Shown here: piece after piece, positions 1 to 64,000 of the stretch
Numbering within the stretch: the stretch's first letter is position 1
Layout of the letters: each line of letters opens with the position of its first letter
NCBI GenBank assembly: GCA_027484685.1
Contig: JAIXSO010000026.1
Span: 18,406-82,405, forward strand
Direction: 5' to 3'
Source: Bacteroidota bacterium
Lineage (GTDB): Bacteria; Bacteroidota; Bacteroidia; UKL13-3
Length of the DNA stretch: 64,000 bases
The notes under the pieces: model-generated
Databases searched by the model: none
Told to the model about the DNA's origin: nothing
The model's input: the letters and a program-made list of their open reading frames with translations, nothing else
Program-made: the position numbers and the translations under genes

Positions 1-1
1 A

Positions 2-523
2 GTTTTTGAATACCTTGGAATTGAATTTATAGAACCTAAAATGATGACAGGTATTTCACTTGGCGCAGGACCAAATACGGCCAATCCCAATTTTTTAATT
101 TACTATAATAATGAAATTGTGGTCCCACAAAAATCGGTTATCATTTCAGCTACTTTTTGGGGTAATTATATTTTAACAAATAAGGGTAAAATTAAGCCTT
201 ATATTGGCGGAGGTGTTTCCATTTTTGATTGGCAACATGTTACACCTAAAATTAATGGGAAATCAGAAACATTATCAATTTTTGGAGGACAAATTTATCC
301 TGAATTGGGTTTTTTAATAGGTAAAAAACCAAATTACTGGCTCAAAATACATGGTTCATATAGGTATACTGGATATACAGCAGATTATTGGGGTGATAGC
401 TGGGATAACGATTCTACCTTTGGCCACAATATAAAAACCAATGATATTAGAATTGGAGTTACTATATTGATTAATCTATTACCTGAGTTTAAGCATAAAG
501 GAAGAATAATTGGGTTAAACTAA
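2..523 (+). CDS. C-terminal part of a secreted/outer-membrane beta-barrel-like protein (5' end outside the window)
   Basis: Open frame from the window edge. Alternating hydrophobic/aromatic beta-strand pattern rich in G/Y/W. No recognisable enzymatic motif. Confidence 0.4.
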   Translation, partial: VFEYLGIEFIEPKMMTGISLGAGPNTANPNFLIYYNNEIVVPQKSVIISATFWGNYILTNKGKIKPYIGGGVSIFDWQHVTPKINGKSETLSIFGGQIYPELGFLIGKKPNYWLKIHGSYRYTGYTADYWGDSWDNDSTFGHNIKTNDIRIGVTILINLLPEFKHKGRIIGLN

Positions 524-607
524 TATTACTATTTATTACACCAAACATATCATTGAAATTCAATTCTTTTAATTATAATTGACTATTTATTTTTAGTCAA
601 ATTATAA

Positions 608-1978
608 ATGAATAAAAAACTCAATTTATTAGATAGCATCATGCTGATTATGGGCAGTATGATTGGCTCAGGCATTTTTATAGTTTCGGCTGGCATGCTG
701 CGCGAGTTAGGAAGCCCAACTATGCTCATTTTAGCTTGGTTAGTTACAGCGGCTTTAACGCTAATGGCAGCTTTAAGCTATGGCGAATTAGCAGCTTTAA
801 TGCCCAAAGCAGGCGGTCAATATGTTTATTTAAAAGAGGCGTATTCGCCTTTATTTGGTTTTTTGTATGGCTGGACTTTATTTACCATTATTCAAACCGG
901 AACTATTGCCGCAGTGGCTGTTGGTTTTGCTAAATTTACTGGAGTTATTTTTCCTGTTTTTAGTGAAAAAAATATTTTATTCTCCTTACAATTTACGAGC
1001 AATTATACTTTGAATATCAGTGCTGCGCAATTATTGGGAATTGGGTTAATTGCTTTATTGACAGTATTTAACTTTGGTAAAGTAAAAAATGCAGCTTTGC
1101 TTCAAAATATTTTTACTATTGGTAAAATTGGCTCCTTGTTGTTCATTATTTTTGCTGGTTTGTATTTTATTTTAACCAATCAAACCCCAACAAACTTATC
1201 AACTCAATTAACTCCATCAACACAATCAACCATACCAAACCTTGGAATTTTTGCAGCAGCTTTAGTAGGTTCTATATTTAGTGCCGATGCTTGGAACAAT
1301 ATTACTTTTACTGCGGGCGAAATGGAAAATCCTAAACGTAACTTGCCATTATCGTTATTAATTGGAACAGGAAGTGTGTTGTTTTTATATGTATTGATTA
1401 ATTTTATTTATGTCAATGCACTTTCAATTAGCGAGATACAAAATGCGCAACAAGATAGAGTTGGAACACTTTTATTACAAAAAGTATTTGGAACCAATGG
1501 TGCAATTATAATGGCGGCATTAATTATGGTAAGTACTTTTGGTTGTGTTAATGGAATTATATTAAGTGGTTCAAGGGTTTATAAAGTAATGGCTGAAGAA
1601 GGATTATTTTTTAAACAAGCTGCGCAATTAAACAAACACCAATCACCTCAAAAATCGTTAACCTATCAGGCTATTTGGTCTAGTTTATTGGTACTTTCGG
1701 GTTCTTATGGCGATTTATTAGATTATGTGGTTTTTGCTGTTTTAATCTTTTATATTTTAACAGTGGGTGCTGTTTTTATTTTACGTAAAAAACAACCCAA
1801 TGTCGATAGGCCATACAAAGTAATTGCCTATCCATTTTTACCTGTTTTGTACATACTTATGGCATTAATTATTTGTATTAGTTTACTTATGTTTAAAACC
1901 GCTTTTGCCTTTACTGGCTTGTGTTTGGTTTTACTTGGCGTGCCCATTTATTATTTAGTAAAACCTAAAAATGCATAA
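608..1978 (+). CDS. APC-superfamily amino acid permease
   Basis: 456 aa with about 12 predicted TM helices. N-terminal 'GSGIF' signature typical of amino-acid/polyamine/organocation transporters. Confidence 0.85.
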   Translation: MNKKLNLLDSIMLIMGSMIGSGIFIVSAGMLRELGSPTMLILAWLVTAALTLMAALSYGELAALMPKAGGQYVYLKEAYSPLFGFLYGWTLFTIIQTGTIAAVAVGFAKFTGVIFPVFSEKNILFSLQFTSNYTLNISAAQLLGIGLIALLTVFNFGKVKNAALLQNIFTIGKIGSLLFIIFAGLYFILTNQTPTNLSTQLTPSTQSTIPNLGIFAAALVGSIFSADAWNNITFTAGEMENPKRNLPLSLLIGTGSVLFLYVLINFIYVNALSISEIQNAQQDRVGTLLLQKVFGTNGAIIMAALIMVSTFGCVNGIILSGSRVYKVMAEEGLFFKQAAQLNKHQSPQKSLTYQAIWSSLLVLSGSYGDLLDYVVFAVLIFYILTVGAVFILRKKQPNVDRPYKVIAYPFLPVLYILMALIICISLLMFKTAFAFTGLCLVLLGVPIYYLVKPKNA

Positions 1979-3110
1979 GTTATTATTTGCAATCATATTG
2001 TTTTTTTTAGTTGGCTATGCAAAAGCCAATAACGATAGTTTGTTGTACAAACGAACCAGTTATTTTTTACGCGCAAGTTTGCATAACGGTTCCATTTTTG
2101 CTCATTCTAAGCGAGTTGATTATTCAGCCAATGCGCCTGTTTTGGGTTTTGAAATTGAATTAATACGGCAACGATTAGACAATTTAGATGCCCATTATAA
2201 CCAAAAAGGTTTTGTATCTGGATTTGGACTTAATTTTTTCTATATCAATAACACTGTTATAAAAAATAATGTAAACGCGTTTTATACCCTTGAATCAAAT
2301 GTTTTAAAAACACAAAAATTAAACTTAGCAGTTAAAGCTTGTGCAGGTTTAAACTTTATTTCAAGTCCTTACGATTCGGTAAACAATCAAATCAATTGGT
2401 CGTACAGCAGTTATGTAAATGCTTTTTTAGCGTTGGGTTTAGTAGCTAATTTTCAACTCAATAATAATCAATCAATTGGTGCAAGATTGGCTTTTAATCA
2501 TTTTTCTAATGGGGCTATTAAAGATCCTAATTTAGGAGTTAATTTTTTTACAGGGGCATTGAGTTATCAATTTAAAATAGCTGATAATGTGAAACGTCCT
2601 TTAAATTTAAAACGAAGACTTAAACGATTTGAAGGAAGACCAAATTTACAGTTTACGGCTTTTGCTACTTATAAATCATCAACCGTTAATACCGAAAAGT
2701 TTTATTTAATAAATGGATTTGCTGCAAGTTATAATTTGCCATTTGGTGTAAAAAAAGGCCATAGTTTAGCAATAGGAGTAGAGTGGTTAGAAGATAGAGC
2801 CATTTCAGAATTATTTAATCATGCAAAAAGAACAAATGCAAATAATCAACGAGTGGGAATTACCGTTGGGCATGAGTTTTTGTTTCATCAGTTTACTTGG
2901 GGACAATATTTGGGTTATTATATTTTTAAAGATATTCCTGAAATGGATAATATTTATCACAGACACACCATAGCTTATAAACTAACCAAAAGTTGGAGCA
3001 TTGGTATATCGTTATTGGCTAATAACCAAAAAGCTAATTTTACCGATTTGCGGTTAACCTATAAATTAGTAAATAGAAAAAAGCCAGCTTGTATGTTGCC
3101 TGATTTTTAA
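1971..3110 (+). CDS. PagL-like lipid A deacylase / acyloxyacyl hydrolase domain protein
   Basis: Signal peptide and beta-barrel-like composition. 'NHFSNGA' matches the PagL catalytic H-x-S-N motif. Has a C-terminal extension relative to canonical PagL. Confidence 0.5.
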   Translation: MHKLLFAIILFFLVGYAKANNDSLLYKRTSYFLRASLHNGSIFAHSKRVDYSANAPVLGFEIELIRQRLDNLDAHYNQKGFVSGFGLNFFYINNTVIKNNVNAFYTLESNVLKTQKLNLAVKACAGLNFISSPYDSVNNQINWSYSSYVNAFLALGLVANFQLNNNQSIGARLAFNHFSNGAIKDPNLGVNFFTGALSYQFKIADNVKRPLNLKRRLKRFEGRPNLQFTAFATYKSSTVNTEKFYLINGFAASYNLPFGVKKGHSLAIGVEWLEDRAISELFNHAKRTNANNQRVGITVGHEFLFHQFTWGQYLGYYIFKDIPEMDNIYHRHTIAYKLTKSWSIGISLLANNQKANFTDLRLTYKLVNRKKPACMLPDF

Positions 3111-3210
3111 GAGTTTTTATTTAAATAAATTTTCAAAAACACTTTTTCGTACCTAGGCTGGGTTGTTTAAATCAATTTACAAGCTTATTATCGCGAGTTA
3201 AAATATTTTT

Positions 3211-3924
3211 ATGGCAAAACTATCTATTATAATTCCTGCTTATAACGAAGAAGCAACTATTCATAAAATACTTGAAAAAGTACATCAGGTAAAATTAATT
3301 GATAATATTGAAAAGGAAGTAATTATAGTTAACGATTGCTCAAAAGATAATACTGCAGCTAAAATTATTGCCCTTAAAAACGAAAAGTACGAATACATAA
3401 AATTTGTAGAGCATACTGTAAATAAAGGAAAAGGCGCTGCTATTCATACTGGGATTAAAGAAGCAAGTGGTGATTATATTATAGTGCAAGATGCTGATTT
3501 AGAGTATGATCCAAATGAGTATAATATTTTACTTAAACCAATTGTTGATGGTTTTGCGGATGTAGTTTATGGTTCTCGTTTTATGGGAGGTAAACCTCAT
3601 CGTATTTTATTCTTCTGGCATTCAATTGGAAATGCAGTACTTACGTTTATGAGCAATATGTTTACCAATTTAAATCTTACCGATATGGAAACTTGCTATA
3701 AATTATTTAAGGCAGATATTATTAAAGGTATTCAATTTAAGGAAAACAGATTTGGTTTTGAGCCTGAAGTTACGGCTAAAATTAGCCGAATTGAAAACAT
3801 AAGAATTTACGAAGTTGGTATTTCGTATTATGGTAGAACTTATGCAGAAGGTAAAAAAATAAACTGGAAAGATGGTTTCAGAGCTATTTTTTGTATTTTA
3901 AAATATGGTTTATTTAAAGCCTAA
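3211..3924 (+). CDS. GT2 glycosyltransferase, Dpm1-like soluble polyprenol-phosphate sugar synthase
   Basis: 237 aa. 'IIIPAYNEE...DCSKDNT...[10 protein letters not shown]' GT-A DxD-type motifs. No C-terminal TM segment. Confidence 0.75.
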
Positions 3925-3942
3925 TTTTAATTATTTCTACTT

Positions 3943-5355
3943 ATGTTTAAATCTGTTATTTTCAAAAATTCCTATCATTGGTTAGTTTTAGTACTAATTT
4001 GCTGTGTAGTTGCCTTTAAATGGGAAGCACTTGGTTTGCCTTTTTTTTGGGATGAAGCTTGGGTTTATATGCCTGCCATCAGAACTATGGCGGAACAGGG
4101 TCCTAGTATTATGCCTGCAAGTATTGATCCTGATTTATATACTGGCCATCCGCTATTATTTTATTGTTTAGCTTCAAGTTGGATAAAATTTTTGGGTTAC
4201 AGTTTGTTTAAAGCTCATTTGTTTCCTTTACTAATTTCCATTTCACTTTTAATAAGTATATATATTATAGTTTTTAAATGGACAAATAGTTGGTTTTCAG
4301 CATTTTTATCGGTTTTGTTATTAGCCACTCAACCTATATTTTTAGCCCAAAGCACCTTTTTATTAATTGAAGTTTGGCTGGCCTTATTATTTTTATGGTC
4401 GTTTTATTTTTACTTTAACCGCAATTGGTGGGGTTTTTCTATAACTGTTGTGCTTGCATTATGGAGTAAAGAAAGCGCATTTTGCTTGGTTCCTGCTTTT
4501 ATAATAATTGCTATTATTGAACTATTATACAAAACCATAACGCCTAAAGTTTTTGTAAAAATAGCATTATGTGTAGTTGTATTATTTTCGATTGGTTTTA
4601 GCTTTTTCATTATTCAAAAAGCAAAATTGGGTTGGTTGTTTTTTCCTCGTCATGCCAATTGGATTACCATGGCCGATTTTTTTGATAAAATAGAAGGTTC
4701 AGTTTTAATCATTTTTGTTTCGCAAGGGCGTAATCTTATTTACTTAATAACTTTAGTAGTATCAATTGTAAGTTTTGTTTTTTTTAAAAATAAATTGACT
4801 AAAAACCATCAAATAAAGTTATTGGCATTTTTAGTAATTACTACCGGTTTTATGTTATTTGCCTCCATTAACTTTTTCTCAGCTAGGTATTTATTTGCGG
4901 TTTTCCCATTGTTAATGATTGGCTGCTCTCTTTTGATAACTTCTGTACACAAATCTATTTTTCAATATGTTGTAATTCCTGTGTTTGCTATTATTGGATT
5001 GGTAAATATTAATAATAGTATTGAACATCCATATTTTGCAGATGTAGAAGTAAATTATACACGATTACTTAAAGCTCAAGTTGAATTTTGTAATTACATG
5101 GAGAGTATTCAGCCAAATGAAAGTATTTATGCCCCTTTTTTGGCATATACTAATTTAACCAATCCTTATGCTGGTTTTGTGCAAAAAAGCTTGAAAAATA
5201 TTAACCCTGTTTTGTTAGATACCTCCAATGTTTATTACATCAATACCTCAAACGAAACTTGTAAAGAGTTGGACAGTATGATAGCTAATAAAAATGTTTA
5301 CTTGGTAAAAAGGTTTGAAAATCATCAAGCTAAAGTTGAATTGTTTAAAAGATAA
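3943..5355 (+). CDS. GT-C fold membrane glycosyltransferase (GT39/PMT_2, ArnT-like)
   Basis: 470 aa polytopic membrane protein. 'FWDEAW' DE motif in the first periplasmic loop as in PMT/ArnT. Immediately follows a Dpm1-like GT2. Confidence 0.55.
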   Translation: MFKSVIFKNSYHWLVLVLICCVVAFKWEALGLPFFWDEAWVYMPAIRTMAEQGPSIMPASIDPDLYTGHPLLFYCLASSWIKFLGYSLFKAHLFPLLISISLLISIYIIVFKWTNSWFSAFLSVLLLATQPIFLAQSTFLLIEVWLALLFLWSFYFYFNRNWWGFSITVVLALWSKESAFCLVPAFIIIAIIELLYKTITPKVFVKIALCVVVLFSIGFSFFIIQKAKLGWLFFPRHANWITMADFFDKIEGSVLIIFVSQGRNLIYLITLVVSIVSFVFFKNKLTKNHQIKLLAFLVITTGFMLFASINFFSARYLFAVFPLLMIGCSLLITSVHKSIFQYVVIPVFAIIGLVNINNSIEHPYFADVEVNYTRLLKAQVEFCNYMESIQPNESIYAPFLAYTNLTNPYAGFVQKSLKNINPVLLDTSNVYYINTSNETCKELDSMIANKNVYLVKRFENHQAKVELFKR

Positions 5356-5361
5356 ATTAAT

Positions 5362-6786
5362 ATGAATTTTATTAGGCAAACTTCTTTTTTTTATTACACC
5401 TTAGCCATAATTGCAATTGCTCTGTTAATTATTTGTTTCTTGTTTGATGGCACTGGAGGAGGAGGAGATAGTGTTTATCATTTTCAATATGCAAAATTTG
5501 CAGCCCAGCATCCTGAAAACTTTTTCAATCATTGGGCTAAACCTTTATATACCATTTTTGCTTTTCCCTTTGCACAATTTGGTTTTATTGGAATTAAAGT
5601 ATTCAATGTATTAATGAGCTTGGTCTCGGCCTTTTTTACTTATAAAATCTTACAACATTTTAAAACTGCGAATGCACAGTTTATTGCAGTAGTTTTATTT
5701 TCAATAACACTTTTTGTCAATGTCACAGTTTCAGGTTTAACCGAACCTTTTTCTGCTGCATTATTAATGGTTTCCATTTATTTTTTAGTTAAAGATAAAA
5801 CAAGTTTAGGTCTATTTATTATTTCTTTTTTACCGTTTATTCGTTCCGAGGGCTTAATAATACTTGGAGTAGTTTTTGTTTACTTAATTGCCTCAAAAAA
5901 GCTCAAATGGAGTCCGTGGTTAATTTCAGGTCATTTAGTAATGTCGGTAATTGGTAGTTTTTATTACCATGATTTACTGTGGGTGTTTAACAAAATTCCA
6001 TACGCACATGTAAGCAGTGTTTATGGCATTGGTACATGGACTCATTTTATAGTTCAGCTATATTTTCAAATTGGGTTAATAGAATATGTTCTCTTTATTG
6101 TAGGTTGTATAGCAATGGTAATTACATTAATAAAATTAAAAGGTAACATGCCTTTTGTTAATGAAAAATTGTGGTTGATATACGGCTGTTTTTTTGCTTT
6201 TTTTACGGCTCATACTAGTTTTTGGGCGCTGGGTATTTTTAACTCAATGGGCTTGTCTCGAGTTTTTGTGAGTGTTATGCCACTTTTAGCAATTATTGTA
6301 ATTGATGGTTTAAACTATATTGAAAACCTGATACTTTTAGCAAATAAAAAATTAGCAATTACTGTTAAGTATGCGTTGATTACCATGTTGACCGTATTTC
6401 CTTTTTTACCAACACCAACTTCTTATAAACTTCCAGATGATTTTGAACTTGAACCTTCACAAGTTTTAATAAAAAATAGTTTAGTACCATATTTAAACAC
6501 TTATAAACCTAACAAAACAATAGTAATTGCTGATATTTCCGTTCCATTATTTAGTAATTTGGATCCTTTTGATAAGTCAAAAGTAAAAATGATTTATGAT
6601 GTAAAAGATTTTAATTCATTGGATTCAAACACTATACTGGTTTGGGATACTTGGCTTTCTGTTATGGAATTTGGTTTAACATTAGAAAAGTTAAATCAAT
6701 GTAATAACATAAAAATGGATACCATATTTCATATTCAAAGCAAGCAAGGCCGGGTAACTGAGTATGCTGTTTTTAGTAAAAAGTAA
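5362..6786 (+). CDS. GT-C fold membrane glycosyltransferase (PMT_2/ArnT-like), second copy
   Basis: 474 aa polytopic membrane protein with a first-loop 'GGGGDSVYHF' acidic motif. 6-bp gap to the preceding GT-C gene. Confidence 0.5.
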   Translation: MNFIRQTSFFYYTLAIIAIALLIICFLFDGTGGGGDSVYHFQYAKFAAQHPENFFNHWAKPLYTIFAFPFAQFGFIGIKVFNVLMSLVSAFFTYKILQHFKTANAQFIAVVLFSITLFVNVTVSGLTEPFSAALLMVSIYFLVKDKTSLGLFIISFLPFIRSEGLIILGVVFVYLIASKKLKWSPWLISGHLVMSVIGSFYYHDLLWVFNKIPYAHVSSVYGIGTWTHFIVQLYFQIGLIEYVLFIVGCIAMVITLIKLKGNMPFVNEKLWLIYGCFFAFFTAHTSFWALGIFNSMGLSRVFVSVMPLLAIIVIDGLNYIENLILLANKKLAITVKYALITMLTVFPFLPTPTSYKLPDDFELEPSQVLIKNSLVPYLNTYKPNKTIVIADISVPLFSNLDPFDKSKVKMIYDVKDFNSLDSNTILVWDTWLSVMEFGLTLEKLNQCNNIKMDTIFHIQSKQGRVTEYAVFSKK

Positions 6787-6789
6787 ATA

Positions 6790-7539
6790 CTATTTTTTAT
6801 TAAAAATTACCATTAATGAAACACCAAATGGTAATTTAATTCTTGGTTTAAGTAAAGCATTTTCCGCAATAAAAATTCCATACAATACTTTATTTAAAAA
6901 ACCTAATTCAAACATGCTATGGTCAGATCCACTGCCATCGCGTTTGAATAAATTGGGAAATTTGTTACTTAGCCACCTAACAGCGTAAATGGGTATAAAC
7001 AATATGGTGTTAAAGTACGAATGATAGGAAATGTGGCCTTTGTCTTTATCAAAAAGAGGTAGTAATGTTTTGTTGGTATAGCGTTTAAAATGATAATTTA
7101 TTTCATCGTGTTTGCTCCATAAATCCATAAAAGCCGGAACCGTAACAAATACTACACCTGCATTTTTACAAACCCTGACCATTTCATTTATTGCCAATTG
7201 GTCGTTTTCTACATGTTCTACCACATCAAAAGCACAAACTAAATCGAAAGAAGCATCAGCAAATTGTAAATCTAAAATACTACCTTGTTCTATATCAATG
7301 TTCAACTTTTGTTTAACAAAGTTATAGCAAACTTCATCGTACTCTATCGATTTTACCTTGCCAAATTGCTCCAACATAATGGAGGTTGCACCTGTAGCCA
7401 CACCAATATTTAAAATATTTAAATCGTTTCTATTATTAAATGTATTTTTTATTTGAGTTTTAAGTATTTCTAAACGCGCTGTAAACCACCAATTACTGCG
7501 TTCTAGTTCATAATATTCTTTGTAGTATTCTGGGGTCAT
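6790..7539 (-). CDS. Class I SAM-dependent methyltransferase
   Basis: 'LNIGVATGATS' glycine-rich motif I and 'DLVCAFDVVEHV' motif of the Methyltransf_11/23 family. Confidence 0.75.
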   Translation of the reverse strand: MTPEYYKEYYELERSNWWFTARLEILKTQIKNTFNNRNDLNILNIGVATGATSIMLEQFGKVKSIEYDEVCYNFVKQKLNIDIEQGSILDLQFADASFDLVCAFDVVEHVENDQLAINEMVRVCKNAGVVFVTVPAFMDLWSKHDEINYHFKRYTNKTLLPLFDKDKGHISYHSYFNTILFIPIYAVRWLSNKFPNLFKRDGSGSDHSMFELGFLNKVLYGIFIAENALLKPRIKLPFGVSLMVIFNKK

Positions 7540-7585
7540 GGCTTTATAATTTACTTAAATTAGTTTATACTTACTAAACTAATTT

Positions 7586-8740
7586 TTAGGTGTAATAAAA
7601 CTCAAAAATGGTTTTGGTAATCAAAATTAAATCTTCGTTGGTTAACTCGTAATACATAGGTAACCTCAAAAGATTATCACTGTAAAAGTCTGAATTTGGC
7701 AGTTCTCTGCCATCGTGTTTACTCAAATAATATGGCGATTTATGAAGCGATAAGTAATGAAAAACCGATAAAACATTATTCTTTTTCAGGGCGTTAATCA
7801 AGCCTTGTCTTTCGTATAAATTTTTGCAAATAATGTAAAACATATGGGCATTGTTACTAGCAAAAGCAGGCAAATAAGGTAATTTTAAATATCCTTTTTC
7901 TTCTAAACTTTTTAAAACTTTATAATAATAATTCCAAATTTCTTTGCGTTTGTTTTGTATATTTTCTAGGTTCTCTAATTGCGCAAAAAGAAATGCTGCA
8001 ATGATATCGGAAGGTAAAAACGAACTGCCCATATCTACCCAACCATATTTGTCAATTTCACCCCTAAAAAAAGCAGAACGATTGGTTCCTTTTTCTCGAA
8101 TAATTTCTGCTCTTGCCATAAATTGTTCATCATTTATTACCAACATACCTCCTTCACCAGCCATAATATTTTTGGTTTCATGAAACGAAAAAGCTGATAA
8201 ATGACCAATGCTTCCCAAAGGTTTGGTATTGCCGTTTTTGTCGGTATAATAACTATCAATGGCTTGAGCAGCATCTTCAATAACAAATAAATTGTATTTG
8301 TTAGCTAGTTCCATTATTGCATCCATATTGCAAGCTATTCCTGCATAATGAACAGGTACAATAGCTTTTGTTTTATTAGTTATTAAACTTTCTAATTTTG
8401 TAACATCCAAGTTAGGATTTAGAGCATTACTGTCGGCAAAAACAATTTTGGCACCTCTTAGTACAAAAGCGTTAGATGTAGAAACAAAAGTATACGAAGG
8501 CATAATAACTTCATCGCCAGCTTCAATATTAATAAGGATGGCAGCCATTTCCAATGCATCGGTGCACGAAGTTGTTAATAAGCATTTTTTGAATCCAAAT
8601 TTTTTCTGGAAAAATTCATGACATTGTTTGGTAAAGTTTCCATCACCTGAAATTTTACCTGAAGCTACTGCTTGATAAATATAATGATTTTCCTTGCCAG
8701 TAAGGTAAGGCTTATTAAAAGGAATATGTTTTACTTCCAT
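7586..8740 (-). CDS. DegT/DnrJ/EryC1/StrS family PLP-dependent sugar aminotransferase (WecE/ArnB-like)
   Basis: 384 aa. Conserved fold-type I sugar aminotransferase motifs including 'SFHETKN' with the PLP-binding lysine. Confidence 0.85.
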   Translation of the reverse strand: MEVKHIPFNKPYLTGKENHYIYQAVASGKISGDGNFTKQCHEFFQKKFGFKKCLLTTSCTDALEMAAILINIEAGDEVIMPSYTFVSTSNAFVLRGAKIVFADSNALNPNLDVTKLESLITNKTKAIVPVHYAGIACNMDAIMELANKYNLFVIEDAAQAIDSYYTDKNGNTKPLGSIGHLSAFSFHETKNIMAGEGGMLVINDEQFMARAEIIREKGTNRSAFFRGEIDKYGWVDMGSSFLPSDIIAAFLFAQLENLENIQNKRKEIWNYYYKVLKSLEEKGYLKLPYLPAFASNNAHMFYIICKNLYERQGLINALKKNNVLSVFHYLSLHKSPYYLSKHDGRELPNSDFYSDNLLRLPMYYELTNEDLILITKTIFEFYYT

Positions 8741-9423
8741 AAATGATAAATGTAAGTGGTTTTATTTATTGAAAAGCCATTATTTATATAAAATTTAAGA
8801 GCCCCTTGATTTTGTTTTTGAGTGGTAACGGTTACAGTATCTATTTTCTTTGAAATTGCATAATTTAATACATATGCTAATAGTTGTTTTCCAATTTTTA
8901 AACTTCTATATGCTTCATCTACTGCAATTAAACCAATATCATAAGCATTGTTTTTTAAGCCAATTGTTACGAAACCTACAACTTCATTATTGACTAAAAA
9001 TCCAATTACTTTTTCGGCATTTTTATGTGTTATTGATTGTTCAATCCAAGCAGCATATAGTTTTTCAAACTCGTTGTTTTTAAAGTTTGGGTCAATTTTA
9101 AACCTAGAAAGATGCCCACTTTGATAAGTTAAATTCAATAAGTTATTGTCAAGCTCAGTTAATTCAACAATGTTTTTATTCTGAAACCCATTAAAATTAA
9201 TCTTAGAAACTTGTAAACTTAAATCAATTTTTTCATCAGCTAAAAAAAGGTTGTTTTTTTTAACTATATCATCCGGTATAGCTTCATTACTAAAAAGATA
9301 TAATAACTTATAATCGTTTTTTGTCAATAAATCATAGTCTATTGAAATACTGTTAATCAATACTTTGCCTATTTTGTATCCAAAAAAATCAGTGTCCCAG
9401 TTTAATGTGTTAATTTCCATCAA
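8731..9423 (-). CDS. GNAT N-acetyltransferase (WecD/TDP-fucosamine acetyltransferase-like)
   Basis: 230 aa. C-terminal GNAT core 'VGFVTIG...IGLIAVDEAYRSLKIGKQLL'. Overlaps the aminotransferase gene. Confidence 0.6.
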   Translation of the reverse strand: MMEINTLNWDTDFFGYKIGKVLINSISIDYDLLTKNDYKLLYLFSNEAIPDDIVKKNNLFLADEKIDLSLQVSKINFNGFQNKNIVELTELDNNLLNLTYQSGHLSRFKIDPNFKNNEFEKLYAAWIEQSITHKNAEKVIGFLVNNEVVGFVTIGLKNNAYDIGLIAVDEAYRSLKIGKQLLAYVLNYAISKKIDTVTVTTQKQNQGALKFYINNGFSINKTTYIYHLWK

Positions 9424-10337
9424 AATGTTTTCTCGTCAATTAAATAAAGAGGCCTTTGTTTCATGCCTTCAAATGTTTTTCCAATATAAAGTCCAACAAT
9501 TCCTAGAATAAAAATAATCAGTCCTGAAAGAAACCAAATAGAAATAATAATGCTAGCATATCCAGTTACAGTAATAATGCCTGTAAGGTAAGCAAATACA
9601 TTATAAATAGCATATAAAAGCGAAATAATAGTAATTGAAAAACCAAGTTTAATGGCCATTTTCAAAGGTTTATCCGAATAAGCTATGGCAATATCTAAAG
9701 CCAAGTTTATTAATTTGCCCCAGCTGTAAGAGGTTTTTCCTTCAAATCTTTCTGCATGGGTTACATCTAAAGCTGATTTTTTAAATCCAACCCAACGCGC
9801 CATTGGCGAAAACGCACGCATTGATTCTCGCATGGAGTTAATTGAATTAATTACTTTCCGGCTATAAATTCCAAAGTTAGCTATAGTTCCATCTTGTTCA
9901 ATCCCCGATAAATAGGTAAAACCCTTATAAAACAATCTGGAAGTAAACGTTTTAATAAACTTATCTTGACGTTCCACCCTTCTAGCAAAAACAATATCAA
10001 ATCCTTTTTGTGCCTCATTGTATAAATTAGGAATTTCCTCAGGCCTATCTTGCAAATCGCAATCCATTACCACTATCCAATCGCCCTTGCTAGCATCTAA
10101 ACCCGCAGTAATAGCGTGGTGTTGACCAAAGTTTCTACTTAATTTAATTCCCTTTACTCTTTCATCATTTAAAGTCTCTGTTTTTACTTTTCCCCACGAG
10201 TTATCACCACCACAATCTTCTACTAAAATGATCTCAAAATCTTGTGTAATTTTAGATAACTCTACCTTTAATCTACTTACTAATTCAGGTACAATATTTT
10301 CAGCCTTATATACAGGACTAACTACAGAAATATGCAT
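9420..10337 (-). CDS. GT2 polyprenol-phosphate glycosyltransferase with C-terminal TM helices (ArnC/GtrB-like)
   Basis: 305 aa. GT-A motifs 'VEDCGGDNS', 'VVMDCDLQD'. Two C-terminal TM helices as in ArnC/GtrB. Confidence 0.75.
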   Translation of the reverse strand: MHISVVSPVYKAENIVPELVSRLKVELSKITQDFEIILVEDCGGDNSWGKVKTETLNDERVKGIKLSRNFGQHHAITAGLDASKGDWIVVMDCDLQDRPEEIPNLYNEAQKGFDIVFARRVERQDKFIKTFTSRLFYKGFTYLSGIEQDGTIANFGIYSRKVINSINSMRESMRAFSPMARWVGFKKSALDVTHAERFEGKTSYSWGKLINLALDIAIAYSDKPLKMAIKLGFSITIISLLYAIYNVFAYLTGIITVTGYASIIISIWFLSGLIIFILGIVGLYIGKTFEGMKQRPLYLIDEKTF

Positions 10338-10342
10338 AAAAA

Positions 10343-11635
10343 TTAATATTGTTTGTGGCTAAATGATGAATGATTTATTCTTGATAAAATAACAATGGAA
10401 ATTACCAAAGGAACCCAATTTAAGTAATCATATGGAACCATTATAAATGCATAAAAAATGGTGAGCATAAACTTCAAGGTTAATAATGAAAATAGGTTTG
10501 TACCAACTGTTTTTCTAATTTTTGATTGTAATAAAATGATTGTAAAACTTGATAAAATACTGAATAAAAAAAGTGCGTTTTTATTTAGCTCAATTCTTTC
10601 TAAAAGTGAACCTGAACCAAATTGATAAAACCAACTTGCTAAACCAAATCCTTGAAATAATTGAAATGGTCTATCTGTGGGCGCTTGCCAACTTTGACCT
10701 TTCCATTCACCTAAAATGGAAGTAGTATAGTTAGCATTAAATGTTTTTAGCATTTCAGGTATTGGCAATACAAATGGAATCACAAAAAACAATAAAATCA
10801 TTGCACCAAAAACTACTGAAACTAAGAGGAATTTTTTGAAATTGTTTCTTAATAAATTGTAAAAGTAAACTGGTAACCAAAACAGAAAGGAATACCTCGA
10901 TAAAAAAGGAAGAATTAATCCTATTGATTTAAAAACAACATTGGTTGAAAACAATAAAGTTGCTAAAATCAAATAGTATCCCATAATCATTATTTCAATA
11001 CACTGAACTGCTGTTTTGCCATTTTTAAAATAAATAGTAAATAGCAAAACAAATGGCAAAGCACAGTTTATTAATAACCACTTTTTTTGTTGAATATTTT
11101 TAAGTAAAACCAATGTGTAAACAGTAGCAGCCAATAAAAAAACTATCACCACCATCCATTGATAATTGATGTTTAAATACTTGCTAATAACAAATGGAAA
11201 CCAATGTAAAGGTAAATATCCAGGAGTAAATGTTCCATAATTAAATCCAGTATAAGGTGCATAAATCACCTCGTTGTTTATAAATCGTTTTACAAAAATT
11301 TCATCTATAAATGGAATAATATCCGATTCATTTACATTGATAGGATATTTATTTATTTTATAATTTACTATAAAAATGGTTACTACTGTAAGAGTCAAAA
11401 ATAAGGCCAATATTGTTTTTAAATTGACGTTGGAAACAGGAGCATTTGAAGTGTTTTCTTCTAAAAAACTTTCTTTATTTTCACGTAGTAAGAAATAAGG
11501 AAATATAGCCAAAAATGTCCCCGAACCAATTATAATAAGAGGGCTAACTATAAACTCAAAAACATTTTTCACATAAAAAATGAATAATATTTCCAATAAA
11601 AAGGCTATGTACAAATACAAAATTTTTTTATTCAT
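10343..11635 (-). CDS. Polytopic inner-membrane protein, possible GT-C glycosyltransferase
   Basis: 430 aa with about 10 TM helices. Immediately downstream of an ArnC-like GT2. No soluble domain. Confidence 0.45.
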   Translation of the reverse strand: MNKKILYLYIAFLLEILFIFYVKNVFEFIVSPLIIIGSGTFLAIFPYFLLRENKESFLEENTSNAPVSNVNLKTILALFLTLTVVTIFIVNYKINKYPINVNESDIIPFIDEIFVKRFINNEVIYAPYTGFNYGTFTPGYLPLHWFPFVISKYLNINYQWMVVIVFLLAATVYTLVLLKNIQQKKWLLINCALPFVLLFTIYFKNGKTAVQCIEIMIMGYYLILATLLFSTNVVFKSIGLILPFLSRYSFLFWLPVYFYNLLRNNFKKFLLVSVVFGAMILLFFVIPFVLPIPEMLKTFNANYTTSILGEWKGQSWQAPTDRPFQLFQGFGLASWFYQFGSGSLLERIELNKNALFLFSILSSFTIILLQSKIRKTVGTNLFSLLTLKFMLTIFYAFIMVPYDYLNWVPLVISIVILSRINHSSFSHKQY

Positions 11636-11638
11636 ATG

Positions 11639-13723
11639 CTATTCCTCATCAGCTTGGTTAGGGGTTTCTAAAATACCTGTTTCATCAATAATAATGCTAT
11701 CGCTAATAATAGAATCATTTTTAATAATATAAGTTTTAGCCGGGCCTGTAATATTTATTTTATAAGTTAAGCCAATGGTATCTTCAGGTAAAATGAGGCT
11801 TCGCGCCACCATTTTATTGGTAATAAACTTAAACGAACGTTCCATGTAAGCGCGCATGCTACCATCTTTTTCAAATTTATACATAAATCCTTTAGGACTA
11901 GGCACAATGCTTGCCAAATAAAGTGCCTCGTTTAGGTTTAATTCTGCAGGTGTTTTTTGGAAATAAAACCTTGAAGCTTCACCAATTCCATATACGTTTG
12001 GTCCCCATTCTATTAGGTTTAAGTATACTTCAAACATACGCTCTTTCGAAACGATGTAATTGTTCTCTAACATATAAACCAATAAAATTTCTTCTAACTT
12101 ACGAGCCATGGTTTTTTCGCGTGTAAGAAACACGTTTTTAATCAATTGCATGCTAATGGTGCTTGCTCCTCTGGCAAATTTTCCAGTTCTAATATTTTTA
12201 GCAATTGATTGGCGGAAAGCTTCATTTACAAAACCCCTGTGATACATAAACGAAGGATCTTCGGTGGTTAAAATGGCCTTTTTTACAAATGGCGAAATGT
12301 TTTCGTAGCTAACAAAATTAGGGTTTTCGGGCCCAACTATAAATGAGCGCATAGCTCTTCCTTTTTCATAAGGCGTGTGCATAAAACTTTCGTTTAGTTT
12401 AGCTAAATTAGCTGCACCATATCTAGTTATATGCAAGTTGTCTTTATCAATATTGCTTTCAAAAACCATTTCATCGGGCTTATGAATATCCAAGTTAAAG
12501 TCTAATCTATAAGTAAAACTTCCGCTTGCTTCCATACCTTGAATATGGCTAAATAAAGCGGCTGGCAATGAGTTTATAAAATCTTGAGCAGGCGTTTTAT
12601 CAGTTTGCACGCTCATGGTAACAATGTATTTGTTAAAGAATTTATAAAAACTATTGTCTTTATTACGAGGAGCACGTTTTTCTGTGTTTTGTTCTTCGCT
12701 GCGTTCGCTTAACCTAAAATAAGGGTGAAACTTAGTTTGGTTAAATGTAACCACGGTAGAGCTATCAAGTGATATAAAATTGGGTCCAAATAAAAATTTA
12801 TACTTGGCATCGGCATGGTTAATTATTACATCGGTTTTAGCTATACGTGCATGGTTTAACATAAAACTATCAATGGAAGCGGCCCCAGTAATATTTAACA
12901 TGTCATCATCAAAATCAAAGCCATCCAACTGAAATCTGATAGAGTTAAATCCAGTTTTTAAACCAATTTTTTCGTAGAGATAAGGAATTTGAACAGTTTC
13001 AGAATCGGTGCGAGTAAAGTTTAAATCAGCTTGGCGTTTTTTAGGGTTAGCAGTTCCATTAATTTGCCATTGCTGAATGGCATTATTGCTATTTACGGTA
13101 ATATAACTATCAAAAATCTGTTTGTTTAGCGAAAGTTTGGTTAAGTTAAACGATACATTTTTATCATCATCTTTTATGCGTAAGTCAAAGTTTTCAATTA
13201 ACACTTCGCTGGGCACTTGTGCAAACAACCTCGACATTAGTTTATAAACCACTTTGGCGTAGTTTATATCTGTTTTTGGTTTTTCAATTTGCTCTATTGT
13301 GTCTTGTAAAGTACTGTCTTGTTTACTTAAAAAATCTTGAAAATTTTTATAATCGCCTTGTTTTACCAATTGAATATAACCTTGTTTTAAACCAATATCC
13401 TTTATCCTTACATCGGCTATAAGTAAATACCAAAACCTAACACTGGCAGTAAAATAATCAATGCTTACCAAAGTATCTCCACTTTGCGGCACCAAGGTTA
13501 TTTTCGATAATTCAATACCGCTAATGCCTTTAAACGATGCATTATCAATTTTTAAATCAGCATTGTATTCGGTTTTAAATTTAGCCGAAACCTTATTGAT
13601 GGCTTTGTTTAAGAAATAACCACGTAATAAAAAAAATGCCACTATTACAATTAAAAGTAATGAACCAACTATTTTAAAAAATGGTTTTAGAAATGCTTTT
13701 ATATTTATGTTTTTTACTTGCAC
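11639..13723 (-). CDS. Membrane-anchored protein with C-terminal GT51 peptidoglycan transglycosylase domain
   Basis: 694 aa with an N-terminal TM helix. C-terminal motifs 'EDPSFMYHRG', 'GASTISMQL', 'RKLEE' and 'YLNLIEWG' match GT51 motifs 1-4. No transpeptidase domain. About 450 aa of N-terminal region unassigned. Confidence 0.7.
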   Translation of the reverse strand: MQVKNINIKAFLKPFFKIVGSLLLIVIVAFFLLRGYFLNKAINKVSAKFKTEYNADLKIDNASFKGISGIELSKITLVPQSGDTLVSIDYFTASVRFWYLLIADVRIKDIGLKQGYIQLVKQGDYKNFQDFLSKQDSTLQDTIEQIEKPKTDINYAKVVYKLMSRLFAQVPSEVLIENFDLRIKDDDKNVSFNLTKLSLNKQIFDSYITVNSNNAIQQWQINGTANPKKRQADLNFTRTDSETVQIPYLYEKIGLKTGFNSIRFQLDGFDFDDDMLNITGAASIDSFMLNHARIAKTDVIINHADAKYKFLFGPNFISLDSSTVVTFNQTKFHPYFRLSERSEEQNTEKRAPRNKDNSFYKFFNKYIVTMSVQTDKTPAQDFINSLPAALFSHIQGMEASGSFTYRLDFNLDIHKPDEMVFESNIDKDNLHITRYGAANLAKLNESFMHTPYEKGRAMRSFIVGPENPNFVSYENISPFVKKAILTTEDPSFMYHRGFVNEAFRQSIAKNIRTGKFARGASTISMQLIKNVFLTREKTMARKLEEILLVYMLENNYIVSKERMFEVYLNLIEWGPNVYGIGEASRFYFQKTPAELNLNEALYLASIVPSPKGFMYKFEKDGSMRAYMERSFKFITNKMVARSLILPEDTIGLTYKINITGPAKTYIIKNDSIISDSIIIDETGILETPNQADEE

Positions 13724-13819
13724 TTGGAGATGGTATTGTAAAAGGCTAAAATGAAAAATAGCAATGATTCTAAGTATTTTGAATCATTGCTAAATAAAAA
13801 TAAGGTATAAAAACTATTA

Positions 13820-14386
13820 TTAAACGTGCATAATTTCAGCTTCTTTAATAGCTAAAAGCTCGTCAATTTTTTTGATATAAGCATCAGTGGTTTTTTGTAC
13901 ACTTGCTTCAGCAGTTTTTGCTTCATCTTCAGGTAATCCATCTTTTTGTAATTTTTTGATGGTTTCGTTGGTTTCTTTTCTAATATTTCTAACAGCTACT
14001 TTAGCATTTTCCGATTCGGCTTTAGCTTTTTTAGCAATTTCTTTTCTTCTTTCTTCGGTTAATGGCGGTAAAGTTATGCGAATGATAGTTCCATCGTTAG
14101 TTGGATTGAAGCCTAAATTCGAAATAATAATACCTTTTTCAATGGCTTGGAACATGTTTTTTTCCCAAGGTTGAATGGTAATGGTTTTAGCATCAGGGGT
14201 GCTAATATTTGCTACTTGGCTTACAGGCACTAACGAGCCATAATACTCCACTTTTACGGCATCTATCATACTTGGATGCGATTTTCCTGCACGAATCTTT
14301 GTAAACTCGCTTGTTGCATGGTCAATTGCAGCATCCATCATTTGCTTTAAATTATCTAATACTGGTTTTAAACGTGGGTCGCTCAT
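13820..14386 (-). CDS. frr: Ribosome recycling factor
   Basis: 188 aa with full-length similarity to RRF ('ITIQPWEKNM...LPPLTEERRKE'). Confidence 0.92.
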   Translation of the reverse strand: MSDPRLKPVLDNLKQMMDAAIDHATSEFTKIRAGKSHPSMIDAVKVEYYGSLVPVSQVANISTPDAKTITIQPWEKNMFQAIEKGIIISNLGFNPTNDGTIIRITLPPLTEERRKEIAKKAKAESENAKVAVRNIRKETNETIKKLQKDGLPEDEAKTAEASVQKTTDAYIKKIDELLAIKEAEIMHV

Positions 14387-14461
14387 ATTATTATTTTATA
14401 ATTATTTTTATTGAAAAATTGTGTTTCTAAAATCAGCCGCAAAATAACATTTTAAAACAAT

Positions 14462-15397
14462 TTAAAAATTTACTTTATGCGCAATTATGTAATCAGGCCT
14501 GCCTTTTACTTCATCAAAAATATTGGCAATATATTGCGCAACTAAACCAATGGTTAACAATTGAATACCTCCAAAAAATATAACAATGGTAAGTGTACTA
14601 GCCCAACCTGCTACGGCTTTATTACTAAAAAAATATCCGTAAAGAATGTAAATTAACAATCCTAAAGCAATTATGGTACTTATAAAACCAATTTGAATCG
14701 CCAATTTCAGAGGTTTTTTTGAAAAATACATAATGCCATTTAAGGCAAAACGAATCATTTTTTTCAAAGGATATTTAGTTTCACCCTCTTGACGTAAATC
14801 TCGCTCGTAATAAAATGGAATTTGCACAAAACCAATCCAACTAATCAAACCTCTTACAAACTTATTTTTTTCACCTAATTTTTTAAACTCCTTAATGATG
14901 TTTTTATCAATTAACCTAAAGTCGCCTGTATCAAGTGGAATTGGCACTTCGCTTAATTTATCCATTAATTTATAAAAATATTTAGCTGTGATTTTTTTGA
15001 AAAAAGTTTCACCTTTTCTAGTTTTTCTAACACAATAAATAGCGTTGCAATTGGATGAATTATACAAATCTAACATTTCGCCAAATAGTTCAGGTGGATC
15101 TTGCAAATCGGCATCAATTATGATTGCCAAATCTGTTTCAGTATTATTTATACCCGCAGTTACCGCAGCCTGATGACCAAAATTTCTTGAAAAATGAATT
15201 ACTTTTACGTTTGAATTTTGACTTGCAATAATATTTAGTTTTTCAGCACTTTTATCTTTACTTCCGTCATTTATAAAAATTATATTCGATTCATAATTTG
15301 GCAGCTTTTCGAGCACATCATTAACCCTTTGATAGGTTTTTTCTATCAATAATTCTTCGTTATAGCAAGGAATAATTATGGTTAATGTTTGTGGCAT
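14462..15397 (-). CDS. GT2 polyprenol-phosphate glycosyltransferase with C-terminal TM helices (ArnC/GtrB-like), second copy
   Basis: 311 aa. 'IIIPCYNEE', 'INDGSKDKS', 'IIIDADLQDPP'. Two C-terminal TM helices. Confidence 0.75.
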   Translation of the reverse strand: MPQTLTIIIPCYNEELLIEKTYQRVNDVLEKLPNYESNIIFINDGSKDKSAEKLNIIASQNSNVKVIHFSRNFGHQAAVTAGINNTETDLAIIIDADLQDPPELFGEMLDLYNSSNCNAIYCVRKTRKGETFFKKITAKYFYKLMDKLSEVPIPLDTGDFRLIDKNIIKEFKKLGEKNKFVRGLISWIGFVQIPFYYERDLRQEGETKYPLKKMIRFALNGIMYFSKKPLKLAIQIGFISTIIALGLLIYILYGYFFSNKAVAGWASTLTIVIFFGGIQLLTIGLVAQYIANIFDEVKGRPDYIIAHKVNF

Positions 15398-15514
15398 GAA
15401 TTTCGGGTTAAGAATTACGAATTACGAATTTATTGCTGCTGAGCGAAGCCAAAACTATAAACTGACAACTATGTACTAAATCACGCAAGGCGTGAAAGTG
15501 CTAAGAACTGTTTG

Positions 15515-16009
15515 CTACTTTTTCAATTCAAGTTTTTTCCAAGTATCGGTTCTACCAAACATACTAACACCAATAAATCCTCTAATTTCCATTGTGTTTT
15601 TATCTGCTAAGTTTATTTTACACTTATAAGTTTTGCCACTTTCTGGGTCATAAATGGTTCCTTCGTCCCATAAATTATCGCCTTTGTATTCAAAACCACC
15701 AACTAGTTGCAGGCCTAAAATAGGTTTAGTTTGTTTTGCAGGATCTTCATTGTTTACATCTAGTTTTGGTTTTCCTTCTGCATTTAATGGCTCTTTTAAC
15801 CATACAATTCTTCCAAAATAAAAGTTGCCAACTTTAGTGATTTTTACTCTTGCTTTACCATTTCCAGTTTCCCAAACCCCAATAATATCGTCCGCATTTT
15901 GTTGAGCATTACAATTGTATAAAATTGATAATAAGCTAAATAATGTAATTAAAATTTTTTTCATGTTTTTGTATTTTATTAAGTGCAATAAGCAAAAATT
16001 TTGAAACAA
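15515..16009 (-). CDS. DUF2147-family secreted protein
   Basis: Signal peptide followed by the 'IIGVWETGNGKARVKI...FYFGRIVWL' pattern typical of DUF2147. Confidence 0.6.
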   Translation of the reverse strand: MFQNFCLLHLIKYKNMKKILITLFSLLSILYNCNAQQNADDIIGVWETGNGKARVKITKVGNFYFGRIVWLKEPLNAEGKPKLDVNNEDPAKQTKPILGLQLVGGFEYKGDNLWDEGTIYDPESGKTYKCKINLADKNTMEIRGFIGVSMFGRTDTWKKLELKK

Positions 16010-16027
16010 AAAAAAGTAGTTTTTTAT

Positions 16028-16066
16028 AAAAAAAAGCCCTTTTGACAGAAGTCAAAAGGGCTTTGT
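16028..16066 (-). terminator. Rho-independent terminator for the 16083..18740 gene
   Basis: Perfect 14-bp inverted repeat 'aaagcccttttgac'/'gtcaaaagggcttt' with a 4-nt loop. T-run follows on the minus strand. Confidence 0.7.
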
Positions 16067-16082
16067 ATAAATTGATAATTAA

Positions 16083-18740
16083 TTATTTACCAGAAACCAT
16101 AAATTTAACAGTTTGCATACCATTGGTATTGCTAATGTTTAAGAAATAAACGCCATTGTTTAATTGGCTAATATTTATTTGCTCGTTAAAGTTTTTAGTA
16201 TTAATGGTTTGTTTTACTACCTCTCTACCTAACATATCAACTATTACTAATTGTGCAGGTAATTGATTGATATTTTCAATGCTAACATTTAACTCAGCAT
16301 AAGCAGGTGAAGGATAAACCTTAACGCTGCTGCTAATAGCATTTACATTATTAACACCAGTATTTTTAACTACTACTATAGTTCTTACTGCAGACGCTGT
16401 ATTATTAGCTAAATCAGATACACTGTAAGTAATAGTATAAGTTCCCAATTTACTTGAATCTAAAGTACTAACTTTAGTTATTTTATTGGTAATGTTTCCA
16501 TCAATATTGTCTAGAGCGGTAGCACCTGCATCTACATACGATTTTCCTTGCATCAAAGTATCCTGAATTTTACCTAAAATAGTAATAACTGGTTTGGTAA
16601 TATCTGGTACAACAACATTGACAATTCTAGTAACTGAATCCATATTGCCTGCTTTATCATTAACTGCGTAAGATATAACATAGGTACCAACTATTGCAGT
16701 ATTTACTGTGCCACTTGTTCTAATATTTGCGGTAATATTACCATCTTTATCATCAGTTGCTGTAGCACCTAAATCAGTGTATACGCTGTCTTTTTTTATA
16801 TTGATTGGATTTGCTCCAACAATTGTAATTACAGGTTTAATAGTATCAATATTACTAAAGTCTGCATCATTTGCATCGCGAGGAATCAATTTGAAGTTTG
16901 CGTTAGCAAAATACATAGGTCCTTGAATAAAGCCCATTTTCATGCCAACGTAAACCAAGTTATTGTAGTTTTTAAAATTTGTATTGTAATCATCTATTCT
17001 CAAAGATAAATTTCCTTTTCCTTTAACAGCAAATTCGCCAAAGCTACCTGTTGGTGCATCAGGATTTTTGCTTGAAACCTCAACACTATCAAAACGCATT
17101 AAAACGGCTTCCCATTTACGGCAATAGTTAATATTTCCTAATGCAAATGAATCTAATGACAAAGTGGTTTCTGGGGTTGGTAATGGATTACCTGTTGATA
17201 TTACCGAACTTAAAATATTATTTAACGTAGTAATGTTAAATGATTCTCTTACTGTTGCTCTTGTAATTAAAACTGAATCACCCACATTCCATTTTGCAGT
17301 GCTATCTGCTCCTGAGTTTCTCGCTACAAAAATTGCCGAGTTAGGGCCTTTTCCATCTTGAACAGTAATTAAACCGCCAAAACCTTTTCCAGTAACAATA
17401 CCACGAACATTTATATTTAGCAATGAATCACCATTCCAAATACTTGTTCCGTTAGGCACTACACTTGTTTGTAATGCCCTAATATTATTCACACCGTTTG
17501 GTCCAGTAATGTAATATTTATTACCAAATGCGAATGGATCAGGAATTAAAGTAGTTCTATTTCTGTTATCGGTTGCTCCAACCCAGTAAGTCATTACACA
17601 TTCTGTATTTGTTGGAGGAACTGTTGCTAGAAAATTATTAGTTGTTGGAATTTGAGTCATTGTTACAGAATCTAAAATATTAGTTACAGAATTCTTGTAA
17701 TACAATTTGCTGATTTTAACAGTTGTGTCCTCTACAGTAATTTCGAATGTTAATTTAGTGCTATCTGTTGATTTTACAATAGAAGGAGTTCTTTCAATAA
17801 ATTTAATTGAAGGTTTACAGCCAGTACAAACTTTAAAGTCGTTTGGGTAAATTGGAGCAATACCATATCTAGCTCTTCCACCAACTTGATATTCTGTAAC
17901 AACTCCTTGTAAATAACTTAAGCGTGCACCAATTGGAGGAGCAACAAATCTATTGGGATCAACAGCATTTAATCCAGTTGAATCTCCAAAAGCATCTCTT
18001 CTGTAATAAGAAGAAAAATCTCTAATTTCAATTACATTTCCAAAATCATCAATAACACTCCATGCAGTTCTATTTGTGTTTGTACCAATTGTATTTACCA
18101 CATCGTAAACAGTAACATCTTTTATTCTAACTAATGTGCCTTCATATTGCTCTCCAGTTAGTTTTTGTGGATCACGAGTTGAAGAATTAGGATTACCTAA
18201 CATTAATTGACTAGCTGTGATATCTGTATATACCAATGTGTCAGGAGTTAAACTGATTTGCTCAACACCATTTTCCCAATTGGTGTTACTTCTAATTAAA
18301 TTAATTTGAGTTTCTCCTTGAAAATCTCTTATTACACCAGTTACTCTAACTTTATAACCTACCACGAAATTATCGTAGAATTTTGTTTCTGCTAACAAGT
18401 TGGCAAGGGTGGTTCCCGTTCCTGAAGGCTCGCACATTACCAATACTCCACTCCAAGGTCCTCCTCCTTTACGTTGGATATAAGCACCTTTTCTACTCGC
18501 AGATAAACCATAGGCTTTAGGGTTGCTTATAACTATTCCTTCAAAACGAACGGTATCTCTGTAAATTGTGTCTTTAAAGCTAGGATTTACATAATCAGGT
18601 AAAGTGTTGCCAGTTGGATTGCTTAACTTGGGAGTGTTTACAAAAGTTATGGAATCAATTGGTAAAATTGGATAAGGATTTTGCGCATTGGCAATTAATC
18701 CTCCCAATATGGTAGTGATAAGTAAAATTGTCTTTTTCAT
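16083..18740 (-). CDS. T9SS-secreted large surface protein with two DUF5011 Ig-like domains and a type-A C-terminal sorting domain
   Basis: Signal peptide. Two 'KPVITI(V/L)G...DGNIT...GTY.I.Y.V.D.AGN' repeats. C-terminal 'VYPSPA...GVYFLNI...VKFMV' T9SS CTD. Confidence 0.7.
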   Translation of the reverse strand: MKKTILLITTILGGLIANAQNPYPILPIDSITFVNTPKLSNPTGNTLPDYVNPSFKDTIYRDTVRFEGIVISNPKAYGLSASRKGAYIQRKGGGPWSGVLVMCEPSGTGTTLANLLAETKFYDNFVVGYKVRVTGVIRDFQGETQINLIRSNTNWENGVEQISLTPDTLVYTDITASQLMLGNPNSSTRDPQKLTGEQYEGTLVRIKDVTVYDVVNTIGTNTNRTAWSVIDDFGNVIEIRDFSSYYRRDAFGDSTGLNAVDPNRFVAPPIGARLSYLQGVVTEYQVGGRARYGIAPIYPNDFKVCTGCKPSIKFIERTPSIVKSTDSTKLTFEITVEDTTVKISKLYYKNSVTNILDSVTMTQIPTTNNFLATVPPTNTECVMTYWVGATDNRNRTTLIPDPFAFGNKYYITGPNGVNNIRALQTSVVPNGTSIWNGDSLLNINVRGIVTGKGFGGLITVQDGKGPNSAIFVARNSGADSTAKWNVGDSVLITRATVRESFNITTLNNILSSVISTGNPLPTPETTLSLDSFALGNINYCRKWEAVLMRFDSVEVSSKNPDAPTGSFGEFAVKGKGNLSLRIDDYNTNFKNYNNLVYVGMKMGFIQGPMYFANANFKLIPRDANDADFSNIDTIKPVITIVGANPINIKKDSVYTDLGATATDDKDGNITANIRTSGTVNTAIVGTYVISYAVNDKAGNMDSVTRIVNVVVPDITKPVITILGKIQDTLMQGKSYVDAGATALDNIDGNITNKITKVSTLDSSKLGTYTITYSVSDLANNTASAVRTIVVVKNTGVNNVNAISSSVKVYPSPAYAELNVSIENINQLPAQLVIVDMLGREVVKQTINTKNFNEQINISQLNNGVYFLNISNTNGMQTVKFMVSGK

Positions 18741-18814
18741 TTTATTTGTTTATTTAGTTTATAGTTTATTAATTTTTGGTTACTGAGCTTGTCCGATAGC
18801 TATCGGACGAAGTA

Positions 18815-20935
18815 TTATTTAATTACTGCAAAATTACCCGTTTGCACAATACCACTTTGTAAATCTTTTACGCTGTACATGTATATTCCTTGGGTAATTT
18901 GATTTTTGGAGTCGCTTAGTAAATCCCAAGCATGTTCGCCTCCTGTCATTACTAATTTTTCTCTATCACTTAAGCGTTCAAACCATGCATTTCCTTCGCC
19001 ACTATATGTATTTGCATCGTGTTTAAAATTAGCGATTACATCACCACTAGTGGTATAAATAGTTATTTCACAGCTTTGTGGTAAATTATAAAAATACAGT
19101 TTTTTAGTCCTCGAGGTTGTTCCATCCCAAGCTGCGCTGGTACTGTATGGATTAGGGTAAATACCTACTTTGGTATTTTGGTCTTCTTTGGTAAAATTAT
19201 TTATATTGCTACCGCTAAAAACTCTAAAATCATTGCCACTAAACGATGATTCTAATGGTTCTAAATTTAAGTTTTTATTTCCTCTATCAAAGGCTGTAAC
19301 AATAAATAAATATTGCCATCCATTACTCAAATTATTCATGGTGTAAGCATAATGGTATTTGTTGGTATCACCTTCAAAAGTTTTTGGTTGTGCTAATCTT
19401 ATTAAGTCAAAACCATTATTAAAACCTACATCGTTTCCGGTGCTATCCCATTGTCCAATTAAATTGCGTGCATCGGTAAAATTTGGTTTTAAATCATCAC
19501 CAATTTTACTTGAATAAATCTTATAACCCTCAAAATCTTTTTCTCTGGTAATTGGGTCAATAGATGATTCGGCATTATTGCTCCAATAAATGGTTGCTTT
19601 TTTATCACCTGCTACTATTTTCACTTTAGGATCTTCAGGTGGTTCAGGCAATACAAAACGATCTAGTTTACCATTATTGTTGATGTCTTTTTCAGGAGTG
19701 TAAACGCCATTCTCTTCATTATCTTCACCTAAATAAGTTGCTTTAGCTCTTGTAAAATGGTCTCTTAATTCTTTTTGCGAAGCTTCAGTACTTAAAATAG
19801 TTAATGATTGGTTTTGGGTAAATTCTCTCAATTGTTTGCCGCACACAAAAGCCATAGTATAAGTCATGCTAGAGTCGGGTTCTAATGAGCGAAATGGACC
19901 TACACTCATTAACTGTAACCAATTAGATGCTGGTCCGTAAGTGGGTCCTGATGAAGAATTTAAATCGTTTGAATCAATACCAACAGCCAGTTTGCTATAC
20001 CTGGTTTGTTCATCATCAGGTCTAATGTATGGAGGAGTAACAGAGCCAAAAGTCCAAAAATTGGTATTAAAAGTTGGTGCTGTAAATCCTTTACTAGTAA
20101 ATATTTCAGGTTTTGCAGGATTAAAAAATAATCCATTCCAATCTGCACCCAAAAACTGCATGCCTCCATACGAACTGATAAAGTTAAAATCATCGGCTTG
20201 TTTCGAAGCCATGTAAGCTACAACAGCATTATTCTTATTATCTACAAAATTTCTACCTCTTTGAAAAAATAAAGAGCCTGTTTCTCTTGTAACATTTACA
20301 TTTCTAACTACTAAATCTGCAAAGTTGCCAATATATATAGAATCCCAGCGTTGTTTACTTTTATTGGTAATGGTATAGTTTAAAATTACAAAATAATCAG
20401 CATACGAGTAATTCCAGTTTAAAACCTCTAATTTAACAACTGCTTTTAAAGGATTGTCATGCGAGTTAATTGGTATGGTAGTACCTGGAATAATTACGTT
20501 ACTATCAGTGATGGTCATTACCAAATCTTGATGCGAAATGGCAGAATTAGAATAATTTGGACTTTTTGTTAAACTAGAACGTTCTAAAATTCCAGTAAGA
20601 GGAGTAAATTCAAAATTAGCTGCACCAGTTGAGTATCCAGCGCTGCTTTCTGACGAAGAAGTAGAAACCCTAACTTGTCCGTTAACGTAAGCCCCAATCC
20701 AAATGCCACCTTCAAATAAATGCTCAACACCACTTCCAGTAGGGTATGCCATTGATGGTGGACCACTGGTATTCGTTCTTACATTTGGTCGGCCAATGGT
20801 TCCAGCATTATTAACCGTAAGCCCAAGTCGGGCAGCAGTTGTGTATTTGTTTTCGTTTTTAACTTGTGCTTGTATGTTTTTATTTATTAACAAAAAACAT
20901 AATACAAGTAAATTAGCGCCAATTAGTTTTTGCAT
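18815..20935 (-). CDS. Secreted protein with probable type-B T9SS C-terminal domain
   Basis: Signal peptide. C-terminus 'VGIYPNPYS...WDG...QGIYMYSVKDLQSGIVQTGNFAVIK' resembles the SprB-type (type B) CTD. Confidence 0.5.
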   Translation of the reverse strand: MQKLIGANLLVLCFLLINKNIQAQVKNENKYTTAARLGLTVNNAGTIGRPNVRTNTSGPPSMAYPTGSGVEHLFEGGIWIGAYVNGQVRVSTSSSESSAGYSTGAANFEFTPLTGILERSSLTKSPNYSNSAISHQDLVMTITDSNVIIPGTTIPINSHDNPLKAVVKLEVLNWNYSYADYFVILNYTITNKSKQRWDSIYIGNFADLVVRNVNVTRETGSLFFQRGRNFVDNKNNAVVAYMASKQADDFNFISSYGGMQFLGADWNGLFFNPAKPEIFTSKGFTAPTFNTNFWTFGSVTPPYIRPDDEQTRYSKLAVGIDSNDLNSSSGPTYGPASNWLQLMSVGPFRSLEPDSSMTYTMAFVCGKQLREFTQNQSLTILSTEASQKELRDHFTRAKATYLGEDNEENGVYTPEKDINNNGKLDRFVLPEPPEDPKVKIVAGDKKATIYWSNNAESSIDPITREKDFEGYKIYSSKIGDDLKPNFTDARNLIGQWDSTGNDVGFNNGFDLIRLAQPKTFEGDTNKYHYAYTMNNLSNGWQYLFIVTAFDRGNKNLNLEPLESSFSGNDFRVFSGSNINNFTKEDQNTKVGIYPNPYSTSAAWDGTTSRTKKLYFYNLPQSCEITIYTTSGDVIANFKHDANTYSGEGNAWFERLSDREKLVMTGGEHAWDLLSDSKNQITQGIYMYSVKDLQSGIVQTGNFAVIK

Positions 20936-21187
20936 ATTTTACAGTTTGCAAATATGTGAATTTTAACAATACGTTACTGTTAAATTATTATTTTGCAGTA
21001 ATTAAATTGATAAATATTTTTTTTCAACAGCCTACCAACTCCTAATACATTGTGAATGTTATTTTTAAAAAACTTTCTTAGGCTTATTTTCGATGATAAT
21101 TGTCAATACATAAAATTATTTTTACTAGTATTTGACACCATTGCTATATTGCAACACATTTACACAATAAAAAATAGGATTATACCA

Positions 21188-22333
21188 ATGAAGCATTTGA
21201 AAATTAAAGCATCTTTTGTATTAATGATAGCTATGTTACTTTTTAGTAACTTATCAGTATTCGCGCAAGATATGAACGAGGAAGCAGCAGACGCAGCTCA
21301 ATCAACAGCTAGTAACATTAACTGGTTAATTACTGGCATTGCCATTTTATTAGTTTTTATTATAGGAATGGTTTTCGATATATTATCGAAAGTTGGCGAT
21401 GTTCAAAAGAAACCAGTAATCAACTGGGGTAAAATTAATGCCTATTTAGCATTGGTGTTTTTAGTAGTTGGATTAACTGCAACAGTTTGGGAGTTTATGG
21501 TTCATGGTAAACTAACATTATTTGCATTGCCAGCTGCATCAGCACATGCTGAAGAGTATGACAATATGTTTATGATTACTTTAGCATTAACGGGATTTGT
21601 TTTTGTTATTACTCAAATATTATTGTTTTGGTACACATACAAATACAAAGAAAACTTAAAACGTAAAGCTTTACATTATCCTGATAATCACAAACTTGAG
21701 CTAATTTGGACAATTATTCCAACTTTTGTGCTAACAATTTTAGTGGTTAGGGGTTTAATAGTTTGGAATCATATGACTTCAAGTAAATCAGAAAATGCAA
21801 TGAATATAGAAGTATTTGGCTACCAATTTGCTTGGAATGCCCGCTATAGTGGTGCTGATAATAAATTAGGTAAATACGATTTTCGTCAAATGGGTGTTGT
21901 TAATGCCTTAGGTGTTGATAGTACTAAAGAATTTGCTGGTGATGATATTATAACAAGTGAATTGCATATTCCAGTTAATAGAGATATTTATTTACATTTT
22001 AGAGCGAAAGATGTGATTCACTCAGCATATTTACCTCATTTTAGAGTTCAAATGAATGTGGTGCCAGGTTTGCCAACTAAATTTAGCTTCACACCAACTT
22101 TAACCACCAACGAAATGCGTGTTAAATTAGATAATCCTAATTTTGATTACATATTGTTATGTAACAAAATTTGTGGAAGTGCGCATTACCGTATGAAAAT
22201 GAAAGTTATTGTTGATTCGGAAGAAGAATTTGACAAATGGATTAAACAACAGCCAGCCTTAACAGCAAAAGGAACTGAAACTAACAATGCTTTTTCTTTT
22301 AAAATAAAAAATAGCCCTTTGGCTTCAAATTAA
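21188..22333 (+). CDS. coxB: Cytochrome c oxidase subunit II
   Basis: Signal peptide at the internal Met. CuA centre 'H...CNKICGSAHYRM' (C-x3-C-G-x2-H-x2-M). The ORF track start at 21056 is likely too far upstream. Confidence 0.85.
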   Translation: MKHLKIKASFVLMIAMLLFSNLSVFAQDMNEEAADAAQSTASNINWLITGIAILLVFIIGMVFDILSKVGDVQKKPVINWGKINAYLALVFLVVGLTATVWEFMVHGKLTLFALPAASAHAEEYDNMFMITLALTGFVFVITQILLFWYTYKYKENLKRKALHYPDNHKLELIWTIIPTFVLTILVVRGLIVWNHMTSSKSENAMNIEVFGYQFAWNARYSGADNKLGKYDFRQMGVVNALGVDSTKEFAGDDIITSELHIPVNRDIYLHFRAKDVIHSAYLPHFRVQMNVVPGLPTKFSFTPTLTTNEMRVKLDNPNFDYILLCNKICGSAHYRMKMKVIVDSEEEFDKWIKQQPALTAKGTETNNAFSFKIKNSPLASN

Positions 22334-22367
22334 TTTTTAACATTTAGAAATAAAATAATAGATATAT

Positions 22368-24269
22368 ATGAGCGCAGTTGCAATGCACACCGATGGCCAC
22401 CACCACGATGACCACGGCCATCACAAAGAGACCTTCATTTCGAAGTACATTTTTAGTATGGACCACAAAATGATATCGAAACAGTTTTTAATAACTGGTA
22501 TCATTATGGGTACAATTGGAATGTTAATGTCGTTAGTTTTCCGTTTACAGCTTGCTTATCCTGAAACTAAGTTTCCTATTTTCGAAACTATTTTAGGCGA
22601 GTGGGGTAAAGGTGGAAAATTAGATCCTAATTTCTATTTAGCTTTAATTACTATTCATGGTACCATTATGGTATTCTTTGTATTAACCGCTGGTTTAAGT
22701 GGTACATTTAGTAATTTATTAATTCCATTACAAGTTGGTGCTCGTGATATGGCCTCGCCTTTCATGAACATGTTATCATATTGGTTCTTTTTTACCTCAT
22801 CGGTAATTATGATTTGGTCATTATTTGTGCAAGGTGGACCAGCTTCTGCAGGTTGGACAATTTACCCACCACTATCAGCATTGCCTAAAGCAATTCCTGG
22901 TTCTGGTACTGGTATGACTTTGTGGTTAGTATCAATGATTATGTTCATTGTTTCATCACTATTAGGTGGTATTAACTATGTAGCTACTGTGGTTAACATG
23001 CGTACCAAAGGTATGAAAATGACTAGAATGCCTTTAACAATTTGGGCATTTACATTTACTGCTATTTTAGGTATTTTATCTTTCCCTGTTTTATTTGGTG
23101 GTTCTCTTTTATTAGTATTTGATAGAAGTTTTGGAACATCATTTTACTTAAATGAAATTCCTGCTGATTTAGCTGGTGGAATTGAAAGAGTTGGTGGTTC
23201 ACCTATTTTATTCCAACATTTATTTTGGTTTTTAGGTCACCCTGAGGTGTATATTATTTTATTACCTGCTTTAGGTATTACTTCTGAAGTTATTGCAACT
23301 AATGCTCGTAAACCAATTTTTGGTTACCGTGCAATGATTGGTTCAATTATGGCTATTGCTATTCTTTCATTCATTGTTTGGGGACACCACATGTTTATTA
23401 CAGGTATGAATCCGTTCTTAGGTTCGGTATTTATGTTAGGAACATTAATTATTGCTGTTCCTTCTGCTGTAAAAACATTTAACTATTTAGGTACTTTATG
23501 GCAAGGTAACTTGCGTTTAAATCCTCAAATGATGTTTGCTATTGGTTTAGTATCATTCTTTATTTCGGGTGGTTTAACAGGTATTTTCTTAGGAAATGCT
23601 GCCTTGGATATTAACTTACACGATTCATACTTTGTGGTTGCTCACTTCCATTTAGTAATGGGTAGTGCTGCTATTTTTGGTATGTTATGTGGTATTTACC
23701 ATTGGTATCCTAAGATGTTTGGTAGAACAATGAACGAAAGTTTGGGACATATCCATTTCTGGATGACAATAGTTTCTGCTTATTGTGTGTTCTTCCCTAT
23801 GCACTTTATGGGCTTAGCTGGTGTACCTCGTAGATATTATGCATTTACTGCTTACGATCAGTTTAATGTATTTGTTGATATGAACAAGTTTATTACTTAC
23901 GCTGCATTTATTGGCGGTATTGCTCAATTTATTTTCTTGTTCAATTTCTTCTACAGTATGTTTAAAGGTAAGAAAGCTGTTCAAAATCCTTGGGAAAGTA
24001 ACACCTTAGAGTGGACCACTCCGGTTAAACATTTACATGGCAACTGGCCAGGAGAAATCCCTCATGTATATCGTTGGCCGTATGATTATAGTGTACCAGG
24101 TCACGAAACAGATTTCATTCCTCAAACAACTCCAGATGAAGGTCAGTTAGATCCATTATCTGAACCAAAACATATTCCTGCTCCTGAACGAAAAAAGGTT
24201 ACTACTTTAGAAAAAGAAGAAGCAGTTTTATTTACAGTAGTTAAACGTTGGTTGGGGTTTGCTCAATAA
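22368..24269 (+). CDS. ctaD: Cytochrome c oxidase subunit I
   Basis: 633 aa, 12+ TM helices, conserved heme/CuB histidine ligands ('HHMF', 'WAHHMF'-type region). Confidence 0.92.
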   Translation: MSAVAMHTDGHHHDDHGHHKETFISKYIFSMDHKMISKQFLITGIIMGTIGMLMSLVFRLQLAYPETKFPIFETILGEWGKGGKLDPNFYLALITIHGTIMVFFVLTAGLSGTFSNLLIPLQVGARDMASPFMNMLSYWFFFTSSVIMIWSLFVQGGPASAGWTIYPPLSALPKAIPGSGTGMTLWLVSMIMFIVSSLLGGINYVATVVNMRTKGMKMTRMPLTIWAFTFTAILGILSFPVLFGGSLLLVFDRSFGTSFYLNEIPADLAGGIERVGGSPILFQHLFWFLGHPEVYIILLPALGITSEVIATNARKPIFGYRAMIGSIMAIAILSFIVWGHHMFITGMNPFLGSVFMLGTLIIAVPSAVKTFNYLGTLWQGNLRLNPQMMFAIGLVSFFISGGLTGIFLGNAALDINLHDSYFVVAHFHLVMGSAAIFGMLCGIYHWYPKMFGRTMNESLGHIHFWMTIVSAYCVFFPMHFMGLAGVPRRYYAFTAYDQFNVFVDMNKFITYAAFIGGIAQFIFLFNFFYSMFKGKKAVQNPWESNTLEWTTPVKHLHGNWPGEIPHVYRWPYDYSVPGHETDFIPQTTPDEGQLDPLSEPKHIPAPERKKVTTLEKEEAVLFTVVKRWLGFAQ

Positions 24270-24286
24270 TTTAAACAAATAAAAAT

Positions 24287-24316
24287 AACCACACTTTTAT
24301 GAGTGTGGTTGTTTTA
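24287..24316 (+). terminator. Rho-independent terminator or attenuator after ctaD
   Basis: Hairpin 'aaccacact'/'agtgtggtt' followed by GTTTT. Confidence 0.55.
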
Positions 24317-24345
24317 AAAAGAATGATTTAAAATCATTCAGAATA

Positions 24346-25320
24346 ATGTTAGAAACAAAAAAATACGAAATTAGATTTAGAAGATTTGGAATTGCAACTA
24401 TCATTGCAGTTTTCTTCCTAATTTTTGTAGGAGGTTTAGTAAGAAGTACTGGAAGTGGGATGGGTTGTCCTGATTGGCCAAAATGTTTTGGTCAGTATGT
24501 GCCGCCTACCAATATAAATCAATTACCTGTTGATTATAAAACCAAGTTTGCCGTTCAAGGTAAGCAAATAGCCGATTTCGATGTTTACAAAACTTGGATT
24601 GAATATTTAAATAGGTTAGTTGGTGTTGTAATTGGGTTATTTATATTACTTACTGTAGTTTTTGCATTTCCTTATTTAAAATCAAACCCTAAAATATTTT
24701 GGTTAAGCTTCTTAGCTTTTATTTTAGTTGGTTTTCAAGGTTGGATTGGTTCTAAAGTAGTGTCTACCGATTTAGCTACTTGGATGATAACCATACACAT
24801 GTTAATAGCTTTGGTGATTGTAGCATTGTTAATTTTTACAGTGGCTATTTCCCAAACGTTTAGCATTATTCAATATAAATCGGATAGTTCTTTAAAATGG
24901 TTTATTTACATTTCATTAATTATTAGTTTAATACAAATAGTTAGTGGAACTCAAGTTCGTGAAAAAGTTGACCATGTGGCTAATCTTTTTGGTGAACAAT
25001 ATCGAACTCAATGGCCTAAATTTTTTATGGAAGAGTTAATCTTTAAATTACATAGAAGTTGGTCAATTTTGAGTTTACTTATTTCAACATTATTACTATT
25101 TAAATATAGAAATTTGTTTGAAAGAAGCTCATTAATTTATAAATGTGGATTGGGAATTATTTTACTGTTATGTTCTCAAGCACTTAGTGGAAGTATTTTG
25201 GTAAATTTAGGTTTTCCCAAAGAAGTAACATCCATTCATTTAACAGTAGGAAGTATTATTGCTGGCTTACAAATTTTGGTAGCCATTTTGATTTTTAATA
25301 AAACAAAACTTATTAGCTAA
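24346..25320 (+). CDS. ctaA: Heme A synthase (COX15/CtaA family)
   Basis: 324 aa, 8 TM helices. Conserved His pairs and an N-terminal 'GCPDWPKC' cysteine loop. Confidence 0.8.
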   Translation: MLETKKYEIRFRRFGIATIIAVFFLIFVGGLVRSTGSGMGCPDWPKCFGQYVPPTNINQLPVDYKTKFAVQGKQIADFDVYKTWIEYLNRLVGVVIGLFILLTVVFAFPYLKSNPKIFWLSFLAFILVGFQGWIGSKVVSTDLATWMITIHMLIALVIVALLIFTVAISQTFSIIQYKSDSSLKWFIYISLIISLIQIVSGTQVREKVDHVANLFGEQYRTQWPKFFMEELIFKLHRSWSILSLLISTLLLFKYRNLFERSSLIYKCGLGIILLLCSQALSGSILVNLGFPKEVTSIHLTVGSIIAGLQILVAILIFNKTKLIS

Positions 25321-25348
25321 ACTAGCTTTTAAGTAAAAAAAATATAAA

Positions 25349-26251
25349 TTGGATAGAACAGAACAACATATTGCAATTGAAACAACAAGTTTTTGGAAAC
25401 AAAAATATGGTGATTACATGCAACTTATAAAAATCCGGTTGAGTAGTTTGGTTGTATTCAGTTCCGTTATAACTTATTTAACTGCTGTAAGTGGCACTAT
25501 TAATTGGTTTGAGGTTTTTATTTTAGGCGCTGCTGGCTTATTGGTAACTGGTGCTGCTAATGGAATCAATCAAATAATTGAAAAGGACTACGATAAGTTA
25601 ATGACTAGAACGGCTAACAGACCTGTTTCAACTGGACGAATGAGCGTTTTAGAAGCAGGAATTAGCTCTACCTTAATGGGATTAATTGGAGTTTTCTTAA
25701 TTGGTTTTTATTTAAATCAATTGAGTGGTGTATTAGCATTAATTTCACTTTTAAGCTATGCATTTATATATACACCTTTAAAACGTGTTACACCAATTTC
25801 GGTATTTGTGGGTGCTTTTCCAGGTGCTTTTCCTACTATGTTAGGTTGGGTAGCTTACACTGGAAAAATTGATTTAGCAGCTATTGTTTTATTTACCGTT
25901 CAATTTGTTTGGCAGTTTCCTCATTTTTGGAGTATTGCTTGGCTTTTAGAAGATGATTATAAAAAAGCTGGTTTCAAAATGTTGCCTTTTAACCCGGGAA
26001 GAACCAAGAAAACTGCATTTCAATGTTTATTATTCTCCTTGATTTTAATTCCAATTGGAATTTTACCTACTGTATTTGGAATTTCAGGAGTGGTGGCCGC
26101 TGTTGTTGCAGTTTTTGGTGCCTTATATTTTAGTTTTTACGCCTATAAATTATATAAAAGTTGCGAACTAGCTGATGCTAAAAAGTTAATGTTAGCCGCA
26201 ATTATCTATCTACCCATTGTTCAACTTTTTTACTTGATAGATAAAATTTAA
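25349..26251 (+). CDS. cyoE: Protoheme IX farnesyltransferase (heme O synthase)
   Basis: UbiA-family 300 aa protein with the 'NQIIEKDYDKLMTRTANRP' aspartate-rich motif, in a cox operon. Confidence 0.85.
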   Translation: MDRTEQHIAIETTSFWKQKYGDYMQLIKIRLSSLVVFSSVITYLTAVSGTINWFEVFILGAAGLLVTGAANGINQIIEKDYDKLMTRTANRPVSTGRMSVLEAGISSTLMGLIGVFLIGFYLNQLSGVLALISLLSYAFIYTPLKRVTPISVFVGAFPGAFPTMLGWVAYTGKIDLAAIVLFTVQFVWQFPHFWSIAWLLEDDYKKAGFKMLPFNPGRTKKTAFQCLLFSLILIPIGILPTVFGISGVVAAVVAVFGALYFSFYAYKLYKSCELADAKKLMLAAIIYLPIVQLFYLIDKI

Positions 26252-26253
26252 TA

Positions 26254-26838
26254 ATGATACAAACCGTTAATAAACCGATAATTGATGAGCGCGAACCAGG
26301 TGTAGAGCCTAAAAAGTTTGTACTTTGGTTGTTACTAGTAAGTAGTATAATGCTATTTGCTGGTTTTACAAGTGCTTACATAGTGCGCAGGGGAGAAGGC
26401 GAATGGGTAGTTTTTGAATTACCTATAATGTTTATGCTTAACACTGGAGTAGTGGTATTAAGCAGTGTATTTATGCAATGGGCATATATGTCAGCTAAGA
26501 AAGACGAATTGAATCAAACCAAATTAGGTCTTGCTTTAGCAATTATTTTGGGAACCTTATTTTGCATTATGCAGTATTGGGGTTGGAGCCAAATGGTTTA
26601 TAATTCAATTTATTTTGGATTTGCTAACCCAAGTGGTTCATTTGTGTATGTAATTACTGGCTTGCATTTAGCTCACGTAGTTATTGGTATTTTATATTTA
26701 ATAACTATTTTAATACAAACGTTTAGATTTAAAGTACACAAAAAGGCCATAAGAGGAATTGCAATGTGTAATACTTATTGGCATTTTGTAGGAATACTTT
26801 GGATTTATCTATATGTATTTTTACTTTTGAACAGATAA
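26254..26838 (+). CDS. Cytochrome c oxidase subunit III (first of two cox3-like genes)
   Basis: 194 aa, 5 TM helices, cox3-like composition. Split cox3 is typical of Bacteroidota. Confidence 0.7.
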   Translation: MIQTVNKPIIDEREPGVEPKKFVLWLLLVSSIMLFAGFTSAYIVRRGEGEWVVFELPIMFMLNTGVVVLSSVFMQWAYMSAKKDELNQTKLGLALAIILGTLFCIMQYWGWSQMVYNSIYFGFANPSGSFVYVITGLHLAHVVIGILYLITILIQTFRFKVHKKAIRGIAMCNTYWHFVGILWIYLYVFLLLNR

Positions 26839-26879
26839 AAAATTAAATAAACTAAGAAACAAATAATAATTAATAAATA

Positions 26880-27635
26880 ATGGCAAACTCAGCTACTTTA
26901 ACTACCGACAGCAAACAAACATGGGGTGGAGGAAAATCACCTTTCAGTGTAAGTTATGGTAAATTAATGATGTGGATTTTTCTACTTTCAGATGCATTTA
27001 CTTTTTCATCATTGCTAATTGCGTATGGTTTTGTAAGATTTACTTTTACAGGCTCATTACCGAACTCAGTTGTAAAACCTTTTGCGCACCTTTCGCATAA
27101 CTTTGTTGAAGAAATGCAGAAAGCTGGCATGTTTGTTACTGAACGTTGGCCTTCACCTGAATTGGTATTCAATCATTTTCCTTTCTTACATGGTATTCAC
27201 TTACCATTGATGTTCGTTAGTTTAATGACCTTTATTTTGATTTTCAGTTCTGTTACCATGGTATTAGCTGTAGAAGCTGGTCATAGAATGGCTAAAAAAG
27301 AAGTGGAGAATTATATGATTTTAACTATTATTGGTGGTGCAGCTTTCTTAGGTTGCCAAGCTTGGGAGTGGACAAATTTTATTGGTGAAGGTGCAAGCTT
27401 AAGCAGCAATCCTTTTGGTCCAACAGCTTTTGCTGCTTTGTTCTTTATTGTTACGGGTTTCCACGGTACACACGTACTTTCAGGTGTTATATTAAATATA
27501 GTTATTTACTTAAATGTAGTTAACGGAACTTACGAAAAAAGAGGCCATTACGAAATGGTTGAAAAAGTAGGTTTATACTGGCATTTTGTTGATTTAGTTT
27601 GGGTGTTTGTATTTACATTCTTCTATTTAATATAA
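26880..27635 (+). CDS. ctaE: Cytochrome c oxidase subunit III
   Basis: 251 aa. Conserved C-terminal cox3 'GFHGTHV..G' motif. Confidence 0.8.
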   Translation: MANSATLTTDSKQTWGGGKSPFSVSYGKLMMWIFLLSDAFTFSSLLIAYGFVRFTFTGSLPNSVVKPFAHLSHNFVEEMQKAGMFVTERWPSPELVFNHFPFLHGIHLPLMFVSLMTFILIFSSVTMVLAVEAGHRMAKKEVENYMILTIIGGAAFLGCQAWEWTNFIGEGASLSSNPFGPTAFAALFFIVTGFHGTHVLSGVILNIVIYLNVVNGTYEKRGHYEMVEKVGLYWHFVDLVWVFVFTFFYLI

Positions 27636-27685
27636 TTTCAAAATTCAAAGAGTTTAATAGTTTAACATATTAATAAAAAATTATC

Positions 27686-28015
27686 ATGGATCAAGTAGAA
27701 CATTTAGAACACACAGAATCACCTGCTAATATGAAAAGCCAAATTTGGCGTACATTTTGGGTTTTATTGGCTTTAACATTAGTCGATATCGTTTTATATT
27801 TCGTATTACTTTCAAGTCACTCCATTGCTAAAAATATCTTATTCGTATTTTTAGGAATAGTAAAAGCATTTTATATCGTTTCGGTATTTATGCATATGAA
27901 ATTTGAACGTAAATTCTTAGTTTGGATTATTATTACTCCAATGCTATTTGTGTGTTTCTTAATTTGGTTAGCTTTAACCGAAGCAGGATATACATTTGGA
28001 ATGCGTTTATTTTAA
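27686..28015 (+). CDS. Cytochrome c oxidase subunit IV (small 3-TM subunit)
   Basis: 109 aa, 3 TM helices, located immediately after cox3. Confidence 0.6.
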   Translation: MDQVEHLEHTESPANMKSQIWRTFWVLLALTLVDIVLYFVLLSSHSIAKNILFVFLGIVKAFYIVSVFMHMKFERKFLVWIIITPMLFVCFLIWLALTEAGYTFGMRLF

Positions 28016-28066
28016 AAATCTTTTTCGCAAAAAAACTTTAAGTAAGTTTTTTACTTTATATTATTA

Positions 28067-28714
28067 ATGAAAAGAAAATCATTTTGGGTAGCAATTGGCC
28101 TTTTAGTAGTGCCAGTTGCTCTCTTTTTTTTATTGCGTGCTAGTAAACAAAATTACAAGCATTTGCCTCATTTAGGTTATCACACTGAGCCTAATGGAAA
28201 AGATATTAAGGACACTATCTTTTACCAAGTCCCTGAATTTTCTGTTACCGATCAAAGCGGAAAAGAATTAAACACCAAAATGCTTAGCAATAATATTGTG
28301 ATAGCTAATTTCTTTTTTGCTAGTTGCAAAGATGTTTGCCCAGCTATGAACCACAATTTATCTGCTTTTTACGAAAAAGCTAAAGAATGGAGCGAGGTTA
28401 AGTTGGTTTCATTCACAGTAGATCCTGATAACGATTCTACTAAGGTATTATTTGATTATGCCAATAGATTTAAAGCAGATAAAAATATTTGGCATTTTTG
28501 TAGAACCAATAAAGAAAATTTGTTTAAAATTGGTCAAGGTTTTTTACTACCCGTTTCCATTGAAGACAAAACAGTTGACCATAGCCAACAAGTAATATTA
28601 ATGGATAAATCGCGCTGTATTAGAGGCGTTTATAATGGCCTTGATTTAAACGATATGAAGCGATTAAATGACGAATTAAAAGTACTTTTATATGAATACC
28701 ACGAACCAAAATAG
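28067..28714 (+). CDS. SCO1/SenC copper chaperone
   Basis: TM anchor and thioredoxin fold with the 'CKDVC' CxxxC copper-binding motif. Confidence 0.8.
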   Translation: MKRKSFWVAIGLLVVPVALFFLLRASKQNYKHLPHLGYHTEPNGKDIKDTIFYQVPEFSVTDQSGKELNTKMLSNNIVIANFFFASCKDVCPAMNHNLSAFYEKAKEWSEVKLVSFTVDPDNDSTKVLFDYANRFKADKNIWHFCRTNKENLFKIGQGFLLPVSIEDKTVDHSQQVILMDKSRCIRGVYNGLDLNDMKRLNDELKVLLYEYHEPK

Positions 28715-29243
28715 TCAAGATAAATTAGTTTTTAAAATAGTTACCATTGTTTCAATATTTGTTTTTGTAGCTGTTGTAATTTTAAATCGTAAAATATTAC
28801 CAAGGCCCGAAGTATTGCCAAGTTGGGTAATGTATTTGCCTAAATTAAATGCATTTATTAATGCTACTTGTACAGTTTTGTTATTGCTTTCATTGTATTT
28901 TATTAAACAAAAAAACATTGCTGCACATAAAGCTATTAACTTAACTGCTTTTGGGTTATCGTCTTTATTTTTGGTGAGTTATATTTTGTATCATTGGATG
29001 GCAAACGAAACCACTTTTCCTGAAGATAATTCAATGAGAGGTTTGTATTTAACCATTTTAATCAGTCATATTATTTTAGCTGCATTGGTTTTACCTTTGG
29101 TATTGCTTTCTTTTTATTATGGCTTGCAAATGAATGTAGAAAAACACCGTAAGATTGTACGTTTTACTTATCCAATTTGGTTATATGTAACTACCACAGG
29201 CGTTATAGTATATGCTATGATTAGCCCTTATTACAAATTTTAG
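28692..29243 (+). CDS. DUF420 (CtaM-like) membrane protein associated with oxidase assembly
   Basis: 183 aa, 4 TM helices, terminal gene of the cox operon. Overlaps sco1 by 23 bp. Confidence 0.6.
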   Translation: MNTTNQNSQDKLVFKIVTIVSIFVFVAVVILNRKILPRPEVLPSWVMYLPKLNAFINATCTVLLLLSLYFIKQKNIAAHKAINLTAFGLSSLFLVSYILYHWMANETTFPEDNSMRGLYLTILISHIILAALVLPLVLLSFYYGLQMNVEKHRKIVRFTYPIWLYVTTTGVIVYAMISPYYKF

Positions 29244-30160
29244 TGTTAAAAAGTAAAAATTTAAAAGCCTACTTAGCATTTATTGCGGTAGCAATTTTTT
29301 GGGGTACCACATTCTTAGCCATTCGTATAGGCATTAATTCTGATGGTGTACATCATTTTCCTCCATTTTTATTGGCTGCATTTAGGCATTGTATTGCAGG
29401 GCTTTTAATTTGTTCCTACTTTATTCTTTACAAAAAACAGCCTTTACCTACACTTAAGCAATTTAAGTATTTTAGCATCAATGGTATATTGATGTTGGTA
29501 GGTGGTAATGGCATAATAAGTTGGGGAATGCAATACGTGGATAGTGGTTTGGCTGCTATTTTATGTGCACTTACGCCACTTTGGATAGTATTTATAAACC
29601 TGGCAATGGGTAGTAACGAAAAGGTTACCAAGGTAATGTGGGCAGGTTTTATAATTTGTTTACTAGCGCAATACCTTATTTTTTACGATAAAATAAATAT
29701 ACTCTCGGATAAAAATTACATTTATGGTTTAATAGCCATTATAGTTTCAAATATTTGTTGGGCATTTGGAACAGTTTTTTCTAAATCAAGCACTTCTCCT
29801 TTTCCTGCCTTGTATAATGCAGGCTTGCAAATGATTCCTGGAGGAGTTATTCTCTTAATTTTTTCAACTTTAACAGGCGATTGGAACAATTTTAACCCTA
29901 GTAGCAATTCTATTTGGGCTTTGGTTTATTTAATTTTATTTGGTTCTTTATTGGCTTACGGATGTTTTATGTACATAATAAAAGCGTTACCTGCAGCTTT
30001 GGTATCAACTTATGCATATATTAACACCATTGTGGCTGTCATATTAGGCGTGGTGTATTTAAAAGAAGAAATTAATGCCAAAGTAGTAGTGGCTATGTTG
30101 CTAACCATTCTTGGAGTTTACTTAGTTGGCAAAAAAGCTAAAGTAAAAGAAGCGAAATAG
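29243..30160 (+). CDS. EamA/DMT-family transporter
   Basis: 305 aa, 10 TM helices, two EamA repeats. Confidence 0.8.
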   Translation: MLKSKNLKAYLAFIAVAIFWGTTFLAIRIGINSDGVHHFPPFLLAAFRHCIAGLLICSYFILYKKQPLPTLKQFKYFSINGILMLVGGNGIISWGMQYVDSGLAAILCALTPLWIVFINLAMGSNEKVTKVMWAGFIICLLAQYLIFYDKINILSDKNYIYGLIAIIVSNICWAFGTVFSKSSTSPFPALYNAGLQMIPGGVILLIFSTLTGDWNNFNPSSNSIWALVYLILFGSLLAYGCFMYIIKALPAALVSTYAYINTIVAVILGVVYLKEEINAKVVVAMLLTILGVYLVGKKAKVKEAK

Positions 30161-30189
30161 CATTTGATTTTCTGTTTGATTTGATTTGG

Positions 30190-30558
30190 AAGTTTGCCTT
30201 TGGCTTCTAGCTGATTGGATTTTGTACTTGACGGATGCGATTTTGGAGTTTTCTTTTTGCGTTTTGGATTTTGCTGATTGGATTTTGCTTTTTGCTGGTG
30301 GCATTTTGGAGTTTTTTTCTAGCGTTTTGAAGTTTGCTGCTGGCGTTTTGGACTTTTCTTCTGACGTTTTGGAGTTGTCGGGTGCGATTTTACTTTTTGC
30401 TGGTGGCATTTTGGAGTTTTCTTCTAGCGTTTTGAAGTTTGCTGGTGGCGTTTTGGACTTTTCTTCTGGCGTTTTGGAGTTGTCGGGTGCGATTTTGCTT
30501 TTTGCTGGTGGCATTTTGGAGTTTTCTTCTAACGTTTTAAAGTTTGCTGGTGGCGTTT
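30190..30558. repeat. Tandem array of ~105-bp G/T-rich repeats (~3.5 copies) with ~21-bp internal sub-periodicity
   Basis: Direct reading shows 'gcgattttgctttttgctggtggcattttggagttttcttct(a/g)gcgttttgaagtttgctggtggcgttttggacttttcttctggcgttttggagttgtcgggt' repeated. Both strands give low-complexity repetitive ORFs. Confidence 0.8.
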
Positions 30559-30650
30559 AGGAGACTGTCCAAAAAAGTGTGTAAACGGATAAATTTAGAA
30601 CCCTATGCACAAAGCAAAAACATTTCTATTAAAAACAATTAAAATTTAAC

Positions 30651-33600
30651 TTGGTGGTAAATGATGAATTATTAAATTTGAATGTCAAAAATACAAATTC
30701 AATGATTAAATCAATTAAAAGTTTATCAAATCAATATTTCTTAGATTTAAAAAGTAAAAAAGTAAAAACAACCACATTCTTTAGAATATTTCTTTTGTTT
30801 GGTTTATTGTTTAGTTTACAATGTGTAATTGCACAACCCACCATTACTTCTTTTGCCCCATTAAGTGGAAAGGTTGGCGACACCATAACCATTTTAGGTA
30901 ATAGTTTTAATACTACTGCGGCTAACAATATCGTATTTTTTGGTGCAACTCGAGCAACAGTTTCGACAGCAACCTCAACAAGTTTAACGGTAACAGTACC
31001 AATAGGAGCGACCTTTGCACCTATTACTTTATTAAACACAGCCACGGGTTTAGCAACTTATAGTACTCAATTTTTCAACCCAGTATTTAGCCCTAGTAAA
31101 GGAAGTATAACATTGAATGATATTTCGCCAAAGGTTAACTTCACCGTAGGTTGGGCTCCAAAAACAGTATCCATTGGCGATATAGATGGGGATGGTAAAC
31201 CTGATTTGGCAATAGCTAATGAATATGACAATACTATTTCAGTATTACGCAATACTGGCAATAATGGTACTGTTAGTTTTGCACTAAAAGTGGATTTTGC
31301 AACAGGTTCAAATCCTAAAATTGTTGCCATTGGCGATATAAATGGTGACGGTAAACCTGATTTGGTAACAAATAATGTATCAAACAATTCTGTTTCGGTA
31401 TTGCGCAATACTAGCAGCAGTGGTACGATTAGTTTTGCAACAAAAGTAGATTTTACAACAGGTGGCAATCCTCAATCAGTTACCATAGGTGATTTAGATG
31501 GAGATGGTAAACCAGATTTGGCAATAGCTAGTTGGAGCAGCAATACCATTTCTGTATTACGCAATACTGGAAGTAGCGGCACCATTAGTTTTGCAACTAG
31601 GGTAAATTTCACTACAGGTTCAGGTCCTTATTCCTTAACCATTGGCGATATAGATGGTGATGGAAAACCTGATTTGGCAGTTGTTAATAGAGACAACAAT
31701 ACTATTTCTGTATTGCGTAACACTAGCAGCAGTGGTATAATGAACTTTGCCACAAAGGTAGATTTTACAACAGGTTCATCTCCTTATCAATTAGCAATAG
31801 GCGATATAGATGGGGATGGCAAGTTGGATTTAACAACTGCGAATATTGACAGCGATAGCGTTTCTGTATTGCGCAATACTAGCAGCAGCGGTACAGTTAG
31901 TTTTGCAACAAAAGTAGATTTTACAACAGGTACAAATTCAGAACCTTTTGCATTAGCGATAGGCGATATAGATGGAGATGGAAAACCTGATTTGGCAGTT
32001 GCTACCAGTGGATACAATACAATTGCTGTATTACGCAATATTAGTAGTAGTGGTACGGTTAGTTTTGGAGCAAAGGTAGATTTTGGAACAAGCCTATCTC
32101 CTTCTTTTATATCCATTGGCGATATAGATGGGGACAGTAAACCGGATTTGCTAATTACGAATAATGGAATTAATGGCACTGTTTCTGTATTGCGTAATAA
32201 CCCCCAACCTCCTCCTTCACCTCCCACCATCACCTCCTTTGCACCCTCTAGCTGTGCAATAGGTGCTACATTTTCAATAACAGGAACTGGTTTTAATACT
32301 ACACCTGCTAATAATGTGGTATTTTTTGGTGCTACACGTGCTACAGTAATTACAGCATCTGCTACTAGTTTAACTGTAATTGTGCCAATAGGTGCTAACT
32401 TTGCTCCTATTACAGTGTTAAACACGTTAACCGCTTTAGTTGCCTATAGTACTCAATTTTTTAAACCAATATTTAGCCCCACTAAAGGTAGTATTACCTC
32501 TACCGATTTAGCCGCAAAAGTTGATTTTGCAACAAATTCAGCAACTAAATCAGTAGCAGTTGGAGATATAGATGGAGATGGGAAAACTGATTTGGCAATT
32601 GTTAATGGAGGCAACAATACTGTTTCTGTATTACGAAACACTGGAAGCAGTGGTTTAGTTAATTTTGCAACAAAAGTAGATTTTACAACTGGTATAAATC
32701 CATGGTCAGTGGCTATTGGCGATATAGATGGAGATTCAAAACCTGATATGGTAATAGCTAATTATAACAGCAATACTGTTTCAATTCTACGCAATACTGC
32801 TAGTATCGGTGTACTTAGTTTTGCATTAAAAGTAGATTTTACATCAGGCATCCATCCTAAATCAGTAACTATTGGTGATATAGATGGAGATGGTAAACCA
32901 GATTTAGTAATAGCTAATGATAGCAGCAATAGTGTTTCTGTTTTGCGTAATACAGGCAGCAGTGGTTTCATTAATTTTGCACCAAAAGTAGATTTTGCAA
33001 CAGGCTCTTTTCCTAGTTCTGTAGCCATTGGCGATATAGATGGAGATGAAAAGCCTGATTTGGCAATACCTAATGATAGCAGTAATACTGTTTCTGTTTT
33101 GCGAAATATAAGTATCAGTGGTACCGTTAGTTTTGCAATTAAGGTAGATTTTGGAACCGGCACTCAGCCTACTTCTTTAGCTCTAGGCGATATAAATGGG
33201 GATGGGAGGCTTGATTTGGCAATAGCTAATAGAAGCAGCAATACTATATCTGTATTGCGTAATATAAGCACTAGTGGTGTGCTTAGTTTTGCACCAAAAG
33301 TAGATTTTGCAACTGGTTCAAGTCCTCGATTTGTAGCCATTGGCGATATGGATGGAGATGGTAAGTCGGATTTGGCAATAACAAATCAAGGGAGCAATAC
33401 TATTTCAATATTACGTAATACAAGCAATAATGCTACAGTTAGTTTTACAACAAAAGTAGATTTTATAACAAACACACAACCAAATACATTAGCCATTGGC
33501 GATATTGATGGAGATGGTAAACCTGATTTGGCGATAGAAAATGGAGGTAATACTGTTTCTTTATATCGTAATAACCCTCAAATATTTCCACCCAGCATTA

Positions 33601-36600
33601 CATCCTTTGCTCCTTTAAGCGGTACAGTAGGTTCTTCCGTAACTATTATAGGTTCTGGTTTTAACACTACACCTGCCAATAATATTATATTTTTTGGAGC
33701 AACACGTGCAACTGTAACTACCTCAACCACAAATAGTTTAACAGTAACAGTGCCAACAGGTGCCACTTTTGCACCAATAACATTAATAGATACAGGAGTT
33801 AATTTTACTGTACACAGTCCCCAGTTTTTCAATCCAATATTTAGCCCTAGTAAAGCTATTATTACCACTTCAGATATTGCGGCAAAATTAGATTTTTCGA
33901 CCGGTACAAGTCCTCGATCAATAGCCATTGGCGATATTGATGGAGATGGCAAATCTGATTTGGCAATCGCTAATACAAACAGTAAAACTGTTTCAATTTA
34001 TCGTAATACTGGCAAAATTGATACGGTAAATTTTGCAACAAAGGTAGATTTTACTACACTTTGGAGTCCTCTATCGGTTGCTATTGGAGACATAGATGGA
34101 GATGGAAAAGCTGATTTGGTAATTGCAAATGCAGGTAGTGATATTGTTTCTATATTTCGAAATACAAGTAGTAGTGGCATTATTAATTTTGCATCAAAGG
34201 TTGATTTTATTACAGGGTCGCTTCCTTATTCAGTAGTAATTGGAGATATAAATGGAGACGGTAAACCAGATTTGGCATTAACTAATTATAATAGCAATAC
34301 TGTTTCAGTGTTACGCAATACGGGCTTAAAAGGTTCAATAAGTTTTGCCACCAAAGTAGATTTTGCAACAGGATCAAATCCTTGTTCGGTAGCTATTGGA
34401 GATATAGATGGGGATGGTAAACCTGATTTGGCGATTGCTAACACAGGCAATATCTATACTGTTTCTGTATTACGTAATACAGGTAGTAATAATTCGGTTA
34501 ATTTTGCCACAAAGACAGATTTCACTACGGGTTCAAATTCAAAGTCCATAGAAATAGGCGATATAGATGGAGATGGAAAACCCGATTTGGCTATAGGCAG
34601 TAATTCTGTTTCTATTTTACGCAATACGAGTAGTAGTGGTTCGATTAGTTTTGCAACAAGAGTAGATTTTGCATCAGTATCAACTCCTTATTCATTAAAA
34701 ATTGGTGATATAAATGGAGATGGCAAACCTGATTTGGCAATAATTAATCAAAGCAGCAATAAACTTTCTATATTACGTAATACAAGTATCAGTGGTACAG
34801 TAGATTTTGCAACAAAGGTAGATTTTGCCTCAGGTACAAATCCTCTTTCAATAGCCATTGGCGATATTGATGGGGATGGCAAATCTGATTTGGCGATAGC
34901 AAACGAAAACAATAATTCTGTCTCTATTTTAAGAAATTATCCTCAACCACCGCCTCCTACCATTAATTCATTCACTCCAACCAGCGCAGTTGTAGGTGCT
35001 TCAATTTCCATAACTGGTGTAGGTTTTAACACGGTACCTACAAAAAATATAGTGTTTTTTGGTGCAACTAAAGCAATTGTAACAGCAGCAACTGACACCA
35101 GTTTAATGGTATTGGTACCTATAGGTGCCTCTTTTGCACCAATAACTATATTAAATACTGCTAACACTTTATCAGCTTATAGTACACAATTTTTCAACCC
35201 AATATATAGTCCTAGTAAAGGAAGTATAACCACAAATGATATAACAACAAAGCAAGATTTTACAACTGGGCCGCAATCCAGAGCTGTAGCTATTGGAGAT
35301 TTGGATGGTGATGGCAAACCCGATTTGGCTGTAGTTAATAATGTTGGTGCTACTGTTTCCATATTAAGAAATACAGGAAGCATTGGTTCGGTTAGTTTTG
35401 CAACCAAGGTTGATTTTTCTACGGGTACAGATCCTGAGTCAATATCTATTGGAGATATAAACGGAGATGGTAAACCTGATTTAGTTGTGACAAATTTTGG
35501 AAGCAGCACTGTTTCAGTTTTTCGCAATATAAGCATGAATGGAGCAATTAGTTTTGCTACAAAAATCGATTTTGCAACAGGTACAAATCCCAGTTCAGTG
35601 GCCATTGGCGATATTGATAAAGATGGCAAACCAGATTTGATAGTAACTAATTATAATAATGGCTTTAACTCTATTTCTGTCTTTCGTAATACCAGTAACA
35701 GTGGTACAATTAGCTTTGATTTAAAGGTAGATTTTGAAACAGGAGGTAATCCGGCCTCAGTAGCTATTGGCGATATTGATGGAGATAATAAACCCGATTT
35801 AGCAATAGCCAATCAAATGAGCAATACTGTTTCAATACTACGGAATACAAGTATTTATGGAACAGTTAGTTTTGCAACAAAGTTAGATATTACAATGATT
35901 TCTGAGCCTTTTTCAATTGCCATTGCTGACTTAGATGGCGATGGAAAATCTGATTTAGCAATAGCAAATGTTAGCAGTATTGGAAAATCAGTTTCTGTCT
36001 TAAGGAATACCAGTAGCATTGGTTCAGTGAGTTTTGCATCAAGGGTAAATTTTTCGGCAAATGGAGATCCTTATTCAGTATCCGCTGGCGATCTAGATGG
36101 AGATGGAAAGCCTGATTTGGCAATCGCTAGTTTTAGCAGTTCAGTTTCAGTATTGCGAAATACAAGTGTGAGCGGTACTATTAATTTTGCTACTAGGGTT
36201 CCTTTTACAACAGGCTCATTTCCACGATCAGTAGCATTGGGTGATATAGATTGTGACGGCAAACTTGATTTGGTGGCATCTAACAGTAACAGCCAAACTG
36301 TTTCCGTATTGCGTAATAACCCACAATTTCCTCCCACAATTTCCACAATAGGTAATTTAACACCATTTATTTCTTGTACTGGCAGTGCTTCAGCACAGCA
36401 AACATTTACAGTAACTGGAACTAATTTAATAGCAAATTTAATGGTAATACCACCAATAGGCTTTGAGATAAGTACTACTTCTGGTTCAGGTTTTGGAAAC
36501 AGTGTTAGTTTATCTCCTTCCTCAGGCACAATAAACGCAATCTTATATATACGTTTAACCAATTCGGTAACAGGTTCGCCAAGTGGAAATATAGTTTGTG

Positions 36601-37787
36601 CCTCAACAATTGCTGATACACAAAATGTAGCTGTATATGGTTTAGTAAAAGCAACATCAACTAGTACTACAAATATTTCAGTCTGCTCAAGTACATTACC
36701 TTTTACTTGGAATAGTAGAGCATATAATTCAAGTAGAACAGATACTGTTTATTTAACCAATTTCGTTGGTTGTGATAGTATTACCATTTTAAAATTAACA
36801 GTTAAACCTACAAGTTCATCAACTTCTAATATAAGCATTTGCCCTAGTGCATTGCCTTATACTTGGAATGGAAGAACATATAATTCCAATAGCATAGATA
36901 CGGTTTATTTAACCAATTCCGTGGGTTGCGATAGTATTACTATTTTAAAATTAACTGTAAAACCTACAAGTTCATCAACTTCTAATATAAGCATTTGTCC
37001 TTCAGCACTGCCTTATACTTGGAATGGAAGAACATATAATTCCAATAGCATAGATACTGTTTATTTAACTAATTCAGTAGGTTGCGATAGTATTACCATT
37101 TTAAAACTAACAATAAAACCAATTAGTACTTCAACAAATAACATAAGTATTTGTCCGAGCGCATTGCCTTATACATGGAATGGATTAATCTTTAACGAAT
37201 CAGGAACGCAGACCAAAACAGGTTTAACTAATTCGGTTGGATGTGATAGTTCAGCAACTTTAAATTTATCGGTAAATCCAATTCCAGCAACTTCCAATAT
37301 TACAGGCTTTACCAATGTAGCAAGGTTAGATACAGCTACTTATTCGGTAATAGGAACAAGTGGTTCAGTTTTTAATTGGGCAACTACAAAAGGATTGGTT
37401 CAAACAGGCGCGGGTACAAATCAAATAAAAGTAAAATGGAATACAGCCGGAATGGATACTTTAAAAGTTACTGAAACTTCTAATCAAGGTTGTGTTGGTT
37501 CACAAAAAACACTATTGGTTAATATTGGTCCTGCTACCGGAATGAATGAAATCAATGCAAGTAATAATATACTGGTTTATCCAAATCCATTTAACGAAAC
37601 CATATTTATTTCATTGCTTAATAATTCAGGTTTGAACAAAGCTATTTTATATGATTTATTAGGTAAAGAGGTTTTAACTACCCATAAAAGTGAAATAGAT
37701 GTGAAAGAGTTAAAATCTGGCGTTTATTTGATAATGGTGATTGATAATAATGGCAATAGTTATAGCCAAAAATTGATTAAAAATTAG
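30651..37787 (+). CDS. Giant T9SS-secreted protein with 4 x [IPT/TIG domain + 7 FG-GAP repeats] plus C-terminal Cys-containing repeats and a type-A CTD
   Basis: 2378 aa with signal peptide. Twenty-eight 'IGD(I/L)(D/N)GDGKPDL' FG-GAP calcium-binding motifs in four sets of seven. Each set is preceded by 'P(T/S)ITSFAP..G....I.G.GFNTT' IPT-like domains. Four ~57-aa 'ISICPSALPYTWNG...VGCDSITILKLTVKP' repeats. C-terminal 'VYPNPF...GVYLIMVIDNNG' T9SS CTD. Antisense ORFs inside the gene are repeat artefacts. Confidence 0.85.
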   Translation: MVVNDELLNLNVKNTNSMIKSIKSLSNQYFLDLKSKKVKTTTFFRIFLLFGLLFSLQCVIAQPTITSFAPLSGKVGDTITILGNSFNTTAANNIVFFGATRATVSTATSTSLTVTVPIGATFAPITLLNTATGLATYSTQFFNPVFSPSKGSITLNDISPKVNFTVGWAPKTVSIGDIDGDGKPDLAIANEYDNTISVLRNTGNNGTVSFALKVDFATGSNPKIVAIGDINGDGKPDLVTNNVSNNSVSVLRNTSSSGTISFATKVDFTTGGNPQSVTIGDLDGDGKPDLAIASWSSNTISVLRNTGSSGTISFATRVNFTTGSGPYSLTIGDIDGDGKPDLAVVNRDNNTISVLRNTSSSGIMNFATKVDFTTGSSPYQLAIGDIDGDGKLDLTTANIDSDSVSVLRNTSSSGTVSFATKVDFTTGTNSEPFALAIGDIDGDGKPDLAVATSGYNTIAVLRNISSSGTVSFGAKVDFGTSLSPSFISIGDIDGDSKPDLLITNNGINGTVSVLRNNPQPPPSPPTITSFAPSSCAIGATFSITGTGFNTTPANNVVFFGATRATVITASATSLTVIVPIGANFAPITVLNTLTALVAYSTQFFKPIFSPTKGSITSTDLAAKVDFATNSATKSVAVGDIDGDGKTDLAIVNGGNNTVSVLRNTGSSGLVNFATKVDFTTGINPWSVAIGDIDGDSKPDMVIANYNSNTVSILRNTASIGVLSFALKVDFTSGIHPKSVTIGDIDGDGKPDLVIANDSSNSVSVLRNTGSSGFINFAPKVDFATGSFPSSVAIGDIDGDEKPDLAIPNDSSNTVSVLRNISISGTVSFAIKVDFGTGTQPTSLALGDINGDGRLDLAIANRSSNTISVLRNISTSGVLSFAPKVDFATGSSPRFVAIGDMDGDGKSDLAITNQGSNTISILRNTSNNATVSFTTKVDFITNTQPNTLAIGDIDGDGKPDLAIENGGNTVSLYRNNPQIFPPSITSFAPLSGTVGSSVTIIGSGFNTTPANNIIFFGATRATVTTSTTNSLTVTVPTGATFAPITLIDTGVNFTVHSPQFFNPIFSPSKAIITTSDIAAKLDFSTGTSPRSIAIGDIDGDGKSDLAIANTNSKTVSIYRNTGKIDTVNFATKVDFTTLWSPLSVAIGDIDGDGKADLVIANAGSDIVSIFRNTSSSGIINFASKVDFITGSLPYSVVIGDINGDGKPDLALTNYNSNTVSVLRNTGLKGSISFATKVDFATGSNPCSVAIGDIDGDGKPDLAIANTGNIYTVSVLRNTGSNNSVNFATKTDFTTGSNSKSIEIGDIDGDGKPDLAIGSNSVSILRNTSSSGSISFATRVDFASVSTPYSLKIGDINGDGKPDLAIINQSSNKLSILRNTSISGTVDFATKVDFASGTNPLSIAIGDIDGDGKSDLAIANENNNSVSILRNYPQPPPPTINSFTPTSAVVGASISITGVGFNTVPTKNIVFFGATKAIVTAATDTSLMVLVPIGASFAPITILNTANTLSAYSTQFFNPIYSPSKGSITTNDITTKQDFTTGPQSRAVAIGDLDGDGKPDLAVVNNVGATVSILRNTGSIGSVSFATKVDFSTGTDPESISIGDINGDGKPDLVVTNFGSSTVSVFRNISMNGAISFATKIDFATGTNPSSVAIGDIDKDGKPDLIVTNYNNGFNSISVFRNTSNSGTISFDLKVDFETGGNPASVAIGDIDGDNKPDLAIANQMSNTVSILRNTSIYGTVSFATKLDITMISEPFSIAIADLDGDGKSDLAIANVSSIGKSVSVLRNTSSIGSVSFASRVNFSANGDPYSVSAGDLDGDGKPDLAIASFSSSVSVLRNTSVSGTINFATRVPFTTGSFPRSVALGDIDCDGKLDLVASNSNSQTVSVLRNNPQFPPTISTIGNLTPFISCTGSASAQQTFTVTGTNLIANLMVIPPIGFEISTTSGSGFGNSVSLSPSSGTINAILYIRLTNSVTGSPSGNIVCASTIADTQNVAVYGLVKATSTSTTNISVCSSTLPFTWNSRAYNSSRTDTVYLTNFVGCDSITILKLTVKPTSSSTSNISICPSALPYTWNGRTYNSNSIDTVYLTNSVGCDSITILKLTVKPTSSSTSNISICPSALPYTWNGRTYNSNSIDTVYLTNSVGCDSITILKLTIKPISTSTNNISICPSALPYTWNGLIFNESGTQTKTGLTNSVGCDSSATLNLSVNPIPATSNITGFTNVARLDTATYSVIGTSGSVFNWATTKGLVQTGAGTNQIKVKWNTAGMDTLKVTETSNQGCVGSQKTLLVNIGPATGMNEINASNNILVYPNPFNETIFISLLNNSGLNKAILYDLLGKEVLTTHKSEIDVKELKSGVYLIMVIDNNGNSYSQKLIKN
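36640..37260 (+). repeat. Intragenic ~171-bp tandem repeats (4 copies; the two central copies almost identical at nucleotide level)
   Basis: Near-identical DNA blocks at ~36781-36950 and ~36951-37120 encode the Cys-containing 57-aa modules. Confidence 0.75.
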
Positions 37788-37873
37788 GTAATTATGGTGT
37801 AGTTATTTTATGTTCATGGTTGGTGTCCTAGCAATCATTCCAAATCGATTGGTGAGGACACTAGCCGAGGACT

Positions 37874-37969
37874 AAAGAAGAAATTAATGCCAAAGTTGTA
37901 GTAGCTATGCTTTTAACCATTGCCGGAGTTTGGCTAGTTGGGCGTAAAGGAAAAATAGCCAAGCAATAA
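37874..37969 (+). pseudogene. Orphan diverged copy of the 3' end of the EamA transporter gene
   Basis: Translates to 'KEEINAKVVVAMLLTIAGVWLVGRKGKIAKQ*' versus EamA C-terminus 'KEEINAKVVVAMLLTILGVYLVGKKAKVKEAK*'. About 80% nucleotide identity over the first ~70 nt. An upstream in-frame TAG and no start codon. Confidence 0.7.
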
Positions 37970-38021
37970 TTTTACAAAACATTTTTAGTTTAGTTTTGCT
38001 TTAATTTATAAACTTACTACT

Positions 38022-39356
38022 ATGAAAAAAATTTATATTTTGTTCTGTTTTATTTTATTGAACGTTAACGTATTTTCTCAAAATGGATTATATGGTATTG
38101 TAAGAAAAAATTATTATTCAATTGTTAGAAATCCTACAGATACTAATCAAACATTCGAACAATTTGATTCTGCAACAATTCGATTAGGGTTTTTAAATCC
38201 GTCATCAGGACAAGTTAGTAATATAGGCAGCAATTTATACAATCAAACAATTAACCTAACTGGAGCTGCTTTAAACCCTTACGACAGCACGTTTATTTAT
38301 ATTGGAGCAGATAAAATTAATACAATTGATTTAAATACGGGTGTAATTATTAATAGTATTCCTTTGTCAAATCCTATACAAAGTAGTTACTTTGATAACT
38401 TTAGGTTTAATAATTCGGATAGTACCATGTATGGTTTAGCGCGAAGAAGTTATTTGGATCCAATTACTAACACCTTAGTTGGTGAAGTTTACATGGCTAA
38501 AGCAAATACCAATACAGGCGTAATAACGCAAATTTCTCCAAGTTCTGTTGGAAATGGATATGCATTATTGGGCAGTTCAATTGATCCTTATCAAATGGTT
38601 TATTATTATTCAGATGGAACACATATTATTGGATTAGATATTTATACTGGCTTGGTTTACAGTAAGGTGGTAATTAACAATGTGTTTGGAACAACGTTTG
38701 GAAACTTTACTTACAATTGTAATGATAATAAAATATATGGGCTAATTGGAAAGAACTATTTTAGAACTGTAACTGATTCACTTGGTACTTATGAAATACT
38801 GGATTCAAATACACAAACTTTGGGCACTATCAATCCTAATTCTGGAATTGTAACTCAAGTTTCGGCCAATACATTAAGTAAAGTTGGATATACAATAAAT
38901 GGAGGTTCTACAATTGACCCTAATACCAACACTTATTATTTTAATATAGGTACCAAAGTAATTGGTGTATCAATTTTTGATGGAACTATAGTTAGCGATC
39001 CTAGTTTTATTTTTTCTGATGGACAGTATTTTGATTTAATAAGAAACTTACAAAGCTGCTATTCGGCTTATTCATTGAGAAAAAAACCAACAAATGTTGC
39101 CTCTGTTAATTCTCAAAAAAATAATATACAAGTTTATCCTAATCCGTTTAAAAATACGGTAAGTGTAAATGGAGGTAATCAACAAATAGGAACAGTGGAG
39201 ATTTACTCTATATCAGGTAGTTTAATAAAGAAACAAAACATAACTGAAAATGGCCAAGAAATTGAACTTTCAGAATTAAAAAGTGGAATTTATTTTTTAA
39301 AAATAAATACTCCAGAAAACGAAAGTACCTTTATAAAAATTTGCAAATCGGAGTAA
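38022..39356 (+). CDS. T9SS-secreted protein with type-A C-terminal sorting domain
   Basis: Signal peptide. C-terminal 'VYPNPFKNTVSV...GIYFLKINT' CTD. Confidence 0.7.
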   Translation: MKKIYILFCFILLNVNVFSQNGLYGIVRKNYYSIVRNPTDTNQTFEQFDSATIRLGFLNPSSGQVSNIGSNLYNQTINLTGAALNPYDSTFIYIGADKINTIDLNTGVIINSIPLSNPIQSSYFDNFRFNNSDSTMYGLARRSYLDPITNTLVGEVYMAKANTNTGVITQISPSSVGNGYALLGSSIDPYQMVYYYSDGTHIIGLDIYTGLVYSKVVINNVFGTTFGNFTYNCNDNKIYGLIGKNYFRTVTDSLGTYEILDSNTQTLGTINPNSGIVTQVSANTLSKVGYTINGGSTIDPNTNTYYFNIGTKVIGVSIFDGTIVSDPSFIFSDGQYFDLIRNLQSCYSAYSLRKKPTNVASVNSQKNNIQVYPNPFKNTVSVNGGNQQIGTVEIYSISGSLIKKQNITENGQEIELSELKSGIYFLKINTPENESTFIKICKSE

Positions 39357-39388
39357 AACTGATTAATCGTAATAAAACAATCACATTC

Positions 39389-39422
39389 AAATCCCGAAGC
39401 GAAAGCAGAGGGATTTTTTTGT
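39389..39422 (+). terminator. Rho-independent terminator
   Basis: 'aaatccc'...'gggattt' stem followed by a T7 run. Confidence 0.6.
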
Positions 39423-39473
39423 TAATAATTAATTTTAACAAATTAATTCAAACTATTCAATAAAATAATAAGT

Positions 39474-42400
39474 TTGAAATTGTTACAAACAAGCATAATG
39501 AATAAAGAAACCCATATTCAAAATTATTTTAAAACGGTTAAAGCTGCTTCAAATGAACTTTCTAAAAAGGAAGCTTTTAAAGATTTATTGAATAGAATAT
39601 ATGCTAATGAGGAGTCTTATACAAAACTGATTGATAGAATGACCTTAGGTTCTGAAAAAGCCATTTTTAATATTCCAAAAGGTGATAAAAATAAAACAGG
39701 AAGGGCTGATACCAAATACAATCAAGTAATTATTGAATTTGAAAAAGACTTACGTAAAACTGGAGAACATGCCAAAGAACAATTAGCTGAATACTTTTTT
39801 GGAACTTATAAAAGTGGAGGAGATTATAACCTAACCTTAATTGCTACCGATTGCATAACTTGGAAAATATTTGTACCAAGTTTTGAAACCTTTGAAAACA
39901 TAAGCTCAATAAAGCTACGCGAAGTAAAATTGGAAGAGTTAAAAGGTGGAACTTTTGTTTTAAGCGAAAATAATGGCAATGATTTCTTTTATTTTATCGA
40001 CCGTTATTTGTTTAGAACGGAAGCTCAAAAAGCTACTTTAGAATATATTGAACAAGATTTTGGTTTACAATCTGCTGTATTCATCAACTCATTTAAACAA
40101 CTAAAAGAACATTTTAATGATGTAAAAAAATATGGTGAAGTGCAAGTAAGCTTTGAACAATGGCGTAAGTTTTTGTTTATAGCTTATGGTATAGAAGAAT
40201 TACCAGAAAATATATTTTTAGTACATACTTATTTAAGTGTTTTTGCTAAGATGCTTGCCTATACTGTTCTTACTGATGATGATTTTATTGACGACCAAGA
40301 GCTAGAGCAAATTATTAATGGAAGTATTTTTGAAACATTAAATGTAAAAAATTTAACTGACAATGACTTTTTTCATTGGGTAAAATCTGAACGAAGTTTT
40401 AGAGAACTAAAATCTGCTTTTAGGCAAATAGCCCTGGAGTTAAGTAATTATAGTTTTAAAAATGTAGATGAAGATGTTTTGAAAGGGGTGTATCAAAACT
40501 TAATTGATATTGATACTCGTCACGCTTTGGGTGAATACTACACACCCGATTGGCTTTGTGAAATGGTGGTAAGAGAAATGCCAATAAAAACAGATAGTAA
40601 AACATTAGACCCTAGTTGTGGAAGTGGTTCGTTTTTAAGAACAGTTATAGATAAACTTAAAAATGAAAATAAAACAATAACAGCAAATGAATTGGCAAAT
40701 AATGTTTATGGCATAGATATTCATCCATTAAGTGTGCAAATAGCTAAAACTACCTTACTTGTTGCTATTGGAAAAGATTTAATTCGAAAATCGAAAAAAC
40801 CAGTTAGTTTAAACGTATTTTTATCAAATACCATATTGATTCCTGATGGTGTAAAAAACCTATTTGGTGGTGATTTTACCTTAACTATTGATAGAGAAAA
40901 ATATAAACTAAATACCCAAGTTTTAGAAGATGATAAACTATTCGATGAAGCATTAAATGTAGCAGATGCTTTGGCAGAGTTAACCTTGGGTAAAAAGGCT
41001 GTTGACCAAACTACTTTTATTAATAATTTAAAGAAAAGTTATCCTTATGCACCTATTCCTGTATTAAACGATAGCTTGTATAAAATATATTTAGGTTTGA
41101 AAAGAACCAAAGAAAGCGGTAGAGATAGTATTTGGAAGTTTATACTTCAAAATATGTACAAGCCATATTTTTTAAAAGAAAGATTCGATTTTATAGTGGG
41201 TAATCCGCCTTGGTTTACTTGGAGTAGCGTTAAAAAAGAGGATTACCAAGATGAACTTAAAACACTTGCAGAAAGCTACTAAGTAATGCCTGAACGCAAA
41301 GCCAATTTTCCACACTTGGAAATCGCAGCCATTTTTTTAGCGCATTGCAGCAATTATTTTTTAAAAGAAAATGGTCAATTAGCATTTGTATTACCAAGAA
41401 GCTTTATGAGTGCTGACCAACATGAAAATACACGAAATGGCAAAGCCAAAGGATTTACCTTAACACAAATTTGGGATTTGGATGCTGTTACTAATTTATT
41501 TAGGGTGCCTAGTTGTGTTTTATTTTCCGAAAAGAAATTAAAAACTTCAGTAAGCCAATACCACAAAGGTATAAATGGAATAAGCTTTAAGGGGCGAATA
41601 AAAAAACATAATTGTAGTATAAAGGAAGTAGAAGATGCTGGAGTATTAACTCAAACCGAAAATACATTTTACTATACTACATTGGGAAAAAGCAGTGCTT
41701 TTAGTGTTTCTAAGCAATCAAAAAAAGGAAGTCAAAATAAAACGAGTTATTACAAAACTTCGTTTAAACAGGGAGCTACATTAGTGCCTCGAAATTTTTA
41801 TTTTGTAGAGCTAACACAAGAAGAGCCCGAAGATTGGGACGATAGGTTGATAAATATAAAAACCAGTTCTGAAAGCATGAAACAAGCCAAAAAACCTTGG
41901 AATGAAATAGACATGCACGGACAAATAGATAGCCAATATTTTTTTAGAACAGCTATTTCTAAAAATGTTTTGCCTTTTGTTTTGTATAATCCCGAATTGG
42001 TAATACTTCCTATAAAAATAAACCAAGAAAATAAACAAATAACCATGCAAACGCATGAGGAAATTTTGAAGGACGGTTACTATATCACAGCGCAATGGTT
42101 TAAGAATGTAGAAAATGTTTGGAATATTCTTAAAACTGAAAAAAATGAAAAAATTTCAAGCGGAAATTATTTGAATTGGCAAAACAAATTAACCGATCAA
42201 GATTTAAATAAAAAGTACATGGTACTTTATACTGCAAGTGCAAAAAATGCAAATAGCTGTGTGGTAAAACGGGAAGATTTAAAATTGGAATTTATAGTAG
42301 AAAGTACAACTTATGTATTTTTTTCAAACAATAAAAATGAAGCTTATTATGTTTCTGCTTTACTAAATTCAAGTGTTCCAAATGAATTAATGAAAGACTT

Positions 42401-42671
42401 TCAAGCAAAGGGATTATTTGGAGAACGCCATGTACATAAAAAAATATTAGACATTCCTTTTCCACAATTTAACGAAATGAATCAAGCTCATATTGATTTG
42501 GCTTTACTATCAGAAAGCTGCCATACCAAAGCTGCCAAATGGATGAGAGAAAACAATATTCCTGATAATTTAGACCCAATAAAACTAGGCAAAGTTAGGG
42601 TTCAAATAAAAGCTTATTTGAATGAGGAGATGAAAAAGATAGATAAGTTGGTGAAGGGGGTGATAAAATGA
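39474..42671 (+). pseudogene. MmeI-like single-chain (type IIG/IIL-like) N6-adenine DNA methyltransferase/RM gene interrupted by one in-frame TAA (41280-41282)
   Basis: ORFs 39474-41282 and 41286-42671 share a frame. Motif I 'LDPSCGSGSFL', 'GEYYTP', motif IV 'GNPPWF' lie before the stop. Conserved post-catalytic 'LAFVLP' plus ~350 aa TRD-sized tail lie after it. N-terminal 'D...IIEFEKDL' segment is reminiscent of a PD-(D/E)xK nuclease head. Confidence 0.7.
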
Positions 42672-42678
42672 TAGGTTA

Positions 42679-43830
42679 ATGTTTAAAGTTTTACATTGGA
42701 AAAAAATTATTTTTAATATTATTCGAGTTGTCATCATGAAAAAAGAATCATTGTTTTATAACCCAACATTTAGTGTTTTTATCCAAGCTTTTATTGTAGT
42801 TTGTTTAGGTTTATGCACTATTCCAATAATTGGTTTTGTATTTTCTTCAATATTTAAAATAGCTCCAAATAATTTAGGAGATACAATAGGAGGAACAATG
42901 GGGCCATTCGTTGCTTTATTTGCTGCCTTGTTAACTTTCTTGGCTTTTTATGTTCAATATCAAGCAAATCAGTCGCAGAGGAACGACATAAAAAGAGAAA
43001 GATTTGAAACACAATATTATGAAATAATTAAATTGCACAGAGAAAATGTTTCGGAAATAAAAATAAGAAGTGATAATGGTTCTATTGAAAGTAGATATGC
43101 ATTTGTAACAATGTTCAATGAATTTAAATTTATTTATCGTTTTTGTTATGACACGTATTTTAGAATGGTGGAAAGAGGAAAAATTGAGATATTAGATAAT
43201 GAAGAGTTGATTGTTAAAGAAAAAATTCTCAATATGTCTTACATTCTATTTTTTATAGGTGTAGGTCCAAATTCATTTGATTTAAGTTTTGCTTCTGCTT
43301 CTGAAAAATCTAAAAAATTACACAAAGAATGTTATGAAGAATTAGAAAAATTGAAGTTAAAACATGTTGATAATAACTATTTTTCAAAATTTAATTTTGA
43401 AAAATTAGGAATAGAAATGGTACTTCAATTAAAATACAAACCTTTTGGAGGGCATATGTCGAGATTAGGACATTACTACAGGAATTTATATATGGCAATA
43501 AAATATGTAGATTCACAAGACTTTTTAAGTGAAAATGAAAAATATAGTTACATTAAAATAATTAGGGCTCAATTGTCAAATCATGAACAAGCCCTAATAT
43601 ACTACAACGTAATTTCTGGTTTTGGTTGGCGTTGGATAGAAAAAGAGAAAAACTATTTAGTAAAATATCGACTCATTCATAATGTACCTACAACATTATT
43701 AGAATTTGCAATTAAACCAAGAGACCATAAAATAATTGGTGAACAAATAAAAGAGTGGGAAGAAGTCAAGAATAAAAATCACAAAGAAGACTTAAATGGA
43801 TGGACACCTTTTTTTGAATGGGAAGAATAA
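42679..43830 (+). CDS. Two-TM membrane-anchored protein, possible abortive-infection-like protein
   Basis: Two N-terminal TM helices then a ~290-aa cytoplasmic domain. Architecture resembles the 'putative phage abortive infection protein' family. Likely true start at 42736 (MKKESL). Confidence 0.4.
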   Translation: MFKVLHWKKIIFNIIRVVIMKKESLFYNPTFSVFIQAFIVVCLGLCTIPIIGFVFSSIFKIAPNNLGDTIGGTMGPFVALFAALLTFLAFYVQYQANQSQRNDIKRERFETQYYEIIKLHRENVSEIKIRSDNGSIESRYAFVTMFNEFKFIYRFCYDTYFRMVERGKIEILDNEELIVKEKILNMSYILFFIGVGPNSFDLSFASASEKSKKLHKECYEELEKLKLKHVDNNYFSKFNFEKLGIEMVLQLKYKPFGGHMSRLGHYYRNLYMAIKYVDSQDFLSENEKYSYIKIIRAQLSNHEQALIYYNVISGFGWRWIEKEKNYLVKYRLIHNVPTTLLEFAIKPRDHKIIGEQIKEWEEVKNKNHKEDLNGWTPFFEWEE

Positions 43831-43842
43831 AAAAATTATAAA

Positions 43843-44802
43843 ATGGAAAAGAAATATTCAGTCTTTGTAAGTTCAACTTATGAAGATTTAAAAGAACATA
43901 GAGAAAAAGTAATATATAGTTTAGTTGAAAATAATTATTTTCCTGTTGCTATGGAATTTTTCCAAGCTTCAAGCGATAATAAATGGGAGCGAATAAAAAA
44001 GTTAATTAAAGATTGTGATTATTTTATTTTGATAGCTGGCGGTAGGTATGGAGAAATTCAATACGATGATAAAAGTTTTATTGAGTTGGAGTATGATTTT
44101 GCATTAGAAAATAATATTCCTGTAAATGTTTTTGTTGTAAATTCAATTGACGAACTTAGAAGTAAAGATGTTGATCATGGAGAAAAAAGAGAAAGTTTAA
44201 ATAGGTTTATCAGGAAAATTCAGGATGATAAAATATCAAAATCATACAAAAATGTTGATGATTTAAAAGCTGTAGTAGTTAATTCATTAAATCGATTAAT
44301 TATAGATAGTCCAAGAGTTGGTTGGATAAGGGGTACTACCTATAAAATTAAAGAAACTTTAAATGAGAGAATTGATTTCGAAATAGACATTACTGAAATT
44401 ACCAAATGGATAAATACTGAAAATATTACAATAGAATATAACCCAATTGGTAAAGATTATTCCATATTTTCTTTTGAAAATTTTTCTTCCGAATCTCTTG
44501 CTTTAAGTGTAAAAGAAGTTTGGGATATACTTCGATTAAAATGTTTGCAAGAACTTCCTGAAACGGAAATAGGAAAGAGTTTAAATTTGCTCATCGACAG
44601 AAAAATAAAGGTTAGTATAAAAGATAAATTTTCATTTAATGACACCAATATTTTTAAAGATTCATTTGATAATGTAATAAGAGTTTTTGTTGATAGAGGT
44701 TTAATTGAACCTTCTTTAAAAAGTAAATTAAGTATTAAAAATCAAAAAGATTGCTATTGGAAGTTATCTTCATTGGGAGAAGTTATCAATAGTGGAAAGT
44801 AA
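43843..44802 (+). CDS. DUF4062 domain protein with uncharacterised C-terminal domain
   Basis: N-terminus 'YSVFVSSTYEDLKEHREKV...FPVAMEFF...DCDYFILIAGGRYGEI...ELEYDFA' matches the DUF4062 consensus. Confidence 0.7.
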   Translation: MEKKYSVFVSSTYEDLKEHREKVIYSLVENNYFPVAMEFFQASSDNKWERIKKLIKDCDYFILIAGGRYGEIQYDDKSFIELEYDFALENNIPVNVFVVNSIDELRSKDVDHGEKRESLNRFIRKIQDDKISKSYKNVDDLKAVVVNSLNRLIIDSPRVGWIRGTTYKIKETLNERIDFEIDITEITKWINTENITIEYNPIGKDYSIFSFENFSSESLALSVKEVWDILRLKCLQELPETEIGKSLNLLIDRKIKVSIKDKFSFNDTNIFKDSFDNVIRVFVDRGLIEPSLKSKLSIKNQKDCYWKLSSLGEVINSGK

Positions 44803-44825
44803 AAATAACTTTAATAATTATTTTT

Positions 44826-45923
44826 ATGGATAAACTCATTCCAACATTTACTGATATCAGTAAATGGAACATAAACGTATATACTAATACGGGAGGTACA
44901 CGTAGCAAGCAAATTGCGGTGCATCCTGAAACTGATAAGGAATATTTTTTTAAAGGTTCTAAAGTAATTAAAGATACCAATGAAATACGTTATCCTACTG
45001 AATTTTGGTCTGAAATAGTTTCGTCAAAAATAGGTCAATATTTAGGTTTCGATATGCTTGATTATAATATTGGATTTAACCAAAATAATCAATTGCAAAA
45101 AATTGGTTGTCTTTCGAAATCAATGATTGAAAACTCTGAAAATAGATTAACAGAAGGAAAAATGTATTTGATGGGTTTTAATTCAAATTACAATCCAAAT
45201 TTGAAGGAACATCAGAGTTTATATACTTTTCAATTCATAAGTGAATCTCTTATAAGTTTTGATTTTGAACTATTTATCAATAAGGTAATAGAAGTTATAA
45301 TCTTTGATAGTATAATTGGCAATTCTGATAGGCATCAAGAAAATTGGGGAATAATTACTAACTATAACCACACCATAAGGGGTATAGATGCACATTTAGA
45401 AACTGAAGTTAAGAATTTTTTTACAAAACAAAAATTTCGTGTAGCTAAATGGTATTTAAAGCTAATTTCTAAAGCACAGATTAATATGAAAAAAATTCCA
45501 AAATCAATTTTATCTCAGCAATCATCATTTGCTCCAAATTTATTTGCTCCAATATATGATAGCGGTTGTTGCTTAGGGAGAGAAATTGAAGAGGAAAGAT
45601 TAAATAAAATGTTGCTAGATAATAATATGTTAGAAGCTTACGTTAGAAAAGGTGAATCAGAAATTCATTGGGATGGGTTTGAGAAAAAAAAGAAGCATTT
45701 TGAGTTAATTAATTTGGTTAAAGAAATACATAAATACCAAGTTTGTGAAGTTATTGATAGGGTAGTGAATAAATTCAAGAATGAAGATATACAAACAATA
45801 ATATTTAATATTGACAGAAATATTCCTCCTCATTTAAGCCAATATAAATTAGCAGATAATAGAAAAGAGTTAATGAATAAAATTATAAATTTGCGCATTG
45901 AAAAGTTGAAAGAGATAAGATGA
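44826..45923 (+). CDS. HipA/HipT-like serine/threonine kinase (toxin-type kinase core lacking the HipA N-subdomain)
   Basis: Catalytic-loop-like 'IIGNSDRHQENWGII' and 'FAPIYDSGC' correspond to HipA '(I)GNTD.H.KN(F/W)' and 'AP.YD' motifs. 365 aa. Confidence 0.6.
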   Translation: MDKLIPTFTDISKWNINVYTNTGGTRSKQIAVHPETDKEYFFKGSKVIKDTNEIRYPTEFWSEIVSSKIGQYLGFDMLDYNIGFNQNNQLQKIGCLSKSMIENSENRLTEGKMYLMGFNSNYNPNLKEHQSLYTFQFISESLISFDFELFINKVIEVIIFDSIIGNSDRHQENWGIITNYNHTIRGIDAHLETEVKNFFTKQKFRVAKWYLKLISKAQINMKKIPKSILSQQSSFAPNLFAPIYDSGCCLGREIEEERLNKMLLDNNMLEAYVRKGESEIHWDGFEKKKKHFELINLVKEIHKYQVCEVIDRVVNKFKNEDIQTIIFNIDRNIPPHLSQYKLADNRKELMNKIINLRIEKLKEIR

Positions 45924-46573
45924 AAGAGATAGGAAACATACATTTGTGTTGGCGTCAAGCAAAAGGATCCAATAGGATTCCCATAGGTACTATTAAACAT
46001 AGTGTTACAGGTGGAGTACGTTTCTCTTATAATCAGAATGAAGTAGCAAAAGCAAGAAAATTAGGTTTTCAGCATTACGAAGGATTTCCAGATATAACAA
46101 AGGTGTATGATGAAAATGTGCTAGAAATATTTGGACAGAGGTTAATTAAAAGTGAACGTTCTGACACAAGTGCCTTTTATGAATTTTGGGGAATAGATGC
46201 CCAATATAAAGATAACGATTTCTATATGCTTGCTTATACTCAAGGACTTTTACCAACCGATAACTATGAGTTTTTGGCAGACTTTCACCCAATGCCTAAT
46301 CTATCGTTTGTTTCTGAAATTACAGGTTTAACTGAAGCTAAGTTAGAAGCTGATTTGTTAAAAGTTGGAGATAAATTGACTTATAAACGAGAGCCAAATA
46401 ATGTCTTTGATAATAAAGCAATAGGTCTATACTTAGGAGAATTGTATTTAGGCCATGTTAAATTAATTCATAGTAGAGTGTTTTATAAAACAAATACCTT
46501 ATTAAAAGTTAGTGTTCATAATATTGAAAAGAATGGTTTCTTGAAAAGGGTATTTATTAAGATAAATAGTTAG
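45920..46573 (+). CDS. HIRAN-domain protein
   Basis: C-terminal 'LKVGDKLTYKREPNNVFDNKAIGLYL..LGHV' fits the HIRAN consensus (REP.NPYD.NAI.V....LG(Y/H)V). Start overlaps the kinase stop (ATGA). Confidence 0.65.
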   Translation: MKEIGNIHLCWRQAKGSNRIPIGTIKHSVTGGVRFSYNQNEVAKARKLGFQHYEGFPDITKVYDENVLEIFGQRLIKSERSDTSAFYEFWGIDAQYKDNDFYMLAYTQGLLPTDNYEFLADFHPMPNLSFVSEITGLTEAKLEADLLKVGDKLTYKREPNNVFDNKAIGLYLGELYLGHVKLIHSRVFYKTNTLLKVSVHNIEKNGFLKRVFIKINS

Positions 46574-46723
46574 AATTAAATAATTACCAAACTTTCTTAA
46601 ATCTCTATAAACGTTAAAAAATTGCGCTTTTTACTTTTGAAAGCTCAATTAATCATTGAAACTGAATCAAACTTTTTTTTGGCTAAGCTATCACCTAAGT
46701 TTGTGTGTAATATGGTTGTTTGT

Positions 46724-47585
46724 ATGAAAAAAATGAACTTGTTGGGGCTGATGGTTTTATGGTCTGTGTTTTCAACTGCTCAAATTATTCCTAATGGTGG
46801 TTTTGAAAATTGGACCACAACTGGCAATTATGCTAATCCTGATGGATGGTTTACTTTTAACGCTACGTTTTCTACCATTAATGTTTTTACTGTTGAAAAA
46901 GGAACACCGGGCGCTACTGGCAATAGTTATGCAAAAATTACTTCAAAAAATATTGGCGATAATTTGTTTCCTGGAGCTTTATTAATGGGTTCATTGGTAA
47001 ACAATGAAGTAATTCCTGGTATGGCCATTAATACTAAACCAGCATTTTTACTTGGAAAATACCAATCTAAAATTGGTAAAGACGATACTGCTTTGGTAAT
47101 AGTGCAGTTTACCAAATGGAATAATTTAACCAATACAAGAGAATTAGAAGGGATTGGTATTTTAGATTTTATAGACCTAAATACCGACACTTGGACTGAA
47201 TTTATAGTGAGCATGGATTATTTTGGAAACATTACTCCCGATTCGTGTTCCATAACAATTACCTTAGGCAATTCACCTCCAGCCTCAGATAACTTTTTTG
47301 CTGTTGATGATCTAATTTTTTCAAACACATTGAATTCTGTAAATGAAATAAATAAAATTACAACGCAAGTTTATCCCAATCCTAACGATGGTAAGTTTCT
47401 ATTAACTCAACAGCAAATATGAGCTATATTCAAATAACCAATATTTTAGGTGAAGTAGTTTTTTCTGAAAATATAAATGGTAATTCTGTTCCAATTACTT
47501 TAAATAATTTGGCAGCTGGATTGTATTTTTATTCCATTACTACTGAAAATAATAAGGTTATAAAAGGAATGATTACTATTAATTG
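46724..47585 (+). pseudogene. T9SS cargo gene with its C-terminal sorting domain in a different frame (frameshift or sequence error near 47400-47420)
   Basis: Main ORF ends '...QVYPNPNDGKFLLTQQQI*'. The continuation 'SYIQITNILGEVVF...GLYFYSITTENNKVIKGMITIN*' (47408-47585) completes a type-A CTD in the -1 frame. Confidence 0.5.
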
Positions 47586-47780
47586 ATTTTCGAATTTTAG
47601 TTTCATTTCTTTGTCCGAAATGTTTTTTTTATCAATTTAACAGAAAATAATCACTTGGAAAACCTAATATTGGCCGCAGGTAATGGAAAACAATTAGGTA
47701 AAGCCAAGGAGATGCTTGCAGCATGACTATTGAAGTTTTTTTTTGCCTATCAACTATATCAATTGTCACTATCCAAACAA

Positions 47781-47824
47781 AAAAACTCCTCACACTTTTA
47801 AAAAGTATGGGGAGTTTTTTTATG
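47781..47824. terminator. Bidirectional hairpin between convergent genes
   Basis: 'aaaaactcc'...'ggagttttt' stem with internal palindrome. A/T runs on both sides. Confidence 0.4.
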
Positions 47825-47946
47825 TTCTATTATAACTGGTTAACAATTTCCTTTAAACAAGGAAGGTGATTATAGCATGACTTTTGAATGGTTCTGTTTT
47901 TTAGCTCCAACTCAAAAATCATACAACAAAAATCACCAATCGGTTA

Positions 47947-50550
47947 TTATTTATTTTCGAATACAAATTGTTGACGGTCGTCTAGGCTAATAAGTATGTT
48001 TGAGTCTTTTTTAACTTTTCCTGCTAATATTTCTTTAGAAAGTTCGTTTAAAATTCTGCGTTGCATTACTCGTTTTAAAGGTCTTGCACCATATTGAGGG
48101 TCATAACCTAATTGGGCTAACCAATCTAAAGCTTCATCGGTAATATTTAGTTCAATTTGTTGGTGCAATAAAGTTCCTTTTAAGCTTTCAAACTGTAGGT
48201 TTACTATTTGTCTTACGTTTTCGCGGTTAAGCGGAGTAAACATAATAATATCGTCTATTCGGTTTAAAAACTCAGGACGAATTTGCCTGCGTAAAAGTTC
48301 CATTACATTGTTTTTAGCTTTGGCGGCTATGGCTTCTTTGTCTGCATCTATATCGTCCATTTGCTCAAAACTTTCTTGAATCAGGTGTGAGCCAATATTA
48401 GAAGTCATGATAACAATGGTATTTTTAAAATTAGCTGTTCTACCTTTGTTATCGGTTAAGCGGCCATCGTCCAACACTTGTAACAAAATATTAAATACAT
48501 CAGGATGTGCTTTTTCTATTTCATCTAATAACACAACTGAATACGGTCTTCTTCGAATGGCTTCGGTTAACTGTCCACTTTCTTCGTAACCTACATATCC
48601 TGGAGGCGCTCCAATTAAACGGCTTACCGTATGTTTTTCTTGGTATTCGCTCATGTCAATTCTTACCAAAGCACTTTCTTGGTTAAATAAAAACTCGGCT
48701 AAGGCTTTGGCTAATTCAGTTTTACCTACACCTGTAGTTCCTAAGAAAATAAATGAACCAATTGGTTTTTTAGGATCACTTAATCCAGCTCTACTTCTGC
48801 GTATGGAGTCACTAATAGCTGCAATGGCCTCTTCTTGTCCAACCACACGTTTGTGTAACTCTTCCTCTAAGTGCAATAATTTTTCACGTTCGCTTTGTAG
48901 CATCCTAGTAACCGGAATGCCTGTCCATCGAGCTACTACATCGGCTATATCGTCAGCAGTAACTTCTTCCTTTACCATTGGCGAATGGTTTTGAGCTTCG
49001 TCTAGTTTTGCTTTAAAAACATCCAAACGTTTTTCAGCTTCCTTAATTTTTCCGTAACGTATTTCTGCTACTTTAGCAAAATCGCCATTTCTTTCAAATT
49101 GGTCAGCTTGGTATTTTAAGTTTTCAATTTCTTTTTTGGTTGATTGAATACCTTCTACCACAACCTTTTCGCTTTGCCATTTGGCTTTTAGCTCGTTTCT
49201 ATCTTCTTGTAAATTGGCTATTTCTTCGGCCAATTTTTTTACTTTTTCATCATCGCCTTCGCGTTTAATAGCTTCTCTTTCAATTTCCAATTGCATAATT
49301 CTTCTATCCAATTGGTCTAATTCTTCAGGAACTGAATCTATTTCTAAGCGCAATTTTGCAGCAGCTTCGTCCATTAAATCAATGGCTTTATCTGGCAAAA
49401 ATCTGTCAGAAATATAACGTTGCGAAAGCTCCACCGCGGCTATAATTGCATCGTCTTTTATGCGCACTTTATGATGCACTTCGTAACGTTCTTTTAAACC
49501 ACGTAAAATAGAAATGGCATCTTCGGTATCAGGTTCTTCTACATATACTTTTTGAAAACGTCTTTCTAAAGCTTTGTCTTTTTCAATATAGCGTTGGTAT
49601 TCAGCTAACGTAGTTGCACCAATGCTGCGCAATTCGCCACGAGCCAAGGCAGGTTTTAAAATATTGGCAGCATCCATAGCACCTTCGCCTCCGCCTCCTG
49701 CGCCTACCAAGGTATGAATTTCATCTATAAATAAAATAATTTCACCATCGGCACTAATTACCTCCTTTACAACTGCTTTTAAACGCTCTTCAAACTCGCC
49801 TTTAAATTTTGCCCCAGCAATTAATGAACCCATATCTAATGAGTAGATCTTTTTTGTTTTTAAATTTTCGGGTACATCGCCATTCACTATTCTGTGCGCT
49901 AAGCCTTCGGCAATGGCAGTTTTACCTACACCAGGTTCGCCAATTAGCACAGGATTATTTTTGGTTCTGCGGCTTAAAATTTGTAAAACCCTGCGTATTT
50001 CTTCATCGCGACCAATTACAGGATCAAGCTTGCCTTTTTGTGCTAATTCGTTTAAGTTTTTAGCATATTTATTAAGCGAGTTGTATTGATTTTCGGCTGT
50101 TTGTGAGGTTACTTTTTGCCCACCACGCAATTCGTTAATGGCAGTTTTTAAGTCTTTTTCGGTTACACCAACATCTTTCAGCAAGGTTGCCACCGTGTTT
50201 TTTCCATCTAACAAAGCTAAAAAAATGTGTTCTACCGACACAAATTCATCGCCAAACTCCGTCAAATAACTTTGCGCTTTTAGTAAAGTTTGGTTACTAT
50301 CATTAGATAAGTATTGGCTTTGACCTTCTACCTTTGGGTAACTTTTTATAACAGCATCTAGGGTAGATTCAATTCTGCTTTGGTTAATGTTTAATTTTTT
50401 AAGTAAATAGGAGATAACATTTTCATCGGTTTGAATCAACGCTTTTAAAATATGCGCAGGTTCAATGGCTTGTTGACCATTTTTTAAAGCAATTTGAACT
50501 GCTTCCTGAACGGCTTCTTGCGATTTGATTGTGAAATTATTTAAATTCAT
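47947..50550 (-). CDS. clpB: ATP-dependent chaperone ClpB
   Basis: 867 aa. Two AAA+ modules with Walker A 'GEPGVGKT' and 'GTTGVGKT'. Coiled-coil middle domain. Confidence 0.95.
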   Translation of the reverse strand: MNLNNFTIKSQEAVQEAVQIALKNGQQAIEPAHILKALIQTDENVISYLLKKLNINQSRIESTLDAVIKSYPKVEGQSQYLSNDSNQTLLKAQSYLTEFGDEFVSVEHIFLALLDGKNTVATLLKDVGVTEKDLKTAINELRGGQKVTSQTAENQYNSLNKYAKNLNELAQKGKLDPVIGRDEEIRRVLQILSRRTKNNPVLIGEPGVGKTAIAEGLAHRIVNGDVPENLKTKKIYSLDMGSLIAGAKFKGEFEERLKAVVKEVISADGEIILFIDEIHTLVGAGGGGEGAMDAANILKPALARGELRSIGATTLAEYQRYIEKDKALERRFQKVYVEEPDTEDAISILRGLKERYEVHHKVRIKDDAIIAAVELSQRYISDRFLPDKAIDLMDEAAAKLRLEIDSVPEELDQLDRRIMQLEIEREAIKREGDDEKVKKLAEEIANLQEDRNELKAKWQSEKVVVEGIQSTKKEIENLKYQADQFERNGDFAKVAEIRYGKIKEAEKRLDVFKAKLDEAQNHSPMVKEEVTADDIADVVARWTGIPVTRMLQSEREKLLHLEEELHKRVVGQEEAIAAISDSIRRSRAGLSDPKKPIGSFIFLGTTGVGKTELAKALAEFLFNQESALVRIDMSEYQEKHTVSRLIGAPPGYVGYEESGQLTEAIRRRPYSVVLLDEIEKAHPDVFNILLQVLDDGRLTDNKGRTANFKNTIVIMTSNIGSHLIQESFEQMDDIDADKEAIAAKAKNNVMELLRRQIRPEFLNRIDDIIMFTPLNRENVRQIVNLQFESLKGTLLHQQIELNITDEALDWLAQLGYDPQYGARPLKRVMQRRILNELSKEILAGKVKKDSNILISLDDRQQFVFENK

Positions 50551-50720
50551 GGTTAGTTTTTTCTATAAGTCGTCAAAATTTACTCCAACGGGAAAATAAA
50601 GTATTATTGACACACTTAATAAAAAAACAAGCATACTTGACTTAAATAATGGTTTTAGGAATACATTTTAGATTTCAAATTCAGCCAAAAAGTCTTTATT
50701 GATAAAGGTTTTGAAAGATT

Positions 50721-51620
50721 TTAAGGATTAAATTTATAGGTATAACCAAAATAAGGAATCAAAATAGGATAAAGTCCAAACAAATTGTAGTTTGCCCCTA
50801 TAAAGCCAAAATCATATTGATGTGATAATGTAGCAATGTTTAAGGTTGCTATAAATAAATCTTTTTGTAACCTGTCGCCCAAAAACCAATATTGGGTAGA
50901 AAAGCCTAATTTTTCATAAATTTTAGAATATAAATGAGTGGAGAAAATAGTCATTCTATTGGGGTTGGTATTTACTCCATAACCAAAAGAGATATAATTT
51001 TTTTGACTTCCTAATGTTATATCGCTATAAATAACACTTAAATTACCAAAATTGAAATCTCCAGAATAAGAAAGTTTTACAAAATAGTAACCCGCTCCTA
51101 AAGCTATATTGGGTAGTAAGTTAAATTTTATGCGTGGAGCAATAAAAAAGTTGGGCTTGCCTTCAAAAATATTTACGAGTTCTAATCCGCCATTAATTGA
51201 AATATTATTGGTAAATGCATATCCACCTGAATTAACAAAGATGAAGTTGTTTTTATAATAACCTTGGTTGGCAGATAAGTTTGTAGCAAGTCCAGTTGTG
51301 GTAAAATCTAATTTCTCTTTCTTTTTAATTCTTTCCGTTAATGAAATAGGTTCAATTTTATCGAAAATTGGTGGGTAAACTATTTTCTCTATTTTGCTTT
51401 TACTAATTTTAGTAGGCTGCTTATAGTTATTAGCAAAAAATGTAATGGTGCTATCATTTTGAAATAGAATGGTTCCTTTTAGCACAAAACCAGTTTTAAA
51501 AGTAATGGTTACATTTTTGTAAATAGTTGAATCGACATTGTTAATATTATTTTGAGCAAACAAATGTACACTCATAAAATGGAGTATTAGCAATATAGTT
51601 AATTTAAACACCTGCTTCAT
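50721..51620 (-). CDS. Secreted hypothetical protein (possible OM beta-barrel)
   Basis: Signal peptide and beta-rich C-terminal half. Confidence 0.45.
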   Translation of the reverse strand: MKQVFKLTILLILHFMSVHLFAQNNINNVDSTIYKNVTITFKTGFVLKGTILFQNDSTITFFANNYKQPTKISKSKIEKIVYPPIFDKIEPISLTERIKKKEKLDFTTTGLATNLSANQGYYKNNFIFVNSGGYAFTNNISINGGLELVNIFEGKPNFFIAPRIKFNLLPNIALGAGYYFVKLSYSGDFNFGNLSVIYSDITLGSQKNYISFGYGVNTNPNRMTIFSTHLYSKIYEKLGFSTQYWFLGDRLQKDLFIATLNIATLSHQYDFGFIGANYNLFGLYPILIPYFGYTYKFNP

Positions 51621-51667
51621 GAGGTGGTAAATTAAAAGAAAATATGGTTTTGCGCGTTTATTTTAGT

Positions 51668-52273
51668 TTACCTAAAATTTCCTAAACAAATTTTGAATGC
51701 AAAATTATTGGTTGATAATGTTTTACCTAAGTCAGAAAAAGTATTGTTGTTTATTAAAACAATTCCAAAACCGCCCCACGAGTTATGTATAATTACATCT
51801 AATTGGGGAGTTAATGAAACACCAGAAAAAGGAGTTTCAATATAATCAATATTACCTATACTGATGTTAAACCAACCAGAACGACTAGAGGTGCTGGGAG
51901 CCAGTTTATCAGTTCTATACATTCCAAAAGTTTGCCCAAAACCAATTGATGGTATAATTTTTAGGTGATTACTTTTTATAGGAATTTTATAACCATAACT
52001 TATTTTAGTAGTATTACTCTGTTGTACCTTATTTGGAGTTTCATCAGCAAAAATAATTCCACCTTCTTCCAACTCTCCATATTGGTATATTTCGAAACCT
52101 AAAATATGATTGGATGCAACTTGATAATTTATGCCATACACATATTTTGTTTGCCATAAAAGTTTGGTAAAACCCACGCTGCCCCAATAAATAGGTTTTT
52201 GAGTTACAGTTTGACTAAATAGATTTAAATAACAATTGCACAGCAAAAAAGGTATTAGCATGGTTTTTTTCAT
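51668..52273 (-). CDS. Secreted hypothetical protein (possible small OM beta-barrel)
   Basis: Signal peptide and alternating aromatic/glycine beta-strand pattern. Confidence 0.45.
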   Translation of the reverse strand: MKKTMLIPFLLCNCYLNLFSQTVTQKPIYWGSVGFTKLLWQTKYVYGINYQVASNHILGFEIYQYGELEEGGIIFADETPNKVQQSNTTKISYGYKIPIKSNHLKIIPSIGFGQTFGMYRTDKLAPSTSSRSGWFNISIGNIDYIETPFSGVSLTPQLDVIIHNSWGGFGIVLINNNTFSDLGKTLSTNNFAFKICLGNFR

Positions 52274-52300
52274 GGTGCTAGCATTTAATTTTAATAAAAA

Positions 52301-53410
52301 CTATAATTTTGAATTATAACCAAACGATACACCAATCCTAAAGCCATCGCTATTTGGAATAGTAGCCCAAGCATTAATTGGAATATTTAACCGGCCGCTT
52401 TTAATGGTTTTGCCAAATGCTACTACCATAGCTCCAGTTAGTTTTAAATCTCCTCTGCTATCTAATCTTTCTTCAAGTTTATAGCCAGTTATATTCATAG
52501 CGTCTAAATCTTTTTTGCTGTAAAATTTCCCATTAAAATCGGCCCCTTCCATTTTACTAACAATTCCTGCAGTTGGGCCAAAAGCTATTTCCCAACCATT
52601 TTTATTATTTCTAAAACCATTTAAAAAGGTTAGGCTTGGAATAATTAATTGTTGGTCTACACCAGTAATCATTGGTAAAAATTCAAATAAAGCTTGGTAA
52701 TTACCTTCATTTAAATATTGTTTTTCAAACTGATATCCAAATTGAAACATGGCAGGGCTTGCGTTATAGCCACCATTTTCTTTGCTTTTTTTCAATACTT
52801 CGTTTTCTTTTCCTACCAAGTAAGTATAGCCAAAACGAGGTCCTTCAAGGTTAATTCTATTTTTATTTGGATTGTTTAGGGTGTTTTCATAATCAAAACG
52901 TTTGGTTAGTTTGGCTACCACCTCTTCATTATTGGTTAGTCCAAACATTTTTCTTGCAGTAATTTTTATCATCGATTGAACTTCGTTGGGCAAGTTATTA
53001 AACTCTTCAATGGTTGTTTTCTCAATGCTTTGTTTTTGAATATTGATAAGCCTTAAAGTTAACAATATATTTTGGTTAATAAGCTCTACACTTCCAGTTA
53101 TCATGTAATCGGTTTGAATAACTTTTGCTACCTCAAGCAAACACATTTTTCCATAACAATTATTTACATTGAGTTTATTTTTTTCAATTAAATAATTTAC
53201 ATCGTAGCGATCGGTGACGTCAAAAGTATCTAGTTTTTCAATTTCTGTTCTTAGTATATTTCCCAGTTGCTGCGCATCTGTTTCAAGCCCTTTGCTATCT
53301 ATATTTAATATGGTAACTGTTGGCTTAATTTTTTGTGCATTTGCTATCATTACATTGCCAATTAATAAAAATAGAAGTGCTAATTTGTTTAAGTTAATAA
53401 AGTGTTTCAT
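52301..53410 (-). CDS. Secreted protein with CsgG/LpoB/TolB-N-like periplasmic module
   Basis: Signal peptide. 'VTILNIDSKGLETD..LGNILRTEIEKLDTFDVTDRYDV..LIEK...KVIQTDYMITGSV...LTLRLINI' matches the CsgG-type N-domain pattern. Confidence 0.45.
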   Translation of the reverse strand: MKHFINLNKLALLFLLIGNVMIANAQKIKPTVTILNIDSKGLETDAQQLGNILRTEIEKLDTFDVTDRYDVNYLIEKNKLNVNNCYGKMCLLEVAKVIQTDYMITGSVELINQNILLTLRLINIQKQSIEKTTIEEFNNLPNEVQSMIKITARKMFGLTNNEEVVAKLTKRFDYENTLNNPNKNRINLEGPRFGYTYLVGKENEVLKKSKENGGYNASPAMFQFGYQFEKQYLNEGNYQALFEFLPMITGVDQQLIIPSLTFLNGFRNNKNGWEIAFGPTAGIVSKMEGADFNGKFYSKKDLDAMNITGYKLEERLDSRGDLKLTGAMVVAFGKTIKSGRLNIPINAWATIPNSDGFRIGVSFGYNSKL

Positions 53411-53599
53411 AATAGTTTTTGTGTTAATTTATGGTACAAAACACTTATTATTTTCATTTTAAAAATAATTGATAACTTGGGCTTAAAATGAAATTGGAAG
53501 TATAAAATCCTAAAATTTAGATTTTAGCGGGTTTTTGCACATTTTTTAGTAAATTCTGCAATAAAAAATTTAAGTATTTGCATATTTTGCAAAAAAATA

Positions 53600-54631
53600 A
53601 TGGCTAAAAATGCTGTTTTAACTAAAAAAATAATGGGTAAAGAAGGAACTAATTCAATTCAAGAACAATTTATAAGCAAACTAAAAACGGCTATTCCTGC
53701 AAACGAAAATTTGGTTCAAAGCATTGCCGATACTTTAAACCTTAGCTTAGATAGCGCTTACAGACGTATTAGATGCGAAAAATTGTTCGATATTGACGAA
53801 GTAGCTATTTTATGCAAAACCTATAAAGTTAGGTTTGATGATGAGGTAAATACACTAGCCAATGGAGCAAACTTTAATTTTAACTTATTAGAAAACAGTA
53901 AAGAAAAATTTAGACAATGGTTACAAAGCATTTTAGAAAACTTAAAACAAATTAGTTCACGCCCAGAAAATACCATTATTTACTCAGCCGATGATGTTCC
54001 AATTTGGCACCACTTTAACGATGATTATTTAATTAAATTCAAAATATTTTATTGGCTAAAAACCATTTTGGCTGACCCTGATTTTGTGGATAAAACATTT
54101 GATGAAAAGTTAATTCCTAACGATTTGGTGCAAATGGCTAAAGATGTGGCTCATTATTATAATCAAACTACATCTATCGAAATTTGGACTGAAGACACTT
54201 TTAATTCTACTCTTAAACAAGTAGAATATTTTTGGGGCAGTGGATTTTTTAAAACCAAAGAAGATGCAGTTAAAGTATGTAACTCCATTTACCATGAATT
54301 AAATATTTTGCAAAGAATGTGTGCCAGTAGTAGTAAATCAGAAAATGGAAAACCTAATTTTACCATGTACCATAGCGAGGTAATGGTGGGAAATAATAGT
54401 ATTGTGGCTACCATTGGTCAAACCAAAATTTCGTATGTAAGTTATAATACATTTAATATGATGACTACCACAAACGATAAGTTTGTTAACGAAGCAGAGC
54501 AATGGCTTAAAAATTTAATCAAAAAGTCAATATTAATAAGTGGAGTAGGAGAGAAGCAGCGTAATCAATTTTTTAGAAAATTAACCCAACGCCTCGATAA
54601 ATTAAAGCAAGAAATAGAAGCTGAAATGTAA
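53600..54631 (+). CDS. Hypothetical protein with N-terminal helix-turn-helix-like segment
   Basis: 'LVQSIADTLNLSLDSAYRRIRCEK' HTH-like stretch. Remainder unassigned. Confidence 0.4.
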   Translation: MAKNAVLTKKIMGKEGTNSIQEQFISKLKTAIPANENLVQSIADTLNLSLDSAYRRIRCEKLFDIDEVAILCKTYKVRFDDEVNTLANGANFNFNLLENSKEKFRQWLQSILENLKQISSRPENTIIYSADDVPIWHHFNDDYLIKFKIFYWLKTILADPDFVDKTFDEKLIPNDLVQMAKDVAHYYNQTTSIEIWTEDTFNSTLKQVEYFWGSGFFKTKEDAVKVCNSIYHELNILQRMCASSSKSENGKPNFTMYHSEVMVGNNSIVATIGQTKISYVSYNTFNMMTTTNDKFVNEAEQWLKNLIKKSILISGVGEKQRNQFFRKLTQRLDKLKQEIEAEM

Positions 54632-54757
54632 ATCTGAAACCTATTACATACATTTAAAATACATTTATGCATCAGAATTATACAGTTTTACATAATTGGG
54701 ATAAAAAAAATTTAATAATTACTTGACATTGCAAGCATAAAGACTAATTTCGTTAAT

Positions 54758-55657
54758 ATGAATTTGAGTAGTTCGATAGTACAATATTTGCAGTATGTGG
54801 AGTTCGAAAAAAAACAAGCCAAACATACACTTACAAACTATCGTGTTGATTTAACTCAATTCGAAAATTACATAACTCAAATTTATCAAATAACGCAAAT
54901 TGAACAAATAAACCATTATCACATAAAAAGTTGGTTGGTTCATCAAATAAACGAAGGTTTAAAAAATCGTTCAGTAGCCAGAAAAATATCAACTTTAAAG
55001 TCGTTTTACAATTTTTTATTGCGTGAGCAATTGGTTACTATTAATCCGCTTAATAAAGTGCAAGCACCAAAAGTTGAAAAGCGCTTACCTGAGTTTGTGG
55101 AGCAAAATGCCATGGAAAATTTATTTGATGGCAATTTAACTGAAAAGCATTTTGAAAATACTTTTGAAGGTTTAAGGGATAAATTAATGGTTAATTTGTT
55201 TTATGCTACAGGTATTCGTTTGTCTGAGTTGCAAAATATTGAAAATCATAGCGTTGATTTTTATAAAAAACAAATAAAAGTTCTAGGAAAAAGAAATAAA
55301 GAACGCATTATACCCATAACTGACGAAGTAATTGAATTAATAAAACAATACAATAATCAAAAATCAGAAAATGGTTTTGCAAGCAATTATTTGTTGTTAA
55401 CAAATAAAGGCGAGCATTTGTACGCTAAATTAATTTACAATACAGTAAAAAAATATTTAAGTAAAGTAACTACCTTGTCTAAAAGAAGTCCGCATGTATT
55501 AAGGCATACCTATGCTACTCACTTATTAAACCAAGGTGCCGATTTAAACGCAATAAAAGAACTATTAGGCCACTCAAGTTTAGCGGCCACTCAAGTTTAT
55601 ACCCATAATAGTATCCAACAATTAAAAGAAGTGTATAAAAAACACCCTAGAAAATAG
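54758..55657 (+). CDS. xerD: Tyrosine site-specific recombinase XerC/XerD family
   Basis: 299 aa. C-terminal 'LRHTYATHLLNQGADLNAIKELLGHSSLAATQVYTH' with catalytic R/H/Y context. Confidence 0.85.
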   Translation: MNLSSSIVQYLQYVEFEKKQAKHTLTNYRVDLTQFENYITQIYQITQIEQINHYHIKSWLVHQINEGLKNRSVARKISTLKSFYNFLLREQLVTINPLNKVQAPKVEKRLPEFVEQNAMENLFDGNLTEKHFENTFEGLRDKLMVNLFYATGIRLSELQNIENHSVDFYKKQIKVLGKRNKERIIPITDEVIELIKQYNNQKSENGFASNYLLLTNKGEHLYAKLIYNTVKKYLSKVTTLSKRSPHVLRHTYATHLLNQGADLNAIKELLGHSSLAATQVYTHNSIQQLKEVYKKHPRK

Positions 55658-55695
55658 ATAAAATAAATTGTAACAATTAAAAAACAATCTAAATT

Positions 55696-55998
55696 ATGAA
55701 AGTTAACATTCAATCAATCCACTTTGACGCAGACATTAAACTACTTGATTTTATTACCAAAAAAGTAGAAAAAGCCAAAACTTTTTACGAGGGTATAGAT
55801 AATGCAATGGTATATTTAAGGTTAGAAAAAGACGCACATGGCGAAAACAAAGTAGTGGAGGTAAAATTAAATATGGCCGGTCATGAAGTATTTGCAAAAG
55901 AACACAGCAGCACTTTTGAGTCGGCAGTTGATTTGGTAATAGATAAAATAAAAGCGCAAGTTAAAAAGCATAAAGAAAAACTTCAAGATAAAGTATAA
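55696..55998 (+). CDS. hpf: Ribosome hibernation promoting factor (RaiA/HPF, short form)
   Basis: 100 aa with full-length similarity to the S30EA family. Confidence 0.85.
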   Translation: MKVNIQSIHFDADIKLLDFITKKVEKAKTFYEGIDNAMVYLRLEKDAHGENKVVEVKLNMAGHEVFAKEHSSTFESAVDLVIDKIKAQVKKHKEKLQDKV

Positions 55999-56028
55999 GA
56001 TAATAAGCTAGATAGAAAAAAAAATGAA

Positions 56029-56060
56029 ACCAGCACCTAAAAATGCTGGTTTTTTTATAT
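56029..56060 (+). terminator. Rho-independent terminator after hpf
   Basis: 'aaaccagca'...'tgctggttt' hairpin plus a T7 run. Confidence 0.75.
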
Positions 56061-56291
56061 AATAAATATATCTTGCGCTCGCAAAAAAAAAGGAAAAAGA
56101 ACTATTGAAAAACAAATTAGCTTGTAATTCAATACTTGCTGAGAAAAAATAAAAATAATTTTAAAAATAATTTGCATTTCTCATTAATACCACTACTTTT
56201 GCAGTCCGAAAAATTTAAGTCGGAGTTCTAAAATTATAAGTAATATTTGTATCAAAAAGTAAAATAAACCATTGTTTTATTTAAAGTATAA

Positions 56292-56367
56292 GCCACTTTA
56301 GCTCAGCTGGTAGAGCAACTGATTTGTAATCAGTAGGTCGCTGGTTCGATTCCGGCAAGTGGCTCCA
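56292..56367 (+). tRNA. tRNA-Thr (anticodon TGT)
   Basis: Cloverleaf drawn by hand. Acceptor GCCACTT/AAGTGGC, anticodon loop TTTGTAA, encoded CCA. Confidence 0.85.
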
Positions 56368-56393
56368 TTGTTATTGTAGCAATACAGTAATAA

Positions 56394-56474
56394 GGGGAGA
56401 TACCAGAGCGGCCAAATGGGACGGACTGTAAATCCGTTGAGAAATCTACGAAGGTTCGAATCCTTCTCTCCCCA
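56394..56474 (+). tRNA. tRNA-Tyr (anticodon GTA), class II with long variable arm
   Basis: Acceptor GGGGAGA/TCTCCCC, anticodon loop CTGTAAA, long variable arm, T-loop TTCGAAT. Confidence 0.85.
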
Positions 56475-56486
56475 CAAATATTACAA

Positions 56487-56559
56487 GCGAGAGTAGCTCA
56501 GTTGGTAGAGCGACAGCCTTCCAAGCTGTAGGTCGCGGGTTCGAGCCTCGTCTCTCGCT
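56487..56559 (+). tRNA. tRNA-Gly (anticodon TCC)
   Basis: Acceptor GCGAGAG/CTCTCGC, anticodon loop CTTCCAA, T-loop TTCGAGC. Confidence 0.85.
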
Positions 56560-56756
56560 CAGAATAAAAAAATTGTTTTGCCGAATGATATCGATAAGTA
56601 AAACAATTTTTTTTCATTTATTGGCAGTTATAAATGCTGTAAATGTAAAATTGTTAAAGTAGCTGTTAAAGTTATTTTATATGTTAAATAGAGAGTTAAA
56701 ATGAGTTTGACCGAAAGGTTAAATAAATATAGAACTACAACATAATAACAAAACAA

Positions 56757-56828
<72 letters not shown>

Positions 56829-56897
56829 CAAAAAAATAATAGCTCCCTAGGGGGCTTTTGGTGTATTTAAAAACAATAAAAATTAATAAATAAAAAA

Positions 56898-58085
56898 ATG
56901 GCTAAAGAAAAATTTGACCGCAGTAAACCCCATGTAAATATTGGAACTATTGGTCACGTAGATCACGGTAAAACAACATTAACTGCAGCAATTACAAAAG
57001 TATTATCTGATGCAGGTTTATCAGAAGCTCGCTCTTTCGATTCAATCGATTCAGCTCCAGAAGAAAAAGAACGTGGTATTACAATTAATACCGCTCACGT
57101 TGAATATTCAACAGCTAACCGTCACTACGCTCACGTAGATTGTCCAGGTCACGCGGATTATGTTAAGAACATGGTTACGGGTGCTGCTCAAATGGATGGT
57201 GCTATCCTTGTGGTTGCATCAACTGATGGTCCTATGCCTCAAACTCGTGAGCACATTTTATTAGCTCGTCAGGTAGGTGTGCCTCGTATCGTTGTATTCA
57301 TGAATAAAGTGGATATGGTTGATGATGCTGAATTATTAGAAATCGTTGAAATGGAAATCCGTGATTTGTTAGATAAGTACGAATTCCCAGGCCAAGAAAT
57401 TCCAGTTATCCAAGGTTCTGCATTAGGTGGTTTAAATGGTGACGCTAAATGGGTTGCTAAAATCATGGAATTAATGGATGCTGTTGATTCATATATTCCA
57501 GTTCCTCCACGTTTAACTGAATTACCTTTCTTAATGCCAGTTGAAGACGTATTCTCAATTACAGGTCGTGGTACAGTTGCTACAGGTCGTATTGAGCGTG
57601 GTATCATTAACTCAAGTGAAGGTGTTGAAATTATCGGTTTAGGTGCTGAAAAATTAACTTCAACTGTTACAGGTGTTGAAATGTTCCGTAAAATATTAGA
57701 TAGAGGTGAAGCTGGTGATAACGTAGGTTTATTATTACGTGGTGTTGAAAAAGAAGCTATCCGTAGAGGTATGGTTATTTGCAAGCCAGGTTCAGTAACT
57801 CCACACACTGAGTTCAAAGCTGAAATTTACGTATTATCAAAAGACGAAGGTGGACGTCACACTCCATTCTTTAACAAATACCGTCCTCAATTCTACTTCC
57901 GTACAACAGACGTTACAGGTGAAGTAGTATTACCAGAAGGAACTGAAATGATTATGCCAGGCGATAATGTTACTATCACTGTAAAATTAATCAATCCAAT
58001 TGCTATGGAGAAAAATTTACGTTTCGCTATCCGTGAAGGTGGTAGAACAGTAGGTGCTGGTCAGGTAACTGAAATTTTAAAATAA
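56898..58085 (+). CDS. tuf: Elongation factor Tu
   Basis: 395 aa. 'GHVDHGKTT', 'DCPGHADY', 'NKVD' GTPase motifs. Confidence 0.97.
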
Positions 58086-58151
58086 TTTAAAATACCAAAT
58101 AGATACTAAATGTTGGTTAAGGCAACTTAGCCAACATTTAGTGTCTAAAAT

Positions 58152-58225
58152 AGGAGTGTAGTTCAAGGGTAGAATGTCGGTCTCCAAAACCGCTGATGGG
58201 AGTTCGAATCTCTCCACTCCTGCCA
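58152..58225 (+). tRNA. tRNA-Trp (anticodon CCA)
   Basis: Acceptor AGGAGTG/CACTCCT, anticodon loop CTCCAAA. Canonical position between tuf and secE. Confidence 0.85.
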
Positions 58226-58269
58226 AAAAATAAGAGTGTAACAAGCTAACTTGTAAAACACATCAAACT

Positions 58270-58464
58270 ATGAATAAAATTAAAGAATACGTAAAATTAT
58301 CATACGATGAATTAATGAATAAGGTAACTTGGCCTACTTGGGGCGAGTTGCAAGAAAGTACTATCATAGTTATGATTGCTGCCTTATTAATTGCATTTAT
58401 AATATTCATTATGGATTTAATTAGCAATGGTGGGTTAGGATTTTTTTACCAAATATTTAAGTAA
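58270..58464 (+). CDS. secE: Preprotein translocase subunit SecE
   Basis: 64 aa single-TM protein located between tRNA-Trp and nusG. Confidence 0.85.
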   Translation: MNKIKEYVKLSYDELMNKVTWPTWGELQESTIIVMIAALLIAFIIFIMDLISNGGLGFFYQIFK

Positions 58465-58477
58465 TTAAATCGAGAAA

Positions 58478-59020
58478 ATGATACAAGAACAATTTAAGTG
58501 GTATGTGGCTAGAGCAATTACCGGACAAGAAAAAAAGGTAAAAGCACAAATTGAAGTTGAGCTTGAAAGAGCAGGTTTGAGTGTTCATGTACCTCAAATT
58601 TTAATACCTACTGAAAAAGTTTATACTGTAAAAAATGGTAAAAAAATAGCAAAAGAGAAAGCTTATTTACCTGGTTATATATTAATTCAAGCAGAATTAG
58701 TAGGTGAAGTTGGTCATACCATTGATTCTGTTAATGGTATTGTAGGCTTTTTAGGTGGTAAATCTACACCAGTACCTCTGCGCCAATCAGAAGTTGCACG
58801 TATATTAGGTAATGTAGATGCAATTGGTGAGCAGGGTGAAGTAATGGATGAACCATTTATAGTTGGTGAAACCGTTAAGGTAATTGATGGTCCTTTTAGT
58901 GGATTTGATGGGTTGATTGAAGAAGTAAGTGAAGAGAAGAAAAAACTAAAGGTGATGGTAAAAATATTTGGCAGAAGAACTCCTTTAGAGTTAAATTTTG
59001 TTCAAGTAGAAAAAGAATAA
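58478..59020 (+). CDS. nusG: Transcription termination/antitermination factor NusG
   Basis: 180 aa. NGN domain plus C-terminal KOW ('GETVKVIDGPFSGFDGLIEEV'). Confidence 0.92.
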   Translation: MIQEQFKWYVARAITGQEKKVKAQIEVELERAGLSVHVPQILIPTEKVYTVKNGKKIAKEKAYLPGYILIQAELVGEVGHTIDSVNGIVGFLGGKSTPVPLRQSEVARILGNVDAIGEQGEVMDEPFIVGETVKVIDGPFSGFDGLIEEVSEEKKKLKVMVKIFGRRTPLELNFVQVEKE

Positions 59021-59116
59021 AAAGAATAATTATATTTAATTTTTATAGTATTTAATGCTGCTTTCCACTGATTAAATATTTAAGGATTGGATAGATATTA
59101 TATATAAATAAATAAA

Positions 59117-59560
59117 ATGGCTAAAGAATTAACAGGATTTGTAAAATTGCAGGTAAAAGGCGGTAGCGCTAACCCTGCACCACCAATTGGACCAGCTTTA
59201 GGTTCGAAAGGTATAAATATCATGGAGTTTTGCAAGCAATTTAATGCTCGTACCCAAGATAAAGCTGGTAAAATATTACCAGTAGTAATTTCAGTATACA
59301 GTGACAAGTCATTCGACTTCATTATTAAAACACCACCAGTAGCCTCTCAACTGCTGGAAGCTGCAAAAATCAAGGCTGGTTCAGCTGAATCTAACCGTAA
59401 GAAAGTTGGTTCAGTAACTTGGGACCAAGTTCGCGATATTGCAACTGATAAAATGCAAGATATGAACTGCTTTAAAGTAGAATCAGCCATGAAAATGGTA
59501 GCAGGTTCAGCTCGCTCTATGGGTATTACTGTTACGGGTGATAGTCCATTTCAAAATTAA
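59117..59560 (+). CDS. rplK: 50S ribosomal protein L11
   Basis: 147 aa with full-length L11 similarity ('PPIGPALG'). Confidence 0.95.
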
Positions 59561-59578
59561 TTTTTAGATTGTAAAACA

Positions 59579-60277
59579 ATGGCAAGGATCAGCAAAAAAA
59601 GAAAAGAAGTACTCAAGAAAATTGAGGCAAACAAAAACTACACTTTGTCTGATGCATCTAAATTGGTGAAAGAAATTTCTTACACTAAGTTTGATTCATC
59701 GGTTGATATTGATGTACGCTTGGGAGTTGACCCTAAAAAAGCCAATCAAATGGTTCGTGGTGTGGTAAGTTTACCACATGGTACCGGTAAAGATGTTCGT
59801 GTTTTAGCATTAGTTACTCCTGATAAGGAAGCTGAAGCTCGCGAAGCTGGTGCAGACCATGTAGGTTTGGATGAATTTATCCAAAAGATTGAGCAAGGAT
59901 GGGTTGACATTGATATCATTGTAACAATGCCTGCGGTAATGGCTAAATTAGGTAAATTAGGTAAAATTTTAGGACCTCGTAACTTAATGCCAAACCCTAA
60001 ATCAGGAACAGTTACTATGGAAATTGGTAAAACTGTAAGAGAAGTAAAAGCTGGTAAAATTGATTTTAAAGTAGATAAAGAAGGAGCAATCCATACATCT
60101 ATTGGTAAAACCTCAATGGAACCGCAAAAACTATTCGAAAATGCAGTTGAATTAATTCAAACTATTAATAAACTAAAACCATCAGCAGCAAAAGGTACAT
60201 ACTTAAAAGGCGTAAGCTTAAGTAGTACAATGAGCCCTGGTATTTCAGTAGATACAAAATCAATTCCTGGCATTTAA
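59579..60277 (+). CDS. rplA: 50S ribosomal protein L1
   Basis: 232 aa with full-length L1 similarity. Confidence 0.95.
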
Positions 60278-60297
60278 AATTTAATAAAACAACAGTT

Positions 60298-60822
60298 ATG
60301 ACAAAACACGAAAAAAATGAAGTGATAGATAACTTGGCTGGTTTATTTAACGAGTACAAGAATGTTTATGTAACTAATGTAGCCAGTTTAAATGCAAAAC
60401 AAACTAGCTTACTACGTGGAGAGCTTTTCAAAGCAGGTATTACCATGCAAATGGCAAAAAATACTTTAATTGAAAAAGCTATGGAACGTAGTGGAAGAGA
60501 TTTTGGTAATTTAGGTGAAACTTTAGTAGGAAATACAGCATTAATGTTCTGTCACGATATGAAAGAACCTGCAAAGGCTATCAAATCGTTCCGTAAAAAG
60601 ACAGAAATACCTTACTTAAAAGGTGCTGCTATTGATGCTGATATATTTATTGGCGATAACCAATTAGATACTTTAATGGCTCTTAAAACTAAAAATGAGC
60701 TTATTGGAGAAATCATTGGAATGTTACAAAGCCCAGCTCAAAATGTTATTAGTGCATTACAAGCTTCAGGTGGAGGTAAAATTGCAGGCTTAGTAAAAAC
60801 GTTATCTGAGCGTCCTGAATAA
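60298..60822 (+). CDS. rplJ: 50S ribosomal protein L10
   Basis: 174 aa with L10 similarity. Confidence 0.92.
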   Translation: MTKHEKNEVIDNLAGLFNEYKNVYVTNVASLNAKQTSLLRGELFKAGITMQMAKNTLIEKAMERSGRDFGNLGETLVGNTALMFCHDMKEPAKAIKSFRKKTEIPYLKGAAIDADIFIGDNQLDTLMALKTKNELIGEIIGMLQSPAQNVISALQASGGGKIAGLVKTLSERPE

Positions 60823-60875
60823 TTCAGATAAAACAAATTCATTAATTTAAAAAAACAAAAATAAAAAATACAATC

Positions 60876-61247
60876 ATGGCAGATTTAAAAGCGTTCGCAG
60901 AACAATTAGTTAACCTTACAGTAAAAGACGTTAACGAATTAGCAAAAATTTTAAAAGACGAGTACGGCATTGAGCCTGCTGCTGCAGCTGTTGCTGTTGC
61001 TGCTGCTCCTGCTGCTGCTGAAGCAGCTGCTGAACAAACATCTTTCAACGTTATATTGAAAAGTGCTGGTGCAGCTAAATTAAACGTAGTTAAAGTTGTT
61101 AAAGACTTAACTGGTTTAGGTTTAAAAGAAGCTAAAGAATTAGTTGATGGTGCACCTAAAGCAATTAAAGAAGGTGTAGACAAAACTGAAGCTGAAAGCT
61201 TAAAAGCTAAGCTTGAAGAAGCTGGTGCTGAAGTTGAAGTAAAATAA
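60876..61247 (+). CDS. rplL: 50S ribosomal protein L7/L12
   Basis: 123 aa. Alanine-rich hinge and C-terminal '[23 protein letters not shown]'. Confidence 0.95.
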
Positions 61248-61267
61248 TTGCTTATAGCAAAATAAGC

Positions 61268-61300
61268 AGGCTTGACCCCGGCAATTTGCCGCGGGTCAAT
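61268..61300 (+). terminator. Hairpin (partial terminator/attenuator) between rplL and rpoB
   Basis: 'ttgaccccggcaa'/'ttgccgcgggtcaa' imperfect stem. Weak downstream U-tract, consistent with the known rplL-rpoB attenuator. Confidence 0.5.
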
Positions 61301-61433
61301 TCTGCATTATAAAAAAGCTACTTTTTTAGTTTTTTTATTGTCGTGATGAACGATTTTTTTTTGGTTTTATTCAACCTTAAAATGAATAACACAGTAAATT
61401 GATAGCATTTTCAATTTAAAACCAAATATTACA

Positions 61434-64000
61434 TTGACTAACAGAACTATAACACCCGAAGGCAGAATCACTTTCGCCAAGGTAAAACCGGTTATTGATT
61501 ATCCAGATTTTTTGGATGTTCAATTAGAATCTTTTAGAGAATTTTTTCAATTAGATACTACTTCTGAAAGTAGAGCTAATGAAGGACTTTTCAAAGTGTT
61601 TCAGGAGAACTTTCCTATCAGCGATACAAGAAACATTTTTACTTTAGAATTTTTAGATTATTTTGTTGATCCTCCACGCTATTCTATTGAAGAGTGTATT
61701 GAAAGAGGACTGACTTATAGTGTTCCATTAAAAGCCAAGTTAAAACTAAGCTGTAATGATCCCGAGCACGAAGATTTCCAAACTATAGTTCAAGATGTGT
61801 ACTTAGGAACAATTCCTTACATGACTCCGAGTGGTACTTTCTGTATCAACGGTGCTGAGCGTGTTATTGTTTCTCAATTACACCGTTCTCCAGGTGTGTT
61901 CTTTGGACAATCATACCACACTAATGGAACTAAATTATACTCAGCTCGTGTTATTCCTTTTAAAGGTAGCTGGATTGAGTTTGCTACTGACGTAAATAAC
62001 GTTATGTATGCATACATTGATAGAAAAAAGAAGTTTCCAGTAACTACGTTATTACGTGCTATTGGATTCGAATCTGATAAAGATATATTAAACTTGTTTG
62101 ACTTAGCTGAAGAAATTAAGGTAAGCAAAGCAGGTTTGAAAAAGGTATTAGGTCGCAAATTAGCAGCTCGTGTTTTGAGAACGTGGGTTGAAGATTTTGT
62201 AGACGAGGATACCGGTGAGGTTGTATCAATTGAACGTAACGAAGTTATTATTGAACGCGATACTACTATTGAAGATAGCCATATTGATTTGATTTTAGAA
62301 GCTGATGTTAAAAACATCATTCTTCATAAAAATGAAAACAACCACAATGAGTTTGCTACTATTTTAAATACTTTACAAAAAGATACTTCAAATAGTGCTA
62401 AAGAGGCTCACGAACATATTTACCGTCAATTACGTAACGCAGATCCACCTGATGAAGAAACAGCTCGTGGTGTTATTGAGAAATTATTCTTCTCTGACAA
62501 GCGTTATGATTTAGGTGAAGTTGGTCGTTACCGTATCAATAGAAAATTAAACAAAAACGAATCTTTAGATAATCGTGTATTATCGAAAGACGATATTGTT
62601 TCAATCATAAAATACTTAATTGAGTTATCGAATTCACGTGCTGATGTGGATGATATTGACCATTTAAGTAATAGACGTGTTAGAACTGTAGGTGAGCAAT
62701 TATATTCACAATTTGGTGTTGGTTTGGCTCGTATGAGCAGAACTATTCGCGAGAGAATGAATATACGCGATAACGAGGTGTTTACTCCTCAAGATTTGAT
62801 CAATGCTAAAACATTATCATCTGTTATCAACTCATTCTTTGGAACTAATCAATTATCTCAGTTTATGGATCAAACCAATCCATTGGCAGAGATTACTCAC
62901 AAAAGAAGAATGTCGGCCCTAGGTCCAGGTGGTCTTTCTCGCGAAAGAGCTGGTTTTGAGGTTCGTGACGTACATTACACCCACTATGGTCGTTTGTGTA
63001 CTATTGAAACTCCAGAGGGACCAAACATTGGATTGATTTCATCATTATGTGTTCATGCTAAAATTAACAGCATGGGCTTTATTGAAACGCCATATTTAAA
63101 AGTAGAAAACGGAACTGTTGCTGTTGGAAAACCTGTTACTTATTTAAGTGCAGAGGATGAAGAAGGAATGGTTATTGCGCAATCGGATGCTAAATATAAC
63201 GAAACTACAGGTGAGTTTAACGATCCTAAAGTAAAAGCTCGTTACGAAGGCGATTTCCCGATGGTGGAACCTGAAAAACTACAATTTATGGATATTGCTC
63301 CTAATCAAATTGTATCGATTGCTGCTAGTATGATTCCTTTCTTGGAGCATAATGATGCGAATCGTGCATTGATGGGTTCAAACATGCAACGTCAAGCAGT
63401 TCCTTTATTACGTCCTGAAGCTCCAGTTGTTGGAACAGGATTAGAAGGTAAAATTGCCAGAGATAGTAGAAACTTATTATTGGCAGAAGGTACTGGTGTA
63501 GTTGAGTATGTGGATGGTAATGAAATTAGAATTCGTTATGAACAAACCGAATCTGATAAATTAGTTAGCTTTGGAACAGATACTAAAACTTATAAATTAA
63601 CTAAGTTTTTACGCACTAACCAAAATACTTGTATTAACTTAAGACCGATTGTTAAAAAAGGTCAAAAAGTTACTAAAGGTAATGTTTTATGTGAAGGTTA
63701 TGCAACACAAGGTGGCGAATTAGCAATTGGAAGAAACTTAAAAGTAGCTTTCATGCCTTGGCAAGGAAATAACTTCGAGGATGCGATTGTAATTAGCGAA
63801 CGCGTTACCAAAGAAGATATTTTTACTTCAATTCACATTACTGAATACGAATTAGAAGTTCGTGATACAAAACGTGGTGAAGAAGAGTTAACCAATGATA
63901 TTCCAAATGTAAGTGAAGATGCTACTCGCAACTTAGATGAAAATGGATTAATTAGAGTTGGTTGCGAAGTATTTGATGGTGATATTTTAATTGGTAAAAT
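61434..64000 (+). CDS. rpoB: DNA-directed RNA polymerase subunit beta (N-terminal ~855 aa; continues past window end)
   Basis: Open frame to the window edge translating '[34 protein letters not shown]...'. Probable TTG start after an in-frame TAA at 61395. The ORF track misses it because it is not ATG-initiated and not closed. Confidence 0.9.

Follow-up and report, generated by a model that had tools for sequence, protein, structure and literature searches.

A probable divergent member of the Swarozyc-type lineage of DUF4062 anti-phage proteins in an apparent defence island

The window, by which we mean the whole stretch of DNA analysed (64,000 nucleotides), contains a block of tightly packed genes on the same strand (39474-46573) with a G+C content of 26-30%, below that of its flanks. 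The block resembles a defence island on the chromosome, and the genome is Bacteroidota-like. The preliminary description had placed the gene studied here inside a conflict or defence cassette, and it does lie among a restriction-modification (RM) gene, an AbiC-like gene and a PDC-M03 pair. It is the fourth gene in the block, with the RM gene counted as two ORFs in one frame, and gaps of 12 nt and 23 nt separate it from its upstream and downstream neighbours. The features are as follows:

39474..42671, + strand: type IIG restriction-modification gene with a TAA interruption at 41280-41282 (PADLOC REase_MTase_IIG; Pfam N6_Mtase, Eco57I)
42679..43830, + strand: AbiC-like putative abortive-infection protein with a hydrophobic N-terminus, 383 aa (Pfam putAbiC, E 2.9e-22)
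43843..44802, + strand: probable Swarozyc/Evangelion-type single-gene defence protein (full-length homologues, BLASTP against KpSwz, phrog_15411)
43843..44337, + strand: predicted TIR-like DUF4062 NADase domain, aa 1-165 (Pfam, AF2, Foldseek, phmmer)
43861-44103, + strand: Pfam DUF4062 match, aa 7-87 (PF13271)
43981..43989, + strand: K47-W48-E49, the DUF4062 'Q/W/E' motif with Gln replaced by Lys (alignment; motif as published)
44089..44091, + strand: codon of Glu83, the predicted catalytic glutamate, in the motif S78-F79-I80-E-L-E83-Y84 (equivalent to KpSwz E97 and Eva01 E87)
44320..44325, + strand: G160-W161, the domain/stalk junction, invariant in the family alignment (equivalent to KpSwz W176 and Eva01 W162)
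44353..44418, + strand: predicted stalk helix, aa 171-192, poorly conserved (AF2 helix, pLDDT 51-73)
44428..44799, + strand: predicted AUX (sensor) domain, aa 196-319 (AUX profile, AF2, Foldseek)
44458-44508, + strand: predicted AUX beta-hairpin, aa 206-222 (AF2 model)
44656-44790, + strand: predicted AUX winged-helix core, aa 272-316, with helices between hairpin and core (AF2 model)
44826..46573, + strand: PDC-M03 candidate defence pair, M03A and M03B (PADLOC)
44826-45923, + strand: PDC-M03A, HipA-like kinase (PADLOC, 2.8e-58)
45920-46573, + strand: PDC-M03B, HIRAN-containing protein (PADLOC, 1.5e-23)

The DUF4062 gene is complete and intact, running from an ATG start to a TAA stop and encoding 319 aa. 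The start codon appears to be correctly assigned, since the N-terminus MEKKYSVFVSSTYEDL is nearly identical to the family consensus MEKKYQVFVSSTYEDL. The gene is real and under selection, and it is probably a genuine defence gene. The two ORFs of the RM gene match consecutive parts of one PADLOC model, REase_MTase_IIG (6e-59 and 4e-14). At the position of the nonsense codon, the related locus L082 (GCA_013298895.1) has CAA, and its ORF is intact (1057 aa). PDC-M03 is listed in PADLOC as a two-gene candidate in its own right. Outside the block, an ORF at 38022-39356 (444 aa) has a 90%-identical counterpart in L082 with a T9SS Por_Secre_tail domain. Further upstream lies a repeat-rich ORF of 2378 aa. 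Downstream of the block, a ClpB-like ORF, identified by translation alone, is found on the minus strand. A promoter and terminator scan of 37700-48000 gave 56 promoters against 59 in shuffled sequence and 4 terminators against 3.3, and such a scan is uninformative for a Bacteroidota-type genome.

Comparison with close relatives revealed a mosaic island. Between the window and L082, identity is 90.6% in the RM region and 98.8% in the block of the DUF4062 gene and PDC-M03. The slot between the RM and DUF4062 genes holds the AbiC-like gene in the window, and an unrelated 278-aa gene with a weak DpnII-MboI match in L082 and L081. In L082 and L083 (98.8% nucleotide identity), PDC-M03A/B have been inherited together with the DUF4062 gene. 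In L081 (77% identical), the DUF4062 gene adjoins M03A, inside which the contig ends. In the window lineage, linkage with PDC-M03 most plausibly reflects common inheritance of a segment of the island. We then examined 80 related loci, 37 encoding full-length homologues and 43 encoding N-terminal-only ones. The AbiC-like gene, PDC-M03A and PDC-M03B are absent from all 80 and were rejected as conserved partners. After clustering of neighbour ORFs, no neighbour family recurred, the maximum being 2 of the 37 full-length loci and 4 of the 43 N-terminal-only loci. On this genomic evidence, the DUF4062 gene has no conserved partner gene.

A homologue search returned 221 proteins, the closest being P0001 (99% identical) and P0002 (68% identical). 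Many are of 320-370 aa, with 97-100% query coverage and 28-36% identity; 40 or more of this length align over 97-100% of the window protein. We built an alignment of 43 family sequences, including the window protein and P0002 (termed A1). Conservation is concentrated in the ~165 residues at the N-terminus, in a segment resembling a coiled coil and in a block at the C-terminus, 'DFQTIKVQLRALGLI...TYWxLTPYG'. Counting one genome per species, at least 583 loci encode such proteins, in Bacteroidota, Pseudomonadota, Bacillota, Actinomycetota, Acidobacteriota and archaea. Phages carry the same architecture too, as indicated by phrog_15411 (PHROG, function unknown), which matches aa 1-313 with an E of 1.8e-53.

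Only one solved structure matched the A1 profile end to end, namely the 326-residue 'KpSwz TIR/DUF4062' of PDB 10wc/11cq/11cv (profile positions 2-334, E 1.2e-98). With BLASTP, the window protein itself aligned to KpSwz over aa 2-312 with 30% identity (E 5e-36). KpSwz of Klebsiella pneumoniae is the founding member of Swarozyc (Osinski et al., bioRxiv 10.64898/2026.05.01.722283, May 2026). Its DUF4062 domain is a TIR-like NADase with the catalytic residue Glu97 that yields ADPR and nicotinamide only, and its autoinhibited dimers, with intertwined necks and helical stalks, give rise to tetramers and hexamers (10.64898/2026.05.01.722283). The trigger in KpSwz is the portal protein, and NAD+ hydrolysis leads to abortive infection (10.64898/2026.05.01.722283). 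The Evangelion family consists of single-gene systems that share a conserved DUF4062 core and have diversified AUX regions (Ibarra-Chavez et al., bioRxiv 10.64898/2026.06.25.731849). Swarozyc is placed in a lineage apart from Eva01-04, and in Eva01, from the S. aureus plasmid pMW2, residues F11, E87 and W162 and the AUX region are required for defence (10.64898/2026.06.25.731849).

That the N-terminus of the window protein is a DUF4062 domain, as had been claimed from the sequence, is borne out by a full-model Pfam match: DUF4062 (PF13271) covers aa 7-87 with model positions 2-82 of 82, at 87.8 bits (E 5.6e-25) against a cut-off of 24.7 bits. This domain has reportedly been renamed NIR in the NIR/TEP1 preprint. 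Beside it, marginal matches were obtained to TIR_2 (E 0.032) and to PADLOC ThsB (E 4e-4). The AF2 model of the window protein (mean pLDDT 80.8) has a beta-alpha-beta, TIR-like topology, with the beta-alpha repeats of the head predicted at pLDDT 85-95. The best Foldseek matches of the model are TIR domains of SPARTA, SARM1, TIR-STING, AbTir and plant NLRs (prob 1.0, E 6e-5 to 1e-3). The TIR-like fold extends to about aa 165, past the end of the Pfam model. In a phmmer comparison with KpSwz, aa 2-177 aligned (E 1.1e-33), and the alignment ended at residue 177.

Residue E83 is invariant in the 43 sequences and aligns with the alanine that replaces E97 in the mutant chain of PDB 10wc. The residues F8, W48-E49, E83, Y84 and G160-W161 are all kept in the window protein. 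Mutation of the equivalents of F8, W48-E49, E83 and G160-W161 abolishes defence in KpSwz or Eva01, and KpSwz E97 and Eva01 E87 are needed for both defence and NADase activity (10.64898/2026.05.01.722283; 10.64898/2026.06.25.731849). At the junction of head and stalk, W176 of KpSwz, the equivalent of W161, sits in the intertwined dimer neck (10.64898/2026.05.01.722283), and substitution of W162 by Ala or Phe in Eva01 abolishes defence (10.64898/2026.06.25.731849). The stalk that follows has a coiled-coil-like family consensus in A1, EILxLxKEIxxL. In the window protein, the family-invariant Leu179 and Leu186 of the stalk are replaced by Phe and Ile, and the helix is predicted at a pLDDT of only 51-73. 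Relative to the P0002 orthologue, the stalk is 30% identical, with a dN/dS of 1.24 that is noisy, being taken over 30 codons.

Residues beyond about 90 matched no model in Pfam, PADLOC (2023) or NCBIfam (June 2026), so that the C-terminal half, as noted earlier, has no recognisable motif in these collections, nor did it match a housekeeping domain. A single-sequence PDB search with aa 165-319 gave no genuine match; matches to DHT03 (designed helical repeats) were due to a low-complexity 'LQELPETEI' stretch and were rejected. An exhaustive phmmer search with the same segment against 1.84 billion representative proteins returned only its own cluster and one low-complexity match, the repetitive P0121 (444 aa), which was judged spurious. 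A word-indexed search with this segment was empty, missing even the 99%-identical P0001, and is not counted as evidence. This failure of single-sequence searches explains why the first reading of the C-terminus recognised no motif.

A family profile gave a different picture. To build the AUX profile, which has 138 positions, we took the C-terminal half of each of 40 family members and left out the window protein and P0002. The C-terminus of the window protein scored 35 bits against it (E ~5e-7, Z=1e6) over profile positions 13-127, and the AUX of KpSwz scored 71.6 bits; all shuffled controls (n=400) scored 6 bits or less. By this profile, 151 of 197 DUF4062 homologues carry the AUX type, with a median of 115 bits, and the window protein lies near the bottom, at the far edge of the family. 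The C-termini of the remaining 46 fall into 31 unrelated groups, in agreement with the published diversification of AUX regions.

We also modelled aa 196-319 separately with AF2 (pLDDT 80.6, pTM 0.73). The model comprises a beta-hairpin, two helices and a winged-helix core; since the family alignment was the input to AF2, the models lean towards the family fold. The Foldseek search that the preliminary description had proposed for this region gave weak and exclusively winged-helix matches, with TubR best (8.7e-3, TM ~0.45), followed by PadR/LmrR, MarR and the ORC WHD. A search of the viral structures in BFVD returned weak generic winged-helix matches only, and A1 profile positions 247-326 matched PadR-type winged-helix regulators (E 0.02-0.1). 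In the AUX of KpSwz, an HTH/winged core is combined with an alpha-loop-beta module and with a hairpin anchor that has W238/Y239 at its tip (10.64898/2026.05.01.722283). Compared by description, the predicted stalk helix, hairpin and winged-helix core of the window protein agree with the published account.

Profile match and predicted fold lead us to regard aa 196-319 as a diverged AUX domain of the Swarozyc type, a copy of the KpSwz AUX. With the TIR-like fold reaching about aa 165 and a predicted helix at aa 171-192, the separate C-terminal domain is of ~125 aa (196-319) and not of ~200 aa as first described. The suggestion that it is a new domain also falls, as it is found by profile in most homologues and the KpSwz counterpart has been solved together with the phage portal. 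Of the two roles proposed for it, sensor or effector, that of sensor is the most likely, and the effector would be DUF4062 itself. The earlier expectation that DUF4062 is fused to ATPase or effector modules is thus reversed in this family, where DUF4062 is the effector (a TIR-like NADase) and the C-terminus the sensor.

Eight positions, each 95-100% conserved among the remaining 41 sequences, are altered in both the window protein and P0002: E19H, G36A, Q47K, Y61F, S71E/D, T80I, W135Y and L285R/K. Q47K falls in the Q/W/E motif and T80I in the acidic-SYT motif, so that chemistry or regulation could differ in this clade. The dN/dS values against P0002 are 0.13 for the head and 0.23 for the AUX. 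Being shared with P0002 and accompanied by such long-term purifying selection, the replacements are not signs of decay. In the AUX, the hairpin is much shorter than that of KpSwz and is without the Trp-Tyr tip, and the C-terminal helix is missing its last ~11 residues relative to KpSwz. In KpSwz, the AUX domains form a 13-subunit crescent on the stem of the phage Bas14 portal dodecamer, with the hairpin anchored to the portal through W238/Y239 and the C-terminal helix mediating side-by-side AUX packing (10.64898/2026.05.01.722283). The short hairpin and cut terminal helix suggest that trigger specificity, and possibly assembly geometry, may differ from those of KpSwz.

Both halves of the window protein show profile-level homology to KpSwz, and the domain architecture and key catalytic and structural residues are retained. 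We therefore consider it probable that the protein encoded at 43843..44802 belongs, as a divergent member, to the Swarozyc-type lineage within the DUF4062 (Evangelion/'NIR') single-gene anti-phage systems, with an NADase head, a predicted stalk and an AUX sensor. By analogy with KpSwz and Eva01, it would have NADase activity, oligomeric autoinhibition, a phage-derived trigger and an abortive-infection phenotype. In the resting state, as in KpSwz, the protein would be an autoinhibited oligomer. Upon infection, the AUX domains would bind a multimeric phage component, for which the portal dodecamer of KpSwz is the precedent. This binding might re-align the stalks and bring the TIR-like heads into an active arrangement, in which NAD+ would be cleaved with E83 as the catalytic residue, leading to abortive infection.

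Within the same NADase architecture, it is quite possible that the trigger is something other than the portal stem. Examples would be a different virion protein or a replication protein of Bacteroidota phages, or a nucleic-acid intermediate to which the winged helix would bind. The latter would resemble Eva01, which is a proposed sensor of replication or recombination intermediates (10.64898/2026.06.25.731849). The AUX of the window protein is strongly diverged, with single-sequence relatives in its own cluster only, and its short hairpin without the W-Y anchor and truncated C-terminal helix point the same way. In addition, its fold relatives are DNA-binding winged-helix proteins, and the homologue P0029 is annotated as a 'predicted transcriptional regulator'. 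AUX regions are diversified and specificity-determining, and escapers of Eva01 map to replication or recombination genes, not to the portal (10.64898/2026.06.25.731849). However, KpSwz, the sole protein with such an AUX and a known ligand, binds a protein (the portal) and not DNA (10.64898/2026.05.01.722283), and the AUX of the window protein aligns over nearly the whole AUX profile. We think it rather unlikely that the window protein and P0002 go further and form a functionally distinct Swarozyc subtype, one that would recognise another phage component or use another geometry, with altered autoinhibition, substrate preference (NAD+ or NADP+) or product, and with a functional PDC-M03 association. 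Were such a subtype real, the association with the PDC-M03 kinase and HIRAN protein would be functional rather than accidental.

It is highly improbable that the protein is a component of a multi-gene system, for example a ThsB-like TIR protein making a signalling nucleotide for PDC-M03 (HipA-like kinase and HIRAN) or for the membrane AbiC-like protein. The weak ThsB and TIR_2 matches would fit such a role, as would the tight same-strand spacing on both sides, the co-inheritance with PDC-M03A/B in L082 and L083 and the adjacency of M03A in L081. Nevertheless, none of the 80 homologue loci has the AbiC-like gene, M03A or M03B, no neighbour family recurs among them and the upstream slot has been swapped between close relatives. 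PADLOC defines PDC-M03 as a standalone pair, and the island encodes no ThsA, SIR2 or Macro effector. Some DUF4062 proteins are found in operons with other enzymes according to the Swarozyc authors (10.64898/2026.05.01.722283), but KpSwz and Eva01 function as single genes (10.64898/2026.05.01.722283; 10.64898/2026.06.25.731849), and the exclusive formation of ADPR and nicotinamide by KpSwz (10.64898/2026.05.01.722283) also argues against a signalling role. That the protein is catalytically altered or inactive, a decayed copy or one repurposed as, for example, a winged-helix regulator, is improbable. Replacement of E19, Q47, T80 and five other near-invariant positions would be in line with this, and the nonsense mutation in the adjoining RM gene suggests some decay of the island. 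Yet every one of these substitutions is common to the 68%-identical orthologue, dN/dS of 0.13-0.23 indicates long-term purifying selection, the ORF is uninterrupted and the protein retains the catalytic Glu, F8 and W161.

Both the domain and the system are known from preprints of 2026 that include solved structures, and the locus is no new kind of system. The residual novelty lies in the diverged sensor of this lineage and its altered 'invariant' core residues. For annotation, an unannotated "DUF4062 domain-containing protein" is turned into a testable prediction, namely abortive infection through NAD+ depletion by the product of a single gene, with catalysis by E83. Single-sequence searches greatly understate how widespread and divergent the Swarozyc-type AUX sensor is. 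As Pfam, NCBIfam (June 2026) and PADLOC (2023) are without an AUX model, an AUX profile would improve the annotation of defence systems. Moreover, as a divergent extreme under purifying selection, the window variant may be useful for finding the AUX determinants of trigger specificity and the truly essential residues of the core.

STAND/NACHT proteins with DUF4062 (TEP1-like, NWD1/2) combine this domain with a NACHT ATPase and repeat sensor domains. They were ruled out for the window protein, which has 319 aa and is without an ATPase or repeat domain. Thoeris consists of a TIR protein and a ThsA effector (SIR2/SLOG or TM/Macro) at one locus. Among the six island proteins, there was only the weak ThsB match and none to ThsA, SIR2 or Macro, and Thoeris was rejected for want of ThsA. 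With PadR, MarR and TubR, the window protein shares the predicted winged helix of its C-terminal core (aa ~272-316), but in KpSwz this fold serves protein-protein packing around the portal and not binding to operator DNA (10.64898/2026.05.01.722283).

Canonical TIR NADases (ThsB, SPARTA TIR-APAZ, TIR-STING, SARM1) resemble the window protein in the flavodoxin-like TIR fold and the catalytic Glu, and the logic of NAD+ consumption activated by oligomerisation would be shared. They differ in that sequence similarity is marginal (TIR_2, E 0.032) and that the window has no Argonaute, STING or ThsA partner. Furthermore, the dimer interface of KpSwz is AB rather than AE, and its product is plain ADPR with no signalling isomer (10.64898/2026.05.01.722283). 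Like Evangelion proteins, the window protein has a DUF4062 core and an AUX region encoded by a single gene, and the motifs F8, W48-E49, E83-Y84 and W161 are present, with the variants Q-to-K (K47-W48-E49) and T-to-I (S78-F79-I80). Unlike them, compared here by description only, it groups with the Swarozyc-type AUX and is chromosomal rather than on an AMR plasmid. From Swarozyc, it is set apart by identities to KpSwz of 39% in the head, 13% in the stalk and 21% in the AUX; by E19H, Q47K, T80I and others at positions conserved in KpSwz and the 41 relatives; and by its Bacteroidota-like host, that of KpSwz being enterobacterial. The likeness to Swarozyc extends to the length (319 against ~339 aa) and to the order of parts, from the DUF4062 TIR-like head through the GW neck and a stalk predicted at low confidence to the AUX hairpin and winged core. 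It extends also to the catalytic glutamate (E83 for E97) and the neck tryptophan (W161 for W176), and both proteins are encoded by single genes in defence islands.

The defence island that houses the DUF4062 gene (43843-44802) contains an interchangeable slot and a restriction-modification (RM) gene with an interrupted frame. The features of the island and its flanks are as follows.

30651-37787, 2378-aa ORF with many 'IGDIDGDGKPDLA...VSVLRNT'-type repeats
39474-42671, type IIG RM gene, one reading frame with an in-frame TAA at 41280-41282
42679-43830, AbiC-like membrane protein of 383 aa, occupying the slot between the RM and DUF4062 genes
44826-46573, PDC-M03A (HipA-like kinase) and PDC-M03B (HIRAN), overlapping by 4 nt
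56292-58225, five clustered tRNA genes (Thr-TGT, Tyr-GTA, Gly-TCC, Thr-GGT, Trp-CCA)

The contents of the slot between the RM and DUF4062 genes are swapped among relatives. The loci of two close relatives, L082 (5111-5947) and L081 (1210-2043), carry there an unrelated protein of 277-278 aa with a weak match to DpnII-MboI. The DNA beside the swapped slot is 90.6% identical to the left and 98.8% to the right, a sign that the island has recently recombined internally.

The in-frame TAA of the type IIG gene falls between the methyltransferase part and the C-terminal target-recognition part. In the L082 relative, which is 90.6% identical, CAA (Gln) stands at the same place and the ORF of 1057 aa is intact, so the window copy is a nonsense mutant. 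Either the stop is an error of sequencing, or the gene is a pseudogene or codes for an enzyme in two pieces.

Within the DUF4062 protein, the stalk/linker (aa 166-195, window 44338-44427) shares only 30% identity with the L081 orthologue. Its dN/dS in this comparison is ~1.2 over 30 codons, against 0.13 and 0.23 for the domains on either side. The segment appears to be either relaxed or diversifying, 30 codons being too short for a firm choice.

Upstream of the island, the repeats of the 2378-aa ORF look FG-GAP/VCBP-like and are accompanied by putative IPT-like modules, while its C-terminus resembles a sorting-type tail, all labels coming from reading of the translation alone. The tRNA cluster lies ~10 kb downstream and does not adjoin the island.

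PDC-M03A and PDC-M03B both match one phage family, phrog_26212 (547 positions), over separate parts (positions 38-180 and 328-538). Since the two proteins match different parts of this family, a fused form of the candidate two-gene system PDC-M03 appears to exist in phages.

Among the 43 loci whose DUF4062 homologues match the window protein in the N-terminal part only, three (L008, L017 and one more) have a DUF4062 gene with a different C-terminus that is flanked on both sides by type I RM genes. Upstream, an HsdS-like ORF stops 9-41 nt short of it. Downstream, an HsdR-like ORF of ~1100 aa follows after a gap of 20-46 nt in two of these loci and of 1180 nt in the other, both labels being assigned by reading translations. 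Judged from this gene order, the placement of the DUF4062 gene amid type I RM genes would be an embedded-defence-gene arrangement.

Follow-up and report, generated by a model that had tools for sequence, protein, structure and literature searches.

An intact hipIN-type kinase–HIRAN gene pair from Bacteroidota, a member of a predicted two-gene defence architecture

The window, a stretch of 64,000 nucleotides from contig JAIXSO010000026.1 of a Bacteroidota bacterium (assembly GCA_027484685.1), contains a pair of adjacent genes on the forward strand, the first coding for a kinase of 365 residues and the second for a protein of 217 residues (Table 1). The two ORFs are as described in the initial annotation, which also noted the GNSDRHQENW and APIYD motifs of the kinase and the overlap of the genes in an ATGA; the kinase stop codon is the TGA at 45921–45923, and the downstream ATG shares bases with it.

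Table 1. Features of the kinase–HIRAN locus and of the genes preceding it (window coordinates)
Feature	Position	Strand	Evidence
Type IIG restriction-modification gene, two ORFs split by an in-frame TAA	39474..42671	+	PADLOC REase_MTase_IIG
Putative AbiC-like abortive-infection membrane protein	42679..43830	+	Pfam putAbiC, E = 2.9e-22
DUF4062 (TIR-like) protein	43843..44802	+	Pfam DUF4062, E = 5.6e-25; weak PADLOC ThsB match
hipI-type gene, putative toxin: short HipA-superfamily Ser/Thr kinase, 365 aa, without HipA N-subdomain-1	44826..45923	+	ORF, PADLOC, PDB profile, Foldseek
Gly-rich (P-) loop NTGGTRSK, residues 21–28	44886..44909	+	Invariant columns, model, CtkA alignment
Catalytic loop GNSDRHQENW, residues 165–174	45318..45347	+	hhalign to HipA, conservation
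Clade-specific helical insertion, ~55–59 aa, residues ~178–236, between catalytic loop and Mg-binding motif	45357..45533	+	Gaps, model, conservation
Mg2+-binding motif IYDSG, residues 243–247	45552..45566	+	CtkA alignment, conservation
ATGA start/stop overlap, translational coupling	45920..45923	+	Sequence; same 4-nt overlap in 59/77 related loci
hipN-type ORF, 217 aa	45920..46573	+	
hipN-type gene, N-terminal HipS-like domain, residues 1–~125; putative kinase-neutralising or kinase-docking domain	45920..46294	+	
hipN-type gene, C-terminal HIRAN domain, residues ~126–217, plus stop codon; putative DNA 3'-end binding module	46295..46573	+	

The first gene encodes a HipT-like, 'core-only' kinase of the HipA superfamily, in which the Gly-rich loop, the catalytic loop and the Mg2+-binding motif are all intact. 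It matches the PADLOC model PDC-M03A (E = 2.8e-58) and, in a profile search of the PDB, CtkA (E = 1.6e-9); with Pfam, the window sequence by itself gives a sub-threshold match to HipA_C (E = 0.016). There are 998 kinase homologues in the database, and the best 120 listed are near full length. The HipA fold proposed at the outset is borne out by the AF2 model (pLDDT 89.9), for which the best 18 Foldseek matches in the PDB are to CtkA, HipT and HipA, in the order CtkA (E = 1.9e-9; TMt 0.78), HipT(Lp), HipA and HipT(Ec). Since the hhalign alignment of the kinase profile with E. coli K-12 HipA is confined to the catalytic loop (residues 154–176 versus 295–317), it is this fold evidence that carries the assignment to the HipA family.

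Within the catalytic loop, which is encompassed by IIGNSDRHQENWG (residues 164–176), Asp168, His170 and Asn173 are equivalent to Asp309, His311 and Asn314 of HipA, such that the catalytic Asp is retained, and, over 74 loci, none of the ten loop residues falls below 95% conservation. The region of the Mg2+-binding motif, FAPIYDSG (residues 240–247), aligns with IAPIFDCGSCL of CtkA; Asp245 is the counterpart of the Asp in the 'APxYD' motif of HipA-family kinases, and, over the same 74 loci, Ile243, Tyr244, Asp245 and Gly247 are at least 95% conserved. An equivalent LAPLYD motif is carried by HipA sequences given in Table S1 of Gerdes et al. 2021 (PMC8262856). The Gly-rich loop is already reached at residues 21–28 and, therefore, the kinase lacks N-subdomain-1 of HipA, as had been proposed. 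In this loop, Thr22, Gly24, Arg26 and Lys28 are invariant, and Ser27 nearly so; it pairs with the N-terminal GG...K motif of CtkA (the first aligned residues are 22 in the window kinase and 17 in CtkA), and it contains the sole low-confidence, flexible segment of the model (residues 21–25). The Ser and Thr residues of the loop are candidate autophosphorylation sites.

The insertion that separates the catalytic loop from the Mg2+-binding motif lies opposite a gap in CtkA, which lacks it, and likewise opposite a gap in a 289-residue phage kinase. It is modelled as helices spanning residues 180–192, 198–220 and 226–235 (pLDDT 83–91), and its sequence is variable, with a conservation of 0.28 versus 0.62 and 0.57 in the flanks; across the loci, the Asp-to-Asp spacing ranges from 53 to 82 residues.

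The second gene encodes a two-domain protein with a HipS-like N-terminus and a HIRAN domain at the C-terminus. It matches PADLOC model PDC-M03B (E = 1.5e-23) and has 357 database homologues, of which the best 120 listed are near full length; an exhaustive profile search gives 746 clusters at 50% identity. The Pfam HIRAN match of the window protein alone is sub-threshold (E = 4e-4); of 68 members of the family, however, 66 contain a HIRAN match. The structure models of both proteins are confident, and structure comparison confirms the HipA-family assignment of the kinase as well as the presence of a true HIRAN fold at the end of HipN, in agreement with the earlier reading. A match of HipN to the co-chaperone CNS1 (E = 0.003) was rejected as spurious, as it shares residues with the HIRAN region and is not borne out by structure. 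In a by-eye alignment, the DNA-contact triad of HLTF (Arg71/Tyr72/Tyr73) is seemingly not conserved, the window protein having Thr138-Glu139-Ala140, and across the HipN family the 'NAF' motif of HLTF is variable at its Phe. Asn161 and Asp164 of HipN belong to the putative 3'-end pocket of HIRAN. HLTF and Rad5, which also contain HIRAN domains, are eukaryotic fork-remodelling helicases without a kinase partner, unlike HipN.

The N-terminal domain is predicted to be HipS-like from structure only: its topology agrees with that of published HipS, in which a three-helix subdomain forms the interface with HipT (PMC10627512). The three-helix subdomain of HipN corresponds to residues ~65–110 and includes the conserved Arg74, Arg80, Asp82, Phe89 and Trp90. 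At the level of sequence, similarity to HipS or to the HipA N-domain is undetectable or marginal. Pfam Couple_hipA gave no match in 68 HipN family members, neither HipS nor HipA was matched when the PDB was searched with phmmer and hmmsearch, and hhalign returned nothing against E. coli HipA alone; against a profile of 11 HipA N-domain sequences, it gave E = 0.005 at 7% probability, compared with E = 0.06 for the HIRAN half as a control. A transitive link is provided by a homologous phage HIRAN protein, which matches HipN with 98% probability and hits Couple_hipA at E = 0.0014.

The two genes are coupled in translation and inherited as a unit that moves between defence-gene neighbourhoods, in keeping with the co-conservation anticipated in the initial annotation. 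The HIRAN gene lies directly downstream of the kinase gene in 77 of 80 Bacteroidota loci; the junction is −4 nt in 59 of the 77, and most of the others fall between −8 and +10 nt. Moreover, the identity matrices of the kinase and HipN are correlated with r = 0.88, a value reached by 0 of 999 Mantel permutations. No conserved third gene, be it a HipB-like HTH gene or the diDNase seen in Actinobacteria, was found around the pair in 78 loci, where the largest flanking cluster, an aldehyde-dehydrogenase-like ORF, accounts for at most 18 of the 78 and is apparently due to local synteny among Flavobacterium-type loci. At three loci (L017, L052 and L070), the kinase is disrupted and hipN is intact, and the reverse is seen at none, which is the pattern expected of a toxin and its antidote; the three disrupted kinases, all from MAGs, could be assembly errors. 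Additionally, one protein of 560 residues (P0254) combines the kinase, HipS-like and HIRAN modules in a single chain, and is the only fused cluster among the 150 best-scoring matches listed of the 746.

The pair sits in a small, low-GC defence island, in which it follows, in order, the Type IIG restriction-modification (R-M), AbiC and DUF4062 genes. The GC content of this block is 0.26–0.30, versus ~0.37 in the flanking housekeeping genes. The two ORFs of the R-M gene, separated by the TAA at 41280–41282, cover positions 56–636 and 652–1088 of the PADLOC model, and the DUF4062 gene, which ends 23 nt upstream of the kinase gene, is not conserved beside the pair in other loci. Elsewhere, 9 of 16 upstream neighbours sampled from diverse genera match defence models, mostly of type I R-M systems. 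A homologous pair is present in the temperate Clostridioides phage phiCDKH02, adjoining integrase and immunity genes; here, the window kinase shows strong homology to the aforementioned 289-residue protein, a HipA-domain kinase from a Firmicutes phage, where its partner is a HIRAN protein. A hipIN-type module also occurs on a conjugative plasmid. Scans for sigma-70 promoters and terminators gave results not above shuffled expectation; they are also ill suited to Bacteroidota promoters.

The initial annotation regarded the coupling of a kinase toxin to a DNA-end-binding module as an unreported toxin–antitoxin or defence architecture. This claim to novelty fails because the same architecture was defined by Gerdes, Baerentsen and Brodersen (2021, mBio; PMC8262856) as hipIN, a short HipI kinase with a downstream HipN comprising HipS-like and HIRAN domains, and because PADLOC-DB v2 lists it as PDC-M03; as a discovery, the locus is a published architecture found again. 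As in hipIN, the window pair is bicistronic and devoid of HipB, the kinase comes first, is short, lacks N-subdomain-1 and has its Gly-rich loop near the N-terminus, and the downstream protein is HipS-like plus HIRAN. PDC-M03 is described as a two-gene HipA + HIRAN system (PMC13245101) and has the status of a phage-defence candidate; both window genes match its paired models, and the architecture is identical. The locus is, thus, a real and intact hipIN-type module, a Bacteroidota member of an architecture already described in silico. The kinase, HipS-like and HIRAN modules are arranged identically in the monocistronic, single-chain fusion HipL (PMC8262856), whereas in the window they are distributed over two overlapping ORFs with a genuine TGA stop, as they are on two ORFs in 77 of the 77 loci that have both genes.

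New here are the large Bacteroidota clade, the variable ~55-residue helical insertion in the kinase and the occurrence of a homologous pair in a prophage of Clostridioides. The published set comprises 14 modules from Actinobacteria, Firmicutes and Proteobacteria/Cyanobacteria (PMC8262856), and the window locus differs in belonging to the Bacteroidota clade; its kinase is longer than the 279–321 residues of published HipI on account of the insertion. As the HipN family numbers 746 clusters, this clade among them, the predicted defence system hipIN/PDC-M03 is far commoner than the modules first described would suggest. Strict co-inheritance, a toxin-like asymmetry of decay, association with R-M genes and prophage carriage are now documented, and the HipS-like plus HIRAN architecture gains support from predicted structures, beyond that from sequence. 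As regards toxicity of the kinase and its neutralisation by HipN, Table 1 of Gerdes et al. lists 'None' for clade XI, to which the published members belong (PMC8262856), and the literature searched yielded no experiment that tests hipIN/PDC-M03. The residues and constructs are now defined for a functional test of a DNA-end-binding module controlling a HipA-family kinase.

Several better-characterised systems bear comparison. In the tricistronic hipB-hipS-hipT operons of E. coli O127 and Legionella pneumophila, HipS has been shown experimentally to neutralise HipT, near the Gly-rich loop (PMC10627512). There, HipS is a stand-alone protein of ~100 residues encoded upstream of the kinase, whereas in the window the order is reversed, the HipS-like domain and HIRAN share one polypeptide, and there is neither a HipB/HTH gene nor a third conserved gene, the upstream neighbour being DUF4062. 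Canonical HipBA differs again in having a kinase of ~440 residues with N-subdomain-1, and HipB ahead of it. A HipA-like kinase with DUF3037 (PADLOC PDC-M66) has been shown to defend against phage as a standalone system, and the roles of the kinase as toxin and of the DUF3037 protein as its neutraliser are supported, deletion of the partner being toxic (PMC12548924). Like the window pair, it combines a HipA-family kinase with a non-HTH partner; that partner is not HipS-like plus HIRAN, and so the likeness to hipIN is by analogy only. Among solved structures, the closest relative of the window kinase, by sequence profile as well as by fold, is CtkA from Helicobacter pylori (JHP0940; PDB codes: 3AKJ and 3AKK), with which it has in common a GNxDRH catalytic loop and an APIxDxG motif. 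The PDB entry calls CtkA a proinflammatory kinase. Secretion of CtkA and its translocation into host cells have been reported, and it is not known to have a HipS-HIRAN partner.

On balance, we think it probable that the locus is a hipIN-type (PADLOC PDC-M03) two-gene toxin–antitoxin or abortive-infection module. [quoted passage not shown] HIRAN may bind free 3' DNA ends generated as phage DNA enters the cell, is replicated or is degraded, and such binding, or loss of HipN, would free the kinase, which might then arrest the infected cell by phosphorylating an essential factor of translation; on the precedent of HipA and HipT, this would probably be an aminoacyl-tRNA synthetase. The toxin–antitoxin assignment is supported by the asymmetry of disruption, and by precedent, both experimental (HipS and HipT; HipA-DUF3037) and in the model of Gerdes et al., who proposed an antitoxin role for HipN together with DNA-end sensing and abortive infection (PMC8262856). 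A role in defence is supported by the R-M IIG/AbiC/DUF4062 block, the upstream neighbours at other loci and the phiCDKH02 pair, and a functional link between the kinase and HipN by the fusions P0254 and HipL (Rosetta-stone evidence). In a more tentative proposal, which we hold to be possible rather than probable, the pair is a DNA-end-activated protein kinase, whose HIRAN pocket would sense free 3' ends of phage DNA that is infecting or replicating, whereupon the HipS-like domain would turn from clamping the kinase to releasing or activating it, with a logic that would make the pair a bacterial counterpart of Ku/DNA-PK; here, the variable, Bacteroidota-specific insertion of ~55 residues beside the active site could set a substrate specificity other than for the aminoacyl-tRNA synthetases phosphorylated by HipA and HipT. 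As the DNA-end idea was already put forward by Gerdes et al., it is the demonstration of such activation, and not the hypothesis, that would be new.

A HipS-like fold does not in itself imply inhibition, since in HipA the equivalent subdomain is built into a kinase that is active. Conceivably, HipN is an obligate subunit, its HipS-like domain completing the kinase in trans in the manner of N-subdomain-1 while HIRAN recruits the active enzyme to DNA 3' ends, where it would phosphorylate DNA-associated replication proteins of phage or host; the pair would be a DNA-end-directed kinase instead of a classical toxin–antitoxin pair. The single-chain fusions are not what one would expect of a labile antitoxin, the downstream, translationally coupled position of HipN favours a fixed stoichiometry, and a DNA-binding autorepressor of the HipB kind is missing. 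We nevertheless judge this combined scheme unlikely, given that HipS neutralises HipT in both characterised split systems (PMC10627512), that partner deletion is toxic in HipA-DUF3037 (PMC12548924) and that only kinases, never hipN, are found disrupted beside an intact partner.

Less likely still is a plain addiction or stabilisation module, in which HIRAN, as the element that binds DNA, would serve operon autoregulation or the stabilising of the genomic island, with no part in phage defence. The hip modules are classical type II toxin–antitoxin systems (PMC8262856), the low-GC block was apparently acquired horizontally, and related modules travel on a prophage and a conjugative plasmid; however, the DNA targets of HIRAN domains are ends, not specific operator sequences (literature cited in PMC8262856), R-M and other defence genes adjoin the pair repeatedly, and PADLOC already lists it as a phage-defence candidate. 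The sub-threshold Pfam matches of the window proteins could be taken to indicate an inactive remnant or mis-called ORFs, a notion that is effectively refuted by the full length of both ORFs in comparison with hundreds of homologues, catalytic motifs that are each intact and invariant, and confident models of both proteins.

The gene pair in the window belongs to the published hipIN/PDC-M03 class, as a Bacteroidota representative with a clade-specific insertion in its kinase. Both ORFs, and the ATGA shared between the stop codon of the kinase and the start codon downstream, lie exactly where the initial annotation had placed them, and the motifs that it had quoted are found in the kinase, namely, IIGNSDRHQENWG (residues 164–176) and FAPIYDSG (residues 240–247). 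Taken alone, the window proteins give sub-threshold matches in Pfam (HipA_C, E = 0.016; HIRAN, E = 4e-4); the paired PADLOC models match both genes strongly (PDC-M03A for the kinase, E = 2.8e-58; PDC-M03B for the HIRAN protein, E = 1.5e-23). The feature is genuine, and its structure had been read correctly. The description of the architecture as unreported was incorrect, because PADLOC already carries the kinase–HIRAN pair as the candidate PDC-M03, and hipIN was defined with exactly this architecture by Gerdes, Baerentsen & Brodersen (mBio 2021; PMC8262856). That set comprises only 14 modules, from Actinobacteria, Firmicutes and Proteobacteria/Cyanobacteria, none of them experimentally tested (PMC8262856), and we found no later experimental test of hipIN/PDC-M03 in the literature. 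Additionally, a NAR 2025 paper describes HipA–HIRAN clusters adjoining diDNase genes in Actinobacteria. The interest of the window pair is modest: the class is functionally uncharacterized, but its architecture and the hypothesis about it have both been published.

Coordinates of the kinase–HIRAN pair and of the genes preceding it in the window
Feature	Position	Strand	Details
Type IIG restriction-modification gene	39474-42671		two ORFs (602 aa, 461 aa) split by in-frame TAA at 41280-41282
putAbiC-family membrane protein (383 aa) and DUF4062/TIR-like protein (319 aa)	42679-44802		between R-M gene and kinase
Kinase ORF	44826-45923	+	365 aa
Variable insertion in kinase	45357-45533		residues ~178-236
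ATGA overlap	45920-45923		
HIRAN-protein ORF	45920-46573	+	217 aa

The kinase has the HipA fold and retains the catalytic Asp. For its AlphaFold2 model (pLDDT 89.9, pTM 0.89), the 18 best Foldseek matches in the PDB are all HipA-superfamily kinases, namely, CtkA (E = 1.9e-9, TMt 0.78), Legionella HipT, and both HipA and HipT from E. coli; a 73-sequence kinase profile gave a single significant match of solved structure, CtkA of H. pylori (E = 1.6e-9). The hhalign alignment with E. coli K-12 HipA covers the catalytic loop only, where D168, H170 and N173 fall on D309, H311 and N314 of HipA, respectively, and FAPIYDSG corresponds to IAPIFDCG of CtkA and to the LAPLYD motif of HipA sequences. The Gly-rich loop, NTGGTRSK (invariant T22, G24, R26 and K28), occupies residues 21–28, and K43 is an invariant β-strand lysine; because the loop is so placed, there is no room for HipA N-subdomain-1, which had indeed been thought missing. 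The database holds 998 homologues, the best 120 of which are nearly all of 350–370 aa, the named ones being from Bacteroidota. The variable insertion of ~55 aa separates the catalytic loop from the Mg-binding motif; it is confidently helical in the predicted model, and its conservation is 0.28, compared with about 0.6 on either side. It is absent from both CtkA and a 289-aa phage homologue, and the Asp-to-Asp spacing is 53–82 residues across related loci, whereas D309 and D332 of E. coli HipA are 23 residues apart. The insertion is peculiar to this Bacteroidota clade.

The partner, HipN, ends in a HIRAN domain, as the initial annotation had stated: its model (pLDDT 91.3) matches the HIRAN domain of HLTF in Foldseek (E = 1.4e-4), and the domain is found in 66 of 68 aligned family members. 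Within it, EPNNVFDNKAI aligns with DPNNPYDKNAI of HLTF, the Asp of which contacts the 3'-OH in HLTF structures, and the conservation of N161, D164 and A167 is 95% or higher. A by-eye alignment suggests that the RYY triad of HLTF is absent. The Phe of the NAF motif varies in the family, a variability also remarked on for bacterial HIRANs by Gerdes et al. (PMC8262856). The N-terminal part had been likened to HipS, and here the predicted topology (N-terminal strands, three helices and a final strand) is the same as that published for HipS, which contacts HipT through its three-helix subdomain (PMC10627512). Direct sequence evidence for the relationship is marginal. A transitive link is provided by the HIRAN protein of phage phiCDKH02, which aligns to the HipN family at 98% probability over both domains and matches Pfam Couple_hipA (E = 0.0014). 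A word-indexed search returned 357 HipN homologues; an exhaustive profile search yielded 746 clusters (50% identity), with lengths of 210–240 aa in nearly every case. Of three rearranged relatives, P0254 is considered below; P0251 resembles a chimera produced by deletion, in which the C-terminal part of the kinase runs into HipN at residue ~52, and P0319 combines the C-terminal helices and HIRAN domain of HipN with an N-terminal part that contains an HExxH motif (HEFGH).

The two genes are co-conserved. In a genome scan yielding 80 loci, all from Bacteroidota but spanning many families, the kinase is immediately followed by hipN on the same strand in 77; the others are L044 (contig end), L076 (locus end) and L071 (truncated kinase). 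The junction is a 4-nt overlap in 59 of these 77, most others lying between −8 and +10 nt, and the pairwise identity matrix of the kinase is correlated with that of HipN (r = 0.88, a value reached by 0/999 Mantel permutations). No third conserved gene was found beside the pair, the largest flanking clusters covering at most 18 of 78 loci.

The pair comes last in a closely packed, co-directional block of six ORFs in the window, with gaps of only 7, 12 and 23 nt from the restriction-modification gene to the kinase, and a GC content of 0.26–0.30 versus about 0.37 in flanking housekeeping genes such as clpB. The ORFs of the type IIG gene jointly cover positions 56–1088 of the 1100-position PADLOC REase_MTase_IIG model; its single in-frame TAA is directly followed by GTA ATG, and the interruption might reflect a nonsense mutation in a pseudogene, an error of sequencing or an enzyme that is genuinely split. 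No domain is assigned to the last ~230 aa of the DUF4062 protein. Elsewhere, type I restriction-modification subunits recur upstream of the pair, and the nearest upstream gene matches a PADLOC defence model in 9 of 16 taxonomically diverse loci.

To the observed folds, motifs, translational coupling, co-inheritance and defence context a putative mechanism can be added. The HipS-like domain would clamp the kinase near its Gly-rich loop; the kinase would be freed once HIRAN binds 3' DNA ends or HipN is lost, and might then phosphorylate an essential translation factor and so arrest the infected cell. Gerdes et al. likewise proposed a neutralizing role of HipN towards HipI, with abortive infection set off when HIRAN senses the ends of phage DNA (PMC8262856). 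The nearest experimental precedents are the neutralization of HipT by HipS (PMC10627512) and a HipA-like/DUF3037 pair (PDC-M66), in which defence is abolished by kinase deletion and toxicity results when the partner gene is deleted (PMC12548924). In the main rival reading, HipN would not inhibit the kinase but serve as an obligate subunit that activates or targets it. Both the resemblance to the N-terminus of HipA and the occurrence of fused forms are compatible with this reading; the metagenomic cluster P0254 (560 aa) is such an in-frame kinase–HipS-like–HIRAN fusion. The pattern of decay is the one that a toxin–antidote pair should show: L017, L052 and L070 combine a full-length hipN with an interrupted or truncated kinase ORF, and an intact kinase with a broken hipN occurs in none of the scanned loci, although n = 3 and these loci, together with L071, where a kinase fragment stands alone, are all from MAGs, so that assembly errors are possible.

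A homologous pair is carried by the temperate Clostridioides phage phiCDKH02 (L083; PP767789.1, 2453–4042), in which the gene for a 235-aa HIRAN protein begins 12 nt downstream of that for the 289-aa HipA-domain kinase (hhalign probabilities against the window families of 98.0% and 99.3%, respectively). It directly adjoins the integrase, an ImmA/IrrE peptidase gene and XRE repressor genes, and points to a prophage-encoded superinfection defence. On the conjugative plasmid pOSC7112.02 of Oscillatoria nigro-viridis PCC 7112 (L082, 3020–4750), an apparently orphan HipN-like HIRAN gene (249 aa) is accompanied, in the place of the kinase, by an unannotated 285-aa ORF that by eye is transposase-like (IS630-type), perhaps after replacement or loss of the kinase gene.
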